DNA of 55,294 nt from NCBI GenBank assembly GCA_031424845.1, contig JANPIF010000117.1, forward strand, positions 1-55,294, written 5' to 3'. This DNA is from Ferruginibacter sp. Its GTDB lineage: Bacteria; Bacteroidota; Bacteroidia; Chitinophagales; Chitinophagaceae. Under the pieces are notes generated by a model, which did not search any database, had not been told where the DNA came from, and saw only the letters and a program-made list of their open reading frames with translations. Made by a program: the position numbers and the translations under genes. This document shows positions 1 to 55,294 of this stretch, one piece after another; within the stretch, counting starts at the first letter, position 1; the number at the start of each line of letters is the position of its first letter.

Positions 1-3000
1 CCGGGAAGAACTTTGCACCGGGTAAATATTTTGAACGATGGCATAAGAAATCTTAAAGGTGATGGCATAAACATTGGCATTTGGGATGGTGGTGCCATCA
101 GCCCACATTTAGATTTTAGCCCGGCGGGCAGACTTGTCCAGGTGGAAGCCAGTGCAGCTTCTGACCACTCTACACACTGCTCCGGTACTATCTTGGGCCG
201 TGGCCTTAGAAATCCATTGGCTAAAGGAATGGCGCCAAATGCGAAATTATATTCTTACAATTTTAATGGCAATATACCATCTGAAATGGCAGCGGGCATA
301 CCGGCAAACAACCTTGTGGTAAGCAGTCACTCTTACGGCAGCACGCAGACTTGTGGCGTAAACGGTGCCGGCGTTACTTACAACAATACAAGCAGAGAAA
401 CAGATATAAACCTTAACAATTATCCCTTTCACCTACATTGCCATTCTGCCGGAAATTCACAAACGGCCTGCGCCGGTGGCTGGAGTACCATTACAGCCAG
501 CGGAAAATCTGCAAAAAATAATATCCTTGTTGCTAATATTACTTCTGCAGAAAATATGTCGGGCAGCAGCAGTTTTGGGCCTGTGCAAGATGGCCGGGTA
601 AAACCAGAAATAAGTGCAATGGGTACCGGTGTTTTTTCTACTGTATCAGCCCCTTTAAATTATGATACTTATTCCGGTACTTCAATGTCAACACCGGGCG
701 TTTCCGGATCTGTAGCACTATTGGTACAGCGATATAAAGAACTTAATGGCGGTGCTTTACCGCCATCAACATTAATCAAAAATGTAGTTCTCAACACAGC
801 CAATGATTTGGGTAACCCAGGGCCTGATTACAGATTCGGATACGGTCGCATTAATGCATTGCAGGCGGTAAAAATAATAGAACCATCAGTGCGATATGTA
901 CTAAACAATGTAACAACAGGTACTACAAATGATTTAACAGTCACAGTACCTGCAGGTGCTGCTCGTCTAAGGGTTATGCTTACCTGGAACGACCCTGCAG
1001 CAGCCGCCAATAGCAACCCTACTTTGGTAAATAATTTAAACCTTAGCGTAATTAATGGTGCTAATACTACCCTGCCGTGGGTTTTAGATAAAGACAATCC
1101 TGCAAATCCTGCCACACGAGCGGTAGATAATATAAGTAACATAGAGCAGGTAACGATAGATAATCCTACAGCAGGCACATACACCATGCGGGTAAATGGG
1201 TTTGCCGTACCTGTAGGAGCTAACCAATCGTATGCACTTACATGGATGGTAGAAGTACCTTTTATAGAAGTTACTTATCCAAATGGCGGCGAATCGTTTA
1301 ACCCGGCATCCAATGAAGTAATTACATGGGATAATGCGGGGATTACGGGAAACCAAACCATTGAATATTCTTTGGATAATGGCAGCACATGGACAGTTCT
1401 TTCCTCTGCAGTAACACCTAATACCAGAAGATTTACATTCGCTGTCCCCGGTGCAAATACTTCTACTGCACTTGTAAGAATCTCCGCCGGTGGAATCACA
1501 GATGTGAGTGATGCAACCTTTAAAATTTTGGGTACTACCACGGGTTTTGCAATAGGCTCTGGCGGCGGTTGCAGCTCGGGCGAAATAAGTTTTACATGGA
1601 ATGCGGTAAGCAACGCAACGCATTATGATATTTATAGACTGGATAATGTGACAGGGCAGTTTGTAGTATTAAACGCAAATATTACAGGCACTTCTTTTAC
1701 TGCTACGGGATTAACGCCGGGTGCAAACATGTGGTTTACCATTGTTGCAAAAAACAATACCACTGGGGCAATTGGAGAAAGAGCTGTGGCTATTACAGGT
1801 ACTGTGTCTTCTGGTGGCGGCGGGCTTGGAGCTGTTGGATCAATAAGCGGTCAAAATAATATTTGCGGTAATCCATCAGCCGTTGCATACAGCATTGCAG
1901 CTGTAAGCGGCGCTAGTTCTTACACCTGGTCTGCACCATCGGGAGCTGTAATTACAGGCGGACAGGGCACTTCGGGCATTACGGTAAGTTTTCCTGGCGG
2001 TAGCACAAGTGGAAACATTGCCGTATTTGCAAGTAACGGAACTTGCCAAACTGCTCCAACAACCATGGCTATTTCTGTGGGCGGAGCGGTAGCAGCACCA
2101 CTTACAGGTGGAGACCAATCACAGTCCGTTTGCCCAGGCGGTACACCCGCTACGCAGACCGCATCTGCCACTGCACCTGCTGGTAATACTATTGTTTGGT
2201 ACACTGCGCCTACAGGTGGTACTGTGGTTACAAATCCTACTCAAAGCACTGTTGGCACCATCACTTATTATGCTGCTGCACGCAATACATCCTCCGGTTG
2301 TGAGAGCGCTAGCCGTACAGCAGTCACGCTTACGATTTCATCTGTACCTGCAGCCACAGCTAGTGCAGGAAGTGCGTTAAGTTTTTGCCAGGGCGGTAGC
2401 GTTACGCTTTCTGCAAATGCAGGCAGTTCATACATTTGGAGTAAAGATGGTATAGCTATCAGCGGAGCAACCAACCAAACTTATACCGCTACAGCTACAG
2501 GTTCATATACTGCAAGCGTAACAACAGGAAGCTGTACAAGTACATCTGCGCCGCTTGTTGTAAATGTAAATGCGTTGCCGGTTGCAACCGTTGCTGCATC
2601 TGGACCTACATCTATTTGCAGCGGCGGAAATGTAATACTTACTGCAAGCGCAGGCAGTACATGGCTATGGAGCAATGGGGCTTCTACCCAAAGTATAACA
2701 GTTACATCTGCAGGTAATTATTCTGTAACGGTTGGCAATGCAAGTGGCTGCTCGGCTATTTCTACAGCTACAGCTGTAATGGTGAACCCGAGCCTCACAG
2801 CAAGCATTTCCGCAGCGCCTTATCGTAATTTATTTCCTGGCCTTACTACCAATTTAACAGCTACTGTAAACCCTCCGGGAAATTATAATTATGCATGGTT
2901 TAAAAACGGCACAGCGGTAGCGGGTGCTAATTCAGCTACTTTATCGAATATTCGCCACGCAGATTTAGGAAGCTATACCGTAACGGTTACCAATGCTACC

Positions 3001-3312
3001 GGAATGGCATGTAGCAATACATCTCCGGCATTTGCTGTAGCAGATTCTGCTACTGCTAAATTGTTTATTTACCCAAGTCCGAACAAGGGAACCTTTAATG
3101 TATCCTACTACGCTCCTACGCCAAACACAAGGTATACCTTGAGCATATATGATGCGAAAGGTGCACGTACTTATGTTCGCACATACACACTTAATACTAG
3201 TTATCAGTTAATGAATGTAGATATGCGCAAAGATGGCAAAGGTGTTTATCGTGTAGCATTATTAAATACAACAGGTAAAGTTGTAGCCGTAGGCTCTGTG
3301 GTTATTGAATAA
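1..3312 (+). CDS. S8 (subtilisin-like) serine peptidase with Ig-like/FN3 domains and T9SS C-terminal sorting domain; 5' end lies outside the window
   Basis: Catalytic triad motifs IGIWDGG, DHSTHCSG, SGTSMSTP; Gly/Ser/Thr-rich Ig-like repeats; C-terminal IYPSPNKG...IYDAKG...KGVY...VVIE typical of a T9SS CTD; frame open back to base 1. Confidence 0.9.
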   Translation, partial: PGRTLHRVNILNDGIRNLKGDGINIGIWDGGAISPHLDFSPAGRLVQVEASAASDHSTHCSGTILGRGLRNPLAKGMAPNAKLYSYNFNGNIPSEMAAGIPANNLVVSSHSYGSTQTCGVNGAGVTYNNTSRETDINLNNYPFHLHCHSAGNSQTACAGGWSTITASGKSAKNNILVANITSAENMSGSSSFGPVQDGRVKPEISAMGTGVFSTVSAPLNYDTYSGTSMSTPGVSGSVALLVQRYKELNGGALPPSTLIKNVVLNTANDLGNPGPDYRFGYGRINALQAVKIIEPSVRYVLNNVTTGTTNDLTVTVPAGAARLRVMLTWNDPAAAANSNPTLVNNLNLSVINGANTTLPWVLDKDNPANPATRAVDNISNIEQVTIDNPTAGTYTMRVNGFAVPVGANQSYALTWMVEVPFIEVTYPNGGESFNPASNEVITWDNAGITGNQTIEYSLDNGSTWTVLSSAVTPNTRRFTFAVPGANTSTALVRISAGGITDVSDATFKILGTTTGFAIGSGGGCSSGEISFTWNAVSNATHYDIYRLDNVTGQFVVLNANITGTSFTATGLTPGANMWFTIVAKNNTTGAIGERAVAITGTVSSGGGGLGAVGSISGQNNICGNPSAVAYSIAAVSGASSYTWSAPSGAVITGGQGTSGITVSFPGGSTSGNIAVFASNGTCQTAPTTMAISVGGAVAAPLTGGDQSQSVCPGGTPATQTASATAPAGNTIVWYTAPTGGTVVTNPTQSTVGTITYYAAARNTSSGCESASRTAVTLTISSVPAATASAGSALSFCQGGSVTLSANAGSSYIWSKDGIAISGATNQTYTATATGSYTASVTTGSCTSTSAPLVVNVNALPVATVAASGPTSICSGGNVILTASAGSTWLWSNGASTQSITVTSAGNYSVTVGNASGCSAISTATAVMVNPSLTASISAAPYRNLFPGLTTNLTATVNPPGNYNYAWFKNGTAVAGANSATLSNIRHADLGSYTVTVTNATGMACSNTSPAFAVADSATAKLFIYPSPNKGTFNVSYYAPTPNTRYTLSIYDAKGARTYVRTYTLNTSYQLMNVDMRKDGKGVYRVALLNTTGKVVAVGSVVIE

Positions 3313-3332
3313 AAAATATAATGTAAAAATGT

Positions 3333-3366
3333 TACAATGGGCTATCCGCAAGGGTAGCCCATTGTA
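3333..3366 (+). terminator. Intrinsic terminator-like hairpin after the protease
   Basis: tacaatgggctatcc-GCAA-gggtagcccattgta inverted repeat just after the stop. Confidence 0.75.
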
Positions 3367-3742
3367 TTTATATAAAATGTTGCAGCTGGTAAAACAACGC
3401 TTTGCTCTATGTGATTGTTTAAAAATTGCTCACAGATAAGGTAGATTTGCCCCCGCTTTCCTGAGAGTTAAGCGAAGCATTTATAAAGATTTTAAATAAA
3501 AGAGAGACTTTGTCTCGATCAATATCATTAATCTTAAGAAATGCGAACAAATGAATATCCTGCTGTAATGATGGTTTCAGCACATCAAAGCAAGTCCTTT
3601 TACTGCTGTTCACATCAAAATGAGTATTTACTTCCACGCAGTCGCCGCAAAGTTTTACATGCATCTATTAAAAAAATCCAATGGCATACTAATTGCAAAA
3701 TCTGGTATGGTATCTTATTAATAACTTTTAAATGTAAATAAT

Positions 3743-4090
3743 ATGTCACACCATGATAACAATGAAAGCCTAGGTAATAAAATTAAAGATGTAGCAGGTG
3801 ATGTAGGCACTGCCATAAAGAATAAGGTTGATGATGTGAAAACATCTTTACAGAACTCTTCCAATACTGCGGAGAATGAAGCACACAAAGCAGCCAACAA
3901 TGTAAAAGCTGAAGAAGGAAACTTTTTTGATAAAGTGGGTGCAGCTGTTAAAAATACCGTGAATGATGTAAAAACATCTTCAGAAAATGCAGCCAACAAA
4001 GCCGAAAATGAAGCACACAAAGGGGCTAACAATATAGAGAACGAAGCAGATAAAATCCGCCGAGATGACGAAGAAAATCGCAACAGCTAA
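3743..4090 (+). CDS. Small hydrophilic LEA/general-stress-like protein with a 44-aa internal repeat
   Basis: DVKTS...AENEAHK.ANN repeated at a 132-nt period; rich in A/K/E/N/D. Confidence 0.65.
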   Translation: MSHHDNNESLGNKIKDVAGDVGTAIKNKVDDVKTSLQNSSNTAENEAHKAANNVKAEEGNFFDKVGAAVKNTVNDVKTSSENAANKAENEAHKGANNIENEADKIRRDDEENRNS

Positions 4091-4106
4091 CATAAAATCT
4101 TAAAAG

Positions 4107-4136
4107 AAAGCCGGGATACATTTCCCGGTTTTTTTT
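4107..4136. terminator. Probable bidirectional terminator between convergent genes
   Basis: aaagccggga-tacatt-tcccggtttttttt; A-run before, T-run after. Confidence 0.75.
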
Positions 4137-4255
4137 ATGCCTTTTAGTTTAAAACTTTTTCCAATATTCTCTGTTGGTAAGTCCTGCCCTTGCATAAAAG
4201 TGGTGACTGGTTTTATTTTAGACAGCCATTCACATTTCGTAGCTTCTTTGGGACA

Positions 4256-4279
4256 GCTGCGTTTTTGCAAAGCGAGTGT
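4256..4279. repeat. 24-bp direct repeat, copy of 5391-5414 inside rmuC
   Basis: gctgcgtttttgcaaagcgagtgt identical at both positions; extends to 28 bp with one mismatch. Confidence 0.9.
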
Positions 4280-4293
4280 ACGACAGGAAACCC

Positions 4294-5115
4294 TTATTTA
4301 CCCTTTAACTTTTTCATACTACTATTTTCGTACAGGCTTTTCATTTGTGTAATAGCAATTTTATTTAGTTGAATAAGTCTTTCGGGTTGTTGTAAACCTT
4401 GCTGTATGAGCACTGCATTTATGCTTTCCATATTGCTTAGTACGACTAGTTGTTCAATAGTTGCTTCATCTCTTACATTGCCTTTGCTGCTTGGGTTAGC
4501 ATCACGCCATTGCTTTGCCGTAATTCCAAACAAAGCCATATTAAGCATATCTGCTTCATCGGCATACACAAAACCAACCTCCGTTTTACTCAATTCTTTT
4601 GGTATTAAGTTTTCTTTAATAGCATCAGTATGTATATGATAATTTACTTTGGCTAGTGTGCGATGCAAGTTCCAATCTAGTTTTAATCTATCATTTTCAT
4701 CTTCCTTTAGACGCTGAAATTCTTTTATTAGGTAAATTTTAAATTCGGCACTGATCCACATTCCAAATTCAAATGCAATATCCGGATGTGCCTATGTCCC
4801 CCCATATCTTCCTGCTGTTGCCTTTAAACCAATTGCGTTTGTTTTTTCCTGCCATTCCTTCACACTTATCTTATAACTATTTAAACCCGCCTGACTTTTA
4901 ATTATGGCGAATTCGCCATAATTAAAACTGGCATTGTAAATACTTTCCCAAATACCAATATACTCGATTGTATTACGATTGCGTAGCCAGTCAGAAATAA
5001 AAAAATCTCCATCTTTTGCTTTAAGCATATCCGTTAATGAAATGAAATCTAGTTCCCCTTCTTTTATTATAGCAATGTCTGTTCCTTTTACATTAATAGT
5101 TTTATTTTTTGCCAT
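4294..5115 (-). pseudogene. KilA-N domain DNA-binding protein interrupted by an in-frame TAG (4792-4794)
   Basis: ORFs 4792..5115 and 4294..4761 share a frame; junction reads GRYGGT*AHPDIAFEFGMWIS, the KilA-N motif GGTYAH.DIAFEF with Tyr replaced by a stop. Confidence 0.85.
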
Positions 5116-5150
5116 TGGTTTAAATGTACTGAATTGGGTGTAATAAAATT

Positions 5151-6662
5151 TTAATTATCTATTTCATCCTGGTTAGTATTCAAATTAATTTCAGGTAATT
5201 TTAATGGAGCCTCCACCGCCGGCAAGCTCTCCACATTTCTCAACTCCCGGTTTATGGCCCTTGTTCTTGTGCCCACCACATCGTCTAGTTGCCCGAGGCC
5301 AGTCTGTATATTTTTTTGTGCCTTTTCAAGGAGGCCGCCAAAGTTTTCAAATTCCTTTTTCACATTGCCCAATACCTTCCATACTTCGCTGCTGCGTTTT
5401 TGCAAAGCGAGTGTGCGAAAACCCATTTGCAGGCTGTTTAAAATGGCCATAAGGGTGGTAGGTCCTGCAACGGTTATTTTATACTCGGTGCGCAACTGGT
5501 CTATCAAACTGCTGCGGCGGATCACTTCGGCATATATACTTTCAAAAGGGAGGAACATGATGGCAAAGTCGGTGGTGTTGGGAGGGTCAAGGTATTTGTC
5601 CCTGATGTCTTTTGCCATTTTTTTAATGACCGTTTCTAAGTTTTTTGTGGCCACTTCAATATCATCCGGAATCGCATTTTCGTAAGCTGCTATCAAATGC
5701 TCATAAGTATCTTTTGGAAATTTGGCATCTATGGGCAGGTACACAAAGCTGCTTTCATCTTCGCTGCGGCCGGGTAGTTTTATGGCAAACTCCACCGGCT
5801 CGCTGCTGCCTTTTTTGGTACGCACATTTTCATCGTATTGGTTGGGTGCGAGGATCTGTTCGAGCAACAATGCCAGTTGCACTTCGCCCACACCGCCCCG
5901 CAGTTTTACATTGCTCAATACTTTTTTCAGTCCGCCTACATCGGTGGCAATGTTCTGCATTTCACCAAGGCCTTTTTGTACTTCTATTAATTGTTTGCCT
6001 ACCGTTTCAAAACTTTGTCCGAGCCTTTCGCTCAGGGTTTTTTCCAGTTTTTCTTCCACCGTTACCCGAATGCTTTCGAGCTTTGTTTCGGTACTTTTTA
6101 CGAGGTCGGCCTGTTTGGTTTCCATCTGTGCAAACTTCTCCCGCTGCAGGTCGTTAAACGATTTTATGTTGATATCAAATGCTTCTTTAAAATCTTTAAA
6201 AGCAGTAGTGAGTGCTTCCCGCATAAAGCGACTGTCTTCTTTAGCCTGTGCATTTATTTTTTCTAACTGCAGCACATTGGCACCCGAAAAATCGGTGATG
6301 CTGCGGGTGAGTTCTTCCCTGTTTAATTTGTTGTTTGCATCCATCTTGGCGGTGAGCGCACCCATTTTTTCATCCAGCGTCTGGTTTATTTCTTTCAGCG
6401 CCTGCTGGCTTTGCTCGGTAATGGTTTTAAGGGTAGCATTCAGCTCTATGCGGTTGTCTTTTGCAATGCCTGCATTTTCTTCTCGGTTTGTTTTAAAATC
6501 TTCTTTGAGGCTGCTTTCTATTTTGGCAAGGTTTGTTTGCAGCGCCACCATTTGCCGTTGCAGCTCCGGCAAAGTAGTGTTGTTTTTATTTCTAAATACA
6601 ATGATCAACACGATGGCCAGCACCAATAAAACAACCAGCATCATTAATAATATATTTTCCAA
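5151..6662 (-). CDS. rmuC: DNA recombination protein RmuC
   Basis: N-terminal TM, long coiled coil, RGGVGEVQL, LPIDAKFP, TTDFAIMFLPFE, GPTTLMAILNSLQMGF. Confidence 0.93.
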   Translation of the reverse strand: MENILLMMLVVLLVLAIVLIIVFRNKNNTTLPELQRQMVALQTNLAKIESSLKEDFKTNREENAGIAKDNRIELNATLKTITEQSQQALKEINQTLDEKMGALTAKMDANNKLNREELTRSITDFSGANVLQLEKINAQAKEDSRFMREALTTAFKDFKEAFDINIKSFNDLQREKFAQMETKQADLVKSTETKLESIRVTVEEKLEKTLSERLGQSFETVGKQLIEVQKGLGEMQNIATDVGGLKKVLSNVKLRGGVGEVQLALLLEQILAPNQYDENVRTKKGSSEPVEFAIKLPGRSEDESSFVYLPIDAKFPKDTYEHLIAAYENAIPDDIEVATKNLETVIKKMAKDIRDKYLDPPNTTDFAIMFLPFESIYAEVIRRSSLIDQLRTEYKITVAGPTTLMAILNSLQMGFRTLALQKRSSEVWKVLGNVKKEFENFGGLLEKAQKNIQTGLGQLDDVVGTRTRAINRELRNVESLPAVEAPLKLPEINLNTNQDEIDN

Positions 6663-6824
6663 TAGCGAGCAGTTAAATGGTTTTAATAAAAGGCTTCAAA
6701 CGGCACAACACAATAAAACGATATAATCACCAATGTAGCAAATTATTCTTCACCCCAATCAACCATTCAATGTGGATATAATTACGGCAATCCTGCGCTC
6801 AAAATTTTACTTTATGAAATAAAA

Positions 6825-6851
6825 AAAGCCTAATCAAAATGATTAAGCTTT
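6825..6851 (-). terminator. Terminator-like hairpin downstream of the lipoprotein gene
   Basis: aaagcctaatc-aaaat-gattaagcttt imperfect inverted repeat preceded by an A-run (U-tract on - strand). Confidence 0.5.
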
Positions 6852-6872
6852 ACAACTATTTAATGGTAATAT

Positions 6873-7307
6873 CTAGTTCTTTTCAAAAGTAAGGAAATCC
6901 GTACCACCGTTTCCTCCACTCACATCTGTCATTATTATTTTAGTATCTGTACGACTGGTCACATGCCAGTCATCGCTTAGTTCAGAAAAGCTGGCTGGTG
7001 TAGTAAAAGATAAAATGAGTTTTACTTTTGAGTCATCTACACCGGTGGTCCAGGTTCCTGTAACCGTGGGTGAACCTGCTTTTGTAGCAGTCAATACATT
7101 GCCACCCGCAAAAGTAAATGCATAACCGGCATAATTGGAAGTTTCTTCATGGTCGGTATCGTAATAATAAGTAATGCGCCAGGTACCAGTAGATGCTGTG
7201 GCTGCTAAATTAACTGTAGTAATGGTAGAGTTACTATTTGTATCGTCATCCTTTTTGCAGGAAAACAATCCTACTGTAATGAGCAATAAAAAAAGAGTGT
7301 TTTTCAT
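6873..7307 (-). CDS. Lipoprotein, lipocalin-like beta-barrel
   Basis: Signal peptide with LFSC lipobox and KKDDD export-like signal; GTWRIT and GTW motifs. Confidence 0.75.
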   Translation of the reverse strand: MKNTLFLLLITVGLFSCKKDDDTNSNSTITTVNLAATASTGTWRITYYYDTDHEETSNYAGYAFTFAGGNVLTATKAGSPTVTGTWTTGVDDSKVKLILSFTTPASFSELSDDWHVTSRTDTKIIMTDVSGGNGGTDFLTFEKN

Positions 7308-7753
7308 GGCATTAATTTTAAGGGTTAAATGATTAGATAATAAATGTAAGAGGAATTTAAAAACTATTTTGCACAGAAATGTTAATTATAAATGGAGTTA
7401 CCAAAAATGGATTATTGCTTCTGGTAATGATCAACGAAGTGTTACCTCATCCACCTTGTCTAAGATTGCTTTATAAGCAGCAGAGAAATTAAATTTAAGA
7501 AAGTATGCCCTTTTTAAATATTCTTATCAATCAAAGGTTGCACTTCTATAAAGTACACAAACTATTTGAAGTTTTAAATAAACTAAGTGTATAAACAAGG
7601 GCGGCAAGGCAATACATTTAATTGCTGTAAAATATATCTGCTCTATTCATCTAAATAAAATGCCCGACAGCAACTACTGGCACAACCCTTGCAAATTTAT
7701 TGTGTACGCTTTAAAGCAAACAGCTTCTACATTCATCACACAACAAAACAATC

Positions 7754-8080
7754 ATGAAAATTATTCCAAACGATCAACTCATTAAGAAACTTGATATCTG
7801 TATTGCCGCATGTAATTTTTGCGCCTCTGCTTGCCTGCAGGAAGAACATGTGCAAATGATGGCAAATTGTATAAGGTACAATATGGACTGTGCAGATGTG
7901 TGCAGAACTGCCGCTGTATTATTGGCTAGAGATTCAAAGCATGGTAAACATTTATTACAGGAGTGTATAGAACTGTGCGAAGCATCTGCAGCAGAATGCG
8001 GTAAACATGAGCACGACCATTGCCAGGCTTGTGCGATTGCCTGTAAGGAATGTGCGGAAGCTTGCAGGGAGGCTGCGTAG
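7754..8080 (+). CDS. Four-helix-bundle Cys-rich copper storage protein (Csp3/DUF326-like)
   Basis: Repeated CxxxC/CxxC motifs and C-terminal HDHCQACAIACKECAEAC. Confidence 0.88.
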   Translation: MKIIPNDQLIKKLDICIAACNFCASACLQEEHVQMMANCIRYNMDCADVCRTAAVLLARDSKHGKHLLQECIELCEASAAECGKHEHDHCQACAIACKECAEACREAA

Positions 8081-8252
8081 TACAAGATTGAAAATGAAAC
8101 GAAAAAATTATAACAACTTCCCGGCTTGTAGAATTATTCGCACAAAAATTAGTTATCAGTAATTTTTAATACATTTTTTTTTCTCTTCTTCTGTTGCATT
8201 AAAAATATTGCCACATGAACAGAGAAAAATTCTTTAATCAATTTGTGCCATT

Positions 8253-8280
8253 AAAAAAGCAAAACATTGCTGTTTTGCTT
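8253..8280 (-). terminator. Intrinsic terminator adjacent to the left island junction
   Basis: Perfect 10-bp stem aagcaaaaca/tgttttgctt, GCAA loop and U-run on - strand. Confidence 0.7.
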
Positions 8281-8287
8281 AGTGAAT

Positions 8288-8314
8288 GTGGTCCCGCCAA
8301 GTTTTATATCGAAC
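8288..8314 (-). other. Putative left attachment junction (tRNA 3'-end-like remnant)
   Basis: - strand reads gttcgatataaaacttggcgggaccac: GTTCGA T-loop-like motif plus acceptor-stem-like end, then a terminator; same GTGG-N17-TCGAAC spacing as at 50325. Confidence 0.55.
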
Positions 8315-8534
8315 AAAATAATAAGCTTTTTTAGAATTCTGTATAATAGTTTTGCGGAAAAAAGATTTACTATGTTGCTCTAAATTAATTTCAAAGTGGA
8401 ACTATAAATTCTTATCAAAAGGATTAGAATAGTCTTGAAATAATCTCTATGCTAGAAATAGGATAACAATTTTTGTTTTGCATAAGGATATTTGTGGAAA
8501 TCAATTTACTGCTCTTAACAAATGTACCTAACCA

Positions 8535-8790
8535 CTAATCAGATAGATTGAATGTATGTAATACAATCCGCTCATTCTTTTTTGTACCCTTCTCTAGCAT
8601 TTTAAATTCAGATCATTCATACATATCCTGCACAACACCATCTTTAATCTCAATAATCATGTCTAGGTAATTACCGGAATGATTGAATATGAAAGAATAA
8701 TCCTTGCATTTATAATTGCAAAGATTTGAATTACAAAACCCACTGTGGCATTGTAAATGTATCATCCGCTTTCAAATTTTCAAGAATATG
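8535..8790 (-). pseudogene. Possible decayed gene remnant
   Basis: One frame reads GFCNSNLCNYKCKDYSFIFNHSGNYLDMIIEIKDGVVQDMYE*SEFK...; protein-like but with internal stops. Confidence 0.3.
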
Positions 8791-8958
8791 ATGGGCCAAT
8801 TTAGGAGGGTATTAATTAAAGGCTGCATAGATACGCCACACATAAATCTTTGCTGCATATCTGGGCCAGATTTCTGCGCTAATAGGGGCACCAACCGGAG
8901 GTGAAGGATGGCGCATTTGCTTGCTGAACCTACCTGTAGTGACACCTTGTTACCTTCA

Positions 8959-9522
8959 TCACGCTATGTTATCCAATTTATTTTTCACCAACTCTTCTAA
9001 ATCTTCGTATACCACATTGTATTGCTTTAATAACAACAGTGCTTCCTCGATATCTGTTTTTAAATGATTTTTTGCGACTTTTATTGTAGACGTAAGTCCT
9101 AACCGTTCATTTTCTTTTTCAGTATTGGTTAACCAATATTTAAGAATAGCTATTTTTGAAAGGTTATTATGAAGAACGTTCTCAGTTGTTGTAAATACAG
9201 GATCTACTTTTATTTTGTGTGAACTATAAATGGAGTTACCACAACCGAGTTCTCCTTTACGAAAGATGAAGGTTTTATCACTACTACCGGTTAAATAACC
9301 TTTAAGCAAAACGACAGGTAAAGAAATATCTGCTTCGCCATTTGTACGGCATTGTATTTTTTTAGTAATGCCTTTTGATGTTACTTCAATTCCTGTTCGC
9401 AATACCCGTATCTGTATGAGCGTAGTCTTAGTAAACCTGCCGGATAATTTTGATAAGGTGATAAGGTTGCTGTTTAATTCTTTGAGCTCCACATTAAAAG
9501 AGGCTTCAATATTTTTAGACAT
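8959..9522 (-). CDS. Hypothetical protein
   Basis: 187-aa ORF in operon spacing with upstream genes; no recognised motif. Confidence 0.7.
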   Translation of the reverse strand: MSKNIEASFNVELKELNSNLITLSKLSGRFTKTTLIQIRVLRTGIEVTSKGITKKIQCRTNGEADISLPVVLLKGYLTGSSDKTFIFRKGELGCGNSIYSSHKIKVDPVFTTTENVLHNNLSKIAILKYWLTNTEKENERLGLTSTIKVAKNHLKTDIEEALLLLKQYNVVYEDLEELVKNKLDNIA

Positions 9523-9533
9523 GATTTATTTAA

Positions 9534-9722
9534 TTAAGATCTTAAAGAATGCTTGAAGGATTTTATTATCCTTTGTTGTTTATAGATGATCCACAACATC
9601 AGTAGAAATATGATTGGTTCAATAATGACGAATATCCAGATATTTACTTCCTCATAAGTCATGTGCAACTTAAGTGCTAATGCTTCCAAAAGATCTACGC
9701 ACCATTTAAATGTTTTATTCAT
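9534..9722 (-). CDS. Small single-TM membrane protein
   Basis: YEEVNIWIFVIIEPIIFLLMLWII hydrophobic segment; starts 1 bp after upstream stop. Confidence 0.7.
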   Translation of the reverse strand: MNKTFKWCVDLLEALALKLHMTYEEVNIWIFVIIEPIIFLLMLWIIYKQQRIIKSFKHSLRS

Positions 9723-9723
9723 A

Positions 9724-10317
9724 TTACCTAATATATTGACTGATTAATTTTTTACAATTTGAACATAAAAATCTTGTTTCTTGATCAACAGATTTAATAG
9801 TACCCTCTGCAGCTTCCATAAAACAAGTGCTGCTAAATGTACAATGAGGCAAACCCATCGTATGCCCCAACTCATGCAATGCTACTTTAATAAAACGATC
9901 ATTGAATAAAACTTTATTAGGTGTTTTAATTCTATAGGTTGAAATAATACATGATCTCCCGGGGCTTTTTGCAAGACCCATAATGCCCCAATCATAAATG
10001 TTATCTTTTTTGGTAGAAATATCTTTTGAAGTGATGCCGATTATTTTATCGAAGCCTTTGTATGAATCAATGCTTTCTATTAAAACCGAAGCCCGATAGC
10101 GGTTACGTGGTTTATAAAATGCTGCTTGCGGCAAGGTAGCAATACCTTTTATTTCGGTTACTGTACAGAGATAAGTTGCAGTAATATTTTGCAGTATTTC
10201 TTTTTTAAGATTGGCATCGATGTTTGTATAATACAATACTCCAATCTTTAAAGGCGGTTTCGCTGTATGCTTACTGGATACGAAAAGTGAAACCAATAAC
10301 AGATATACAATTTGCAT
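9724..10317 (-). CDS. Archaemetzincin-like Zn metalloprotease (M54) with signal peptide
   Basis: HELGHTMGLPHC, CFM Met-turn, C-terminal CSNC. Confidence 0.85.
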   Translation of the reverse strand: MQIVYLLLVSLFVSSKHTAKPPLKIGVLYYTNIDANLKKEILQNITATYLCTVTEIKGIATLPQAAFYKPRNRYRASVLIESIDSYKGFDKIIGITSKDISTKKDNIYDWGIMGLAKSPGRSCIISTYRIKTPNKVLFNDRFIKVALHELGHTMGLPHCTFSSTCFMEAAEGTIKSVDQETRFLCSNCKKLISQYIR

Positions 10318-10489
10318 ACGGTAAGAAATTGAAAGGTTATTTTATGTTGCTGAAAATCTTATCACAAGAAATAGTAAATTATTTCAAATTTCATCATAAG
10401 TGAAAAGTTTTTACAAAAAACTTTCTAGTTTATTTATTTTTTATAAGATTAAAAAACTATTCGTACGCTGGTGACTTGCCATTATATAT

Positions 10490-10646
10490 TCCCTATGGTA
10501 GAGTAAATGAAAGCGTGGGATTTGATTTGAAACCAGCTTGGGCGGAAGCTGCAGCGGGTACGTGATAGTAGGAACTTTAATTATTGTGAGCATGGGCACC
10601 AACGGGGGCGAAGAAAACGCTGCGCTTAACTCTAAGGATAGTGGGG
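10490..10646. repeat. GC-richer intergenic element with imperfect inverted arms (degenerate attC-like cassette site?)
   Basis: tagagtaaatgaaagcgt (10499-10516) partly complements acgctgcgcttaactcta (10617-10634); outer ccctatg / gatagtg resemble decayed RYYYAAC / GTTRRRY. Confidence 0.35.
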
Positions 10647-12278
10647 TCATTGAAAATCATTATAAAAATCTGATCTTAAGTCATCAATGTAATATTTTTC
10701 ATTGAAATCGTTTTCAAATCTCTCGCTTGTGTCTATATCAGAACCGGGAATATAATTTTCAAGATTTATATTAGAATATATTGAAGTTTGGTTTTTAAAT
10801 CTTTCCTGCCATGAAACTGAAAGTTGGTTGTGATGGTCGAATTCAACTGTTGAAAATCTTGATATATTTTTTTCAAAATTTGAATTTATAATAATTTCAC
10901 TAATTTTTTTATCGAAGAACTTACTGGATAGTAATACCGAGAAGGGAGCATCGTATTTTTTTTTCAATTCAGTTGATTCCACCTGGATTTGTTCTTGAAG
11001 ATTATCAGGTAATATATAATATTCGTAAATCTGTCCTTGTAATTTTTTTATTGATATTGACTGTACATTATTAAGGAAAATATATCCCGTATGTTGGATG
11101 CCGGTATCTTTCATCATTATCGTGCAGCCAATTTCTTTACCTTTTGATAAATCTAAAGGAGATTTCCCCAAAAATCCGACATAATCTTTTTTATAGCTTT
11201 TGATGTGCCCTGATTTTGCTGGGTCATTGATATCAATTGAAAATCGTTCATTCAATGTCAGAAGATTTAAAAAGTATTTAGTACTTTCTTTTAATTTATG
11301 GTTTGACAATTTGTTTTCGGCTATTTCAAATACAGGAGAATATAAGTCAGGAAAATGTTTTTTAAAGTCGGAAGTATAAATTTGATTTGAATTGTCAAGG
11401 TATAAAACAGAAACATTTTTATACTTGTACAAGATGTTTTGACAAACTTCCATTTGAAATTTATTAAGATTCTTTTCATGAAGTGTCAGAAAGTGTTCAA
11501 CGTAAGGTAGCTTAGTGATAGAAACTATTTGAATGCTTGGGAAGTTTGAGAGTGGTATTTCTATAGTTTGTTCCTGACCAACGGGAGCCTTGAATTCGTA
11601 CCATTTAGGAAGGTCCCAGGATTTGAATTTAAACTTTAGAACTTTTTGTGTTTGGGGAATTAATTGATTAAGATTTTTTCTTAGATCCATTGTCAGATTT
11701 ATATCAATATTTATGATACGTCTTCGTTTCAACTCCCAAAAACATTTAGTAATAGTCTCAATATCACTTTCATTACTGTGAATCTTTTCTGAGGAAGGTC
11801 CAAACAATTCCTTATTTAATTCAGAAATACTTGGACTTTTATACAAATGATTGCCGTTCCTATTATGAAGCCTTGTTATAGAATCCATAATAGATATCCT
11901 TCCCTTTAACGGTATAAAGTTTAAGAAATTGTTTCTTAAAAATTCTGCACCCAGTATTTTTTCATCACAATTTAGATCATGGCCAATCAGATATATTGAC
12001 TTATTTATCAAACTTTGTAATTCCATCAATACTGTTTTCAAATCAAGACCATTATTAATCGCTGTTTGATTTGTTATACTATGAATATTTGAGATTTCCT
12101 TAGGAATTTCAAACCCAACTGGCTTGATAATGCAGTTGTGGCTTGATATTTCGACGGCGTCACTATTGTAAAATTTCCAGGAAAGTTTAAATATTCTTGG
12201 CCAGTTTAAAATATCTGTGAGAGGATAATTTAAATACTTTGGTACTCCGGTTGCTTTTACGTCTAAAAATAGGTACAT
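10647..12278 (-). CDS. DnaQ/DEDDh 3'-5' exonuclease-like N-terminal domain (degenerate) fused to an unknown domain
   Basis: MYLFLDVKATGVP..NWPR, GHDLNCD, HSNESD..CFWEL; ExoI DxE is DxK. Confidence 0.7.
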   Translation of the reverse strand: MYLFLDVKATGVPKYLNYPLTDILNWPRIFKLSWKFYNSDAVEISSHNCIIKPVGFEIPKEISNIHSITNQTAINNGLDLKTVLMELQSLINKSIYLIGHDLNCDEKILGAEFLRNNFLNFIPLKGRISIMDSITRLHNRNGNHLYKSPSISELNKELFGPSSEKIHSNESDIETITKCFWELKRRRIINIDINLTMDLRKNLNQLIPQTQKVLKFKFKSWDLPKWYEFKAPVGQEQTIEIPLSNFPSIQIVSITKLPYVEHFLTLHEKNLNKFQMEVCQNILYKYKNVSVLYLDNSNQIYTSDFKKHFPDLYSPVFEIAENKLSNHKLKESTKYFLNLLTLNERFSIDINDPAKSGHIKSYKKDYVGFLGKSPLDLSKGKEIGCTIMMKDTGIQHTGYIFLNNVQSISIKKLQGQIYEYYILPDNLQEQIQVESTELKKKYDAPFSVLLSSKFFDKKISEIIINSNFEKNISRFSTVEFDHHNQLSVSWQERFKNQTSIYSNINLENYIPGSDIDTSERFENDFNEKYYIDDLRSDFYNDFQ

Positions 12279-12565
12279 ATTTCTTGGTACTTTAATGAGT
12301 TCAATTTGTAATTTATATGAAGGAAAACGGAAAGTAATCTAATCTAACAGATATGCCAAACAGCAAAGCAAGCTATTTTCTGATGAATTCTAAAATGTCC
12401 AGCATTAAAAATGTTTGGCTTTGGTTTATAAAAATGTGTAAGAATGTGTTTTGCTTTGTATGTATAATAATAGTGCACAGGAAGCTTTCGCACAATGGCC
12501 TCGCCTCATTCCACTGCTAGATATCTGCGATAGTAGGAGGATTACATCTCTCCGCAGGAGAGAAA

Positions 12566-13339
12566 TTAAATTTTAGCTATATCGTAAGGTATTGTTTCTA
12601 TTAAATACAAACCAAAGTCAAATCCTTTTTGTTCAACAAAGGAAGTATCTGATAATGGAATATAGATATCAGAACAATTTTTCCTGTAGCTGTCATTCCG
12701 CTGCTTAAAAACCCCTGTGGCATCTTTTATTTTATCTGCTGGTAATTGAAATACGTATAAGTTACCCGACTGGTCATTGTTTAAAATAATATTTAATGCA
12801 GTTTAAAATTTAATATTAGATGGTTGAAGCCACCATTTACCTAAACTATAGATAAGGTTAGAAAATATAGTATTTGTATTTGTGAGTGTGGTTAAATTGT
12901 GTTGCCTTGCGAGGTCTAAAGCTTTTGATTTATTCATCTGAGTACTTACGATCTTTTCTATTAGTTCACTCTCATCAACTTCTTTAATTTTTTTCACGGT
13001 ACCTTTTTTAACACCCCCATCATAATGGCGGTGACATTTTTTGCATAAAATTCTTATGCACGATTCTATAGGCATATGGGCTTCTATAAACCTTGGTACA
13101 AATTCATTTATATCCACTTTTATGATGTCATCTTCCATAAACTCTGCAAGAATATTTGCAATAAGAAAAGGGCGCTCCTTTCCTGAGATATGTGCAGCAT
13201 CGAGCAATTCAGTGTTTCCGCATTCTTCGCACTGTCCAATTTGCTTTTTATGCTTCGATGCTATGTGACTGACTTTTATTCGTGTATAAGGGCCAATATA
13301 GCGTGTAAATTCTTGTATAGTTCCTTCAAATGTTGCCAT
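12566..13339 (-). pseudogene. HNH-like/Zn-binding protein with an internal in-frame TAA (12803-12805)
   Basis: CEECG...LDAAH...LCKKCHRHYD; frame continues 78 sense codons past the stop (TALNIILNNDQSGNLYVFQLP...) to TAA at 12566; likely ATG at 13339. Confidence 0.65.
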
Positions 13340-13509
13340 GGTAGTTTGTAGAATTTTTATTTTTTTCGGCACCAGCCTGAAAAATACCTTTGTTTAAAGC
13401 AAGTTTAGTAATGTCTTTATAATGCAGCGGCTTTTTTACATCGTTTAATATTTCTATGGCTGCGTTAATAAATTTGTTCATGAATAGATAGTTGATTTTA
13501 ATTTCTTAT

Positions 13510-14058
13510 TTAATGTCCGGATCTTCCAAGCAAAGGTTGCAAAGCATCATGTAATACTGTTTCCATTTGCTCGAGATACTTCATAATATTTTTCTCAAAA
13601 CAAATTTTTGCAAAGTGAAGTGTAAAGGAATATTCTGTTGCCCAATATTTTAAATGTAATGCATAAGTCTTACTTTCATTTAATCCGAGGTGATAAACAA
13701 ATCTCGATGGGAAATTCGAATTTGTTTTACCGACATATAAAATATTAGATGTCCTTTCTTTATTAACTTTTGGAAGTGCTAACTTTTTTGCCCTTTTTTT
13801 TGCCTTTGTTGCCTTTGCTAATATCGCTTGGGGATCAATGTTCTCATTCATTGAAATATAATAAAGCACTGAACAATCTTTATCAATGTTTTTTTCTAAT
13901 AAATACTTTATCCAATCTGTATACTCTTCATCAATTTTACTACAAATTATTTCTAAGGTTTCAAATTGAGGTAAATCAATTTTTGTAAGAAAATCTATGT
14001 CTGTTCGAAGTGTTGTGATGTAACTATTCAGGTGAGTTTGATATAATGTTTGTTCCAT
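13510..14058 (-). CDS. GIY-YIG-like nuclease
   Basis: VLYYI ... ILYVGKT ... RFVYH ... ME..L....QPLLG. Confidence 0.6.
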   Translation of the reverse strand: MEQTLYQTHLNSYITTLRTDIDFLTKIDLPQFETLEIICSKIDEEYTDWIKYLLEKNIDKDCSVLYYISMNENIDPQAILAKATKAKKRAKKLALPKVNKERTSNILYVGKTNSNFPSRFVYHLGLNESKTYALHLKYWATEYSFTLHFAKICFEKNIMKYLEQMETVLHDALQPLLGRSGH

Positions 14059-14154
14059 TAATACGGTTAATTATTTATTGATACTTAGTCTGATAGAATC
14101 TTCTGTGCTTGCAGTAACTACACTACGAGAGTTTAGACCATAAGAAGTACTGCC

Positions 14155-14376
14155 TTAAGCCAACTTTCTCAAATCGGTATTATCTCTATTGCTTTTTCCA
14201 ATGTTACATTTCCCGCATAGTGTCTGATAGTTTTCTAATTCATTTTTACCACCCTTAGATCTTGGATTAATATGATCCACATGCAGAATCACAGTATCAT
14301 TATCGGTAGCCTTAATACCACACGAAACACACCTCCAGCCATCTCTCTGAAAAACCCGCCATCGGATCCCTGGCAT
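14155..14376 (-). CDS. HNH endonuclease (short; in frame with the upstream helicase)
   Basis: RDGWRCVSCG...LHVDHINPRSKGG...NYQTLCGKCNIGK. Confidence 0.85.
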   Translation of the reverse strand: MPGIRWRVFQRDGWRCVSCGIKATDNDTVILHVDHINPRSKGGKNELENYQTLCGKCNIGKSNRDNTDLRKLA

Positions 14377-14409
14377 GACTTTAATCCTTGTACCAGCCTT
14401 TTCTGGCTT

Positions 14410-17400
14410 TTATCCAACCTTTTCCCATCCTATACTATGTTCAAAGACTTCCGTGTGTTTTTCCAGTAGTGCAATTTCTTCTTTCTGAACATCTATCGCT
14501 AAATAGGCCACCTCAAATTTCCATTTTTGACTTTCTTTTAGAACTTTAATAAATAAGGATTGATGGTTTAAAATATAAGACTTCTTTTCAGAATCATGAT
14601 AAGAAAAATCTTCAAACTCTTTCCTCTTTATTAGAAACACATCATTTTGAATCCATGAATCAGGCAAAAATGTTTTTGAGGCACGTCTAAAATTATTTAT
14701 ACTCTGATTTGTGGGTTTAGTTATTGGAATATTCAATTGCTCTTTTGTTAGGTCTTGATCAAATATTTCTTTTTCAATAATGTCAGCCGCATAGATTAAA
14801 TTCCTAAAAGTTATTTGAATCTCTTCTACACTTAGTGGATTTATATTCAGGTCTCGAAGAAAGAGAGGTAATTCCGCTTTCACATATATTCCCCAAACAG
14901 AACCGGAGGTTTGAGAAATATCCAGGCAAAGTTTTATGCCCGGTAAATAATGGGCCTGTATTATTGGGTTGCTGTAGAAGTTCCCTTTTAAAATTTTATA
15001 CTTTGATGCGGGAGCAATTGGTGTCTTCATTGATAGCACATATACAGTAGAATTATTACAGCTTGACCCTATGTGATCAATATCCAAGTCTATTACAACA
15101 GGCTGTTTCCGGTCGCCGTTAATGGTTGGGTCAAGTAAAATTGATCGGTTATCAATATTATTGATAAAATATGCCTCGGGTATTAAATTATCTAGCGCCT
15201 TCAGCGAATTTATTATTGAAGTATAATATAAGGATATATCAGATTTTATATAGGTGGGGTTGGCGGTGCCGATTTCAGCAAAATCGTTGGCAATACATGG
15301 GAATGGATCAGTTACAGTTTGAAGAGAAGGTGACCTGAAAAATCTTGACCAACCGTTAATATCATTTTCCTCTAGCGCATAGCTGTGATTTTCTTCAAAG
15401 GATTTTCCCAAGTCAATAAGGCATTCCTCACTGTATTTTCTTTTCGCAAATCTTCCCAAATGATCTTCATCTACCGTATCCTTTAAGTATGGATAATAAA
15501 TATTCAGTGTTGATTTTTCATCTTGCTCCAGCAATCTTTCAATTTTTCCGAACATTCTGTCAATCCTGCCAATACGCTGTTCATTATCACCGGGTGTCCA
15601 TGCCATACCGTAATGGTAGACTGTGTCACAGAAATATTGTAGATTAACACCCTCCTGAAGTACGGACGTCGCAACAAGAATGTCTGGATAAAAGGGCGTA
15701 TTAAAACACCTTAAAACTTTCTGGTTTGAGTTATTAGCGTTGTAAGGGTAAATTGGTTGCGCATTATTAAAACTGTCCCAACTTTCATCCAGCAATTTTC
15801 GCATACTGTTTATGCTGAATACCTTTGTGTAAATAACCTGGAAGTGTAGTATTGAATCTATTATTTGCCGGTAGAGTTTTAACTCAACCAGCTTTTGTTT
15901 TACTGCGTTACAAAAAGAGAAATATTGTTCAGCCCCCTTTTCCGAGTTCTTAATTTCTCTGTTTAAGAATAAATCATAAAATCTAATCATAGCCTCCGAA
16001 GCGAGAATGGTACCTTTCTCTAAAAAATTAGAAAATGCTTCTTTTTCCTCGTTAGAGAAAGCTCGATATTTTATTGTTACTTCCTTTTTTATTAAATCTG
16101 CAATAGACAGATCTGCCTCAAAGACCTCCCAAAAGATAGTAAGTAAAGTAGGAATCATTTCTGTTTTCGTATCTGCCTCTTCGCTTACTGGATTCTTATT
16201 AAGTAACCTGCTCAATAGATCCTTTGCTTCAGCAGCGTTATTCAATTTCGTGGTTCTGTGAAGCAAAGCAGAGTTATAATAATTTTCCAATTCCTCCTTC
16301 CCCACATTATATCGGAAAGACTTAAAGTTCTGATAAGGGCTGTTAAAATAATCTTCTCCGGGACTGAAAAACATAGAAAAAATACCTGGTTTAGAGCGGG
16401 TGAATCTTAGCCGAAAGTTTGAGGCTGCAGTATGAGATAATGTATCCTTTTTAATGATTTTGAATAGGCTTAATACTTTCGAAGAGGGAATATTCTTATT
16501 TTCCTCGTCCGCATTATCATCAATGCTCTCACTTGCTAGTGATTGTTCGCCCATTATAGCATTAAATGTTTTCCTGTTAAGTTTTTCAAAGGCTAAATTG
16601 CCAAGTAAATCATGTTGAAGAATTTGCCAGAATTTTTTGTCGTAGTGTTCTATAACCCGACGTGAAATTTCCCGCACAGAAGGGATCCGTCTTACAAACA
16701 CTACAACTTTTTCATCGGTATGCTTTTCGGTAAGGTCCTCTACTAATTTTTCGTACTTAGGATGAGAGGGACTTTCATTGAAAATATGATAATATTTTTG
16801 AGACAGTTTAGTTAATAAAAGCCTATCTGTACCGGTATCGTAATCACTGGAATTGCTTTTACTCTCGCTTTCTTCAGTTGCATCTTCATTTTCACTTGCA
16901 TCATTTTCCTGAGGTAGGAATTCTATGCCTTCCAAGTATTTCATCATTCGGGAAACACTGCCACCGGCGTGTGTTTTAATTTTTTGATTTTTACTTATTT
17001 CTTTGGCTAATTCATGCTGGTATAAACCAAAAAACATTTCACTTAGCGGCTTCTCTCTAAAATCAGAAGCAGATGGCGTTTCCTGCCTGTAGTTATATTT
17101 ATTAAGTGCTTTTGTACTTAACCTTCTAAGCCTCCTGATGCATATTTCATCAAGTATTTGTTTATATGTACTATTCTGAAACTTTTCAGTAAAGTAACTC
17201 ACAATATTTTTTATATCATTTGAGGAGCTGTGATTAGGGGTAGCGGTTAATAATAACACCTGCTTAGCTATTTTAATTGTATCCGGAATAGCAGGGTCGC
17301 CGAAAAAAATTCCGGCGGAATTTACACGAAGGCTACCCCCTTCTTTATTTCTGAAGTAGTGAGCTTCATCAATAATTACCAGATCAAAGTATGGTTTGTT

Positions 17401-18027
17401 ATGGTCTGCATGTGATACAATTTCTGTTTTCAGCAACCTCATAATTTCATTGTTGTACGCCAAATCAGAATTTTCAGAAAGCCTTATTGTTTTAGCAGAT
17501 GCTTTTATATTGAGAGTTTCCAATCTTTCAATTGATTTATTCCCTGCCATTAAACCGCTAAAAGAAGATATTTTACCGATAAATAACTTGCCCCATCCCT
17601 GTTGAATTTCATGCACCAGTGCATATAAATTGCGGCAGTAGATCATTTTCCTCGTGGGCTTCCCGTCTAACATGCCCTTTACTATGTTGTCACTATGCCT
17701 GTAATGATGAAAAACAAAATTTTGATATTCCTTTTCCCAATTTCGAGCTATTTCATCCCGGGGTGCGAGTACCAAAACCCTTGCTTTAGGGTTTTGATTC
17801 CACAATGCTGCACAAACCGCTAAGGCTTGGATCGTTTTTCCCATTCCCACTTCATCTGCCAATAAAGCTAATTTTTTTTCTTCCAGAAGATTAAATGCTT
17901 TTGCTGCGCCCTTAACCTGCAGGTTTCTCATATCATCCCCTTTAAGATCAAACTTCCAATTCGGCTCAAGGGAATTTGAATAGAAATTTACCAGCGAGGA
18001 AATATAATCAGGCGTAATTAACATCAA
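14410..18027 (-). CDS. SNF2-family helicase/ATPase of a putative defence module
   Basis: LLADEVGMGKT, DEAH, LTATP, QEGVNLQ, EQRIGRIDR. Confidence 0.88.
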   Translation of the reverse strand: MMLITPDYISSLVNFYSNSLEPNWKFDLKGDDMRNLQVKGAAKAFNLLEEKKLALLADEVGMGKTIQALAVCAALWNQNPKARVLVLAPRDEIARNWEKEYQNFVFHHYRHSDNIVKGMLDGKPTRKMIYCRNLYALVHEIQQGWGKLFIGKISSFSGLMAGNKSIERLETLNIKASAKTIRLSENSDLAYNNEIMRLLKTEIVSHADHNKPYFDLVIIDEAHYFRNKEGGSLRVNSAGIFFGDPAIPDTIKIAKQVLLLTATPNHSSSNDIKNIVSYFTEKFQNSTYKQILDEICIRRLRRLSTKALNKYNYRQETPSASDFREKPLSEMFFGLYQHELAKEISKNQKIKTHAGGSVSRMMKYLEGIEFLPQENDASENEDATEESESKSNSSDYDTGTDRLLLTKLSQKYYHIFNESPSHPKYEKLVEDLTEKHTDEKVVVFVRRIPSVREISRRVIEHYDKKFWQILQHDLLGNLAFEKLNRKTFNAIMGEQSLASESIDDNADEENKNIPSSKVLSLFKIIKKDTLSHTAASNFRLRFTRSKPGIFSMFFSPGEDYFNSPYQNFKSFRYNVGKEELENYYNSALLHRTTKLNNAAEAKDLLSRLLNKNPVSEEADTKTEMIPTLLTIFWEVFEADLSIADLIKKEVTIKYRAFSNEEKEAFSNFLEKGTILASEAMIRFYDLFLNREIKNSEKGAEQYFSFCNAVKQKLVELKLYRQIIDSILHFQVIYTKVFSINSMRKLLDESWDSFNNAQPIYPYNANNSNQKVLRCFNTPFYPDILVATSVLQEGVNLQYFCDTVYHYGMAWTPGDNEQRIGRIDRMFGKIERLLEQDEKSTLNIYYPYLKDTVDEDHLGRFAKRKYSEECLIDLGKSFEENHSYALEENDINGWSRFFRSPSLQTVTDPFPCIANDFAEIGTANPTYIKSDISLYYTSIINSLKALDNLIPEAYFINNIDNRSILLDPTINGDRKQPVVIDLDIDHIGSSCNNSTVYVLSMKTPIAPASKYKILKGNFYSNPIIQAHYLPGIKLCLDISQTSGSVWGIYVKAELPLFLRDLNINPLSVEEIQITFRNLIYAADIIEKEIFDQDLTKEQLNIPITKPTNQSINNFRRASKTFLPDSWIQNDVFLIKRKEFEDFSYHDSEKKSYILNHQSLFIKVLKESQKWKFEVAYLAIDVQKEEIALLEKHTEVFEHSIGWEKVG

Positions 18028-20006
18028 TCTTTAAGTTTACTTTTAATAAAGTCTATCCATTTTGACAATTGTACTTCCCCAATTTCTTCTTTTTGTTTTG
18101 AGGTAAGAATATTTTCAACTTTTAAGTTTTTTATGCCTTTAATAAATTCTTCTTTAATATCTATCGTGTTGTTAAAAAAAACAAATACCCGGTTGGATTT
18201 TTCAATTAAAAACCACAGATAAATTGGGCTTTTCAGAAATTTACTTTTATCTTTTTCGTACGAATCTCGTAATAATGTCAAATGGTCTCTCAATTCCGTC
18301 AGGCTTCCGGGCAACACCCTCCCTATTTTCTTCAGTTCTGCAATTTTATCCTTTTTGTATAATTGATTGCATTTCTCAATTCGGTTCATAATACATTCAA
18401 ATGCATAAAAACTCCCAAACCAGGGATTCTGATCATCACTCATTAAAATCTTCCGGGTTTGTTCGTTAATCTCATTCCCGTTATCATTTTCAACATTGTA
18501 AGGTAGCCGGTGTTTTTCAGTATTATCTTCCGGTTTTTCTGTAACCCAACCTTTTAAAAAATCATCTATGTTGGCAAATACTCTTGCAGGGCGGCTGGCC
18601 AAACCTATTTCTCTGATGTAGCCTTTATAAAGAATTATACCCTTAGTATCTTCAACCTGAAAAAACCTATCCGTTAACAGAATAGTTTTATTATGTCTGA
18701 ATGAAACTTCATTAGAAAGGATGGTTATTTTCTGTGCGCCAATACCCGGCAGTTTAATAAGAGAATCTTCTCCTATTTGATTAAACAAATTTGTTAAGCT
18801 TGGACTTATAAGTTTTATGGTAAGTTTATCCCAATCAGCTACGAGATCTATAGATACTATAAATTCATCCAACAAGTCTTCCTTTTCTGCATCCAATTCT
18901 GCTTTGCTGTAATAGCCGGGTGCTTTTAAGGAAGAAGTTTCATTGCTCAATAAAACATCCTGATATTCTTTTGGGCTTAAATTGTAAATAACTCCGGCTT
19001 CGATATTATTATTTGCTAAAGGGGAAATGTTCATTCCCGAACGTGTCATATTCCAGGAGCCTATTGCTATTGATTTAGGAGTAAGCCAAACCTTCGCATG
19101 CACAAAAGATTCTCTTGCAGCAAAAGGCAACCTGTCCTCTTTAAAAAATACTTTTTTATTGGCTTTACATGCCATAAAGGTTTCTTCAGTCAATCGTATT
19201 TTTTGGTTTTCATTTTTGGCAGGCACAATCTCAATATTGGCAAAGTATTCCTCTTCAATTAATTCGTCCACCAACAGATTTAAATCATTGGAGTAATAGG
19301 GACTCCATACTCTAACCTCCGGCGCAGGGTAAGTAGAACAGAAGCGATCCAAAAAAGAGTTTTGATTGAAAGACGAGAAGAAATTCCATTTCGTTTCCTT
19401 CTGCCCTAATTTTCCCGTAAGCAATTTGGTTAAAAGTGGATGATATTCAAATCCTTTGATCTTATCTGTTATCCCTTTAAAGAACTTACCAACTTCCCTT
19501 CCTGTAGATGTGTTCTCTATTTTTTCGCAAAAAAAGCATTCCCTGTTCTTACTCCAACCCCCAAAAGTGAGATTGGCAGATGATACCATTAACCAGTACT
19601 CACCAGCAGCAGTTTCTATTAGTACAACTTTAGGGTGAAACACACCTTTGGAAAACTTCAATCCAGGGCTCAGTCCGGAAATTTGTTTAATATCCACAGG
19701 GTGCAAATGGACAGAGGTTTGTTTTGCCGTACTGCTTTGTATCAATGCCCTGTAATCATAAAATACCTTTACTTCTATCCGGTCCTCTTCAAGTGAATCC
19801 TGTTCATTTGCCAGCTGTGCATTAAGGGCTTCATAATCATAAGAACTTTTTAGGTCTTTATATGAATAACCCATTAGCGCTGACAAAATATACTTTTCAA
19901 AAAAAGTAACATCAAGATTAAATGTTGTAAACCAGACACGCTTTAGCTTACCACACGCAGCTATTTGATCTGTAAAGTTTTTATGTAATTTAATGCCAGC
20001 TCCCAT
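18024..20006 (-). CDS. Phospholipase D-family nuclease-like protein with two HxK motifs
   Basis: FHPKVVL...SSANLT and VHAKVWL...GSWNMT. Confidence 0.85.
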   Translation of the reverse strand: MGAGIKLHKNFTDQIAACGKLKRVWFTTFNLDVTFFEKYILSALMGYSYKDLKSSYDYEALNAQLANEQDSLEEDRIEVKVFYDYRALIQSSTAKQTSVHLHPVDIKQISGLSPGLKFSKGVFHPKVVLIETAAGEYWLMVSSANLTFGGWSKNRECFFCEKIENTSTGREVGKFFKGITDKIKGFEYHPLLTKLLTGKLGQKETKWNFFSSFNQNSFLDRFCSTYPAPEVRVWSPYYSNDLNLLVDELIEEEYFANIEIVPAKNENQKIRLTEETFMACKANKKVFFKEDRLPFAARESFVHAKVWLTPKSIAIGSWNMTRSGMNISPLANNNIEAGVIYNLSPKEYQDVLLSNETSSLKAPGYYSKAELDAEKEDLLDEFIVSIDLVADWDKLTIKLISPSLTNLFNQIGEDSLIKLPGIGAQKITILSNEVSFRHNKTILLTDRFFQVEDTKGIILYKGYIREIGLASRPARVFANIDDFLKGWVTEKPEDNTEKHRLPYNVENDNGNEINEQTRKILMSDDQNPWFGSFYAFECIMNRIEKCNQLYKKDKIAELKKIGRVLPGSLTELRDHLTLLRDSYEKDKSKFLKSPIYLWFLIEKSNRVFVFFNNTIDIKEEFIKGIKNLKVENILTSKQKEEIGEVQLSKWIDFIKSKLKD

Positions 20007-21349
20007 TAGTTTAATCCCTCAAAAATATTTCTTACCGTCCCTAAATAATATGTATGCAACCAACCTTTACTATCCAAATATTTTGGTATTGTGTTTATCT
20101 CCTTCGGCAGTGGTACCCCGAAGTAATGCTTAAAATTATTCAGACCGTCCAATTCAACCCATTTATTACCTCCCCTATCATCCATAATTTTTTTGTGATA
20201 TTCAAGTACCCTTATTAACCATTCTGTAAGAGTGCCCTCTGACCTCATAACCTGCGCCAGCTCAGATAACCGGGTGACAGGCTTATGGACAATAAACATT
20301 GCAGCAGCCGTAATTTCCTTTCTCAAGATCATTAGATCATTCTGTATATCGGGTAAGTTTTTTACAGATTGTTGCCCTAGGTACCTTAATAAATATTCTG
20401 CATGTGATAGAAACGGTTCAATATTAATGATGGTTTCTACTTTCTCGAACTCAGCCGGTTCATTTTTTAGATTCGCTCTTGCTCCAGAAAATATTTTAGA
20501 ATGGTCAATATATTCTCCATTGTTCACCAATGCAATTTGATCATATAATGCTTTTGGAGCGCCAGATAACAGACCTAATTTATCTCTCCAATACTCTCGT
20601 ACAGCTTTGGGTACTTTACTGCTTCCGAAACAGCTTAAATAACCCGTACATACTTCCTTATATAATTTACTTCTCTTTACCTCCGCCAATGTAAAGCGGG
20701 GATAATCCTTATAGTTACTCTTTAATAATTTATCAATTATTAATTCAGACAGTTTTAGTTCCAAGCCCATAGCCTGTGACCATTTTGTCATAAAGCGTTC
20801 TACATGTTCCCATGTTTTAGGATAATAACTAAAAGACCGGTCTATAAATTCCATATTAATCATCGGTCCTTTATACCTGCCTGTCATACCTAAGTTGATT
20901 TGATTTTTTAAAAGCCCTGCTCGCTTATAGGCTTCTAAAAATATTTGATCCTCAGGGTACGAATTATGCTTTACCTTGGCCTTCGTTAACCCTAAGATTC
21001 CAACGGTATCTACCTTTTTTTCAGCAGATTCTGAATGCAAATAAAACGTCCATGTAACAACGTCTTCTAAAAACATTAATAATCCTGTTTTCACGTCAGC
21101 ATCTGTAGACCATGCTTTATATCTGTTCTTCGCCTCTTGAATTTGTTCAGGATAATTTTTATAAAGAGAGTTGATAAGATGGTTATGAAATAAATTAAAT
21201 GTAAAAACCCTCAAATCATTTGCGATGGTAGTTAGCTTTTCATTGAATATTTCTTGCCCGTAATGAGTCCAAATTACCTGGATACCCATTGGGTCTACAG
21301 AGGATTCTGAAGTTATATCGGGATCAGGTATAGTAAAGAATTCTTTCAA
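20006..21349 (-). CDS. Hypothetical protein with N-terminal DPMG motif, partner of the PLD + helicase
   Basis: 447-aa ORF, TTG start overlapping upstream stop; SVDPMGIQVIW, GRYKGPM. Confidence 0.75.
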   Translation of the reverse strand: MKEFFTIPDPDITSESSVDPMGIQVIWTHYGQEIFNEKLTTIANDLRVFTFNLFHNHLINSLYKNYPEQIQEAKNRYKAWSTDADVKTGLLMFLEDVVTWTFYLHSESAEKKVDTVGILGLTKAKVKHNSYPEDQIFLEAYKRAGLLKNQINLGMTGRYKGPMINMEFIDRSFSYYPKTWEHVERFMTKWSQAMGLELKLSELIIDKLLKSNYKDYPRFTLAEVKRSKLYKEVCTGYLSCFGSSKVPKAVREYWRDKLGLLSGAPKALYDQIALVNNGEYIDHSKIFSGARANLKNEPAEFEKVETIINIEPFLSHAEYLLRYLGQQSVKNLPDIQNDLMILRKEITAAAMFIVHKPVTRLSELAQVMRSEGTLTEWLIRVLEYHKKIMDDRGGNKWVELDGLNNFKHYFGVPLPKEINTIPKYLDSKGWLHTYYLGTVRNIFEGLN

Positions 21350-23565
21350 ACCAGAGTGTCAATTTCAGATAAAGTTTTAAAATCAAATGCATTATAGAGA
21401 TTTTCGTATAAATAGCAAACTCTATTCTCAACTGCTTTTTGCCAAGCTATCCTTCTCTCCTCCGGCCACTGTCTAACATTTCCTCCAGCCTCGTACCATA
21501 ATTGCTGGTCATCTGGATTAATGGCTGATGCATCCAAGAAATCTTGAATTGAGGATAAGCCCAATTCTTTTGCAACAGGATCTGGACCCAAGGCTATATT
21601 CTCCAATCTCAATTTTTTAGTATGACAAATATTACTATCGCTTCTATTACCCCAAAATGGCCAAAGCCTGAAATTGCCTATTGAGTTAACATAATTAGAC
21701 CTATTCCAGTCAAATTTCTTATTTAGTTCCTTGTTTTCTGAATGAGTAATTGGAGATGCGCCTGATGTAATCAAATGAGACCTAGGCATGATATGGTCCC
21801 AGTCATAAGGTGTATCATATGCGTCGCCACTTGCCGGGTCATATCCTACAAACCATCTTGACGCATATGCTCTTTGAAACCACAATAGAAGCTCTTTTGA
21901 ATCATACCAAAACCACTTGCGAAACAAATTAAATTTGTCATCCTGAATATTAAACACATCATTCCAATGCCTGAAAAACCCGTCAACTGGCAAATCAAAC
22001 GGCTTTGCAAATTCCTTAGGAGATGGTATTGGAACAGTCAATTCTGCCAACAGCAACTTGCTATAAATTTCAGTATCAGGAAAGTCAACTATAGTTCCTT
22101 CTTTAATCGTTTCAATAGCAATTTTACTTACTTTATCGTGTTTCTCAACAGTAAGAAAACTATATACCAGGAATCTCAAAATATTACTCCTGTTCTTATT
22201 AACAAGATCTTTATCCCCACGATGAATAAAAATCCAAATAAATACTGGATGGTATAACGATGGTTTGATAGCTAGAAGCAGTTTCCTTGGTATGCCAATG
22301 TCGCCGGGATTATCTTCCCTATAGATTACAAGTTCACAAAAGGTTTCTATTGTATTTTGGAATACGGACTTGCCGCTTGAATCAACAATTAAAAGATTTT
22401 GAATAGAGTTTAAAAATGCGCCTTCCTTTTTAGATGCTCCAATCCACTTTCTAAAATTCGAAATGCCGGGGTTAGGTATATCGCTTTCATTTTGAATGAA
22501 TCTAGCTAATCTCGTTGCCGCCATTACTATTGCCGTGGCTGAAAGCAGATACCCAACAGATTTACTCTTTACAATTTTAGAAACCATATCATAAGCTCCG
22601 TCCCAACTTGATTTTAAAAGCGAATAGGCCATCTCTTCGCCTTGAAGGACAGTGCCACCAGCATTTACACGTCGAAATAAAACTTCCATATCATCCTGTA
22701 CATTTATAGGTTGTTCTGCCGACTGCTGATTTTGATACAATAGCACTATGGTCCTAGTCCTTATTTCATTATTTGAGGCACTAATTAATTGCTTAATTGC
22801 AGCGATAATTTCAGTGAAATGTGTCGTTTCAACCTCGGGTACTTTTTTTAGATTATGGTAGCGCTCCGGTATAAGACTACATACATCTTGCCATAAGGGG
22901 TGAATAAATTCACCTGTTAATCCTCCACAAAGGTTTATTAATGCATCTAATGGAATTGGTAATTCTGCTTTTACAGGCCAAGAGACCTGCTTGCCATCGC
23001 CGTCAGGATCATTATCGATTTTTACATTATAGTCATAATGAAGGCTTTCGATACCAAGCTCCTCTCTCGCAACATATTTTTGATTCTCATTTAGCTTATC
23101 AGATGGATTTCTATCACTCATACCCCACGGCTGATAAGTTGTAATTACTCTTAAAAGAAATTTTCGGTCATTCAGTTCCGCATTGTCAAAAATCAGTTTA
23201 GGATTTAAGTCAATCCACAAACGTGAATTTTTGTTAGATTTAAATCCAAGCAGGATTGATCTTGTTCTTTGCTGTCCGTCTAATAAAAAATACCCTTCTT
23301 TTGTCGAAGCTATTTGCTCACCTGTATAAATGTCCCTGGCTTTTTCGTCTAAGTTTCTTGGCGACACAAGGAAACTACCAATTGGAAATCCTCTTAGAAT
23401 TGAATCCCATAAGTGTTCTATCTGCGCAACATTCCAAACTGCGTTGCGCTGAATAGGGGGCAATTGAAACAGGTTTAAATCCTCATTGTTGTCATCTGTG
23501 AAAGTCTTTACATAGTCAACGAACGAATAAAAATCAGCATCAGCATTTTTAAATAATTCCGTCAT
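21346..23565 (-). CDS. GmrSD-like type IV restriction protein (DUF262 + DUF1524/HNH-like)
   Basis: LPPIQRNAVW, LLDGQQR, FRRVNAGGT; C-terminal DWDHIMP...SIGNFRL...NRS. Confidence 0.85.
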   Translation of the reverse strand: MTELFKNADADFYSFVDYVKTFTDDNNEDLNLFQLPPIQRNAVWNVAQIEHLWDSILRGFPIGSFLVSPRNLDEKARDIYTGEQIASTKEGYFLLDGQQRTRSILLGFKSNKNSRLWIDLNPKLIFDNAELNDRKFLLRVITTYQPWGMSDRNPSDKLNENQKYVAREELGIESLHYDYNVKIDNDPDGDGKQVSWPVKAELPIPLDALINLCGGLTGEFIHPLWQDVCSLIPERYHNLKKVPEVETTHFTEIIAAIKQLISASNNEIRTRTIVLLYQNQQSAEQPINVQDDMEVLFRRVNAGGTVLQGEEMAYSLLKSSWDGAYDMVSKIVKSKSVGYLLSATAIVMAATRLARFIQNESDIPNPGISNFRKWIGASKKEGAFLNSIQNLLIVDSSGKSVFQNTIETFCELVIYREDNPGDIGIPRKLLLAIKPSLYHPVFIWIFIHRGDKDLVNKNRSNILRFLVYSFLTVEKHDKVSKIAIETIKEGTIVDFPDTEIYSKLLLAELTVPIPSPKEFAKPFDLPVDGFFRHWNDVFNIQDDKFNLFRKWFWYDSKELLLWFQRAYASRWFVGYDPASGDAYDTPYDWDHIMPRSHLITSGASPITHSENKELNKKFDWNRSNYVNSIGNFRLWPFWGNRSDSNICHTKKLRLENIALGPDPVAKELGLSSIQDFLDASAINPDDQQLWYEAGGNVRQWPEERRIAWQKAVENRVCYLYENLYNAFDFKTLSEIDTLV

Positions 23566-23595
23566 GGATAAAATATTATTATTGAATAATGTGAA

Positions 23596-24894
23596 TCACT
23601 TCTTCACTTCAAAAGCCTTTTTTAAATCTCTTATTGAGTTTATATCATTGCGTAGGATACTCTTTTCCTCAAATTCTTTTAGTAACTCTTCGTCGGAAAA
23701 ATCCAAATGAGTTAAATCATAATATCTGAAATTAAGGCCCATGCCATCAACCAATTCATTCCCCAATGGAAATGGGATCACATGATAAACAAGATGATTT
23801 ACATAGGAAGGTACTTGCTCTTTTAGCTCTTCTTCATTAAAGCTTAGCAATTCTTCAGGAGTATTGATAATAAAAAATGAAATCAACTCCTGTTTTAGTC
23901 TTTTTTTTGAATTCTTAATCTCCTCGTCAATATCTTTTACAAGTGCCGCTTTTGAGTTTTCAATTACAGCATTTAGCCCGGCTATTTCCTTTTCAAACTC
24001 ACCAGCGTACTGCTTTTCAATTACACTTTTATCATTTCGACAACGAATATTTTTGAGGTATTTCTTTCGGATTGCCTTTTCTTGTTCCTGAATTACTTTA
24101 TAGTTTTTTAAAGCCTCCACTGCATTCTCTTTATCCGAAAAAATGCGCATGCTGCTTTCCAGTATTTTCTTTAACTCGTCATTTTTAAAAGGCATTGCCT
24201 TTGCTGGAATCTTTACTCTGCGACCATTTATTTTTCCATTCTCAAACTTTAATTCTACAAATTGAATCTTAGTTGTGTATACTTCTATTTCCCTTTTAAG
24301 ATCGGGTGATTGAACCGGATTAACTTTAAGATTTTGATGAATAACTTTAAAGTTTTGTTCGTCAAATTCGGAAGAAAAAAATGTTACTCTACCATCTTTA
24401 AGATCATCCACGGACTTTCTAATCTGCTCTTTTGCAAGTGTAAGTGAATCTAGAACTGTCTGAGCATATTTTTCATCATCTGTTGGCTGGTCTGACTGAA
24501 AAAATGACAACAATATCCGCAATGCTGTCAATTCATCTATATGAATCGCATTGGTTATATCTTCATCATTCAAACTTTCAAAAACCCTGCTGGTAGGGAA
24601 AAATAAATAGTGGTTATTGTCTGCCGAAATTAATGAGATACGATTGTTGTCCGTTTCTACTATTTCTATATTCATCCGCTTCAGCAACATGATAGATTTT
24701 TCATCACCAAATCCATCCCGGATGTATTTTTCAGAGTTGTTGATGCAGATTTTTATATCAGTTAATCCTTTTTGAACCAACTTTTCTATAAGTATTGCCC
24801 ATTCTTCATGTACAGATGGTAATACCAACCGAATCTTTGATTTAGCCTGAAATAATAAATCTGTAATGGAGTGCCAAGAGAGTTTTTGAATCAT
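23596..24894 (-). CDS. Hypothetical protein: degenerate PLD-like N-terminus plus coiled-coil C-terminus
   Basis: AKSKIRLVLP...RISLISAD pattern resembles a PLD fold lacking HKD; charged helical C-terminal half. Confidence 0.55.
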   Translation of the reverse strand: MIQKLSWHSITDLLFQAKSKIRLVLPSVHEEWAILIEKLVQKGLTDIKICINNSEKYIRDGFGDEKSIMLLKRMNIEIVETDNNRISLISADNNHYLFFPTSRVFESLNDEDITNAIHIDELTALRILLSFFQSDQPTDDEKYAQTVLDSLTLAKEQIRKSVDDLKDGRVTFFSSEFDEQNFKVIHQNLKVNPVQSPDLKREIEVYTTKIQFVELKFENGKINGRRVKIPAKAMPFKNDELKKILESSMRIFSDKENAVEALKNYKVIQEQEKAIRKKYLKNIRCRNDKSVIEKQYAGEFEKEIAGLNAVIENSKAALVKDIDEEIKNSKKRLKQELISFFIINTPEELLSFNEEELKEQVPSYVNHLVYHVIPFPLGNELVDGMGLNFRYYDLTHLDFSDEELLKEFEEKSILRNDINSIRDLKKAFEVKK

Positions 24895-24977
24895 AATTTT
24901 ACCAGTACTAATTTTTGATTATAATAAAATACTTACGCTTAATGTAGTATTTGTTTTCTATTAGTGGCATGTAAGAA

Positions 24978-26435
24978 TTAACTAATAAATAAATTAAACC
25001 GAATTCCAGAAAACTGGGTTATAGGAATAAGTTTAACAGAATTCCCGGTTGCAACTAATGACTGAATTACACTTGCATTAGGATGGTGGTCTCTATTCCC
25101 AATTCCATAGTTTATAAAATTATTCGCCCGGGTTTGTATTACTGAATGTAATATACTATCACTACTTTTTTGAGAGCCGTGGTGTGGAATCTGGAATAAC
25201 CAGTAATCATTCCAATAGTTAATAAAATGATTTACAAACTCGCTAACCTGGGCTTGCGTAAGCAAAAATGAATCAGACGTTAATAGTGCATTGGGATAAA
25301 TAAATCTATCAAAATCATTGCTATAATAATAATCAGGATATGGATATTCATTAAAATAATTCTGTGTTTCTATTCGTGAACCATCTGGAGAAATAAACTT
25401 TTGAATATGTGTAAGCTCACTTTCACCAATTCGATTTAAAAAATAGTTACGATGCCTTATCCTAGTTGGATTAACCAAAAAATTAAATATTCCACTAAGA
25501 TTTCTATGCATCATACACAAAGCTGTCGTATTCAAGTCATCTATCTTAACGCCTTTGATTGTTTCAAAATGCCCTTCATTCTTAGCATCTCTGAATATTT
25601 CCTTTATCTCAGTTGCAGCCGCTATTTCTTTAACTTTATTTACGATTTCGTCCAAAAGATCATCTTTTGACAGTCGATCATCAATTAAATACTTTTTAAA
25701 AAATAATTCTTTTACTTTTTCGTAAAACCCTGCTTCGTCTTCGCCAATAGTTCGTTTATAAAACAAAAACTCCATTAATATTATTGAACTACTTGTAAAT
25801 AACTTGCCCTTTTCAGAATCATTAATCTTGAATACTTTTGATTTTGGCTTTTTAGTTATTATTAAATCTGTATCTACACTTCCACTAATTTTATTTTCAA
25901 AATCAAACCTTAATCTGACTTCATTATTGTCAGATTCTGTATTCTCAGGAGGCACTTCATTTTCTGGTAAAATTGGGTCATTAGGTCCCCTTTCAATCAA
26001 AAAGACTTCTGAATCGCCATCAAGATTATCATTTAATGTACCCAGTGGATCTACTGTAAATCTTACAAAAAAATCATCATCGGGGTTAAAGCCGCCATTA
26101 TTGTCTAAGTGCCTGGCTATTAAGAATAACCTTTCATTGAATGAAATGAAAGGCATTACTAATTTTTTTACCTTAACTCCACCTTCAAGCAGTTCCCCGA
26201 TAAATTTCACATGGTCAGCATCAAAATGTGAAATCACTAACAGGTCAAGTACCTTTTTATCCAAATAATCTGTATCTCTATAAATCTCAACTTCCTCCTG
26301 TCCAGCGCCTGCAGTTAAACTTCCACAATCAAATACCATCCTGAATCTAACATCACTATCAAGTTTTATACAACATGAATAAAATAGCCCCTGTCCAACA
26401 GGATGTATTGTGAATTGCTGTTTGAAGGTTGCCAT
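24978..26435 (-). CDS. Metallo-beta-lactamase-fold hydrolase (ComEC/Rec2-like nuclease)
   Basis: HPVGQGLF, FDCGS, SHFDADH, QIPHHGS, HHP. Confidence 0.85.
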   Translation of the reverse strand: MATFKQQFTIHPVGQGLFYSCCIKLDSDVRFRMVFDCGSLTAGAGQEEVEIYRDTDYLDKKVLDLLVISHFDADHVKFIGELLEGGVKVKKLVMPFISFNERLFLIARHLDNNGGFNPDDDFFVRFTVDPLGTLNDNLDGDSEVFLIERGPNDPILPENEVPPENTESDNNEVRLRFDFENKISGSVDTDLIITKKPKSKVFKINDSEKGKLFTSSSIILMEFLFYKRTIGEDEAGFYEKVKELFFKKYLIDDRLSKDDLLDEIVNKVKEIAAATEIKEIFRDAKNEGHFETIKGVKIDDLNTTALCMMHRNLSGIFNFLVNPTRIRHRNYFLNRIGESELTHIQKFISPDGSRIETQNYFNEYPYPDYYYSNDFDRFIYPNALLTSDSFLLTQAQVSEFVNHFINYWNDYWLFQIPHHGSQKSSDSILHSVIQTRANNFINYGIGNRDHHPNASVIQSLVATGNSVKLIPITQFSGIRFNLFIS

Positions 26436-26444
26436 ATATAAGAG

Positions 26445-27338
26445 TTAATATTTAAGCTTATTACAAATTTCATCTACAATATCATTTCCTTGATATAATT
26501 TCTCCGAAGGAATCCGGCTAAATCCAAGGCCCCAAAAAGTGCTGACTATTGGGATCTCAAATTTTGCAATAGTCCGTCTGGCCAAATCAAATTGTTCTGT
26601 TCTTGAAGGAGCATCAAGTCGATAATTAGGAAATGGGCCGACCAAATATCCTTCCTGAAAAAAAGGTCGTTGTGCTTGTGGTGGACAAACACTTAGTAAA
26701 CGTATATTAACCAGTTCTTCGTAGGTATTATACCCAATTGCATCATTAGCCCAAGGCATACCAAGTACATACACTATCCCAGTTTTCCCTTCATTCCTAT
26801 CAAACGCAAATGAACAAGCCACATGTAAGGAGTGAGTTAAATCCAACAAAGGAGTAGGGCAAACTTCATAGTGTTGTAAAATTGACCAAGCGATTTCCGG
26901 GTATTTGCTCAATAATGATGTTCCGGCAAGTTTAATTTTGCTTTCGGAAAATTGCGTCTTTAATTCCTGCACCTTTCCATCTAAAATTTTAAACCTTTCT
27001 TTAAGAAAAAGCTTCGATTCGTCAACATTTCTTCGGTAAATATTTGGAAGTATCGTTGATCTACCTTCCTGATTCTTATGATCACTAGATTGCCCCCGAT
27101 AAAATAGTGTGAGGTTTCTGTTTCTATGCAATATTTGAGCAACATTTCTTACTAGCTCATCATAAGTATAAACTCTCATTGGATCAGACTGTAATATTTC
27201 ATCCAACGGAATGGGTTTATGCCATTCTTTATCCATTGGCGAACTCATTTTACCAAGATTAACATGACTAAAAGATGAACTAATTAATCGCATGTAAAAT
27301 AGTTTTATTGATTTAATTTCTCCCAAGCCTCCATGCAC
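26445..27338 (-). CDS. FRG domain protein (true start probably a later Met)
   Basis: FYRGQ, LQHYEVCPTPLLDLT..LHVACSFA, R...QEGY. Confidence 0.88.
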   Translation of the reverse strand: MHGGLGEIKSIKLFYMRLISSSFSHVNLGKMSSPMDKEWHKPIPLDEILQSDPMRVYTYDELVRNVAQILHRNRNLTLFYRGQSSDHKNQEGRSTILPNIYRRNVDESKLFLKERFKILDGKVQELKTQFSESKIKLAGTSLLSKYPEIAWSILQHYEVCPTPLLDLTHSLHVACSFAFDRNEGKTGIVYVLGMPWANDAIGYNTYEELVNIRLLSVCPPQAQRPFFQEGYLVGPFPNYRLDAPSRTEQFDLARRTIAKFEIPIVSTFWGLGFSRIPSEKLYQGNDIVDEICNKLKY

Positions 27339-27362
27339 AAAACTTTTTATGAGATAGTTTCA

Positions 27363-27965
27363 TTATTTTCTCGATACTTCATCTTTCTCATCAAATAAAA
27401 TATATTCTGTAATGGGGTTCGATAAAAGAAAATCTTCAAAAATCATTTCTTTATTATTTGGATCCCGTTTAAAATATCTTTCTCTTGTAGGATCATACCC
27501 TACAACAATTGAGTGAAGAGTATTATTACTAACTGGATATAAAACCATTGCCAAACCGCCCCTCTTTAGTTCTTCTCGCAACTGCAAAACTTCCCCTCGT
27601 TCAATAGGTGTTAATTGAGCTTTAGATTTTATAATGTCGCAATACCCACTTGTTTTAAAACTATTATCGATATGAAATTCAACAATATATTGAAAGCCCC
27701 TTTTATCAACTTTCTTTTTACAATGGTTATGAAAATGCTTAGTTATTTTATCTTCCCTATATTGATTAAATTCTACTCTACCTTTTTTTCTAAGATTCTC
27801 CTGCTCGGCAAAGTTGATGAGCTTATGCTTTGATAAGTATTCATTAAAGAATTTTAATAAACTATATTTCCCTTCTGAAAAATATTCTATTATAATGCCA
27901 TAAGAAGCAGTAGCACAAACATCTGCTGTTTGAGTATATTTAGTGTTTATGTATCTCATTTCCAT
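27363..27965 (-). CDS. Papain-fold peptidase C39-like protein
   Basis: Q-x4-C (TQTADVCATAS), HSIVVGYD, RDPN give a Cys-His-Asp triad in C39 order. Confidence 0.6.
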   Translation of the reverse strand: MEMRYINTKYTQTADVCATASYGIIIEYFSEGKYSLLKFFNEYLSKHKLINFAEQENLRKKGRVEFNQYREDKITKHFHNHCKKKVDKRGFQYIVEFHIDNSFKTSGYCDIIKSKAQLTPIERGEVLQLREELKRGGLAMVLYPVSNNTLHSIVVGYDPTRERYFKRDPNNKEMIFEDFLLSNPITEYILFDEKDEVSRK

Positions 27966-27967
27966 AA

Positions 27968-30900
27968 CTAATTATTTTCATTCAATTTCTCCCAAGCCTC
28001 CAACACCAACCTTCTCGTTCTATACTCTCCATACAACTTGATTTCCTTGTCTTTCAACACACGAAATGTCTCTCCAGGAAAATCAGGGCCATAAACATCC
28101 TGCGGGTCTAAAATGTACCGAAGTTCTTCGGTGGTGAGGCCATAGAGTTTAGCGTAAATAGCATCTAGTTCTGCTTTTAATACTGCCCTACGGTTTTCAT
28201 CCCATTTAAAGGGAGGTAATGGGCAACCTGTTTCATCTATTGCACACCATTCTGGCGGTGCCCATTCATGACCACCTGTGACTTCTTTATTTTCTTCCCA
28301 TTGTTTGGTGATGGCTGCTTTTAAATCATCATCAGCTTCTTTCCAAACATCATCGGCAAAATCTTTAATTTTCCAATAATTATAATCAAGCTCTAAGACA
28401 GACGGAATAATTTTTAGTAAGTTTTGTTTTTGGTAATCTGCTCTACTGTAAATTGGCAGTTGATTAATAATAAATTGAGCAATATTTTTTCCCCCTAATT
28501 TTTGACGAAGAACGTAATCAAAAATTAGAGCAGATGCATTTGCCTGAAACAAAACATGGTCAATTGCATTGGTAAATGCAAAAGTTTGTAAAGAATTTCC
28601 GACAAATGCTCGATTTACAATTGAAACTATAAATGTCCTTTCATTCATTACATCTGAAACTTTTCTTGTAACTAAAAAGTACTTACAGTTTGCAAATTTT
28701 TCGGGGAAATATTTATTTTCAATATAGAACCTGGGCATCCCTACAGAAAATGGATCTTTAAGCTCTTCTATTGATAAGGCATCATTTGTACCTCTTATAG
28801 CTTCTTCATCCTCACTAAACGATGCATTAGAATATCTTGAATTATATAAAAAAATCATCTTCCCTTCAACTAAAGGAATTGCATCCTTCCCGTCAATTTT
28901 GTTTGCCATTAGAAACTTATCAGAGTCAGAAGACATGTGAATCATTTCAGTAATTGTAAAATCCCATTCATTTTTAACTCCCTCTTTATAAAATATTGGT
29001 ACTCTCTTATAAATATCTTTTACAATTTTAGCATCGGTAGTGTTTTTGAAAATTGGGCAAGTCTTTGTATTTGGATTCAGTAGTAAGAAGTCTGCTTTAC
29101 TTAAATAAAAAACTCGAGTTTTATCTTTAATCTCCTCAACAAAGTTTAGATAAAATCCAAACATCGAATCACCAGTAAAATTATGACCAGCTGTAAATAA
29201 ACAATATTTTGTTTTGGTATGAAGAGTTGCAAAATACTTACCCTTACGATTTTCAAAATCGAACAGAGAAATAATTTTGTTATTCAATACTAAGTATTCA
29301 AAGAACTCTTTTAATGGGCTATCGGTAGCAATACCTGATGGTATCACAATGCCAATTCTTCCATTTGATTTGTTAATCAATTGAAGATTGAGTTCAGTGA
29401 ATAACGCATAGGTATTTAAGTCTCCTTTATTTGCAAGAGAATAATTTCGTGAAGAATTAATAAATAGAGATTGCTTTTCTGCTGAAATCTTATTCTTAAT
29501 GAAATCTTGAAATAACGCTGGGTTATTTTCTTGAAGTGAGCTTATTGAAGCTTTCCGAATATCTTTTGTTTTAGATGTACTTACGTTTCCGTCTTTGTTT
29601 TTAAAAAATTCTTTCTCTTGTAATTTAATACGTTCCCAAGGTGGATTACCCAGCATTACATCAAAACCGCCTTGCTCAAATACATCTGGAAACTCTAATG
29701 GCCAATGAAAGAATTTATGCTCTGTACTTAAAGCATCAGACTTTCCTATCATAGGGCCATAAGCTGCGGCTGGATTATTAAGAAACTTTGCCAGCCGTTC
29801 GCTATTGGGTGCTGCTTGTTTGTTTTCTTCGGTATAGTTCCAGAAGAAAGCAGCAGTCCAAAGGTTACAAGCCCGCCAATCTTTAAACCATGTGTGATTG
29901 TTGCGGAATTTTTCAAACTTCGTTTTTACCTGTTTTACGCCTTCTACATCATCCTGCTGTATCTTTTCGAGTTCTTTGTAATCGCCTGTAAATGCTGATG
30001 TATCGATGTTGCCGCTTTGTTCAAAATCAAGTGTAACTTGTTTGGTTTTGTTGTATTTGGCATTTTCCTTTTTTAGTTCCTGGCAAATCTTTTTGTCATC
30101 ACCAGTAACCGGATTAAATGCATCATCAGGAATACCTTTTTGCAATGCATTTAAATTGGTGATACCTACCAAGCTATTTCCGTTTCGTATTTTATGGTCT
30201 AAAAAACTAAGAGGTTTACCACTGTTATGTCCTTCCAGCCATAAGGCCAATTTGCATAACTCTACTGCATCGGGGTTATAATCTACCGCATAAATACAAT
30301 GCTGTATTACTTCCCGTAAACACTTTCGGTAAATAGACGGAGCAGGGTTTTCTTCTCCGCTTTGTACCCTTGCTAAATACCAGGCAATTGTACGTGCTGC
30401 TGCCAATAGCATGTGTCCGCTACCTGCCGCTGCATCACATACTTTCAATTTCAATAAGGCTTTAGCTTGTGCCGTTGTGTTGCCGGTATGTTCTTTTAAT
30501 CGTTCCTCAATAACAGGTATTAAAGCAGATTTGATGAGTTCGTTCACCAGTTCCGGTCTTGTGTAATAAGAGCCTGTTGTTTTGCGGTCGGTTCCTTCGT
30601 GAAAAGTAAAATTGATGTGTGCCGGATTGCTGGCTTCTATGTTTTCAATTACCGGATGCAATTCCAATAACCCTTCATAAACAGAACCTAATTCTTCTAC
30701 ATCTAATGACCTATAATTAATGGCAACTAAATTTTTCTTTTCATCTCTAAACTCATTAAGGTTTTTTACACACTCCAACAAAAGCCTGTTGTTTATCAAA
30801 CTTACTTCTAAATCAAGTATGGCTTGCGAACTGAATAAATCTCCATCCAAAGGCTGTATGCCTAATTTTTTTCCTCTGCCGCCAGCTTCAAATAAAATAA

Positions 30901-31978
30901 ATGTATTTACCAGCCCTTGCCACAAATCATTGAACTGTGCTTCATACACATAATGGCTTTCTGATAATTTACGCAAGCGGGCAATGCTGTAAAATTGTAA
31001 GTAGAATTTTTTAAGGCGTTGAGTGGCTTCACTTTTATCTTCCGGATCATACACCAAATCTCTTTCCTCAGTTACCATCAAAAACAAAAATCGATAAATG
31101 ATCCGTAACAACTGCCTGTAATAATCTTTGGATGATAACCTACCTGCTTGAATTTTTTCTCTTAGGGTTATATTGTTTTCGTGTTGCAAAAAGCCTTTAC
31201 CCAAAGCCACTAAAGATTCTTTTACCGCAAGGCTTAGTCCATCACGAATGCGATTACCGGTTTCAATACTGTCCTGATAATATTTCTCTAATATGCATTG
31301 ATCAGCTTCTGCTTTGTTTCTTGGAAAACGGGAAGCATGTAATAAGCGATACAATAAAGTAAACTCACTGTATTTGTCTTCATCCATCATCCGCTTAATA
31401 TCAAACTCCACATAAGTAAGTTTAATGAGGCGACCACTATCCCGAATTAAACGCAGGTACAAACCATTGGTAGCAATTCCATAAATATTCTCCGTAACGT
31501 TCAGGTATTCCTGCATTGTGCCGTGGGGTGAAAATTTAGAAGTGCCCCCACTAGTTTTAATGTCTAAGGTATTTTTATCGGGGTTACTTGGTTCTGAAAA
31601 GCCCACAATATGAATGGGCAGATGATCTAAGTTTTCTGCGGTATGGCTGATGGTGTAAGAATGGTTGTTATCCCCAAGTAAACCGGATTTTGAGCGGGAT
31701 AAATCAAAACTTATAGAACTAAAAAATTGCTCCATCCATTTACGGCTTAAAGTAGTACCATAAGGATCACTTGCAGGCAGGTTTTGACTTTTATCATTAA
31801 AGTTTTTCCAGTCTAATTTTATCCGGCTCCAGGCATATTCTATTTCGCTGCGAATATTAGAGCCGGGTTCAAAACCAAAGTCAGTAGCCAATTGCCCCTG
31901 AGCTTCTGCTTTTTCTATTTTTTGCAGAATTTCTTCTGAAATTAAATTGCCTAGTATATTTATGCAGGTGTACTTCAT
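27968..31978 (-). CDS. N6-adenine DNA methyltransferase, type IIG/Eco57I-like (DrmMI-like)
   Basis: GSYYT, DAAAGSGHML (motif I), GNPPW (motif IV), AT-rich C-terminal TRD region. Confidence 0.92.
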   Translation of the reverse strand: MKYTCINILGNLISEEILQKIEKAEAQGQLATDFGFEPGSNIRSEIEYAWSRIKLDWKNFNDKSQNLPASDPYGTTLSRKWMEQFFSSISFDLSRSKSGLLGDNNHSYTISHTAENLDHLPIHIVGFSEPSNPDKNTLDIKTSGGTSKFSPHGTMQEYLNVTENIYGIATNGLYLRLIRDSGRLIKLTYVEFDIKRMMDEDKYSEFTLLYRLLHASRFPRNKAEADQCILEKYYQDSIETGNRIRDGLSLAVKESLVALGKGFLQHENNITLREKIQAGRLSSKDYYRQLLRIIYRFLFLMVTEERDLVYDPEDKSEATQRLKKFYLQFYSIARLRKLSESHYVYEAQFNDLWQGLVNTFILFEAGGRGKKLGIQPLDGDLFSSQAILDLEVSLINNRLLLECVKNLNEFRDEKKNLVAINYRSLDVEELGSVYEGLLELHPVIENIEASNPAHINFTFHEGTDRKTTGSYYTRPELVNELIKSALIPVIEERLKEHTGNTTAQAKALLKLKVCDAAAGSGHMLLAAARTIAWYLARVQSGEENPAPSIYRKCLREVIQHCIYAVDYNPDAVELCKLALWLEGHNSGKPLSFLDHKIRNGNSLVGITNLNALQKGIPDDAFNPVTGDDKKICQELKKENAKYNKTKQVTLDFEQSGNIDTSAFTGDYKELEKIQQDDVEGVKQVKTKFEKFRNNHTWFKDWRACNLWTAAFFWNYTEENKQAAPNSERLAKFLNNPAAAYGPMIGKSDALSTEHKFFHWPLEFPDVFEQGGFDVMLGNPPWERIKLQEKEFFKNKDGNVSTSKTKDIRKASISSLQENNPALFQDFIKNKISAEKQSLFINSSRNYSLANKGDLNTYALFTELNLQLINKSNGRIGIVIPSGIATDSPLKEFFEYLVLNNKIISLFDFENRKGKYFATLHTKTKYCLFTAGHNFTGDSMFGFYLNFVEEIKDKTRVFYLSKADFLLLNPNTKTCPIFKNTTDAKIVKDIYKRVPIFYKEGVKNEWDFTITEMIHMSSDSDKFLMANKIDGKDAIPLVEGKMIFLYNSRYSNASFSEDEEAIRGTNDALSIEELKDPFSVGMPRFYIENKYFPEKFANCKYFLVTRKVSDVMNERTFIVSIVNRAFVGNSLQTFAFTNAIDHVLFQANASALIFDYVLRQKLGGKNIAQFIINQLPIYSRADYQKQNLLKIIPSVLELDYNYWKIKDFADDVWKEADDDLKAAITKQWEENKEVTGGHEWAPPEWCAIDETGCPLPPFKWDENRRAVLKAELDAIYAKLYGLTTEELRYILDPQDVYGPDFPGETFRVLKDKEIKLYGEYRTRRLVLEAWEKLNENN

Positions 31979-31984
31979 TTTCGT

Positions 31985-34816
31985 TTAGTTTACTTCAGGT
32001 AACAAAATATAAACACCCAATACATCCATCGGCAATATCGGTTCTACCACCCGGTATTTAGATCCGCCTACTAACCCTCTAAATTTAGTATGCATTTTTA
32101 CCAAATGATGGGCTCTATCTAATGCTACTTCATCGGTCTGTTTCCTGAAAGAAGTTTCATCTTTTACCCACTGCATTTCTTCATTTAGCCAATGAGCTTT
32201 TTCCGGCTCTTCCATATTTTGAGAAGCTTTTACACTCATTAAAAGGCTCAATGCTGCTTTACTTGTAAGAAGTTTTTTTTGATTTACTTCACCTTCATAA
32301 CCCCAAAGCCACATTTCTTCAGCAACTATTTGTTTATTGGAGGGTTGTTCTGCAATTACATTCCGCACCCTTAATTGAAACAATACTGTTTTTTGTTTTA
32401 TAGCTGCAGAACGCAATACTGCAGCCCTGGCTGCACTGTTATTGGCCCCTTGCAGTGCATTATTAATAATGTGTTGAGAAAGATGTTCGGCAAAGGGATG
32501 GTTTCTACCAATGTATTTATAACCGCCGGGAGTAGGTGATTTAAAAGAAACCTGTATATCATTTTTGTCTGTTAGCAAATCCCTTAGCCTTTGGGGTATA
32601 TTGGTTGCATAAATTTTATACCCATCTTTTTTTTCATCCACTTGCACGCCCATAAAACCGAGTGCTTCAACAATAAACTGCTCTACTGCTTTCACATCAC
32701 CAATGGCTTCATCCACCTCCTTTAAATCGCTTTCTATTTCGTTTGCTTTAATTGCGTTTTGAGCAAATATGCTTCGGGAAACTTTTTCTCTTTCCATTGC
32801 TTTATCAAACGCTTCCGAAACCCTTTTCTTTTCTGCTTCAATTTCTTCTGCTTCAAAAATTGATAATTGCTGAGAAACTTGTTTGACTGAAACAGACGGT
32901 TTCAACAAGATAGCGTTGGTAACAGCTTCCATTACAGAAGCACTATTTTCAGGGAAAGGAACGGAGATGCCAATTGATCTTCTGATTTCCCTGGCTTTAC
33001 GAAGCAACACTTCCAGTACCACGCCATCTATAGGGTTATTGCTACCATACAAGAGAGCAACTTCTACTGTCTCGGCTTGCTGCCCGAAGCGGTCAATACG
33101 ACCTTCCCGTTGTTCTAGGCGATTTGGGTTCCATGGTAAATCGTAATGCAACAAAGCATTAAAGCCTTCCTGTAAATTTATACCTTCACTCAAACAATCT
33201 GTTGCAATCAATAATCGCCTTTCAGATTTGTTCATCACATCAATTTTCTCTCTGCGTAGCTCATCGTTTAGTTCGCTGGTTATTACCTCTACATGTAAAT
33301 TTTTAAAATTTTTACCCTTTAAAGCATCTTTAAAAATAGAGCCTAAATAATTTGCAGTATGTATGTAGCGGCAAAAAATAATTGGGTTGTAGCCTCGTTC
33401 TATATAAGTCTTGATTTGCAGTAATGCTTCATTGGCTTTTTGGTCATGCTCAATTCCATATAACGTTTCCATTTTTTTTGCATACCCTAAAAGCCGTTTA
33501 GATTCTGAATCATTAACTGAAATATTAGTAGTTGGTAAATTATCATCTTTAGAATCATCAGGATCTAATGAACCTTGATTTCCATCATAATCTTCATCCT
33601 CATCGCCAATTTTTTTCTTTTTAGCTTTTTTAATCAACATAGAGATTCCTGCAGCCGGACTACTCATTACACCACGAAGCAATGCAAGAGCATCCCAATA
33701 ATTATAACGTTGCTTTCTGCCATCACCTACATTTTGAGCCACTATTTCTCGGGCATAAGATAAAATATCATTAAAAACCTCCCCATACACTTTGCCAATT
33801 TCAAAAGGCTTGTCAACTGAATTTCGTTCAGGGAATTTTGTTTCCTCATCAAGCCATTTTAATACATCGCCTCTTCTTCTTTGAATAAAATGTTTGGCAA
33901 TTTCTTTACGCTCCTGTTCGGTGGAAGTAATAATATCAATCTTTTCAAACTCCGGTTTTAATAAACCTAATATGGATTGAAACTCTGCCTGCTTGCCGCT
34001 GTGAGGTGTTGCGGTAAGCAGTAGCAAATGTTGTTTTTCTTTTTTTGCAATATCGTGTAGCAAGTGATAACGCAACTGCTGAGAGTTGTTTGCTCCGGCT
34101 GGTTTAGCACAGGTATGTGCTTCGTCAACAATAATTAATTCAGGGCAATGATCAATAAACACCTGGCGTTTGTTGCCTGATTTTATATAGTCTATTGAAA
34201 TAATTTGGAAAGGGAAAGCCCTGAAAATATTTTCATGTGTCCTGATTTGTCTTTCTAATGAAGAGGCAGTTCCACCTCTAATGATTACGGCTTCAACGCC
34301 AAATTTATTTTTTAATTCATCCTGCCATTGATCGCACAAATGAGGTAAGCAAACTATTGCAAAGCGTTTAATTTCTTTTCGTTCATACAGTTCTTTTGCT
34401 ATCAATAAAGCCTCGATAGTTTTACCCACACCAACATCATCAGCAATTAATAGTCGGGTAGTATCTTGTTTTAAGGCCATTATCAATGGAACCATTTGAT
34501 AAGAACGTGGCCGGAATGAAAGTTTACCTAAACAACGAAAAGGGCCAGCGGCATTGCGAAATGACAACCTTGCAGCATTGTATAATAGTTTGGCGGATGT
34601 AAAATCACCTAAATCATGTTCCGAGGGTTTAATGAAATTATAGGTCTGAGGATTGTCAGCTTCATTAGCCAATGGTTTGAAAATTCCTGTGATTTCATCA
34701 TCAGAACCCCCAAGCGGCTTTAACAATAAAAGGTCTATATCTTCTGAGGGCAGCACCACCCAAGGTCTGTTGCGAAGGGTAACTAAACTACCGGGTTTAA
34801 AATCAAAATTTGTCAT
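31985..34816 (-). CDS. SNF2-family helicase (DrmD-like)
   Basis: LLIADDVGVGKT, DEAH, TATPHSG, SEGINLQ, PWNPNRLEQREGRIDR. Confidence 0.92.
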   Translation of the reverse strand: MTNFDFKPGSLVTLRNRPWVVLPSEDIDLLLLKPLGGSDDEITGIFKPLANEADNPQTYNFIKPSEHDLGDFTSAKLLYNAARLSFRNAAGPFRCLGKLSFRPRSYQMVPLIMALKQDTTRLLIADDVGVGKTIEALLIAKELYERKEIKRFAIVCLPHLCDQWQDELKNKFGVEAVIIRGGTASSLERQIRTHENIFRAFPFQIISIDYIKSGNKRQVFIDHCPELIIVDEAHTCAKPAGANNSQQLRYHLLHDIAKKEKQHLLLLTATPHSGKQAEFQSILGLLKPEFEKIDIITSTEQERKEIAKHFIQRRRGDVLKWLDEETKFPERNSVDKPFEIGKVYGEVFNDILSYAREIVAQNVGDGRKQRYNYWDALALLRGVMSSPAAGISMLIKKAKKKKIGDEDEDYDGNQGSLDPDDSKDDNLPTTNISVNDSESKRLLGYAKKMETLYGIEHDQKANEALLQIKTYIERGYNPIIFCRYIHTANYLGSIFKDALKGKNFKNLHVEVITSELNDELRREKIDVMNKSERRLLIATDCLSEGINLQEGFNALLHYDLPWNPNRLEQREGRIDRFGQQAETVEVALLYGSNNPIDGVVLEVLLRKAREIRRSIGISVPFPENSASVMEAVTNAILLKPSVSVKQVSQQLSIFEAEEIEAEKKRVSEAFDKAMEREKVSRSIFAQNAIKANEIESDLKEVDEAIGDVKAVEQFIVEALGFMGVQVDEKKDGYKIYATNIPQRLRDLLTDKNDIQVSFKSPTPGGYKYIGRNHPFAEHLSQHIINNALQGANNSAARAAVLRSAAIKQKTVLFQLRVRNVIAEQPSNKQIVAEEMWLWGYEGEVNQKKLLTSKAALSLLMSVKASQNMEEPEKAHWLNEEMQWVKDETSFRKQTDEVALDRAHHLVKMHTKFRGLVGGSKYRVVEPILPMDVLGVYILLPEVN

Positions 34817-35214
34817 TAGTCTTTACAGGTTACATTCTCAGTTAAAAAATCGGCCAAATTGGTTTTGTTTTTCTGTCCATTGGCAACTTCAATAAGCACC
34901 GGCCATAAATATTCATCCGGTATCGTTAAATCACAGCCATTCAATCTTAAAAAAGCAAACAATGCTAAAAAGCCTGTCCGTTTATTGCCATCCGAAAACC
35001 CCTGAGATTCAGAAATGTGATAGTAATAAGCAGCTGCCATTTGATATTTGTTTTCATGCAGGTATTGACCACCAAAACTTGCTTGTGGTTGATTTATAGC
35101 CGATTCAATAAGCCCCTTATCTCTTACTCCATCTGAACCACCAAATGTGTTTATTGCAAGTTTGTTTAGTTGAACAATTCTTTCAAAATCAAGAAAAGTA
35201 TAATCTTTCATCAT
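34816..35214 (-). CDS. Fic/Doc (death-on-curing) family toxin
   Basis: GVRDKGLIESA...FGG, QGFSDGNKRT Fic motif (His replaced by Gln), FLRLNG. Confidence 0.88.
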   Translation of the reverse strand: MMKDYTFLDFERIVQLNKLAINTFGGSDGVRDKGLIESAINQPQASFGGQYLHENKYQMAAAYYYHISESQGFSDGNKRTGFLALFAFLRLNGCDLTIPDEYLWPVLIEVANGQKNKTNLADFLTENVTCKD

Positions 35215-38200
35215 TCTCCTAATTTTTTAAGAGTGAGACTAAATCTTGTTTTTGCTTCTTCAAACAGGCTATTAATTTCCTGCTCAGATACTTTAGATTT
35301 TGAAGATTTTACAGATTTGAAAATGTCGGGTCTTCTTGCAAGGAAATTTTCTAATGACTCTTTATAATACCAAGTCAGAATTTGATAACCGTTATTCTTT
35401 AATGCTGTTCGTTTTTCAATATCATCCTTTTTTACGTCAACTGAGTCATGAGGTGTACCATCACAGAAAATATAAACATTGGGTTTGTAATAAAAATCCG
35501 GCCGAACAAACATAGCATCCACTTTTGGTTGTGCTTCATCCGGTAGCTTTAAACCCTTTCCGTAAAGCATTTTTAAAAATTTATCTTCAGTACTGCTGTT
35601 GGGATCCCTTGAGGCTTGCAGAAATTGGTATTGTTCATCATAACTGCTGAATGACTTATTGGCTAACACTTCAACAGTTGATTCTTTTAAATTGCGCAAT
35701 GCTTCCCTTATGAGATTGCGGTCAATTTGCTGATGATAAAACTGATTGTAATAACTCAGCAAATCATCGTAAGTGGCTGGAAGCACTTCACCTTCTTCTT
35801 CTACTTCATTCTTATAAAAGCATATTTTATACGCTTCAATCATGATTGCTTTATAAAGCGAAGGATTATCCATTATTTGAGATAGTACACCTAAACTTCC
35901 TTCGGCAGCTTCATAAATTAAAATGTTTGGAGCATCCTCTTCTCCCATTATGGTTGCACCAATTTCATTTGATTCCACCTGAAAATAATTTTCAATAGCA
36001 CGCTTAATGGCAAACATTAAAGTAATAACTCCGTTGCTTCCACCACCCAGGCCAAGGGATTTAATTGGCTGTATGTATAGGGCGTTAGCTGTATCGGATG
36101 TAAATAGTTTTACATCCTTGATTTCATCTGCTTCACCTTTTTCTTCTTTTTGTTTTTTGCTTTGCCAGTATCCTGTGTTCAAGTTTATGGTGAAACCATA
36201 TTCTCTCGAAGCACGCCATTTTAAATTGAGTTTAAAAATTCTGCAAGTGGGCAAGTAGTGAATATGTAGGAGCTTCTCATCTGCCACACTTACAATTCCT
36301 TCTGTAGTGTTCTCAAAACCGCCATCTACTGCAAAGTAGGTTTGTATGTCATACCCTTTCTTAGTTCTTTCTTCTTCTTGGCAGGTGATTCTTTGCAATT
36401 CGTACGCCCTAGTTTCTGCCATCTCAATCAATGTGGTATGCACATGTTTGTTGGTATCCAACTGCAAGGTTTCGTTGATGATAGGGTCAACCTCGTATCC
36501 GTATTGTTTGTCGTAAAGGAAGTATCCAGTTTTTGGACAGATTTTACCATTCTCCAATTTGAGTTCTGCCTCTGTCAAAATCATTCTGTCAACCCTGTAT
36601 TTGGCACCGTCGTGATAGATGACATTGCGTGGGCCAAATTCATTCAAAGCAATGAAACGAGCCCTTGAAATAAACTCACCGCCACCATCTTCGCTTTCCA
36701 TGAATGAACGGACTGGAAGGCGTGTAAAGTTATAACCAGGTAAAAATCCTTCTGCAGCCAAATAGCGATAAGGATAGAATTCAGATTGATCTTTGTTGCT
36801 TTTTTTACCATCAGTTGCCTCGTTCAAAAGCAAGTCTCTTTGTCTTTCACCTTGCCTTAAATTTTTGTAAGCCTCTTTCTTCTTTTCATGGTTATCAGCA
36901 TAAATTCTATTTTCAATTATTGAAGTAGCTCCTTTAATTTGATGTTGAGCCGCTTTGTAAAGTTTCCTCCAGCGGTCAAGCGAACTGTCAAAAGTTTGCT
37001 GAAAAGAATCAATATTTTGTTTTATCCAGCCATCGGTAAACCACGATGGTTTTCTTCGTGCCAATTCATTTTTAAAATAAGTATCATCAATAACTTTCTT
37101 GTAATTGGCGTGAATAAGAACCTTTTCTTGCTCACTTATTTTTAAAGTATCTATAATTTCTTGCTTCAGAGGAAGGCTTTCAAAATTGTTTTTATCTACC
37201 AAATCGCCAAGCGAAGCATTGAGCACACTCAACGGTCTTCTTGTTAAAATGGAAGCATTCAAATGACTTAGTAATAATTCCTCATTTATTAAGTCCATTC
37301 TGGGCGCAGTTACTGTACCTGCAACCATTTGAGTAGAATGTTTAAAATAGTGACGGTCATGAGCACTGAAATTTGAACAATAAACCAAAACCAAAGCAGC
37401 TTGGCCGCTTCTTCCTGCACGTCCGCTTCGTTGTGCATAATTGGATGGTGATGGTGGCACATTTCGCATGTGGACTATGGAAAGGTCTGAGATGTCAATA
37501 CCCAACTCCATAGTTGGCGAACAAAATAATGCACCAATTTTACCCTCTCTAAATTCCTTTTCCCTTTGCTTTCTCTTTTCGTTATTGATTTGCCCTGTGT
37601 GTTCACGACCTTCAATTGGCTTTATGTCTTGAAAGTTGGTTTGATAGAACCGTTGAAAGTATTTATTTGGTTTTGTGTTTAAGGGTTTGTAAGAACGGTT
37701 TTTAATTAAGTCAGGGATTAGATTTTCCCCATCACCTTTATGCCAAAGAATGTTGTCTACCTTTAATTGATAGATACTTATTTCCTGGTTGTCTAATGTT
37801 TTTGCAGGTTTTTTAACCAACCACCCAGCTGCACTTAAAAAGTTAAGGAAATTGTAGGTAAAATCATTATAGACTTGTTTACCCCTGATGTCAATTCCAT
37901 AATGTGCTGCTTTTTTTCTTAAGTAGCGTCCAAAAACACTGGTAAGCCCTGCACTTTCAGAATATAATTCCTTTGCTGATGAGGATAGTCTTTCTAACCG
38001 AATATGGTTTGGAATTTCAAGCTTTTCATTTTCATCTAATGTCCAAGGTGCTTTTAGTTTTTCTTTAATCTTTTTGGCATTAGTAGAAATAACTCCGGGT
38101 TCAAGCATAGAAAAACTTAATGCATATGATTTACGGAAGAAATCAAAAACCTGATGCAAAAACTCTTGCCTTTCATTTGGAGTCATCGCAAAAAGTAAAT

Positions 38201-40451
38201 CATTAGGTTGCCAAAGGGAATTGTCCTGTATTGATTCTTTCAGATGCTTGTATTCAATTGTCAACAAAGCACATTGTTCAAGATTCGGTAAAACTACACG
38301 CCAACTTCTTCTCAAATCATGAAGCAGGCGGTACATGATAAAGTCTTTAAAAGCTTCTTCATTTTCTTTCTTTGGACCTGGAAAGGATGCAGGCTGTTTT
38401 GCGAATTGGTCTTGACCAATATTCAGGCATTCAAATACTTTATCTGTAATATTTGTGTAATCAAGTGTATTGTGATTTTCGAGGGCTTTGGCTATGGCGG
38501 CTCTTAACTGTCCTACTTTAACAAAGTCGTTAAAGTGTCCTGCTTGTAAAGATGCATCTTGTCGATTGTCAGTAAAACTCAACAGTTTTTGTTTCTCTGA
38601 AGATTCTCCAAATGCTTGAAGTTGTGTAATGGTTTCGAATGACAATACTGTGGTTGCGGTGCTTCGGCCTTCACCGCCAAGTTTCATTACCTTAGTCCAC
38701 TCAGCTGTTTGGGCGTCATAAATTGTTCCAGAAGTTGGATCAAACATCAGTGGAGACGGCATGAACCAACCTTCGAAATCAAGTGATTGTGAAAATGAAA
38801 AATCGCCCTTTTTGTTAAACCATATCTTGCGTGGTAATCTGCCTTCTCTTTCTTTTTTTAATTTTCTAGTCCCATCTTTTCTAGGCAGGGTAAACCAAGT
38901 TTCGGGCAAGTCAGATATATCTCTTTCTGCATCCCAAATTGGTTCTTCATCTTCCTTATGTTGAATAAAAATGTAACCTTCTTCAATGGCGGATTCATCT
39001 TCCTCATCAACTAAGTCATAAAACTCTCTCGGCTGTATTATGGAGTCATTTAGATTTAACTTAACGCAAGTAAATTCATGTCCTGAGGTTCTGCTAAATA
39101 CCATTGGGAATAACATGGTTTCTTTATTATCAGCATATAGGCCAGCATCCAAGAATAATTCTCTTGTTAATTGATTTCCTAAAGTTGTATAAACCGATCC
39201 AGTTTGAGCAATAAACTGATGAATTCGGTAAGGGAGAAAATTCTTCTGTTTGCCCGGGTCGGTATTTAAAATATTTGCCCATTCAAGCAACTGCTCTAAG
39301 TGGTATAAAGCGTCTTGTTTTTTAGTCTCAGTATATTCAGAGAGTTGCTTTGCAATTTCTGAAAGTTCAATTGGTTTTCGTCTAACTAAAACTCCTTCCT
39401 TTGGTTCTAATGCTATTTGTTCCTCAATCCAATTTGCAGTTGGGTGTTTTTCAAAATCATTTGCTTTTAAAGTTGATGAAATTCCAAGTGAAATGGCGTT
39501 TATCAAATCATCCTTTGTTGGAGAGTGCCCAAGTCCAATACTTCTTACCAAATATTCATTTACAACCTGATCTGACTGAATGTCTGTTCCAAATATGGTA
39601 GATGCAACTTCTGCAACTTTCTTCTTTTGTTCTAACAAAGAAGTTGAGTCACCGGAAACCATCGTGGCTGATGTACCTATACAAGCAATAGGTTTTGATG
39701 CAGCAGATTTTATTCTGCGAATGAGAATTGATACGTCTGAACCTTGTCTTCCTCTATAAGTATGAAGTTCATCAAATACCAGGTATTTAATGTTTTCTAA
39801 AAAATTCTGTCTGATTTCAACATCCCTTCCGCTTCTTGTCATGACCAATTCCAGCATCATATAATTCGTTAGTAGGATGTGTGGTGGATTTAATCTAAGC
39901 TTTTCCTTTTGTTCGTCAGATTCTTGACCGGTATATTGTTCAAAAGTAATTGGGAATGGTTTATTATATTTTTCTTCGTACGTTTTTTTGAATTTTTCTA
40001 TTTCCTTGTATTGTGAATTAATAAGAGCATTCATGGGATAAACCACAACAGCATTTATTTTATCTGTTGCAAAATCTCCCAGATTTAAAACATGATTAAA
40101 AATTGTAGCCATGTAGGTCAGTGATTTTCCAGAACCTGTTCCAGAAGTAACAATAAATTCCCGGCCTTTTGCCCCTAATAAAATTGCCTCTTCTTGGTGT
40201 TTGTAAAGACTAAAGCCTTGGAAAATATTATCAAGTTCACTGTGAAGGTGACCTTCATTTACTAATGTTGAAAGTGGTCGACCTTTTTCAAATGTCGGAT
40301 TAAACTGAACTAAAGGCTCTGGCCAAAGTTTTTTATTGCCAATTTCCGAATCAACAAAATTCAGAATCCTGGGCTCTTTAATGTTTAGAAAGCTCTGGAT
40401 ATATGTTTTGTAATTTTCAATTAGTTTTTTATGGAAATTAAGAATGTCCAT
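35211..40451 (-). CDS. YprA-like DEAD/DEAH helicase with DUF1998 and C-terminal Vsr/DUF559-like nuclease (DrmA+DrmB-like fusion), plus extra C-terminal helix
   Basis: SGTGSGKS, YPMNAL, DELH, SAT, TMELGIDI, QRSGRAGR; EAAEGSLG...LLSYYNQ; RPDFYY..IFCDG.PH. Confidence 0.9.
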   Translation of the reverse strand: MDILNFHKKLIENYKTYIQSFLNIKEPRILNFVDSEIGNKKLWPEPLVQFNPTFEKGRPLSTLVNEGHLHSELDNIFQGFSLYKHQEEAILLGAKGREFIVTSGTGSGKSLTYMATIFNHVLNLGDFATDKINAVVVYPMNALINSQYKEIEKFKKTYEEKYNKPFPITFEQYTGQESDEQKEKLRLNPPHILLTNYMMLELVMTRSGRDVEIRQNFLENIKYLVFDELHTYRGRQGSDVSILIRRIKSAASKPIACIGTSATMVSGDSTSLLEQKKKVAEVASTIFGTDIQSDQVVNEYLVRSIGLGHSPTKDDLINAISLGISSTLKANDFEKHPTANWIEEQIALEPKEGVLVRRKPIELSEIAKQLSEYTETKKQDALYHLEQLLEWANILNTDPGKQKNFLPYRIHQFIAQTGSVYTTLGNQLTRELFLDAGLYADNKETMLFPMVFSRTSGHEFTCVKLNLNDSIIQPREFYDLVDEEDESAIEEGYIFIQHKEDEEPIWDAERDISDLPETWFTLPRKDGTRKLKKEREGRLPRKIWFNKKGDFSFSQSLDFEGWFMPSPLMFDPTSGTIYDAQTAEWTKVMKLGGEGRSTATTVLSFETITQLQAFGESSEKQKLLSFTDNRQDASLQAGHFNDFVKVGQLRAAIAKALENHNTLDYTNITDKVFECLNIGQDQFAKQPASFPGPKKENEEAFKDFIMYRLLHDLRRSWRVVLPNLEQCALLTIEYKHLKESIQDNSLWQPNDLLFAMTPNERQEFLHQVFDFFRKSYALSFSMLEPGVISTNAKKIKEKLKAPWTLDENEKLEIPNHIRLERLSSSAKELYSESAGLTSVFGRYLRKKAAHYGIDIRGKQVYNDFTYNFLNFLSAAGWLVKKPAKTLDNQEISIYQLKVDNILWHKGDGENLIPDLIKNRSYKPLNTKPNKYFQRFYQTNFQDIKPIEGREHTGQINNEKRKQREKEFREGKIGALFCSPTMELGIDISDLSIVHMRNVPPSPSNYAQRSGRAGRSGQAALVLVYCSNFSAHDRHYFKHSTQMVAGTVTAPRMDLINEELLLSHLNASILTRRPLSVLNASLGDLVDKNNFESLPLKQEIIDTLKISEQEKVLIHANYKKVIDDTYFKNELARRKPSWFTDGWIKQNIDSFQQTFDSSLDRWRKLYKAAQHQIKGATSIIENRIYADNHEKKKEAYKNLRQGERQRDLLLNEATDGKKSNKDQSEFYPYRYLAAEGFLPGYNFTRLPVRSFMESEDGGGEFISRARFIALNEFGPRNVIYHDGAKYRVDRMILTEAELKLENGKICPKTGYFLYDKQYGYEVDPIINETLQLDTNKHVHTTLIEMAETRAYELQRITCQEEERTKKGYDIQTYFAVDGGFENTTEGIVSVADEKLLHIHYLPTCRIFKLNLKWRASREYGFTINLNTGYWQSKKQKEEKGEADEIKDVKLFTSDTANALYIQPIKSLGLGGGSNGVITLMFAIKRAIENYFQVESNEIGATIMGEEDAPNILIYEAAEGSLGVLSQIMDNPSLYKAIMIEAYKICFYKNEVEEEGEVLPATYDDLLSYYNQFYHQQIDRNLIREALRNLKESTVEVLANKSFSSYDEQYQFLQASRDPNSSTEDKFLKMLYGKGLKLPDEAQPKVDAMFVRPDFYYKPNVYIFCDGTPHDSVDVKKDDIEKRTALKNNGYQILTWYYKESLENFLARRPDIFKSVKSSKSKVSEQEINSLFEEAKTRFSLTLKKLGE

Positions 40452-40559
40452 TTTAAGTTATTTTCTTTTTAAAGATTTTAGTTTCTTGTGAGTTTCACTT
40501 TTGCATCCTTTGCTTCCGAAATAATTTTACTTTCAATCCCCCTTTTGTTCCCAATTCCG

Positions 40560-41465
40560 TTATACATACTTTTTCAATGCATCACGCAATTCCTTTTCCA
40601 TTTGCTTCCGCAATTTCATTGGGCTTAGTACTTCCAGCTCTTGGCCAAAAGATAGCAGTGCTTTGGTAAAATCGAACGTAATATATAGGAACAATTCGAT
40701 GATAACAGCATTTTTGTCCTCTTCAATAATTATTTGCGAGGCGTGCAAAGGATATGTCTTTACATACTGCCCCTGCTCATAACTAAATTGCAATCTTACC
40801 CGCTGCGCTTTCCCTGCTTCATCACCAAGAATCCCGAAAGCCTGTGCAAAAAGGGCCTTAAAATCATAGGTATATTTTTCACGGTATTTTGTTTTGCTGA
40901 TGTCAATATCAGTCATCCTGTCCAGCCCAAAAGTTTTTAAACGATTGTCTTTTGTATCCACAGCCAAAAGATACCAACGCCCCTGTGCCTCTTTTAGTGC
41001 AAGGGGATGGGTGGTTCTATCCGTTATGGTTTCATCCCAATACTTATAATGTCTAAAATGTACAATACGCTTATTTTTTATGGCATACAGCAGTCCGAAA
41101 AAATGTTCCAGCCCTTTTGGCTTTCGGGTTTCCAAAAATACCGTCTCCGTAAAATCTTGCGAAGCATGTATGGCATTAATCATTTGGTACGATTCCAATA
41201 TCCGCTGGCTATGCTGTTCGGTCTCGGGTTTAGAATGAATATGGTATCGCCTGTCCCCCTTTTTCTCGTTCACAATTTCAATATCCAGTTGCGTATAAAT
41301 ATCTTTTATATCCCTTTGCAGCGTACGCTGCGTTATATTAAAATTCTTATCTCTAATAGCAGACTCGTCTTCCAAATACCTGGCAATCTGCTCATAGGTG
41401 GAAGGGCCTCTTTCCAGGCGCTTTATAATCAAAGCGTATCTTGATAAAAACAGTTCTTTAGGCAT
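40560..41465 (-). CDS. WYL-domain transcriptional regulator (wHTH-WYL-WCX)
   Basis: RTLQRDIKDI HTH, GRWYLLA, TFGLDRM, PLHASQ, LEVLSP..LR. Confidence 0.92.
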   Translation of the reverse strand: MPKELFLSRYALIIKRLERGPSTYEQIARYLEDESAIRDKNFNITQRTLQRDIKDIYTQLDIEIVNEKKGDRRYHIHSKPETEQHSQRILESYQMINAIHASQDFTETVFLETRKPKGLEHFFGLLYAIKNKRIVHFRHYKYWDETITDRTTHPLALKEAQGRWYLLAVDTKDNRLKTFGLDRMTDIDISKTKYREKYTYDFKALFAQAFGILGDEAGKAQRVRLQFSYEQGQYVKTYPLHASQIIIEEDKNAVIIELFLYITFDFTKALLSFGQELEVLSPMKLRKQMEKELRDALKKYV

Positions 41466-41476
41466 GCTTAATTGTT

Positions 41477-42550
41477 TTATACCGCAGCTGAATAAAATCC
41501 GATCTGCGGGCGTTCTGTTTTAGTAAATCCATAACCTTCCTCTTTTGCATTAAAAATTTCTGCGAGTGTCATAGGCTTGCTCACAGCATAATCTTTACAG
41601 CCGGTTTGTCTTAATAATGCAGCAGACTTTTCCACCGTTAAAGGTTTAAAATCGTACAAGGCAATGAGCCTTCCCTTTCTTAGCAGTGCTTTGTCAATGT
41701 TCTTTACATCAGTATTAAACGTAGCTATAATTTGTATGCTTAAGCTTTCGCCTAATAAGCCATCAGTTAAGTTTAGCAATGTAGAAATGCCCGAGTTTCC
41801 TGTCACGTCACGAGATCCAAGCAACTCCTCTGCATCCTCAATAACAAAAACGGAATCGGCATTGTCTATCAATAAGCTGGTAACATCCGGTGTGTCCATG
41901 TTTCCTGCGAGCCTGGGGGACATAAAAATTACTTTTTTATTTATAGAGCGTGTTAAGTATCTAATGTATGTTGACTTGCCGGTGCCAGGCACACCATGAA
42001 ATAAATACAAACCGCCTTTGTTTTTTTGCTTTAGTGTACGCACTATTTTTTGATGCACCGGCATCAGATCTTCATTGTAGTGCAATCCAAAATTCAACGC
42101 CGGCTTTTTTATTTTAATTGAGTTCGTAATTAATCCAGCACTGCTGTTTACAACAAGACTTATTTCCTGTGTTTTTCGTTTTCTGTGAACAAATTTTTTG
42201 AACTCGCTTAATATCTCAGTAGCGGCTACTTCCTGTTCGTTTGCATATAGTATGAGTGCTGAAGAATGCAACACGTTTATTAAAATATTTGAATCTAACA
42301 GGTAAAATACATCAACGTACATTAATTTATTTTCTCGCCAATTGTACTGCTGTTTGGAATTTTGTACCACAATTTTATTCTTCCATTCTGTTTCAATCCA
42401 TTTAGTAAGTTTCGATGTTTGTAGACGACCAATAGATTTTATGAGAGGCACTTTTTGAAAATAGCCAAAATACATTCTTGCACAATCAATATATCCTCCA
42501 CCGTCAGTAAAAATATCCATCGTTAAAGCTGCTGCATTTTTTGATTCCAT
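41477..42550 (-). CDS. AAA+ ATPase
   Basis: GVPGTGKS, FVIEDAE, LLNLTDG, IDKALLRKGRL. Confidence 0.9.
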   Translation of the reverse strand: MESKNAAALTMDIFTDGGGYIDCARMYFGYFQKVPLIKSIGRLQTSKLTKWIETEWKNKIVVQNSKQQYNWRENKLMYVDVFYLLDSNILINVLHSSALILYANEQEVAATEILSEFKKFVHRKRKTQEISLVVNSSAGLITNSIKIKKPALNFGLHYNEDLMPVHQKIVRTLKQKNKGGLYLFHGVPGTGKSTYIRYLTRSINKKVIFMSPRLAGNMDTPDVTSLLIDNADSVFVIEDAEELLGSRDVTGNSGISTLLNLTDGLLGESLSIQIIATFNTDVKNIDKALLRKGRLIALYDFKPLTVEKSAALLRQTGCKDYAVSKPMTLAEIFNAKEEGYGFTKTERPQIGFYSAAV

Positions 42551-42572
42551 TGTTTAATTTTTTAGATGAAAT

Positions 42573-42606
42573 CAAAAGTAAAAACCCGGGGCGACAAACT
42601 ATGTCG
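42573..42606 (-). promoter_or_regulatory. Bacteroidota -7 promoter element plus palindromic operator
   Basis: TACTTTTG on - strand (42580-42573) and perfect CGACA-N5-TGTCG at 42592-42606, upstream of the AAA-WYL operon. Confidence 0.65.
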
Positions 42607-42650
42607 TTTTAAATTAGCAGGTAAAAAGTTTCAAAATATGCTTGTCATGA

Positions 42651-43250
42651 CTATTTGGTTATTTCAAATATTGATAAGTTTAAATCTTTAATAAAATTCC
42701 ACATGGTAGTTTCATTTTCTGTGTGAGATACAAGGAGGGTTGCTAGTTCAACAATCTTTTTTGTTGTAAATTTTTTTAAGCGAGCAATATTAATTGGGGG
42801 TGACAAATAAATGATTCTAATAGAAGGTGTCGTCTTAAATTTTAATGAAGTAATAGTGTTATTTAATACCTCATACTTAAGTTTATGCGACTTTTTCTTT
42901 ACCGCAGACATAATTGCTTCAAGATCTTTTAAACACTTTTCCCATTCACAATTAAGATAAATATCTGCCTGTTGCTCTTTAAAAGAAGAATCATCTGTTT
43001 TTAATTCTACAAATATTATTTCATCATTAGTTGTACACAAGTAATCCAGCTTGGTGCTTAAATTACTAGTCTCTTTTTTTATCGGAAATTCTGGGCAGAT
43101 AAACTTTACATCCTTACTTAAGTAACTTGAAAGAATTCTTTCAATGAAATAATTGATAAAGATATCAATGCGTCGCTCCGCATGATAGTTAGGAAATTCT
43201 TTGTTCTTTAGCAATAGCTCAAAAATACCTTCGAGTGGGTCTTGTTTCAT
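42651..43250 (-). CDS. PD-(D/E)XK nuclease-like protein
   Basis: PEFPI...KLDYL...FVELKTD; likely start MKQDP in ATGA overlap with upstream stop. Confidence 0.65.
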   Translation of the reverse strand: MKQDPLEGIFELLLKNKEFPNYHAERRIDIFINYFIERILSSYLSKDVKFICPEFPIKKETSNLSTKLDYLCTTNDEIIFVELKTDDSSFKEQQADIYLNCEWEKCLKDLEAIMSAVKKKSHKLKYEVLNNTITSLKFKTTPSIRIIYLSPPINIARLKKFTTKKIVELATLLVSHTENETTMWNFIKDLNLSIFEITK

Positions 43251-44611
43251 ATTATTTGTTTTATTTTTTCCAATATTTTTACCATACCCCATGTATCCAT
43301 CTCACAATATTTCAGCAAATTTTTTCTGGTATTTTCTATAACTGCAGGGTCTGTTTCGTGCTGTAGGTTGTAAAAAGCTGAGCTCGCATCTGTACCATTG
43401 CCTATCTCCAGGTTGTCATAACTAAGCTCAGGCACAAGCGCAGGCAATACAGTTTTAATGGAATAACGCCCAAGCATCTCAGGAGTGTAATATTCTTTTC
43501 TTCTGAAGGGAACCATCAGGTCAATGATCCTGGCTTGAATAGCTTCTATTTGTTTGCTAAAGGCAGGATGTTCATTTTTTAATTCTCTTAATCTTGTATT
43601 TTCAAATGCCTGATTATACACAATCACACTTCCCTCATTACCTAGGTCATCTATTAATTGTGTAAGAAGTACCTCCATGGGTGTACCCACATGTTTAGCC
43701 AGGTATTCGCAATGCGTTATTGCAGCACCTTCCTTTTCTTGTATGTGTAAAGAATATTGAAATACAATCTGCCTGTAACTCCAATGCCCATCGTAAAGCG
43801 GCACTGCGGTCACATAGGTTTCAAAATCCAAAAAGTATAAGGGGTAAGCAAGCAAATCCACAAAAGCGCTCAAAGCATGCTTGTTTATTTGAGCTTTACC
43901 ATAGTCGGGCTCCTCATACACAACATCTGTATGGCAATGACCAAAAAAATCACAGGTATACGGCGTATTGCAATGTGCACCTACAGATACATTAGGCACC
44001 TGTTTCAGTGTAAGAACCTCTTTCAGCTCAGCTACTTTTATTTTTATATCCGGTTGAAGGGCCACTATCGTTGGGCTTATAGAAGGCTTATGAAAAAGAC
44101 ACTCAATATCCAGTTCACCATAACGAACATATGAAGTGTTTAAAAGTATCAGGCAGAAATCTGCGAGCAAAAGCCCCGAGTTGGTTATCACATAATATTG
44201 CAGTGCTGCATCCTGTTCATAAACTTGTTTTACCTGCGTGCTTGATTTTACTTCATACGCATGCCAGCCATTCTCTTGCTTCACCAAAATATCCACAGCA
44301 CACATTATACCTTCAAACTGAAAAGCGGCTTCATAGATGATGGTATGTCCATCTTCAATATACTTTGCTGTATTAAAAACTGCCTGTTGGTATTCAAAAG
44401 TACTTGGCGGTGTCGCATCTATTCCTCCCGGAAAAAGTTGCTGTGCAAGTTTCCCTACATCTGTACCCTGTTGAAATATGCTAGTGGTTGCTGCATCCTG
44501 CTCATCCCTAACCTGTGGCATAAACTTATGAAGCCAAAGCCTTTTCGGGCATTGGCAGCCATACATAAAAGTACTTTTAGAAAGCAGGTGTTTTGGTGGA
44601 AGTGTATTCAT
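43247..44611 (-). CDS. DUF2779 protein (Cas4-like PD-(D/E)XK N-terminus plus RNase H-like domain)
   Basis: CQCPKRLW, VDIL..EVKS, C..PY.C.F..HC, FLDFET, FQYSLH, YSIK.VLP, YCEMDT. Confidence 0.85.
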   Translation of the reverse strand: MNTLPPKHLLSKSTFMYGCQCPKRLWLHKFMPQVRDEQDAATTSIFQQGTDVGKLAQQLFPGGIDATPPSTFEYQQAVFNTAKYIEDGHTIIYEAAFQFEGIMCAVDILVKQENGWHAYEVKSSTQVKQVYEQDAALQYYVITNSGLLLADFCLILLNTSYVRYGELDIECLFHKPSISPTIVALQPDIKIKVAELKEVLTLKQVPNVSVGAHCNTPYTCDFFGHCHTDVVYEEPDYGKAQINKHALSAFVDLLAYPLYFLDFETYVTAVPLYDGHWSYRQIVFQYSLHIQEKEGAAITHCEYLAKHVGTPMEVLLTQLIDDLGNEGSVIVYNQAFENTRLRELKNEHPAFSKQIEAIQARIIDLMVPFRRKEYYTPEMLGRYSIKTVLPALVPELSYDNLEIGNGTDASSAFYNLQHETDPAVIENTRKNLLKYCEMDTWGMVKILEKIKQII

Positions 44612-44676
44612 TTTCTTGTACCTAAGATATAATTACTGATAAACGTAAGTGTGAAATAATAAATAAACTCATTAAC

Positions 44677-44743
44677 CCCTTCCCCCTCAATCTTCCCCCT
44701 CGTCATTCCCTACTAGTCACTAGCCACTCCCCACTAGCCACTC
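44677..44743. repeat. Short C-rich tandem repeats
   Basis: cttccccctc x2 and (c/t)actag(c/t)cact x3 in the intergenic region. Confidence 0.5.
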
Positions 44744-44756
44744 TGCCGGTTTCCTT

Positions 44757-45428
44757 TCAGTCAAATATTTCAACAAAAACACCTTTGTGATCGCTTAGTC
44801 TTGTTGCTTTGTTTTCCGTGGCGTTCCAAAATCCTGTCATTACTTTTTTATCTGCAATGAATTCTTTTGTTAATACAATGTGGTCTATGTTTTTAGTAAT
44901 CTGATCAGTCATAAGCCGCATTCGTAGTTCTTCAAATGAACTGATAAGCTTTTTCCGACCATCTATTGTAAAATAAATATCGTCTGAGAATGAAATATTT
45001 AAGTCTCCTGCAATGCAAAAATTTTGAGTAGTTCCAATTCTTTTAAAGTCAGCCAATTGTTTTTCAAGGTCAAGTTTAAACTGGTCTCCACCATTACCGA
45101 AATTTCCAATTATGGTTCCGTAAACGATTAACTCTCCGTAGGGTGTATCAAATCCCAAACATAAACTTGTATCCGCTCTAAATGTTGGTATGTGTTTAAT
45201 AATGGGATACTTTGAAAAAATACTTACTTGCCGGTCACCTGTTTTATAGAATTCGCCTGAAAATATTTCAGTGTGAAATACTTCATACTCGGGTCCTAAA
45301 TCAATAAATTCGTTGGTCTCCGTTAAAATTAAAATGTCTGCATGTAGCTTTTTTAAATAGGCTACAATGGCAGGACTTTTTTTACCATTTGGAGTGGGTC
45401 GTTCAATATTCCAAGTCGCTATTTTCAT
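44757..45428 (-). CDS. Endonuclease/exonuclease/phosphatase (EEP) family protein
   Basis: ATWNI, LTET, GDLN, IDHI, SDH. Confidence 0.9.
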   Translation of the reverse strand: MKIATWNIERPTPNGKKSPAIVAYLKKLHADILILTETNEFIDLGPEYEVFHTEIFSGEFYKTGDRQVSIFSKYPIIKHIPTFRADTSLCLGFDTPYGELIVYGTIIGNFGNGGDQFKLDLEKQLADFKRIGTTQNFCIAGDLNISFSDDIYFTIDGRKKLISSFEELRMRLMTDQITKNIDHIVLTKEFIADKKVMTGFWNATENKATRLSDHKGVFVEIFD

Positions 45429-45513
45429 TTTTGAATGTAGAATGGTTTTACTTTGACGAAGGGAACAAGGCTTGACGTTTGTTACATCATTTATATACTT
45501 TCTTTCTTATAAT

Positions 45514-45951
45514 TTATAACTCCTTATTCCATTTAGGAAGTCGTCCGTAAATGTTAATATAGTTTTGTAATAATTTATTTTCTAAAACCCTTGGACAATC
45601 AGAATATTTTTCGTTGTGTGTCGCATACCAATATATGTCTAATGCCTCAATGCCTTCCTTTTGCATTTGATTTATCCATGATATTCGTCTTGGGATTTTT
45701 CCAAACTGATGGCCATTTACAATTCTGTCCTTTATACCGCCAAGTCCAGCCTTACGAATGAACATTGCACTGTCTGAACCTAATTTTCCTGAACGGCCAA
45801 TATAAATAAGTTCAATTTTCCCGTTATTTAAAGCGTAAACTATGTAGATCCCACTTTTATCAGTCGGTGCGTTACAAACCTCTTTTAATTGGTCCTGGTA
45901 TTTGAAAAAGAAATGGCCTTGTTGTTCGTATTTTTTTAGATCGTCAAACAT
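45514..45951 (-). CDS. GIY-YIG nuclease-like protein
   Basis: SGIYIVY...LIYIGRSG...DRI...LE..LL....G.LP.WN. Confidence 0.75.
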   Translation of the reverse strand: MFDDLKKYEQQGHFFFKYQDQLKEVCNAPTDKSGIYIVYALNNGKIELIYIGRSGKLGSDSAMFIRKAGLGGIKDRIVNGHQFGKIPRRISWINQMQKEGIEALDIYWYATHNEKYSDCPRVLENKLLQNYINIYGRLPKWNKEL

Positions 45952-46029
45952 TGTTGGTTGTAATTTTGAGCCAGTTTATTTTAGTGTTTCTAATTTTATA
46001 AAGTTTAATCCCTTCCATTCTTACTCTTC

Positions 46030-46320
46030 TCATTCCGCCGCTTCCTCTTCAAATTCTATGTTATTAATATTTTGGATGCTCAAAAATGTTTCATCCACCA
46101 CCTTCATCAATTTTACCAGTAGCTGGATATTCGTATCAGTACAGTTTTCAAAAATGGCAAAATCAAATTTGTGTACTTCTCCAACAGGCACAGCATCATT
46201 AAAATCTTTCAGCTCCCCTTGCATAGCAATACCAATAACATTCAGGTATAAATCTCGGTTTACACCCATCAGCGTTTGTAGCGCTGCTTGCAAGTTGTCT
46301 CTGTAATGTTCTGTCTGCAT
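46030..46320 (-). CDS. Hypothetical acidic protein
   Basis: 96-aa ORF starting 4 bp after upstream stop. Confidence 0.65.
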   Translation of the reverse strand: MQTEHYRDNLQAALQTLMGVNRDLYLNVIGIAMQGELKDFNDAVPVGEVHKFDFAIFENCTDTNIQLLVKLMKVVDETFLSIQNINNIEFEEEAAE

Positions 46321-46324
46321 ATTG

Positions 46325-47164
46325 TTATTTGGTAATGTTCCAGCTAATACAATTCAACACACCTCCATCATTTGCAATCTCATTGCAGTCAATAGTTTTA
46401 ATAGTTTGCCCTGCAAATATTTCTTGCAGTTTGCTCACAGCAGCATCATCAGCATTTTTATTAAATGTGGGTACAATTATAAAGTTTTGCATCTGCAAAT
46501 AATTAATATAATCGCCGTTTGCCTGCGTGTTCGTTTTGTTATCTTCCACAGAATAAGGAAGTATTTCATAATCCAATCCGGTATTGTGTATAGCAATTTC
46601 AAAAGCTCTTTTAAACCATTCTTTTTTTTCATTGCTGTAATTGTTTATTACAACGGTATCCTCATTAATAAACCGCACCATGCCATCTGAGTGCTCTGTA
46701 AAATCTCCGGGTTGTTCAGGTACAAAATATAGTTTATCAATTTGCAAAAGCTCGTGCAGTTTTTTTATTAATTGCTTGCGATCGTAGTGTGGGTTCTCTC
46801 CAAAAATGCGGTCCGTCATTATTGCTTTGTGTGCAGACCTTACAACATTACCACCATCCAAAACAATATCAGTTTTCAAGGTTGATAAACCCATTGTTGC
46901 ACAAATTTTGTCAACATCAGAAATGGTGGGTAACCACTTTTTAAATTGTAGATAAGAAGGGTTGTATGTAAACTGCACAAATTTATTTCCAGCAGTTTGT
47001 ATGGGCATATAATCCACCGCCCACACATCTTTGGTATCTGGTATCAAATCAAAATTGATCTTACATCCATTCAGCAGTTTTTCAAAACTTGTAAAAAATG
47101 TCGGGTACTTTTTTGGCAAGCAGTGTGCCAGATAAAGAAAATTAGTTAGGCTATCTGGTATCAT
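46325..47164 (-). CDS. Agmatine/peptidylarginine deiminase-family (pentein) enzyme
   Basis: WAVDY, LDGGN, HSDG, YINY, GGVLNCISW (catalytic Asp/His/Asp/Cys). Confidence 0.88.
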   Translation of the reverse strand: MIPDSLTNFLYLAHCLPKKYPTFFTSFEKLLNGCKINFDLIPDTKDVWAVDYMPIQTAGNKFVQFTYNPSYLQFKKWLPTISDVDKICATMGLSTLKTDIVLDGGNVVRSAHKAIMTDRIFGENPHYDRKQLIKKLHELLQIDKLYFVPEQPGDFTEHSDGMVRFINEDTVVINNYSNEKKEWFKRAFEIAIHNTGLDYEILPYSVEDNKTNTQANGDYINYLQMQNFIIVPTFNKNADDAAVSKLQEIFAGQTIKTIDCNEIANDGGVLNCISWNITK

Positions 47165-47916
47165 ATTCCTGGCTTTACTTCTGTTATTGTATTTGCATTT
47201 AAGTCGTGGTTATAATAGCAGTAGGCAGCCTTGTAATACTTATTGGCTATTTCCTCATTTTTAAAAGTAAGTCCATAGCGTTGAGTCTTATAAATCGCCT
47301 TCGAAAAATTAGGGTTGCCTACTTTTAGGTGCAGAAGCTGCTCTTTATCAAATGCCAACTGTCCGGTACCAAGAGCAATATTTTTTACGTTTTCTCGTCC
47401 AATATTATCAAAAAGTTCTCTTGCAACTTTGTTGATCCCGACAATTAAGTCTTTTGTTTCTACATTCTCAATTTTACGAATTAAGATCCCTCCGTAAATT
47501 CCTTTCTCTTTATTTCCGAATGTGATATCCAAACCATTTCTATTACTTTTTAGGAACGGCTCAATGTCTGTAAAACGATGAAAATACCATTCACCAAATT
47601 CTAATTGCCTTTTGTTTTTATGGGCATAAGTATCCGGATGTAAATCTTTGTCAAACAAATAAATCTCTATCTCTCGCAGGTTAAAGTTATTGTTAGGAGT
47701 TACAATAACAGTTTGTCTGAGTAAAGTACTGGCAAGCTCATCAAACATTTTGGAGACGTTGTCTTTAATATATTGCTTGGTTATAAGGTCACTCAGTCCT
47801 TTTACAAGGTCATGGGTGGTATACCCATGATGATTATTTAGCTCTATTATTTTATCCATTGGTTGTATTATTTTTAATCCTTTTACATCGTCATCGTCAT
47901 AAAGAAATCTACTCAT
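47161..47916 (-). CDS. Methylpurine-DNA-glycosylase (MPG)-like protein
   Basis: REIEIY...DTYAH...WYFH...GLDITFG...GGILIR mirrors the MPG pattern ETEAY..D.A.H..Y.Y..N...A.LIR. Confidence 0.5.
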   Translation of the reverse strand: MSRFLYDDDDVKGLKIIQPMDKIIELNNHHGYTTHDLVKGLSDLITKQYIKDNVSKMFDELASTLLRQTVIVTPNNNFNLREIEIYLFDKDLHPDTYAHKNKRQLEFGEWYFHRFTDIEPFLKSNRNGLDITFGNKEKGIYGGILIRKIENVETKDLIVGINKVARELFDNIGRENVKNIALGTGQLAFDKEQLLHLKVGNPNFSKAIYKTQRYGLTFKNEEIANKYYKAAYCYYNHDLNANTITEVKPGI

Positions 47917-48257
47917 GTACTATGTTTTTAAGCTATGTCTTTAAAAAGTATGGTGGTATGACACACTGTCCAAAGCGCCCTCAATTATTCCGCAATCATT
48001 CCTTAAACTTTTGCTTCCTAAACGTGAATTATCTTTTCCTGCATCAATACCTCCCCAATCAATCCTCAATATTATTCGCACTTTACAATCTTGCTCAATA
48101 TAGATAAACTAAAGATTTCTTTAAACCGATTATTTTTTAGAAAGCATTAAAGTTAAACGGAAAAGTCACTCCCAAAAAGACTTTGTTTGAGACTATCAGT
48201 CCAAAAGAAACCCAAACGTTCCCAAACGGGAAAGTGACCTTTTAGGCGATCATATGT

Positions 48258-48515
48258 TTGCATAAATTAAAATTTATGAAAATAATTAAGGTAAAGGAAT
48301 TCGAAGTGCCTATTGGCATTATTGCGGATATGGCAGACTCCAACGATCTTACTAACAAAATTAAAGGGACAGATGAGGAAGATGGCTTTGTATTCCTGGA
48401 AGTAAATTTTGACAGAGATGGTGAAGATCATACAGCTGCATTTGACTTTGAAAATGGTATCAAAGATTATTATGAGGACGAAGAAAATGAAGAAGAGGAG
48501 AACGAGGATGAATAA
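48258..48515 (+). CDS. Small acidic hypothetical protein
   Basis: Asp/Glu-rich C-terminus; start probably the internal MKIIKV. Confidence 0.6.
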   Translation: MHKLKFMKIIKVKEFEVPIGIIADMADSNDLTNKIKGTDEEDGFVFLEVNFDRDGEDHTAAFDFENGIKDYYEDEENEEEENEDE

Positions 48516-48586
48516 CAGGTAGGAATAACCCTACTTATTTTATTTAATATATTGATAATCAATATTTTGTAACTTAGAAACATCAA

Positions 48587-48868
48587 ATGAAAGCAAAAAT
48601 AATTGCCTTGAATAAGAACCATGAGGACAGTGGTAAAATGGATCTTGAAACCTGTAAACGACTTATAAATATTAACGGCAATAAATATACAGACGAAGAA
48701 ATACTAAAGATCAGAGATTTCCTATATCAATTGGCAGAGATTGAATGCAGGTATTTTAAACAATGGCAGACTGAACAACATGAAAATGTAAAACCAATAA
48801 ATGCAATTAACGATGAAAGAAAAGAAAGCGTTCCTCTATATCCGAGTGAGTACAGACGAACAGGCTGA
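48587..48868 (+). CDS. Small hypothetical protein overlapping the recombinase start
   Basis: KYTDEEILKIRDFLYQLAEI helix; position immediately upstream of integrase. Confidence 0.65.
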   Translation: MKAKIIALNKNHEDSGKMDLETCKRLININGNKYTDEEILKIRDFLYQLAEIECRYFKQWQTEQHENVKPINAINDERKESVPLYPSEYRRTG

Positions 48869-50390
48869 TAAAGGATACTCCTTAAGGCATCAGGAAGAAA
48901 GATTAAGAAGCTATTGTCAGTTTCAGAATATTGAAGTTCTTGGTCTTTTTAAAGATGACCATTCAGCAAAAACATTTAGGCGTCCTGCATTTCAAGAACT
49001 TCTAGTAAAGCTGAAGAAAAATAAAATGACAGCTAACCTCCTCCTGTTCACCAAATGGGTTAGGTTTAGCAGAAATGCAGCAGATGCCTACGGAATGATC
49101 AGTACACTAAATAATTTTGGATTAGAGCCTCAGGCCATTGAACAACCATTGGACTTGAACATACCGGAAAATAAAATAATGCTTGCGTTTTATCTTGCCG
49201 CTCCGGAAGTAGAAAACGACAGGAGAGCTTTGAATGTATTAGTTGGTATGCGCAGGGCAAAGAAAGAAGGGCGGTGGGTTGCGACTGCACCAAAGGGTTA
49301 CAAGAATGTAAGGATTGACAACAAACCAACCATTGTTCCTGACGATAATGCAATTCATGTAAAATGGGTGTTCAACGAGATCAAAAAAGGCATATTGGCG
49401 CCTGATCAGATACGAAAGGAAGCGAATAAAAGAGGTTTTGCAGTTAGCAGAAGCTATTTCTGGACAATGATTCGCAATCCACTGTATTGTGGCAAACTGC
49501 TTATTCGTGCTTACAAGGATGAAGAAGCGCATGAAGTAAGAAGCGTTCACGAAACATTGATAACGGAAGATTTATTTTATGACGTGCAGGATATCATTAA
49601 CGGTAAAAAGAGATCAACCGTTGTTAGCTTGAAGCAAAAGGATGAATTGCCGTTACGGGGATTTCTCACATGCGCCCAATGCGGCGGAAAATTAACTGGT
49701 AGTGCTTCTAAAGGAAAATATCAACGCTATTTCTATTATCACTGTCAGCCGGGTTGTAAAGAAAGATTTCGTGCAGATGAAGCCAACGAAAAAGTAATTG
49801 TAGAACTGCAAAGAATTTCTTCTAAAAAAGAGATTTTAAACTTTTACCGTATCCTAATAGAAAAGCAACTAAAGAAGACAAATAAGGAAACATCAGATGG
49901 TAATCATCATTTACGTACTGAAATCGGAAAAAACCGTGAGCGGATAGAAAATGCTCAAAAGCTTATGTTAGACGGTCAATTGGATATGGCTGAATACCGA
50001 TCTATAAAAAGCAAGTACGAAGCAAAGACCACGGAAATAGAATCGGAAATGAGCAATGCAATCTCTAAACCTTCGGATTACATTCGTTATTTAGATTTTG
50101 GCTTCTCTTATTTGCAGAACTTAGACCGGGCGTATGTTTCAGGCAACACAGCCCTTAAAAATCAAATACTGTGTTCGATATTTTCTGAAAAGTTAGTTTT
50201 TGAGAAAAACAATTATCGAACTCCCGTTTACCAAGAGGCCCTTTCGCTGATACTAAATGTGGATATGGAATACACCGAAGTTAAAAAAGGACAAATTTCC
50301 AATAGTGGGAATTTGTCCTCTCTGGTGGCGGGAACAGTCCTAAACTCGAACCAATTATTGAAGGATTTAAAGGAAATAGGAGACTTTTAA
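48801..50390 (+). CDS. Large serine recombinase (integrase)
   Basis: YIRVSTDEQ catalytic Ser, RFSRN, recombinase domain RNPLYCG, Zn ribbon CAQCG...YYHC...C, coiled coil; start may be ATG 48813. Confidence 0.92.
   Translation: MQLTMKEKKAFLYIRVSTDEQADKGYSLRHQEERLRSYCQFQNIEVLGLFKDDHSAKTFRRPAFQELLVKLKKNKMTANLLLFTKWVRFSRNAADAYGMISTLNNFGLEPQAIEQPLDLNIPENKIMLAFYLAAPEVENDRRALNVLVGMRRAKKEGRWVATAPKGYKNVRIDNKPTIVPDDNAIHVKWVFNEIKKGILAPDQIRKEANKRGFAVSRSYFWTMIRNPLYCGKLLIRAYKDEEAHEVRSVHETLITEDLFYDVQDIINGKKRSTVVSLKQKDELPLRGFLTCAQCGGKLTGSASKGKYQRYFYYHCQPGCKERFRADEANEKVIVELQRISSKKEILNFYRILIEKQLKKTNKETSDGNHHLRTEIGKNRERIENAQKLMLDGQLDMAEYRSIKSKYEAKTTEIESEMSNAISKPSDYIRYLDFGFSYLQNLDRAYVSGNTALKNQILCSIFSEKLVFEKNNYRTPVYQEALSLILNVDMEYTEVKKGQISNSGNLSSLVAGTVLNSNQLLKDLKEIGDF
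50283..50352 (-). other. Putative right attachment junction inside the recombinase 3' end (tRNA 3'-end-like sequence plus hairpin)
   Basis: - strand ggttcgagtttaggactgttcccgccacca (T-loop motif, acceptor end, CCA, about 5 extra nt) followed by a 13-bp hairpin and U-run. Confidence 0.6.
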
Positions 50391-50631
50391 AGAATTAATT
50401 ATCCTAAAGTAGAAAATAAATGTTCGAGAAGTTTTGAAAGAGTTTCAGCTAAAAAATATTTATTTTTTTTAAAAGTATAAATTTTATAGTGAATCTAATA
50501 AAATATACCTTATTCAATAAGAAAAAAAGTTTAAAAAACAACCCGTTAAACAACCCTAAAAAAAAGGGTTATTTTACGGTGCAAATCGAGTAGAAATCCC
50601 CGATGGAATAAAAATATTTTATGTTTCTTCA

Positions 50632-52113
50632 TTGTATCAAATTGTCAATCAACAATTTGTTCAATCAAGCAGTGTGAGAATATCAGCCGTTATATTCCTT
50701 TTTTTTACCGCAATTAACCTTACATCTATTTGTTTTGGTCAAACAGATACTGCTTTACATTCCCTCAGTAAAATTTCTACAAAGCATTTACAGGGCGTAA
50801 ATAACAAACTTGATAAATACAGCAATCGCATAACTTCTAAAACAGAAAAAACACTTACTAAACTAAGTAAGTGGGAAAATAAAATTCACAACCTCCTACA
50901 AAAAGCAGATCCCGCAACAGCAGATCGGTTGTTTGGTAATGGAGCCATAACTTTTAGCAGTATGCTGCAAAAGTTTAAAGAGGGTAAAATTGTAACAGAA
51001 AATTACAAAGCACAGTACGATGATTACAGAGATAAACTTACTACAGGTATTAGATACATGGACGTACAAAAAGAGCAGTTAGATGTGAAACTTATAAAGC
51101 CATTAAATGAAGCAAAACAAAAAATAAAAGAACTTGATAATGATGTTGCCGAAAGTGAGGTAGTAACAAAACTGATGAAAGAAAGAAAGCAACAACTTTT
51201 ATCTGCTTCAATAAAATATATTGGTAAAAGTAAATACCTCACTAAAATAAATAAAGAATCCTATTACTACGCTGAAACGATGCGTAATTACAAAGACATA
51301 TTTAACGACCCAAAAAAAGCTGAAGAAACTGCATTAACCATCTTAAATAAAATACCTGCATTTACAAAATTTGTTGCAGAGAACAGTATGCTTGCTTCCT
51401 TATTTGGCAAGCCTGCTGATTATGGCAGCCCGCAAAGCCTTGCAGGGTTACAGACGAGAACAAGTGTAAATAACATGATACAAGACAGAATAGCAGCAGG
51501 TGGACCAAATGCAGCTGCAAGCGTTTCTCAAAATATACAGCAGGCGCAGGCAGAACTACAAAATTTAAAAGATAAAATTCTTAAAGCAGGGGGCGGTAGT
51601 ACAAACACTGAAATGCCCGATTTTAAACCTAACAATCAAAAATCAAAAACCCTAAAACAAAGACTTGAATTTGGCAGCAATTTTCAGTTTGGAAAACCTA
51701 CAAGGTTTTCAAGTTCTCAGGCAAACATAGGATTGAGTATTGGATATAAAATGAATGATAAAAGCACTACAGGTTTTGGCGTTGCCTATAAAATGGGCTA
51801 TGGAAATATTAGCCATTTACGCATTACACATGAAGGATTAGGATTAAGAAGCTTTATCGATTACAAACTAAAAAAACAATTTTTTGTAAGCGGTGGTTTT
51901 GAAATGAATTACGCTACTGTATTTACAAATATCAGAAGCCTGCAAAGCAGCAACGAATGGCAAAGCAGTGGCTTAATAGGTATAACTAAAAAGATAAAAC
52001 TAAAAACTAAATATGTGAAGGGCACAAATTTTCAGTTGTTGTATGATGTGTTGTACAAAACGCATGCAGTGCCTACACAACCAATCGTTTTTAGAACAGG
52101 ATACAACTTTTAA
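50632..52113 (+). CDS. Exported hypothetical protein: helical N-terminus plus probable outer-membrane beta-barrel
   Basis: Signal-like segment, coiled coils, amphipathic beta strands, terminal FRTGYNF. Confidence 0.65.
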   Translation: MYQIVNQQFVQSSSVRISAVIFLFFTAINLTSICFGQTDTALHSLSKISTKHLQGVNNKLDKYSNRITSKTEKTLTKLSKWENKIHNLLQKADPATADRLFGNGAITFSSMLQKFKEGKIVTENYKAQYDDYRDKLTTGIRYMDVQKEQLDVKLIKPLNEAKQKIKELDNDVAESEVVTKLMKERKQQLLSASIKYIGKSKYLTKINKESYYYAETMRNYKDIFNDPKKAEETALTILNKIPAFTKFVAENSMLASLFGKPADYGSPQSLAGLQTRTSVNNMIQDRIAAGGPNAAASVSQNIQQAQAELQNLKDKILKAGGGSTNTEMPDFKPNNQKSKTLKQRLEFGSNFQFGKPTRFSSSQANIGLSIGYKMNDKSTTGFGVAYKMGYGNISHLRITHEGLGLRSFIDYKLKKQFFVSGGFEMNYATVFTNIRSLQSSNEWQSSGLIGITKKIKLKTKYVKGTNFQLLYDVLYKTHAVPTQPIVFRTGYNF

Positions 52114-52213
52114 AAAGATACTGTTACAATAAAAAGACAAGTTGTTTTGTATAGTAAAATTCACTTTTGCACGTAACGACTAATCTTAAAACTTTAATTA
52201 AAAAAACTAGCGT

Positions 52214-55200
52214 ATGAAATTATTCGTGTTATTAATTTTCTTGTTGGTAAATATAATTTCAAATGGACAGAGTGCTACAAATGCAGCACTACCGAAAATA
52301 ATACCAACATCACCTGAAGTTGCTTCACTTGGAAAATATGGAGAAATTCCTATTGGTTATCAAACAGGCACAGCTAATATTAGCATTCCTTTAGCTTCCT
52401 TACAACAAGCAGACATTTCATTAAATGTCTCATTAAATTATCATACTGGTGGAAATAAAGTGGAAGAAATTGCATCAAGTGTAGGTATGGGCTGGAGTTT
52501 ACAAAATGTTGGAGGAACAATTTCAAGAACCCAAAGGGGGTTGCCAGATGAAGAATACTTTTATGGATATTTTAGAAACCATCCAAAAGCAACTAAATAT
52601 TTTAATGGTCTAATGAGTGGATTGGAAGAAAAGGAATATATAGAAAATATAGTATGTGGATATATGGATGGCGAAGCTGATATTTTTTATCTGAATATTG
52701 AAGGATTTTCAGGCAAATTTTTTATGGCTAGCGATAGCAATTTTCATACAATACCAAAATCAAACCTGAAAATAAATTTTGACTCCAATCTATGGACAAT
52801 TGTAAATGAAAAAGGAAATAAATACTATTTTAATTTGTATGAAAGAACAACTGTAGAACCTTATTGTAATGGAAGTAATAATAGCCTAATGGAAAGTATA
52901 AATGCTTGGCATGTAACCAAAATTATAGATAAATCAAATGATAGTTTAATATTTAATTATTATTATGAACTTACTCAAAGGATGATGTTAGGAAATGACG
53001 AATATAGTTTAGTCTTGGGAGGAAATAGTGATTATCCAAATTGTATTGCATCAAATTTAGAAAGAAATTATTGTATGAACGATGTAAAAAATAGTGGATA
53101 TAAAGTTGTACAAATTAAATCTAAACTTGGAAGAATTATATTTATACCTAATTCAACCACAAGACAAGACTTTATAGGATCATACGCTTTAGATTATATA
53201 GCACAATTGAATAATAATAATGATACCATAAAAAAAGTAAAATTCTACACTAGTTATTTTAACGGTAATAGATTGAGATTAGACAGTATTAAAGAGCAAA
53301 AGGTATTAGACAAAAGTACCACACATTCATTTGTATATAATGAGAATATTGCTTTCCCAGATCTATTATCTAGTAGCCAAGACTATTGGGGTTTTTACAA
53401 TGGTGCTCCAAATAATACCTTAGTACAATACCAAACAACGCAAACTGGTCCATATGTTGGGGCTAATAGAAATGCAAATCCCAATTATTCGAAAGTTGGT
53501 ATTTTGGAGCAGATTAAATATCCCACAGGCGGAAGAGCGGAATTTGTATATGAAAACAATGTATATTCAAAAGATAGAATTCCCGGATTAGATTTTGAAG
53601 AACTTGCTACTTATTTTAGCTTTAACGGTAGTAATGCAAGTCCTTCAAACAATCCAGCTGTAACATCTTCAAATTTTGAGGTTAATCAAAATGATATTAT
53701 TTCTGCCCTTGGTTATCTTGTTGTAAAAATAGATTTAACCTATAACTGTGCAAATCCAAATTTACTTAATCAGTTTTTTTTATCAGTTGTAGGAAGTAAT
53801 GGATATTCTAATAATCATGTTAGCAATGGCGATGTATTAAATCTCCCTACTGGATTATATACAGTAACAGGAACTATAGAAACAGAATACGTCAATATGC
53901 CATATTGCACATTCAATGTCAATTTATTAAAAGTAAAATGGGATACTAGAAATAAAAAGAATTATTACGGAGGAGGATTAAGGATTACAAGGATTAAAAA
54001 ATATGATGAAAATACTACATTTCCACTTATTGATTCATTTATTTATAGTTATCCAAACGATACGATTAGCAGTGGTTTTTTAAGTGGAGAAAAACCTATA
54101 GCATTCCCCTATGAAACAACTAGATTTATTTTAGGTTATGGTAATTTTATACCGTGTTTTTTTAAAAATTATAGTGCATCTTCTACGTATCCCTTGTTAG
54201 AAACATCAGGGAAACCTGTTGTTTATGAATATGTAGAAAAAAAAGAGATTCTTAGTCTTAGTGGTAACAATGGGAATACCCTTAAACAATTTAACACTTA
54301 CAATAATCATCCTGATATTGTTTATATAGGATTTCCTTTTTTACCCGCAGAAGATCATAGCTGGCGGAGAGGGAATTTAATTTCAGAAAAGACCAGTAAG
54401 TTTTTGACACCTACTACGAATAGCTTAATTAATGAAACTAAAAAAGGATATGTTTCGTATGATGATAATATTTCAAATCCTAATTTAGCAATTTCCAGAA
54501 ATATAAAAGTGGGAATTCTTGATAGTTATAATTTTCTTGACTGTTCTACAAGCTTTGAATATTTATGGAATGATCGTGCTTTTAGTTTAATAATCGGCGC
54601 ATACCGAAACATTACAGAGCCATTTTCCATTAAATCAGATACAAGTATTGTATATAGCAATAACAATTCTTTACAAACCATAAAACAATTTGGATTTAAC
54701 GATAAAAATTATATACATTTTTCGGATTCAGTAAAGAATAGTAAAAACGAAACTATAATAACGAAATCAAAATTTGCAAAGGATTATACCAACAATATAA
54801 CATTAAACAATTTTGCTAGTAAACTCCTAGAAAAAAACAGGGTGGTGGAGCCAATTGAACAGCTTTATATATTTACAAAAAATGGACAAACGTATTTAAA
54901 AAGAGCAGAATTTACATCCTATAACATTTCAACACTTTTGCCTGATAGTGTTTTTGTTTTTGAAATAACGCAATCTATTTTATTAAGTACTTTTTTAGAA
55001 AGTTCTTTAAATACAAGTGGGCAATTTGTAAAAGATTCAAGGTATAAATTGAAGATAGTATTTAGTAAATATGATGCAGCTAGAAATGTTACGGAAGTAA
55101 AAAAGGAAAATGATGAACCCATTACTTATTTATATGGGTACAAAAATTCTTATCCTGTAGCGCAAGTTATTGGCTCCAATCATTCTACTGTAAGTAATTT

Positions 55201-55294
55201 AATCAATCAATCGATATTAGATAACCCTTCAAATGCTCAAATACTTCGTACAGAACTTGATAAAATACGAACAGGCTTAGCAGGAACAAATGCG
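52214..55294 (+). CDS. RHS/YD-repeat-associated secreted protein, truncated by window end (absent from ORF track)
   Basis: ATG 52214 MKLFVLLIF...; IIPTSPEVASLGKYGEIPIGYQTG..NISIPL, VGMGWSL, QDYWGFYNG, YPTGG, GGGLRI, YD..RN; same frame at base 55294. Confidence 0.8.
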   Translation, partial: MKLFVLLIFLLVNIISNGQSATNAALPKIIPTSPEVASLGKYGEIPIGYQTGTANISIPLASLQQADISLNVSLNYHTGGNKVEEIASSVGMGWSLQNVGGTISRTQRGLPDEEYFYGYFRNHPKATKYFNGLMSGLEEKEYIENIVCGYMDGEADIFYLNIEGFSGKFFMASDSNFHTIPKSNLKINFDSNLWTIVNEKGNKYYFNLYERTTVEPYCNGSNNSLMESINAWHVTKIIDKSNDSLIFNYYYELTQRMMLGNDEYSLVLGGNSDYPNCIASNLERNYCMNDVKNSGYKVVQIKSKLGRIIFIPNSTTRQDFIGSYALDYIAQLNNNNDTIKKVKFYTSYFNGNRLRLDSIKEQKVLDKSTTHSFVYNENIAFPDLLSSSQDYWGFYNGAPNNTLVQYQTTQTGPYVGANRNANPNYSKVGILEQIKYPTGGRAEFVYENNVYSKDRIPGLDFEELATYFSFNGSNASPSNNPAVTSSNFEVNQNDIISALGYLVVKIDLTYNCANPNLLNQFFLSVVGSNGYSNNHVSNGDVLNLPTGLYTVTGTIETEYVNMPYCTFNVNLLKVKWDTRNKKNYYGGGLRITRIKKYDENTTFPLIDSFIYSYPNDTISSGFLSGEKPIAFPYETTRFILGYGNFIPCFFKNYSASSTYPLLETSGKPVVYEYVEKKEILSLSGNNGNTLKQFNTYNNHPDIVYIGFPFLPAEDHSWRRGNLISEKTSKFLTPTTNSLINETKKGYVSYDDNISNPNLAISRNIKVGILDSYNFLDCSTSFEYLWNDRAFSLIIGAYRNITEPFSIKSDTSIVYSNNNSLQTIKQFGFNDKNYIHFSDSVKNSKNETIITKSKFAKDYTNNITLNNFASKLLEKNRVVEPIEQLYIFTKNGQTYLKRAEFTSYNISTLLPDSVFVFEITQSILLSTFLESSLNTSGQFVKDSRYKLKIVFSKYDAARNVTEVKKENDEPITYLYGYKNSYPVAQVIGSNHSTVSNLINQSILDNPSNAQILRTELDKIRTGLAGTNA

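What the first reader, a model, noticed from the sequence alone, without database searches (positions are those of the whole stretch)
34816..35330. Candidate guard system: Phd-like antitoxin helix fused to a DISARM-related helicase, directly ahead of a Doc toxin
Seen: a doc-like gene sits inside the helicase-SNF2-MTase operon, coupled on both sides (ATGA at 35211-35214 with AGGAGA just upstream; TAATG at 34816), and there is no separate antitoxin gene. The helicase continues past its nuclease-like domain (...RRPDIF) through a KS-repeat linker (AAATCT x3 at a 9-nt period) into VSEQEINSLFEEAKTRFSLTLKKLGE. This tail has no ATG of its own. Known: Doc toxins are neutralised by the C-terminal amphipathic helix of Phd/AbrB-type antitoxins, which often end in a pattern like RY..L..LA. 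Inference: the antitoxin is grafted onto the defence helicase, so phage-driven degradation, inhibition or remodelling of the helicase would free Doc and cause abortive infection, or make the system addictive.
Basis: partly seen in the sequence, partly recalled or inferred. Interest (0 to 1): 0.88.

Follow-up and report, generated by a model that had tools for sequence, protein, structure and literature searches.

The report
Antitoxin helix grafted onto defence helicase
In a subset of ARMADA anti-phage operons the big helicase-nuclease gene ends in an extra antitoxin-like helix and is directly followed by a Doc-family toxin gene that this helix is predicted to bind, so the defence enzyme would itself act as the antitoxin and likely serves as a fail-safe, although the toxin lacks its usual catalytic histidine and its toxicity is untested.

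Summary
Observation confirmed and recurrent. The operon is an ARMADA type I system (YprA helicase-nuclease, SNF2, methylase), not DISARM proper. Among 33 loci, all 14 helicases with a 33-36 aa tail are followed by doc; none of 19 short-ended ones is. A profile of tails alone matches the C-termini of small genes that precede Doc elsewhere (8 of 60 at E below 0.01). The helix is as conserved as Doc and the helicase core, the linker is not. Doc plus tail scores 0.90 against a best control of 0.02, though Phd-Doc is solved. The cassette is patchy on the helicase tree. Best reading: a tethered-antitoxin fail-safe on ARMADA; rivals are a non-toxic accessory subunit or a purely addictive passenger. 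Not found in my paper searches; this scan noted ARMADA I in four other genomes, without a Doc cassette. New variant of a known kind.

The parts
40560..41465 (-). WYL-WCX transcriptional regulator gene just upstream of the operon (link to the operon inferred from position)
   Evidence: Pfam WYL E 5e-14, WCX E 4.5e-10
35211..40451 (-). YprA/DruE-like helicase-nuclease (ArmC-like), 1746 aa, ending in the grafted tail
   Evidence: DEAD, Helicase_C, weak MZB below cut-off; best PADLOC match DruE3 E 1.2e-76
35319..35640 (-). C-terminal Vsr-like nuclease domain ending in RPDIF; the natural end of the protein in cassette-less relatives
   Evidence: TIGR00632 Vsr E 0.0096, below cut-off; top Foldseek row is Vsr 1cw0 but E 0.33; PDF/FCDGxPH conserved; Bell et al. 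describe a Vsr domain there
35277..35318 (-). variable Lys/Ser-rich linker, aa 1712-1725
   Evidence: pN/pS 0.56, mean identity 43% over 12 loci; AAATCT x3 not conserved
35214..35276 (-). antitoxin-like helix, aa 1726-1746 (predicted Doc-contacting stretch aa 1720-1745)
   Evidence: tail profile hits stand-alone pre-doc genes; pN/pS 0.20; predicted interface; helix in model
34816..35214 (-). Doc-family gene, 132 aa, overlapping the helicase stop and the SNF2 start
   Evidence: TIGR01550 51.4 bits over cut-off 38.65; model pLDDT 95 matches P1 Doc 3dd7, TM 0.83
35002..35004 (-). Gln71 codon, at the position of the catalytic His of the Fic motif
   Evidence: alignment to P1 Doc; Gln in 92 of 92 clade members and 17 of 18 sister-clade members
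31985..34816 (-). SNF2/RapA-like helicase (ArmA-like; BrxHII/DrmD/DpdE-related), 943 aa
   Evidence: DpdE 5.8e-182; DISARM_DrmD 303 bits, below cut-off 610
27968..31978 (-). PglX/DrmMI-like adenine methyltransferase (ArmB-like), 1336 aa
   Evidence: Eco57I E 3.6e-24; DrmMI E 6.3e-75

Best explanation
An ARMADA type I operon carries an optional cassette in which an antitoxin-like helix is fused through a short linker to the end of the helicase-nuclease, and the overlapping Doc gene's product is predicted to bind that helix, so the defence enzyme would be the antitoxin and would likely act as a fail-safe that frees Doc to arrest growth when the helicase is destroyed, depleted or remodelled during phage infection. 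Shown by sequence and calls: the fusion, its strict pairing with doc, the stop-start overlaps, homology of the helix to Doc-partner C-termini, and purifying selection. Predicted: binding (about 0.9 likely). Inferred: translational coupling makes Doc only after its binding site has been made, at no more than about one Doc per helicase. With no DNA-binding domain left, the pair cannot autoregulate and depends wholly on helicase abundance and the state of its C-terminus. Free Doc is toxic despite His-to-Gln (about 0.6), by EF-Tu phosphorylation as in P1 Doc or a variant activity. Phage anti-defence proteins, proteolysis or host shut-off supply the trigger. Addiction to the operon would be a by-product.
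For: Tail and doc agree in 33 of 33 loci (14 with both, 19 with neither). Seven more distant helicase ends from an unbiased draw of 400 genomes (one repeats L002) have neither. 15 of 28 tailed versus 0 of 92 untailed database helicases share a contig length with a Doc of this group (indirect). The tail-only profile hits 8 of 60 stand-alone pre-doc genes at E 5.6e-8 to 7e-3; the best other hit among 18,728 ORFs of the own genome is E 4.1. pN/pS is 0.20 for the helix, 0.17 for Doc, 0.20 for the helicase core and 0.56 for the linker. Complex score 0.90, best of 3 controls 0.02; the mark was reached by 116 of 157 solved complexes and 2 of 215 mismatched pairs; runs agree in at least 89% of contacts, partner pLDDT at least 75; contacts include Fic-loop residues 76, 78, 79. 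An isolated Phd-C helix fused to SUMO neutralises a Doc (PMC10440598), so a graft can work. Gln-type Docs also sit behind AbrB-type genes in 26 of 34 more distant loci and form a separate branch of the Doc tree, so Gln arose more than once in Docs that kept a partner. No doc without tail was seen. Guardians embedded in restriction loci are known (PrrC; PMC12707154).
Against: The catalytic His is replaced by Gln, and mutation of that His makes P1 Doc non-toxic (PMC2686095; general base per PMC5033356). 7 of 92 clade Docs also change Asn77 to Ser, and one (L023/P0064) lacks 7 residues before the motif while keeping the tail, which hints at relaxed catalysis. Tail and doc are adjacent, so one indel moves both and co-occurrence alone shows no interaction; only 2 independent contrasts lie on well-supported branches (9 on all), sign test p 0.5. 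The reciprocal profile search is not significant (E 0.68-0.77). The complex resembles solved Phd-Doc and may pass from memory. About three quarters of close helicases lack the cassette (92 of 120), and operon junctions take in many unrelated passengers. The tested ARMADA (type II) is non-abortive. Nothing here shows a trigger.
Confidence: 0.4

Rival explanations
1. The Gln-type Doc is a non-toxic pseudo-enzyme that the helix recruits as an accessory subunit beside the Vsr-like nuclease, where it would bind a nucleotide or a phage or host protein (sensor, decoy or regulator) rather than kill.
For: His-to-Gln is fixed in 92 of 92, and 7 of 92 carry further loop changes. His loss abolishes P1 Doc toxicity. 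Doc and helix are still under purifying selection, which needs some function.
Against: In the model the helix covers Fic-loop residues 76-79, as an inhibitor would. Gln-type Docs elsewhere keep full AbrB-type partners in 26 of 34 loci. Asp75, Lys78 and Arg79 stay at 91-92 of 92. No doc-only state was seen.
Confidence: 0.27
2. The cassette is a minimal selfish addiction module: a toxin-antitoxin pair that lost its promoter and DNA-binding domain by fusing in frame to the helicase. It moves between operons by recombination in the conserved flanks and only penalises loss or silencing of the operon, with no phage-triggered role.
For: Patchy on the helicase tree (27 of 117 rows, at least 20 changes). 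One clear exchange: L012/L063 doc pS 0.35 against flanks 0.64 and 0.68, with differing tree places. Two tail types are interleaved on the tree. Other passengers (YhcG, SoFic, REase-ARP, AlbA_2) occupy junctions of the same operons.
Against: The cassette is lost often and as a unit (remnant in L019; P0158), so any addiction is weak. A 1746-aa enzyme is an unlikely labile antitoxin (inference). Patchiness is equally expected of an accessory defence layer.
Confidence: 0.25
3. The fusion is a neutral scar of an old toxin-antitoxin insertion; tail and Doc no longer do anything.
For: Catalytic His lost; cassette dispensable in most relatives.
Against: Helix and Doc are as constrained as the helicase core while synonymous sites approach saturation, and the adjacent linker drifts. 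More than 90 distinct intact Doc sequences exist.
Confidence: 0.05

Closest known systems
ARMADA type I (Bell et al. 2025, bioRxiv 10.1101/2025.09.15.676423; read parts 1-3 of 7 of the text, plus term searches of text and 4 supplements)
   Same: YprA-like helicase first, then BrxHII-like SNF2 and PglX-like methylase; helicase closest to DruE; Vsr-type domain at its end.
   Different: An extra tail on the helicase and a doc gene between the first two genes; Doc and Fic do not occur in the paper's text, nor Doc, Fic, death-on-curing or Phd in 4 supplements.
P1 Phd-Doc and AbrB-Doc (TIGR02609/TIGR01550) toxin-antitoxin pairs
   Same: Doc fold (TM 0.83 to 3dd7), antitoxin element encoded directly upstream with overlapping stop and start, C-terminal helix predicted to complete and cover the Doc.
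   Different: No free antitoxin and no DNA-binding domain; the helix hangs on a 1746-aa defence enzyme; catalytic His replaced by Gln.
PanA-PhdC/Doc of Corynebacterium doosanense and the engineered SUMO-PhdC fusion (PMC10440598; passages read)
   Same: A Phd C-terminal helix works as a portable neutralising module on an unrelated carrier domain, proposed there to be sensory.
   Different: There the carrier is a dedicated antitoxin domain; here it is the core helicase-nuclease of a separate multi-gene defence system.
PrrC-EcoPrrI guardian (PMC12707154; passages read)
   Same: An optional toxin gene embedded in a restriction-like operon, activated when phage disables the first line.
   Different: PrrC is an anticodon nuclease that senses inhibition of EcoPrrI by T4 Stp; no antitoxin domain is described there as fused to a restriction subunit. 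Here the trigger is unknown and untested.
CreTA-type safeguards of CRISPR-Cas (name and mechanism recalled; only a related abstract seen in the listing)
   Same: A toxin whose control depends on a core defence protein, making the system addictive.
   Different: RNA-based, controlled through transcriptional repression by Cas; here a protein-protein tether.

Membership tests
ARMADA type I | Single-gene YprA-like SF2 helicase with DUF1998/MZB region, closest to Druantia DruE | tested here: met
   DEAD and Helicase_C, MZB weak (22.6 bits, cut-off 24.2); top seven PADLOC rows are DruE
ARMADA type I | Order YprA helicase, BrxHII-like SNF2, PglX-like methylase; no GajB/UvrD gene following | tested here: met
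   definition; the gene after the methylase is a 200-aa protein with no family hit
ARMADA type I | Vsr-type nuclease at the helicase C-terminus | tested here: inconclusive
   TIGR00632 E 0.0096 below cut-off; Foldseek top row Vsr, E 0.33
ARMADA type I | Placement in the ARMADA I clade of the YprA tree | not tested
   no reference set was fetched
DISARM class I | Split DrmA/DrmB and a PLD nuclease DrmC in the operon | tested here: not met
   helicase is one 1746-aa gene; the only PLD gene found (18024-20006) belongs to PDC-M27; DrmD and DrmA models below cut-off
Phd/AbrB-Doc type II TA | Doc family sequence and fold | tested here: met
   TIGR01550 over cut-off; TM 0.83 to P1 Doc
Phd/AbrB-Doc type II TA | Catalytic His in the HxFx(D/E)(G/A)NKR motif | tested here: not met
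   Gln71; 92 of 92 in the clade
Phd/AbrB-Doc type II TA | Separate small upstream antitoxin with DNA-binding domain | tested here: not met
   no separate ORF or conserved internal start
Phd/AbrB-Doc type II TA | C-terminal antitoxin helix binds Doc | tested here: inconclusive
   model supports binding, 0.90 against control 0.02, does not show it; homology one-way significant
Phd/AbrB-Doc type II TA | Free Doc is toxic (EF-Tu kinase) and is rescued by the antitoxin | not testable with these tools
   needs expression assays
Guardian systems of the PrrC kind | Optional effector gene embedded in a restriction-like defence operon | tested here: met
Guardian systems of the PrrC kind | Effector activated when phage disables the host defence complex | not testable with these tools
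   needs phage challenge

The most novel reading that the evidence does not exclude
A hard-wired guard: the antitoxin of a protein toxin-antitoxin pair is genetically grafted onto the core enzyme of a DNA-targeting immune system, so any phage factor that destroys or remodels the ARMADA helicase-nuclease releases a Doc variant that is active with Gln in place of the catalytic His. The cassette spreads between ARMADA operons as a plug-in second line.
Probability: 0.35. Interest if true: 0.85.

Novelty: new variant of a known kind. Interest (0 to 1): 0.72.

Why it matters
Guardian layers for restriction-like systems are known from few cases, and each needs an evolved sensing interface. A 21-residue helix fused to the guarded enzyme would be the simplest way to build one, and natural pairs with and without the cassette (helicases up to 93% identical) give a ready comparison. 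It would add an abortive layer to a system reported as non-abortive, offer a selection for phage anti-ARMADA proteins, and pose a sharp enzymology question: how widespread His-to-Gln Doc proteins work, if they are active. If the Doc is inert, it is still an unusual case of a toxin-antitoxin interface reused to attach a subunit to a defence enzyme.

Tried and rejected
Assembly frameshift or one-off fusion: rejected. Hidden separate antitoxin ORF or internal start: rejected. KS repeat and AGGAGA as functional signals: not conserved or wrongly spaced. DISARM membership: rejected. Profiles of stand-alone partner genes run against the own genome ranked the helicase first or third for the 60-aa family but not significantly, and did not rank it for the AbrB family. 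The single-sequence tail search of 1.84 billion representatives returned only two proteins, both helicase fragments; the 'longer' search returned only helicases and fragments. So no other carrier protein for this tail was found, at low sensitivity. redrew the same matches as and added nothing. Viral contigs held no relative of the sister-clade Doc, and plasmid hits were all under 60% identity, so the context of the sister clade rests on one contig-length pairing (P0142 with P0090). The fold search of the helicase C-terminus gave no match at E 0.001. The promoter scan was at chance level (16 found, 20.2 expected). No RNA holder was listed. The independent-pairs test had too few supported contrasts. 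Two primary Doc papers were not held. Paper searches that found no description of this fusion: plus term searches. The library lacks most subscription papers, and bioRxiv supplements are closed.
Full report
Observation. The region is on the minus strand. A 1746-aa helicase (35211-40451) reads through RRPDIF into a 35-residue tail; its stop overlaps the start of a 132-aa gene (34816-35214), whose stop overlaps the start of a 943-aa SNF2 gene; a 1336-aa methylase follows. The small gene is Doc family (TIGR01550, 51.4 bits, cut-off 38.65; model pLDDT 95, TM 0.83 to P1 Doc) and is the only match to that family in the 84%-complete own genome. There is no in-frame start in the last 50 helicase codons here, none conserved in 14 loci, and the other frames are closed. 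Contigs of two independent runs cross the junction without gaps. The AAATCT repeat is private to this copy. AGGAGA encodes the end of the tail and lies 0-3 nt from the ATGs.

Host system. The helicase is closest to Druantia DruE, the SNF2 to DpdE/DrmD/BrxHII and the methylase to DrmMI. This content and order are those of ARMADA type I as defined by Bell et al. (10.1101/2025.09.15.676423; I read parts 1-3 of 7), who also place a Vsr-type nuclease at the helicase end; my support for Vsr is weak. Doc and Fic do not occur in that text, and Doc, Fic, death-on-curing and Phd were not found in 4 supplementary files of the PMC copy. Four earlier notes of this scan call similar operons ARMADA I and mention no Doc. 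The operon lies in a low-GC defence island with a WYL regulator upstream and GmrSD-like, FRG and PDC-M27 genes downstream.

Does the tail go with doc? Of 29 loci examined (own included; L003, a weak unrelated match, left out), one lacked the helicase end. Of the other 28, 9 had a 35-36 aa tail and doc overlapping the stop, and 19 ended 4-9 residues after RPDIF with no doc (18 ran straight into SNF2, one had another gene inserted). Record titles are mostly Bacteroidota. From the Doc side, the 7 closest of 41 metagenome loci (60-84% identity; two repeat genome loci) all had a tailed helicase upstream. Merged: 33 loci, 14 with both, 19 with neither, none mixed. An unbiased draw of 400 genomes of the order gave 8 more matches; the 7 with a readable end (one repeats L002) had neither. 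Among 120 database helicases, 28 carry a 32-36 aa tail, in two sequence types. 15 of the 28, and 0 of the other 92, share a longest-contig length with a Doc (65 of 120 Doc lengths entered, those left out all under 5 kb; indirect evidence). Caveat: tail and doc are neighbours, so one indel moves both, and only 2 independent contrasts sit on well-supported branches.

Is the tail an antitoxin helix? More distant Docs have a small separate gene upstream. These are either AbrB/MazE-type (one over the TIGR02609 doc_partner cut-off, three below it, of four tested) or a roughly 60-aa type from the window's own family with no Pfam or NCBIfam match over cut-off (7 tested). A profile built only from the last 26 residues of the 28 tails hits 8 of these 60 stand-alone genes at E 5.6e-8 to 7e-3, all of the 60-aa type and at their C-termini; AbrB types score only E 10 or worse; the best non-self hit among 18,728 own-genome ORFs is E 4.1. 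The reverse search ranks the helicase first or third but is not significant. That these small genes are antitoxins is inferred from position. Over 12 loci pN/pS is 0.20 for the helix, 0.17 for Doc, 0.20 for the helicase core, 0.10 for SNF2 and 0.56 for the linker, with synonymous sites near saturation. Doc with aa 1710-1746 scored 0.90 against a best control of 0.02; the mark was reached by 116 of 157 solved complexes and 2 of 215 mismatched pairs; runs agreed in at least 89% of contacts, partner pLDDT at least 75. Contacts run over tail residues 1720-1745 and include Doc 76, 78 and 79 of the Fic loop. Phd-Doc is solved, so this shows likeness, not binding. A Phd-C helix fused to SUMO neutralises its Doc in vivo (PMC10440598, passages), so a grafted helix can work.

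History. On a tree of 117 helicase cores (3 partial proteins dropped) the 27 tailed rows need at least 20 changes, and the window's nearest row (93% identical) has no tail. L019 keeps the linker and start of a type-2 tail but has lost helix and doc together; P0158 is a similar stub. L012 and L063 share a doc far closer than either flank (pS 0.35 against 0.64 and 0.68), while other groups are congruent across the three genes: mostly vertical descent with frequent loss and some exchange. On a Doc tree of 52 rows the clade and its sister group form one branch (99/95) next to His-type Docs with AbrB partners (95/95), whereas the Docs of the 60-aa family branch elsewhere; the donor of the helix is therefore not settled. 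Junctions of related operons also hold YhcG, SoFic, REase-ARP, AlbA_2 and other passengers, so insertion is common here. The in-frame capture is what is special.

The problem with the toxin. The Fic motif has Gln where P1 Doc has His66, in 92 of 92 clade members and 17 of 18 of the sister group. That His is thought to be the general base (PMC5033356, passages) and its mutation makes Doc non-toxic (PMC2686095, passages). Seven of 92 also have Asn77Ser, and one copy lacks 7 residues before the motif. On the other side, Asp75, Lys78 and Arg79 are kept in 91-92 of 92, Gln is fixed rather than drifting, and 26 of 34 distant metagenome loci, collected by a Gln-containing pattern, have an AbrB-type gene upstream (2 at contig edges, 6 none found). 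Those Docs form a separate branch, so Gln arose more than once in Docs that kept a partner. I found no paper on Gln-type Docs.

Mechanism. Shown: fusion, pairing, overlaps, selection. Predicted: binding. Inferred: coupling delivers Doc onto a freshly made tail, and with no repressor domain the only control is the amount and state of the helicase C-terminus. Loss, cleavage or remodelling of the helicase would free Doc. I put a phage-triggered fail-safe at 0.40, a non-toxic accessory subunit at 0.27, a purely addictive passenger at 0.25 and a neutral scar at 0.05. The nearest working analogy is PrrC inside EcoPrrI (PMC12707154, passages); CreTA is recalled, not read. It works like a guardian or addiction module, but it fails two defining features of Phd-Doc (free antitoxin, catalytic His), so I do not file it as a plain member.

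Novelty. Parts and concept are each known; an antitoxin helix fused to the core enzyme of a separate defence system was not found, in a library that lacks most subscription papers and bioRxiv supplements. Verdict: real, recurrent, under selection, cheaply testable; new variant of a known kind; interest 0.72.

Noticed in passing
L137:1322-1504, L138:1322-1504, L143, L148, L151 and about a dozen similar loci: A family of roughly 60-aa genes directly upstream of His-type doc genes in the window's own family, with a helical N-terminus and no Pfam or NCBIfam match over cut-off (7 tested): likely an unnamed Doc antitoxin type.
   Followed up: partly
L071-L098: Stand-alone AbrB-type plus Doc pairs in which Doc also has Gln in place of the catalytic His, on a separate branch of the Doc tree: a wider His-to-Gln Doc class of unknown activity.
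   Followed up: partly
L068, L069, L070, L099-L101: Gln-type Doc genes with no upstream partner gene detected; could be orphan or non-toxic copies.
   Followed up: no
L023:6299-6676: Doc with an in-frame 7-residue deletion just before the Fic motif while the helicase tail is intact (same protein P0064 seen on 8 contigs).
   Followed up: no
L004-L029, SNF2/methylase and helicase/SNF2 junctions: Related ARMADA I operons carry varied inserted genes: YhcG (L004, L023), SoFic-like (L005, L006), REase-ARP (L007, L010, L028), AlbA_2 proteins (L011, L029), 23S-IVP four-helix protein (L017).
   Followed up: partly
window 14410-21349 (-): Complete PDC-M27A/B/C candidate defence trio, directly behind a GmrSD-like gene at 21346-23565.
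   Followed up: partly
window 23596-27965 (-): Genes behind the methylase: 200-aa and 432-aa proteins with no family hit, an FRG/PDC-S15-like gene and an MBL-fold-like 485-aa gene.
   Followed up: no
window 48801-50390 (+): Large serine recombinase at the edge of the low-GC region (about 8-54 kb), a possible integrase of the island.
   Followed up: no
window 37866-37894 (-): A perfect TTGACA-17-TATAAT match inside the helicase gene, pointing towards doc; overall promoter-like counts were at chance level.
   Followed up: no
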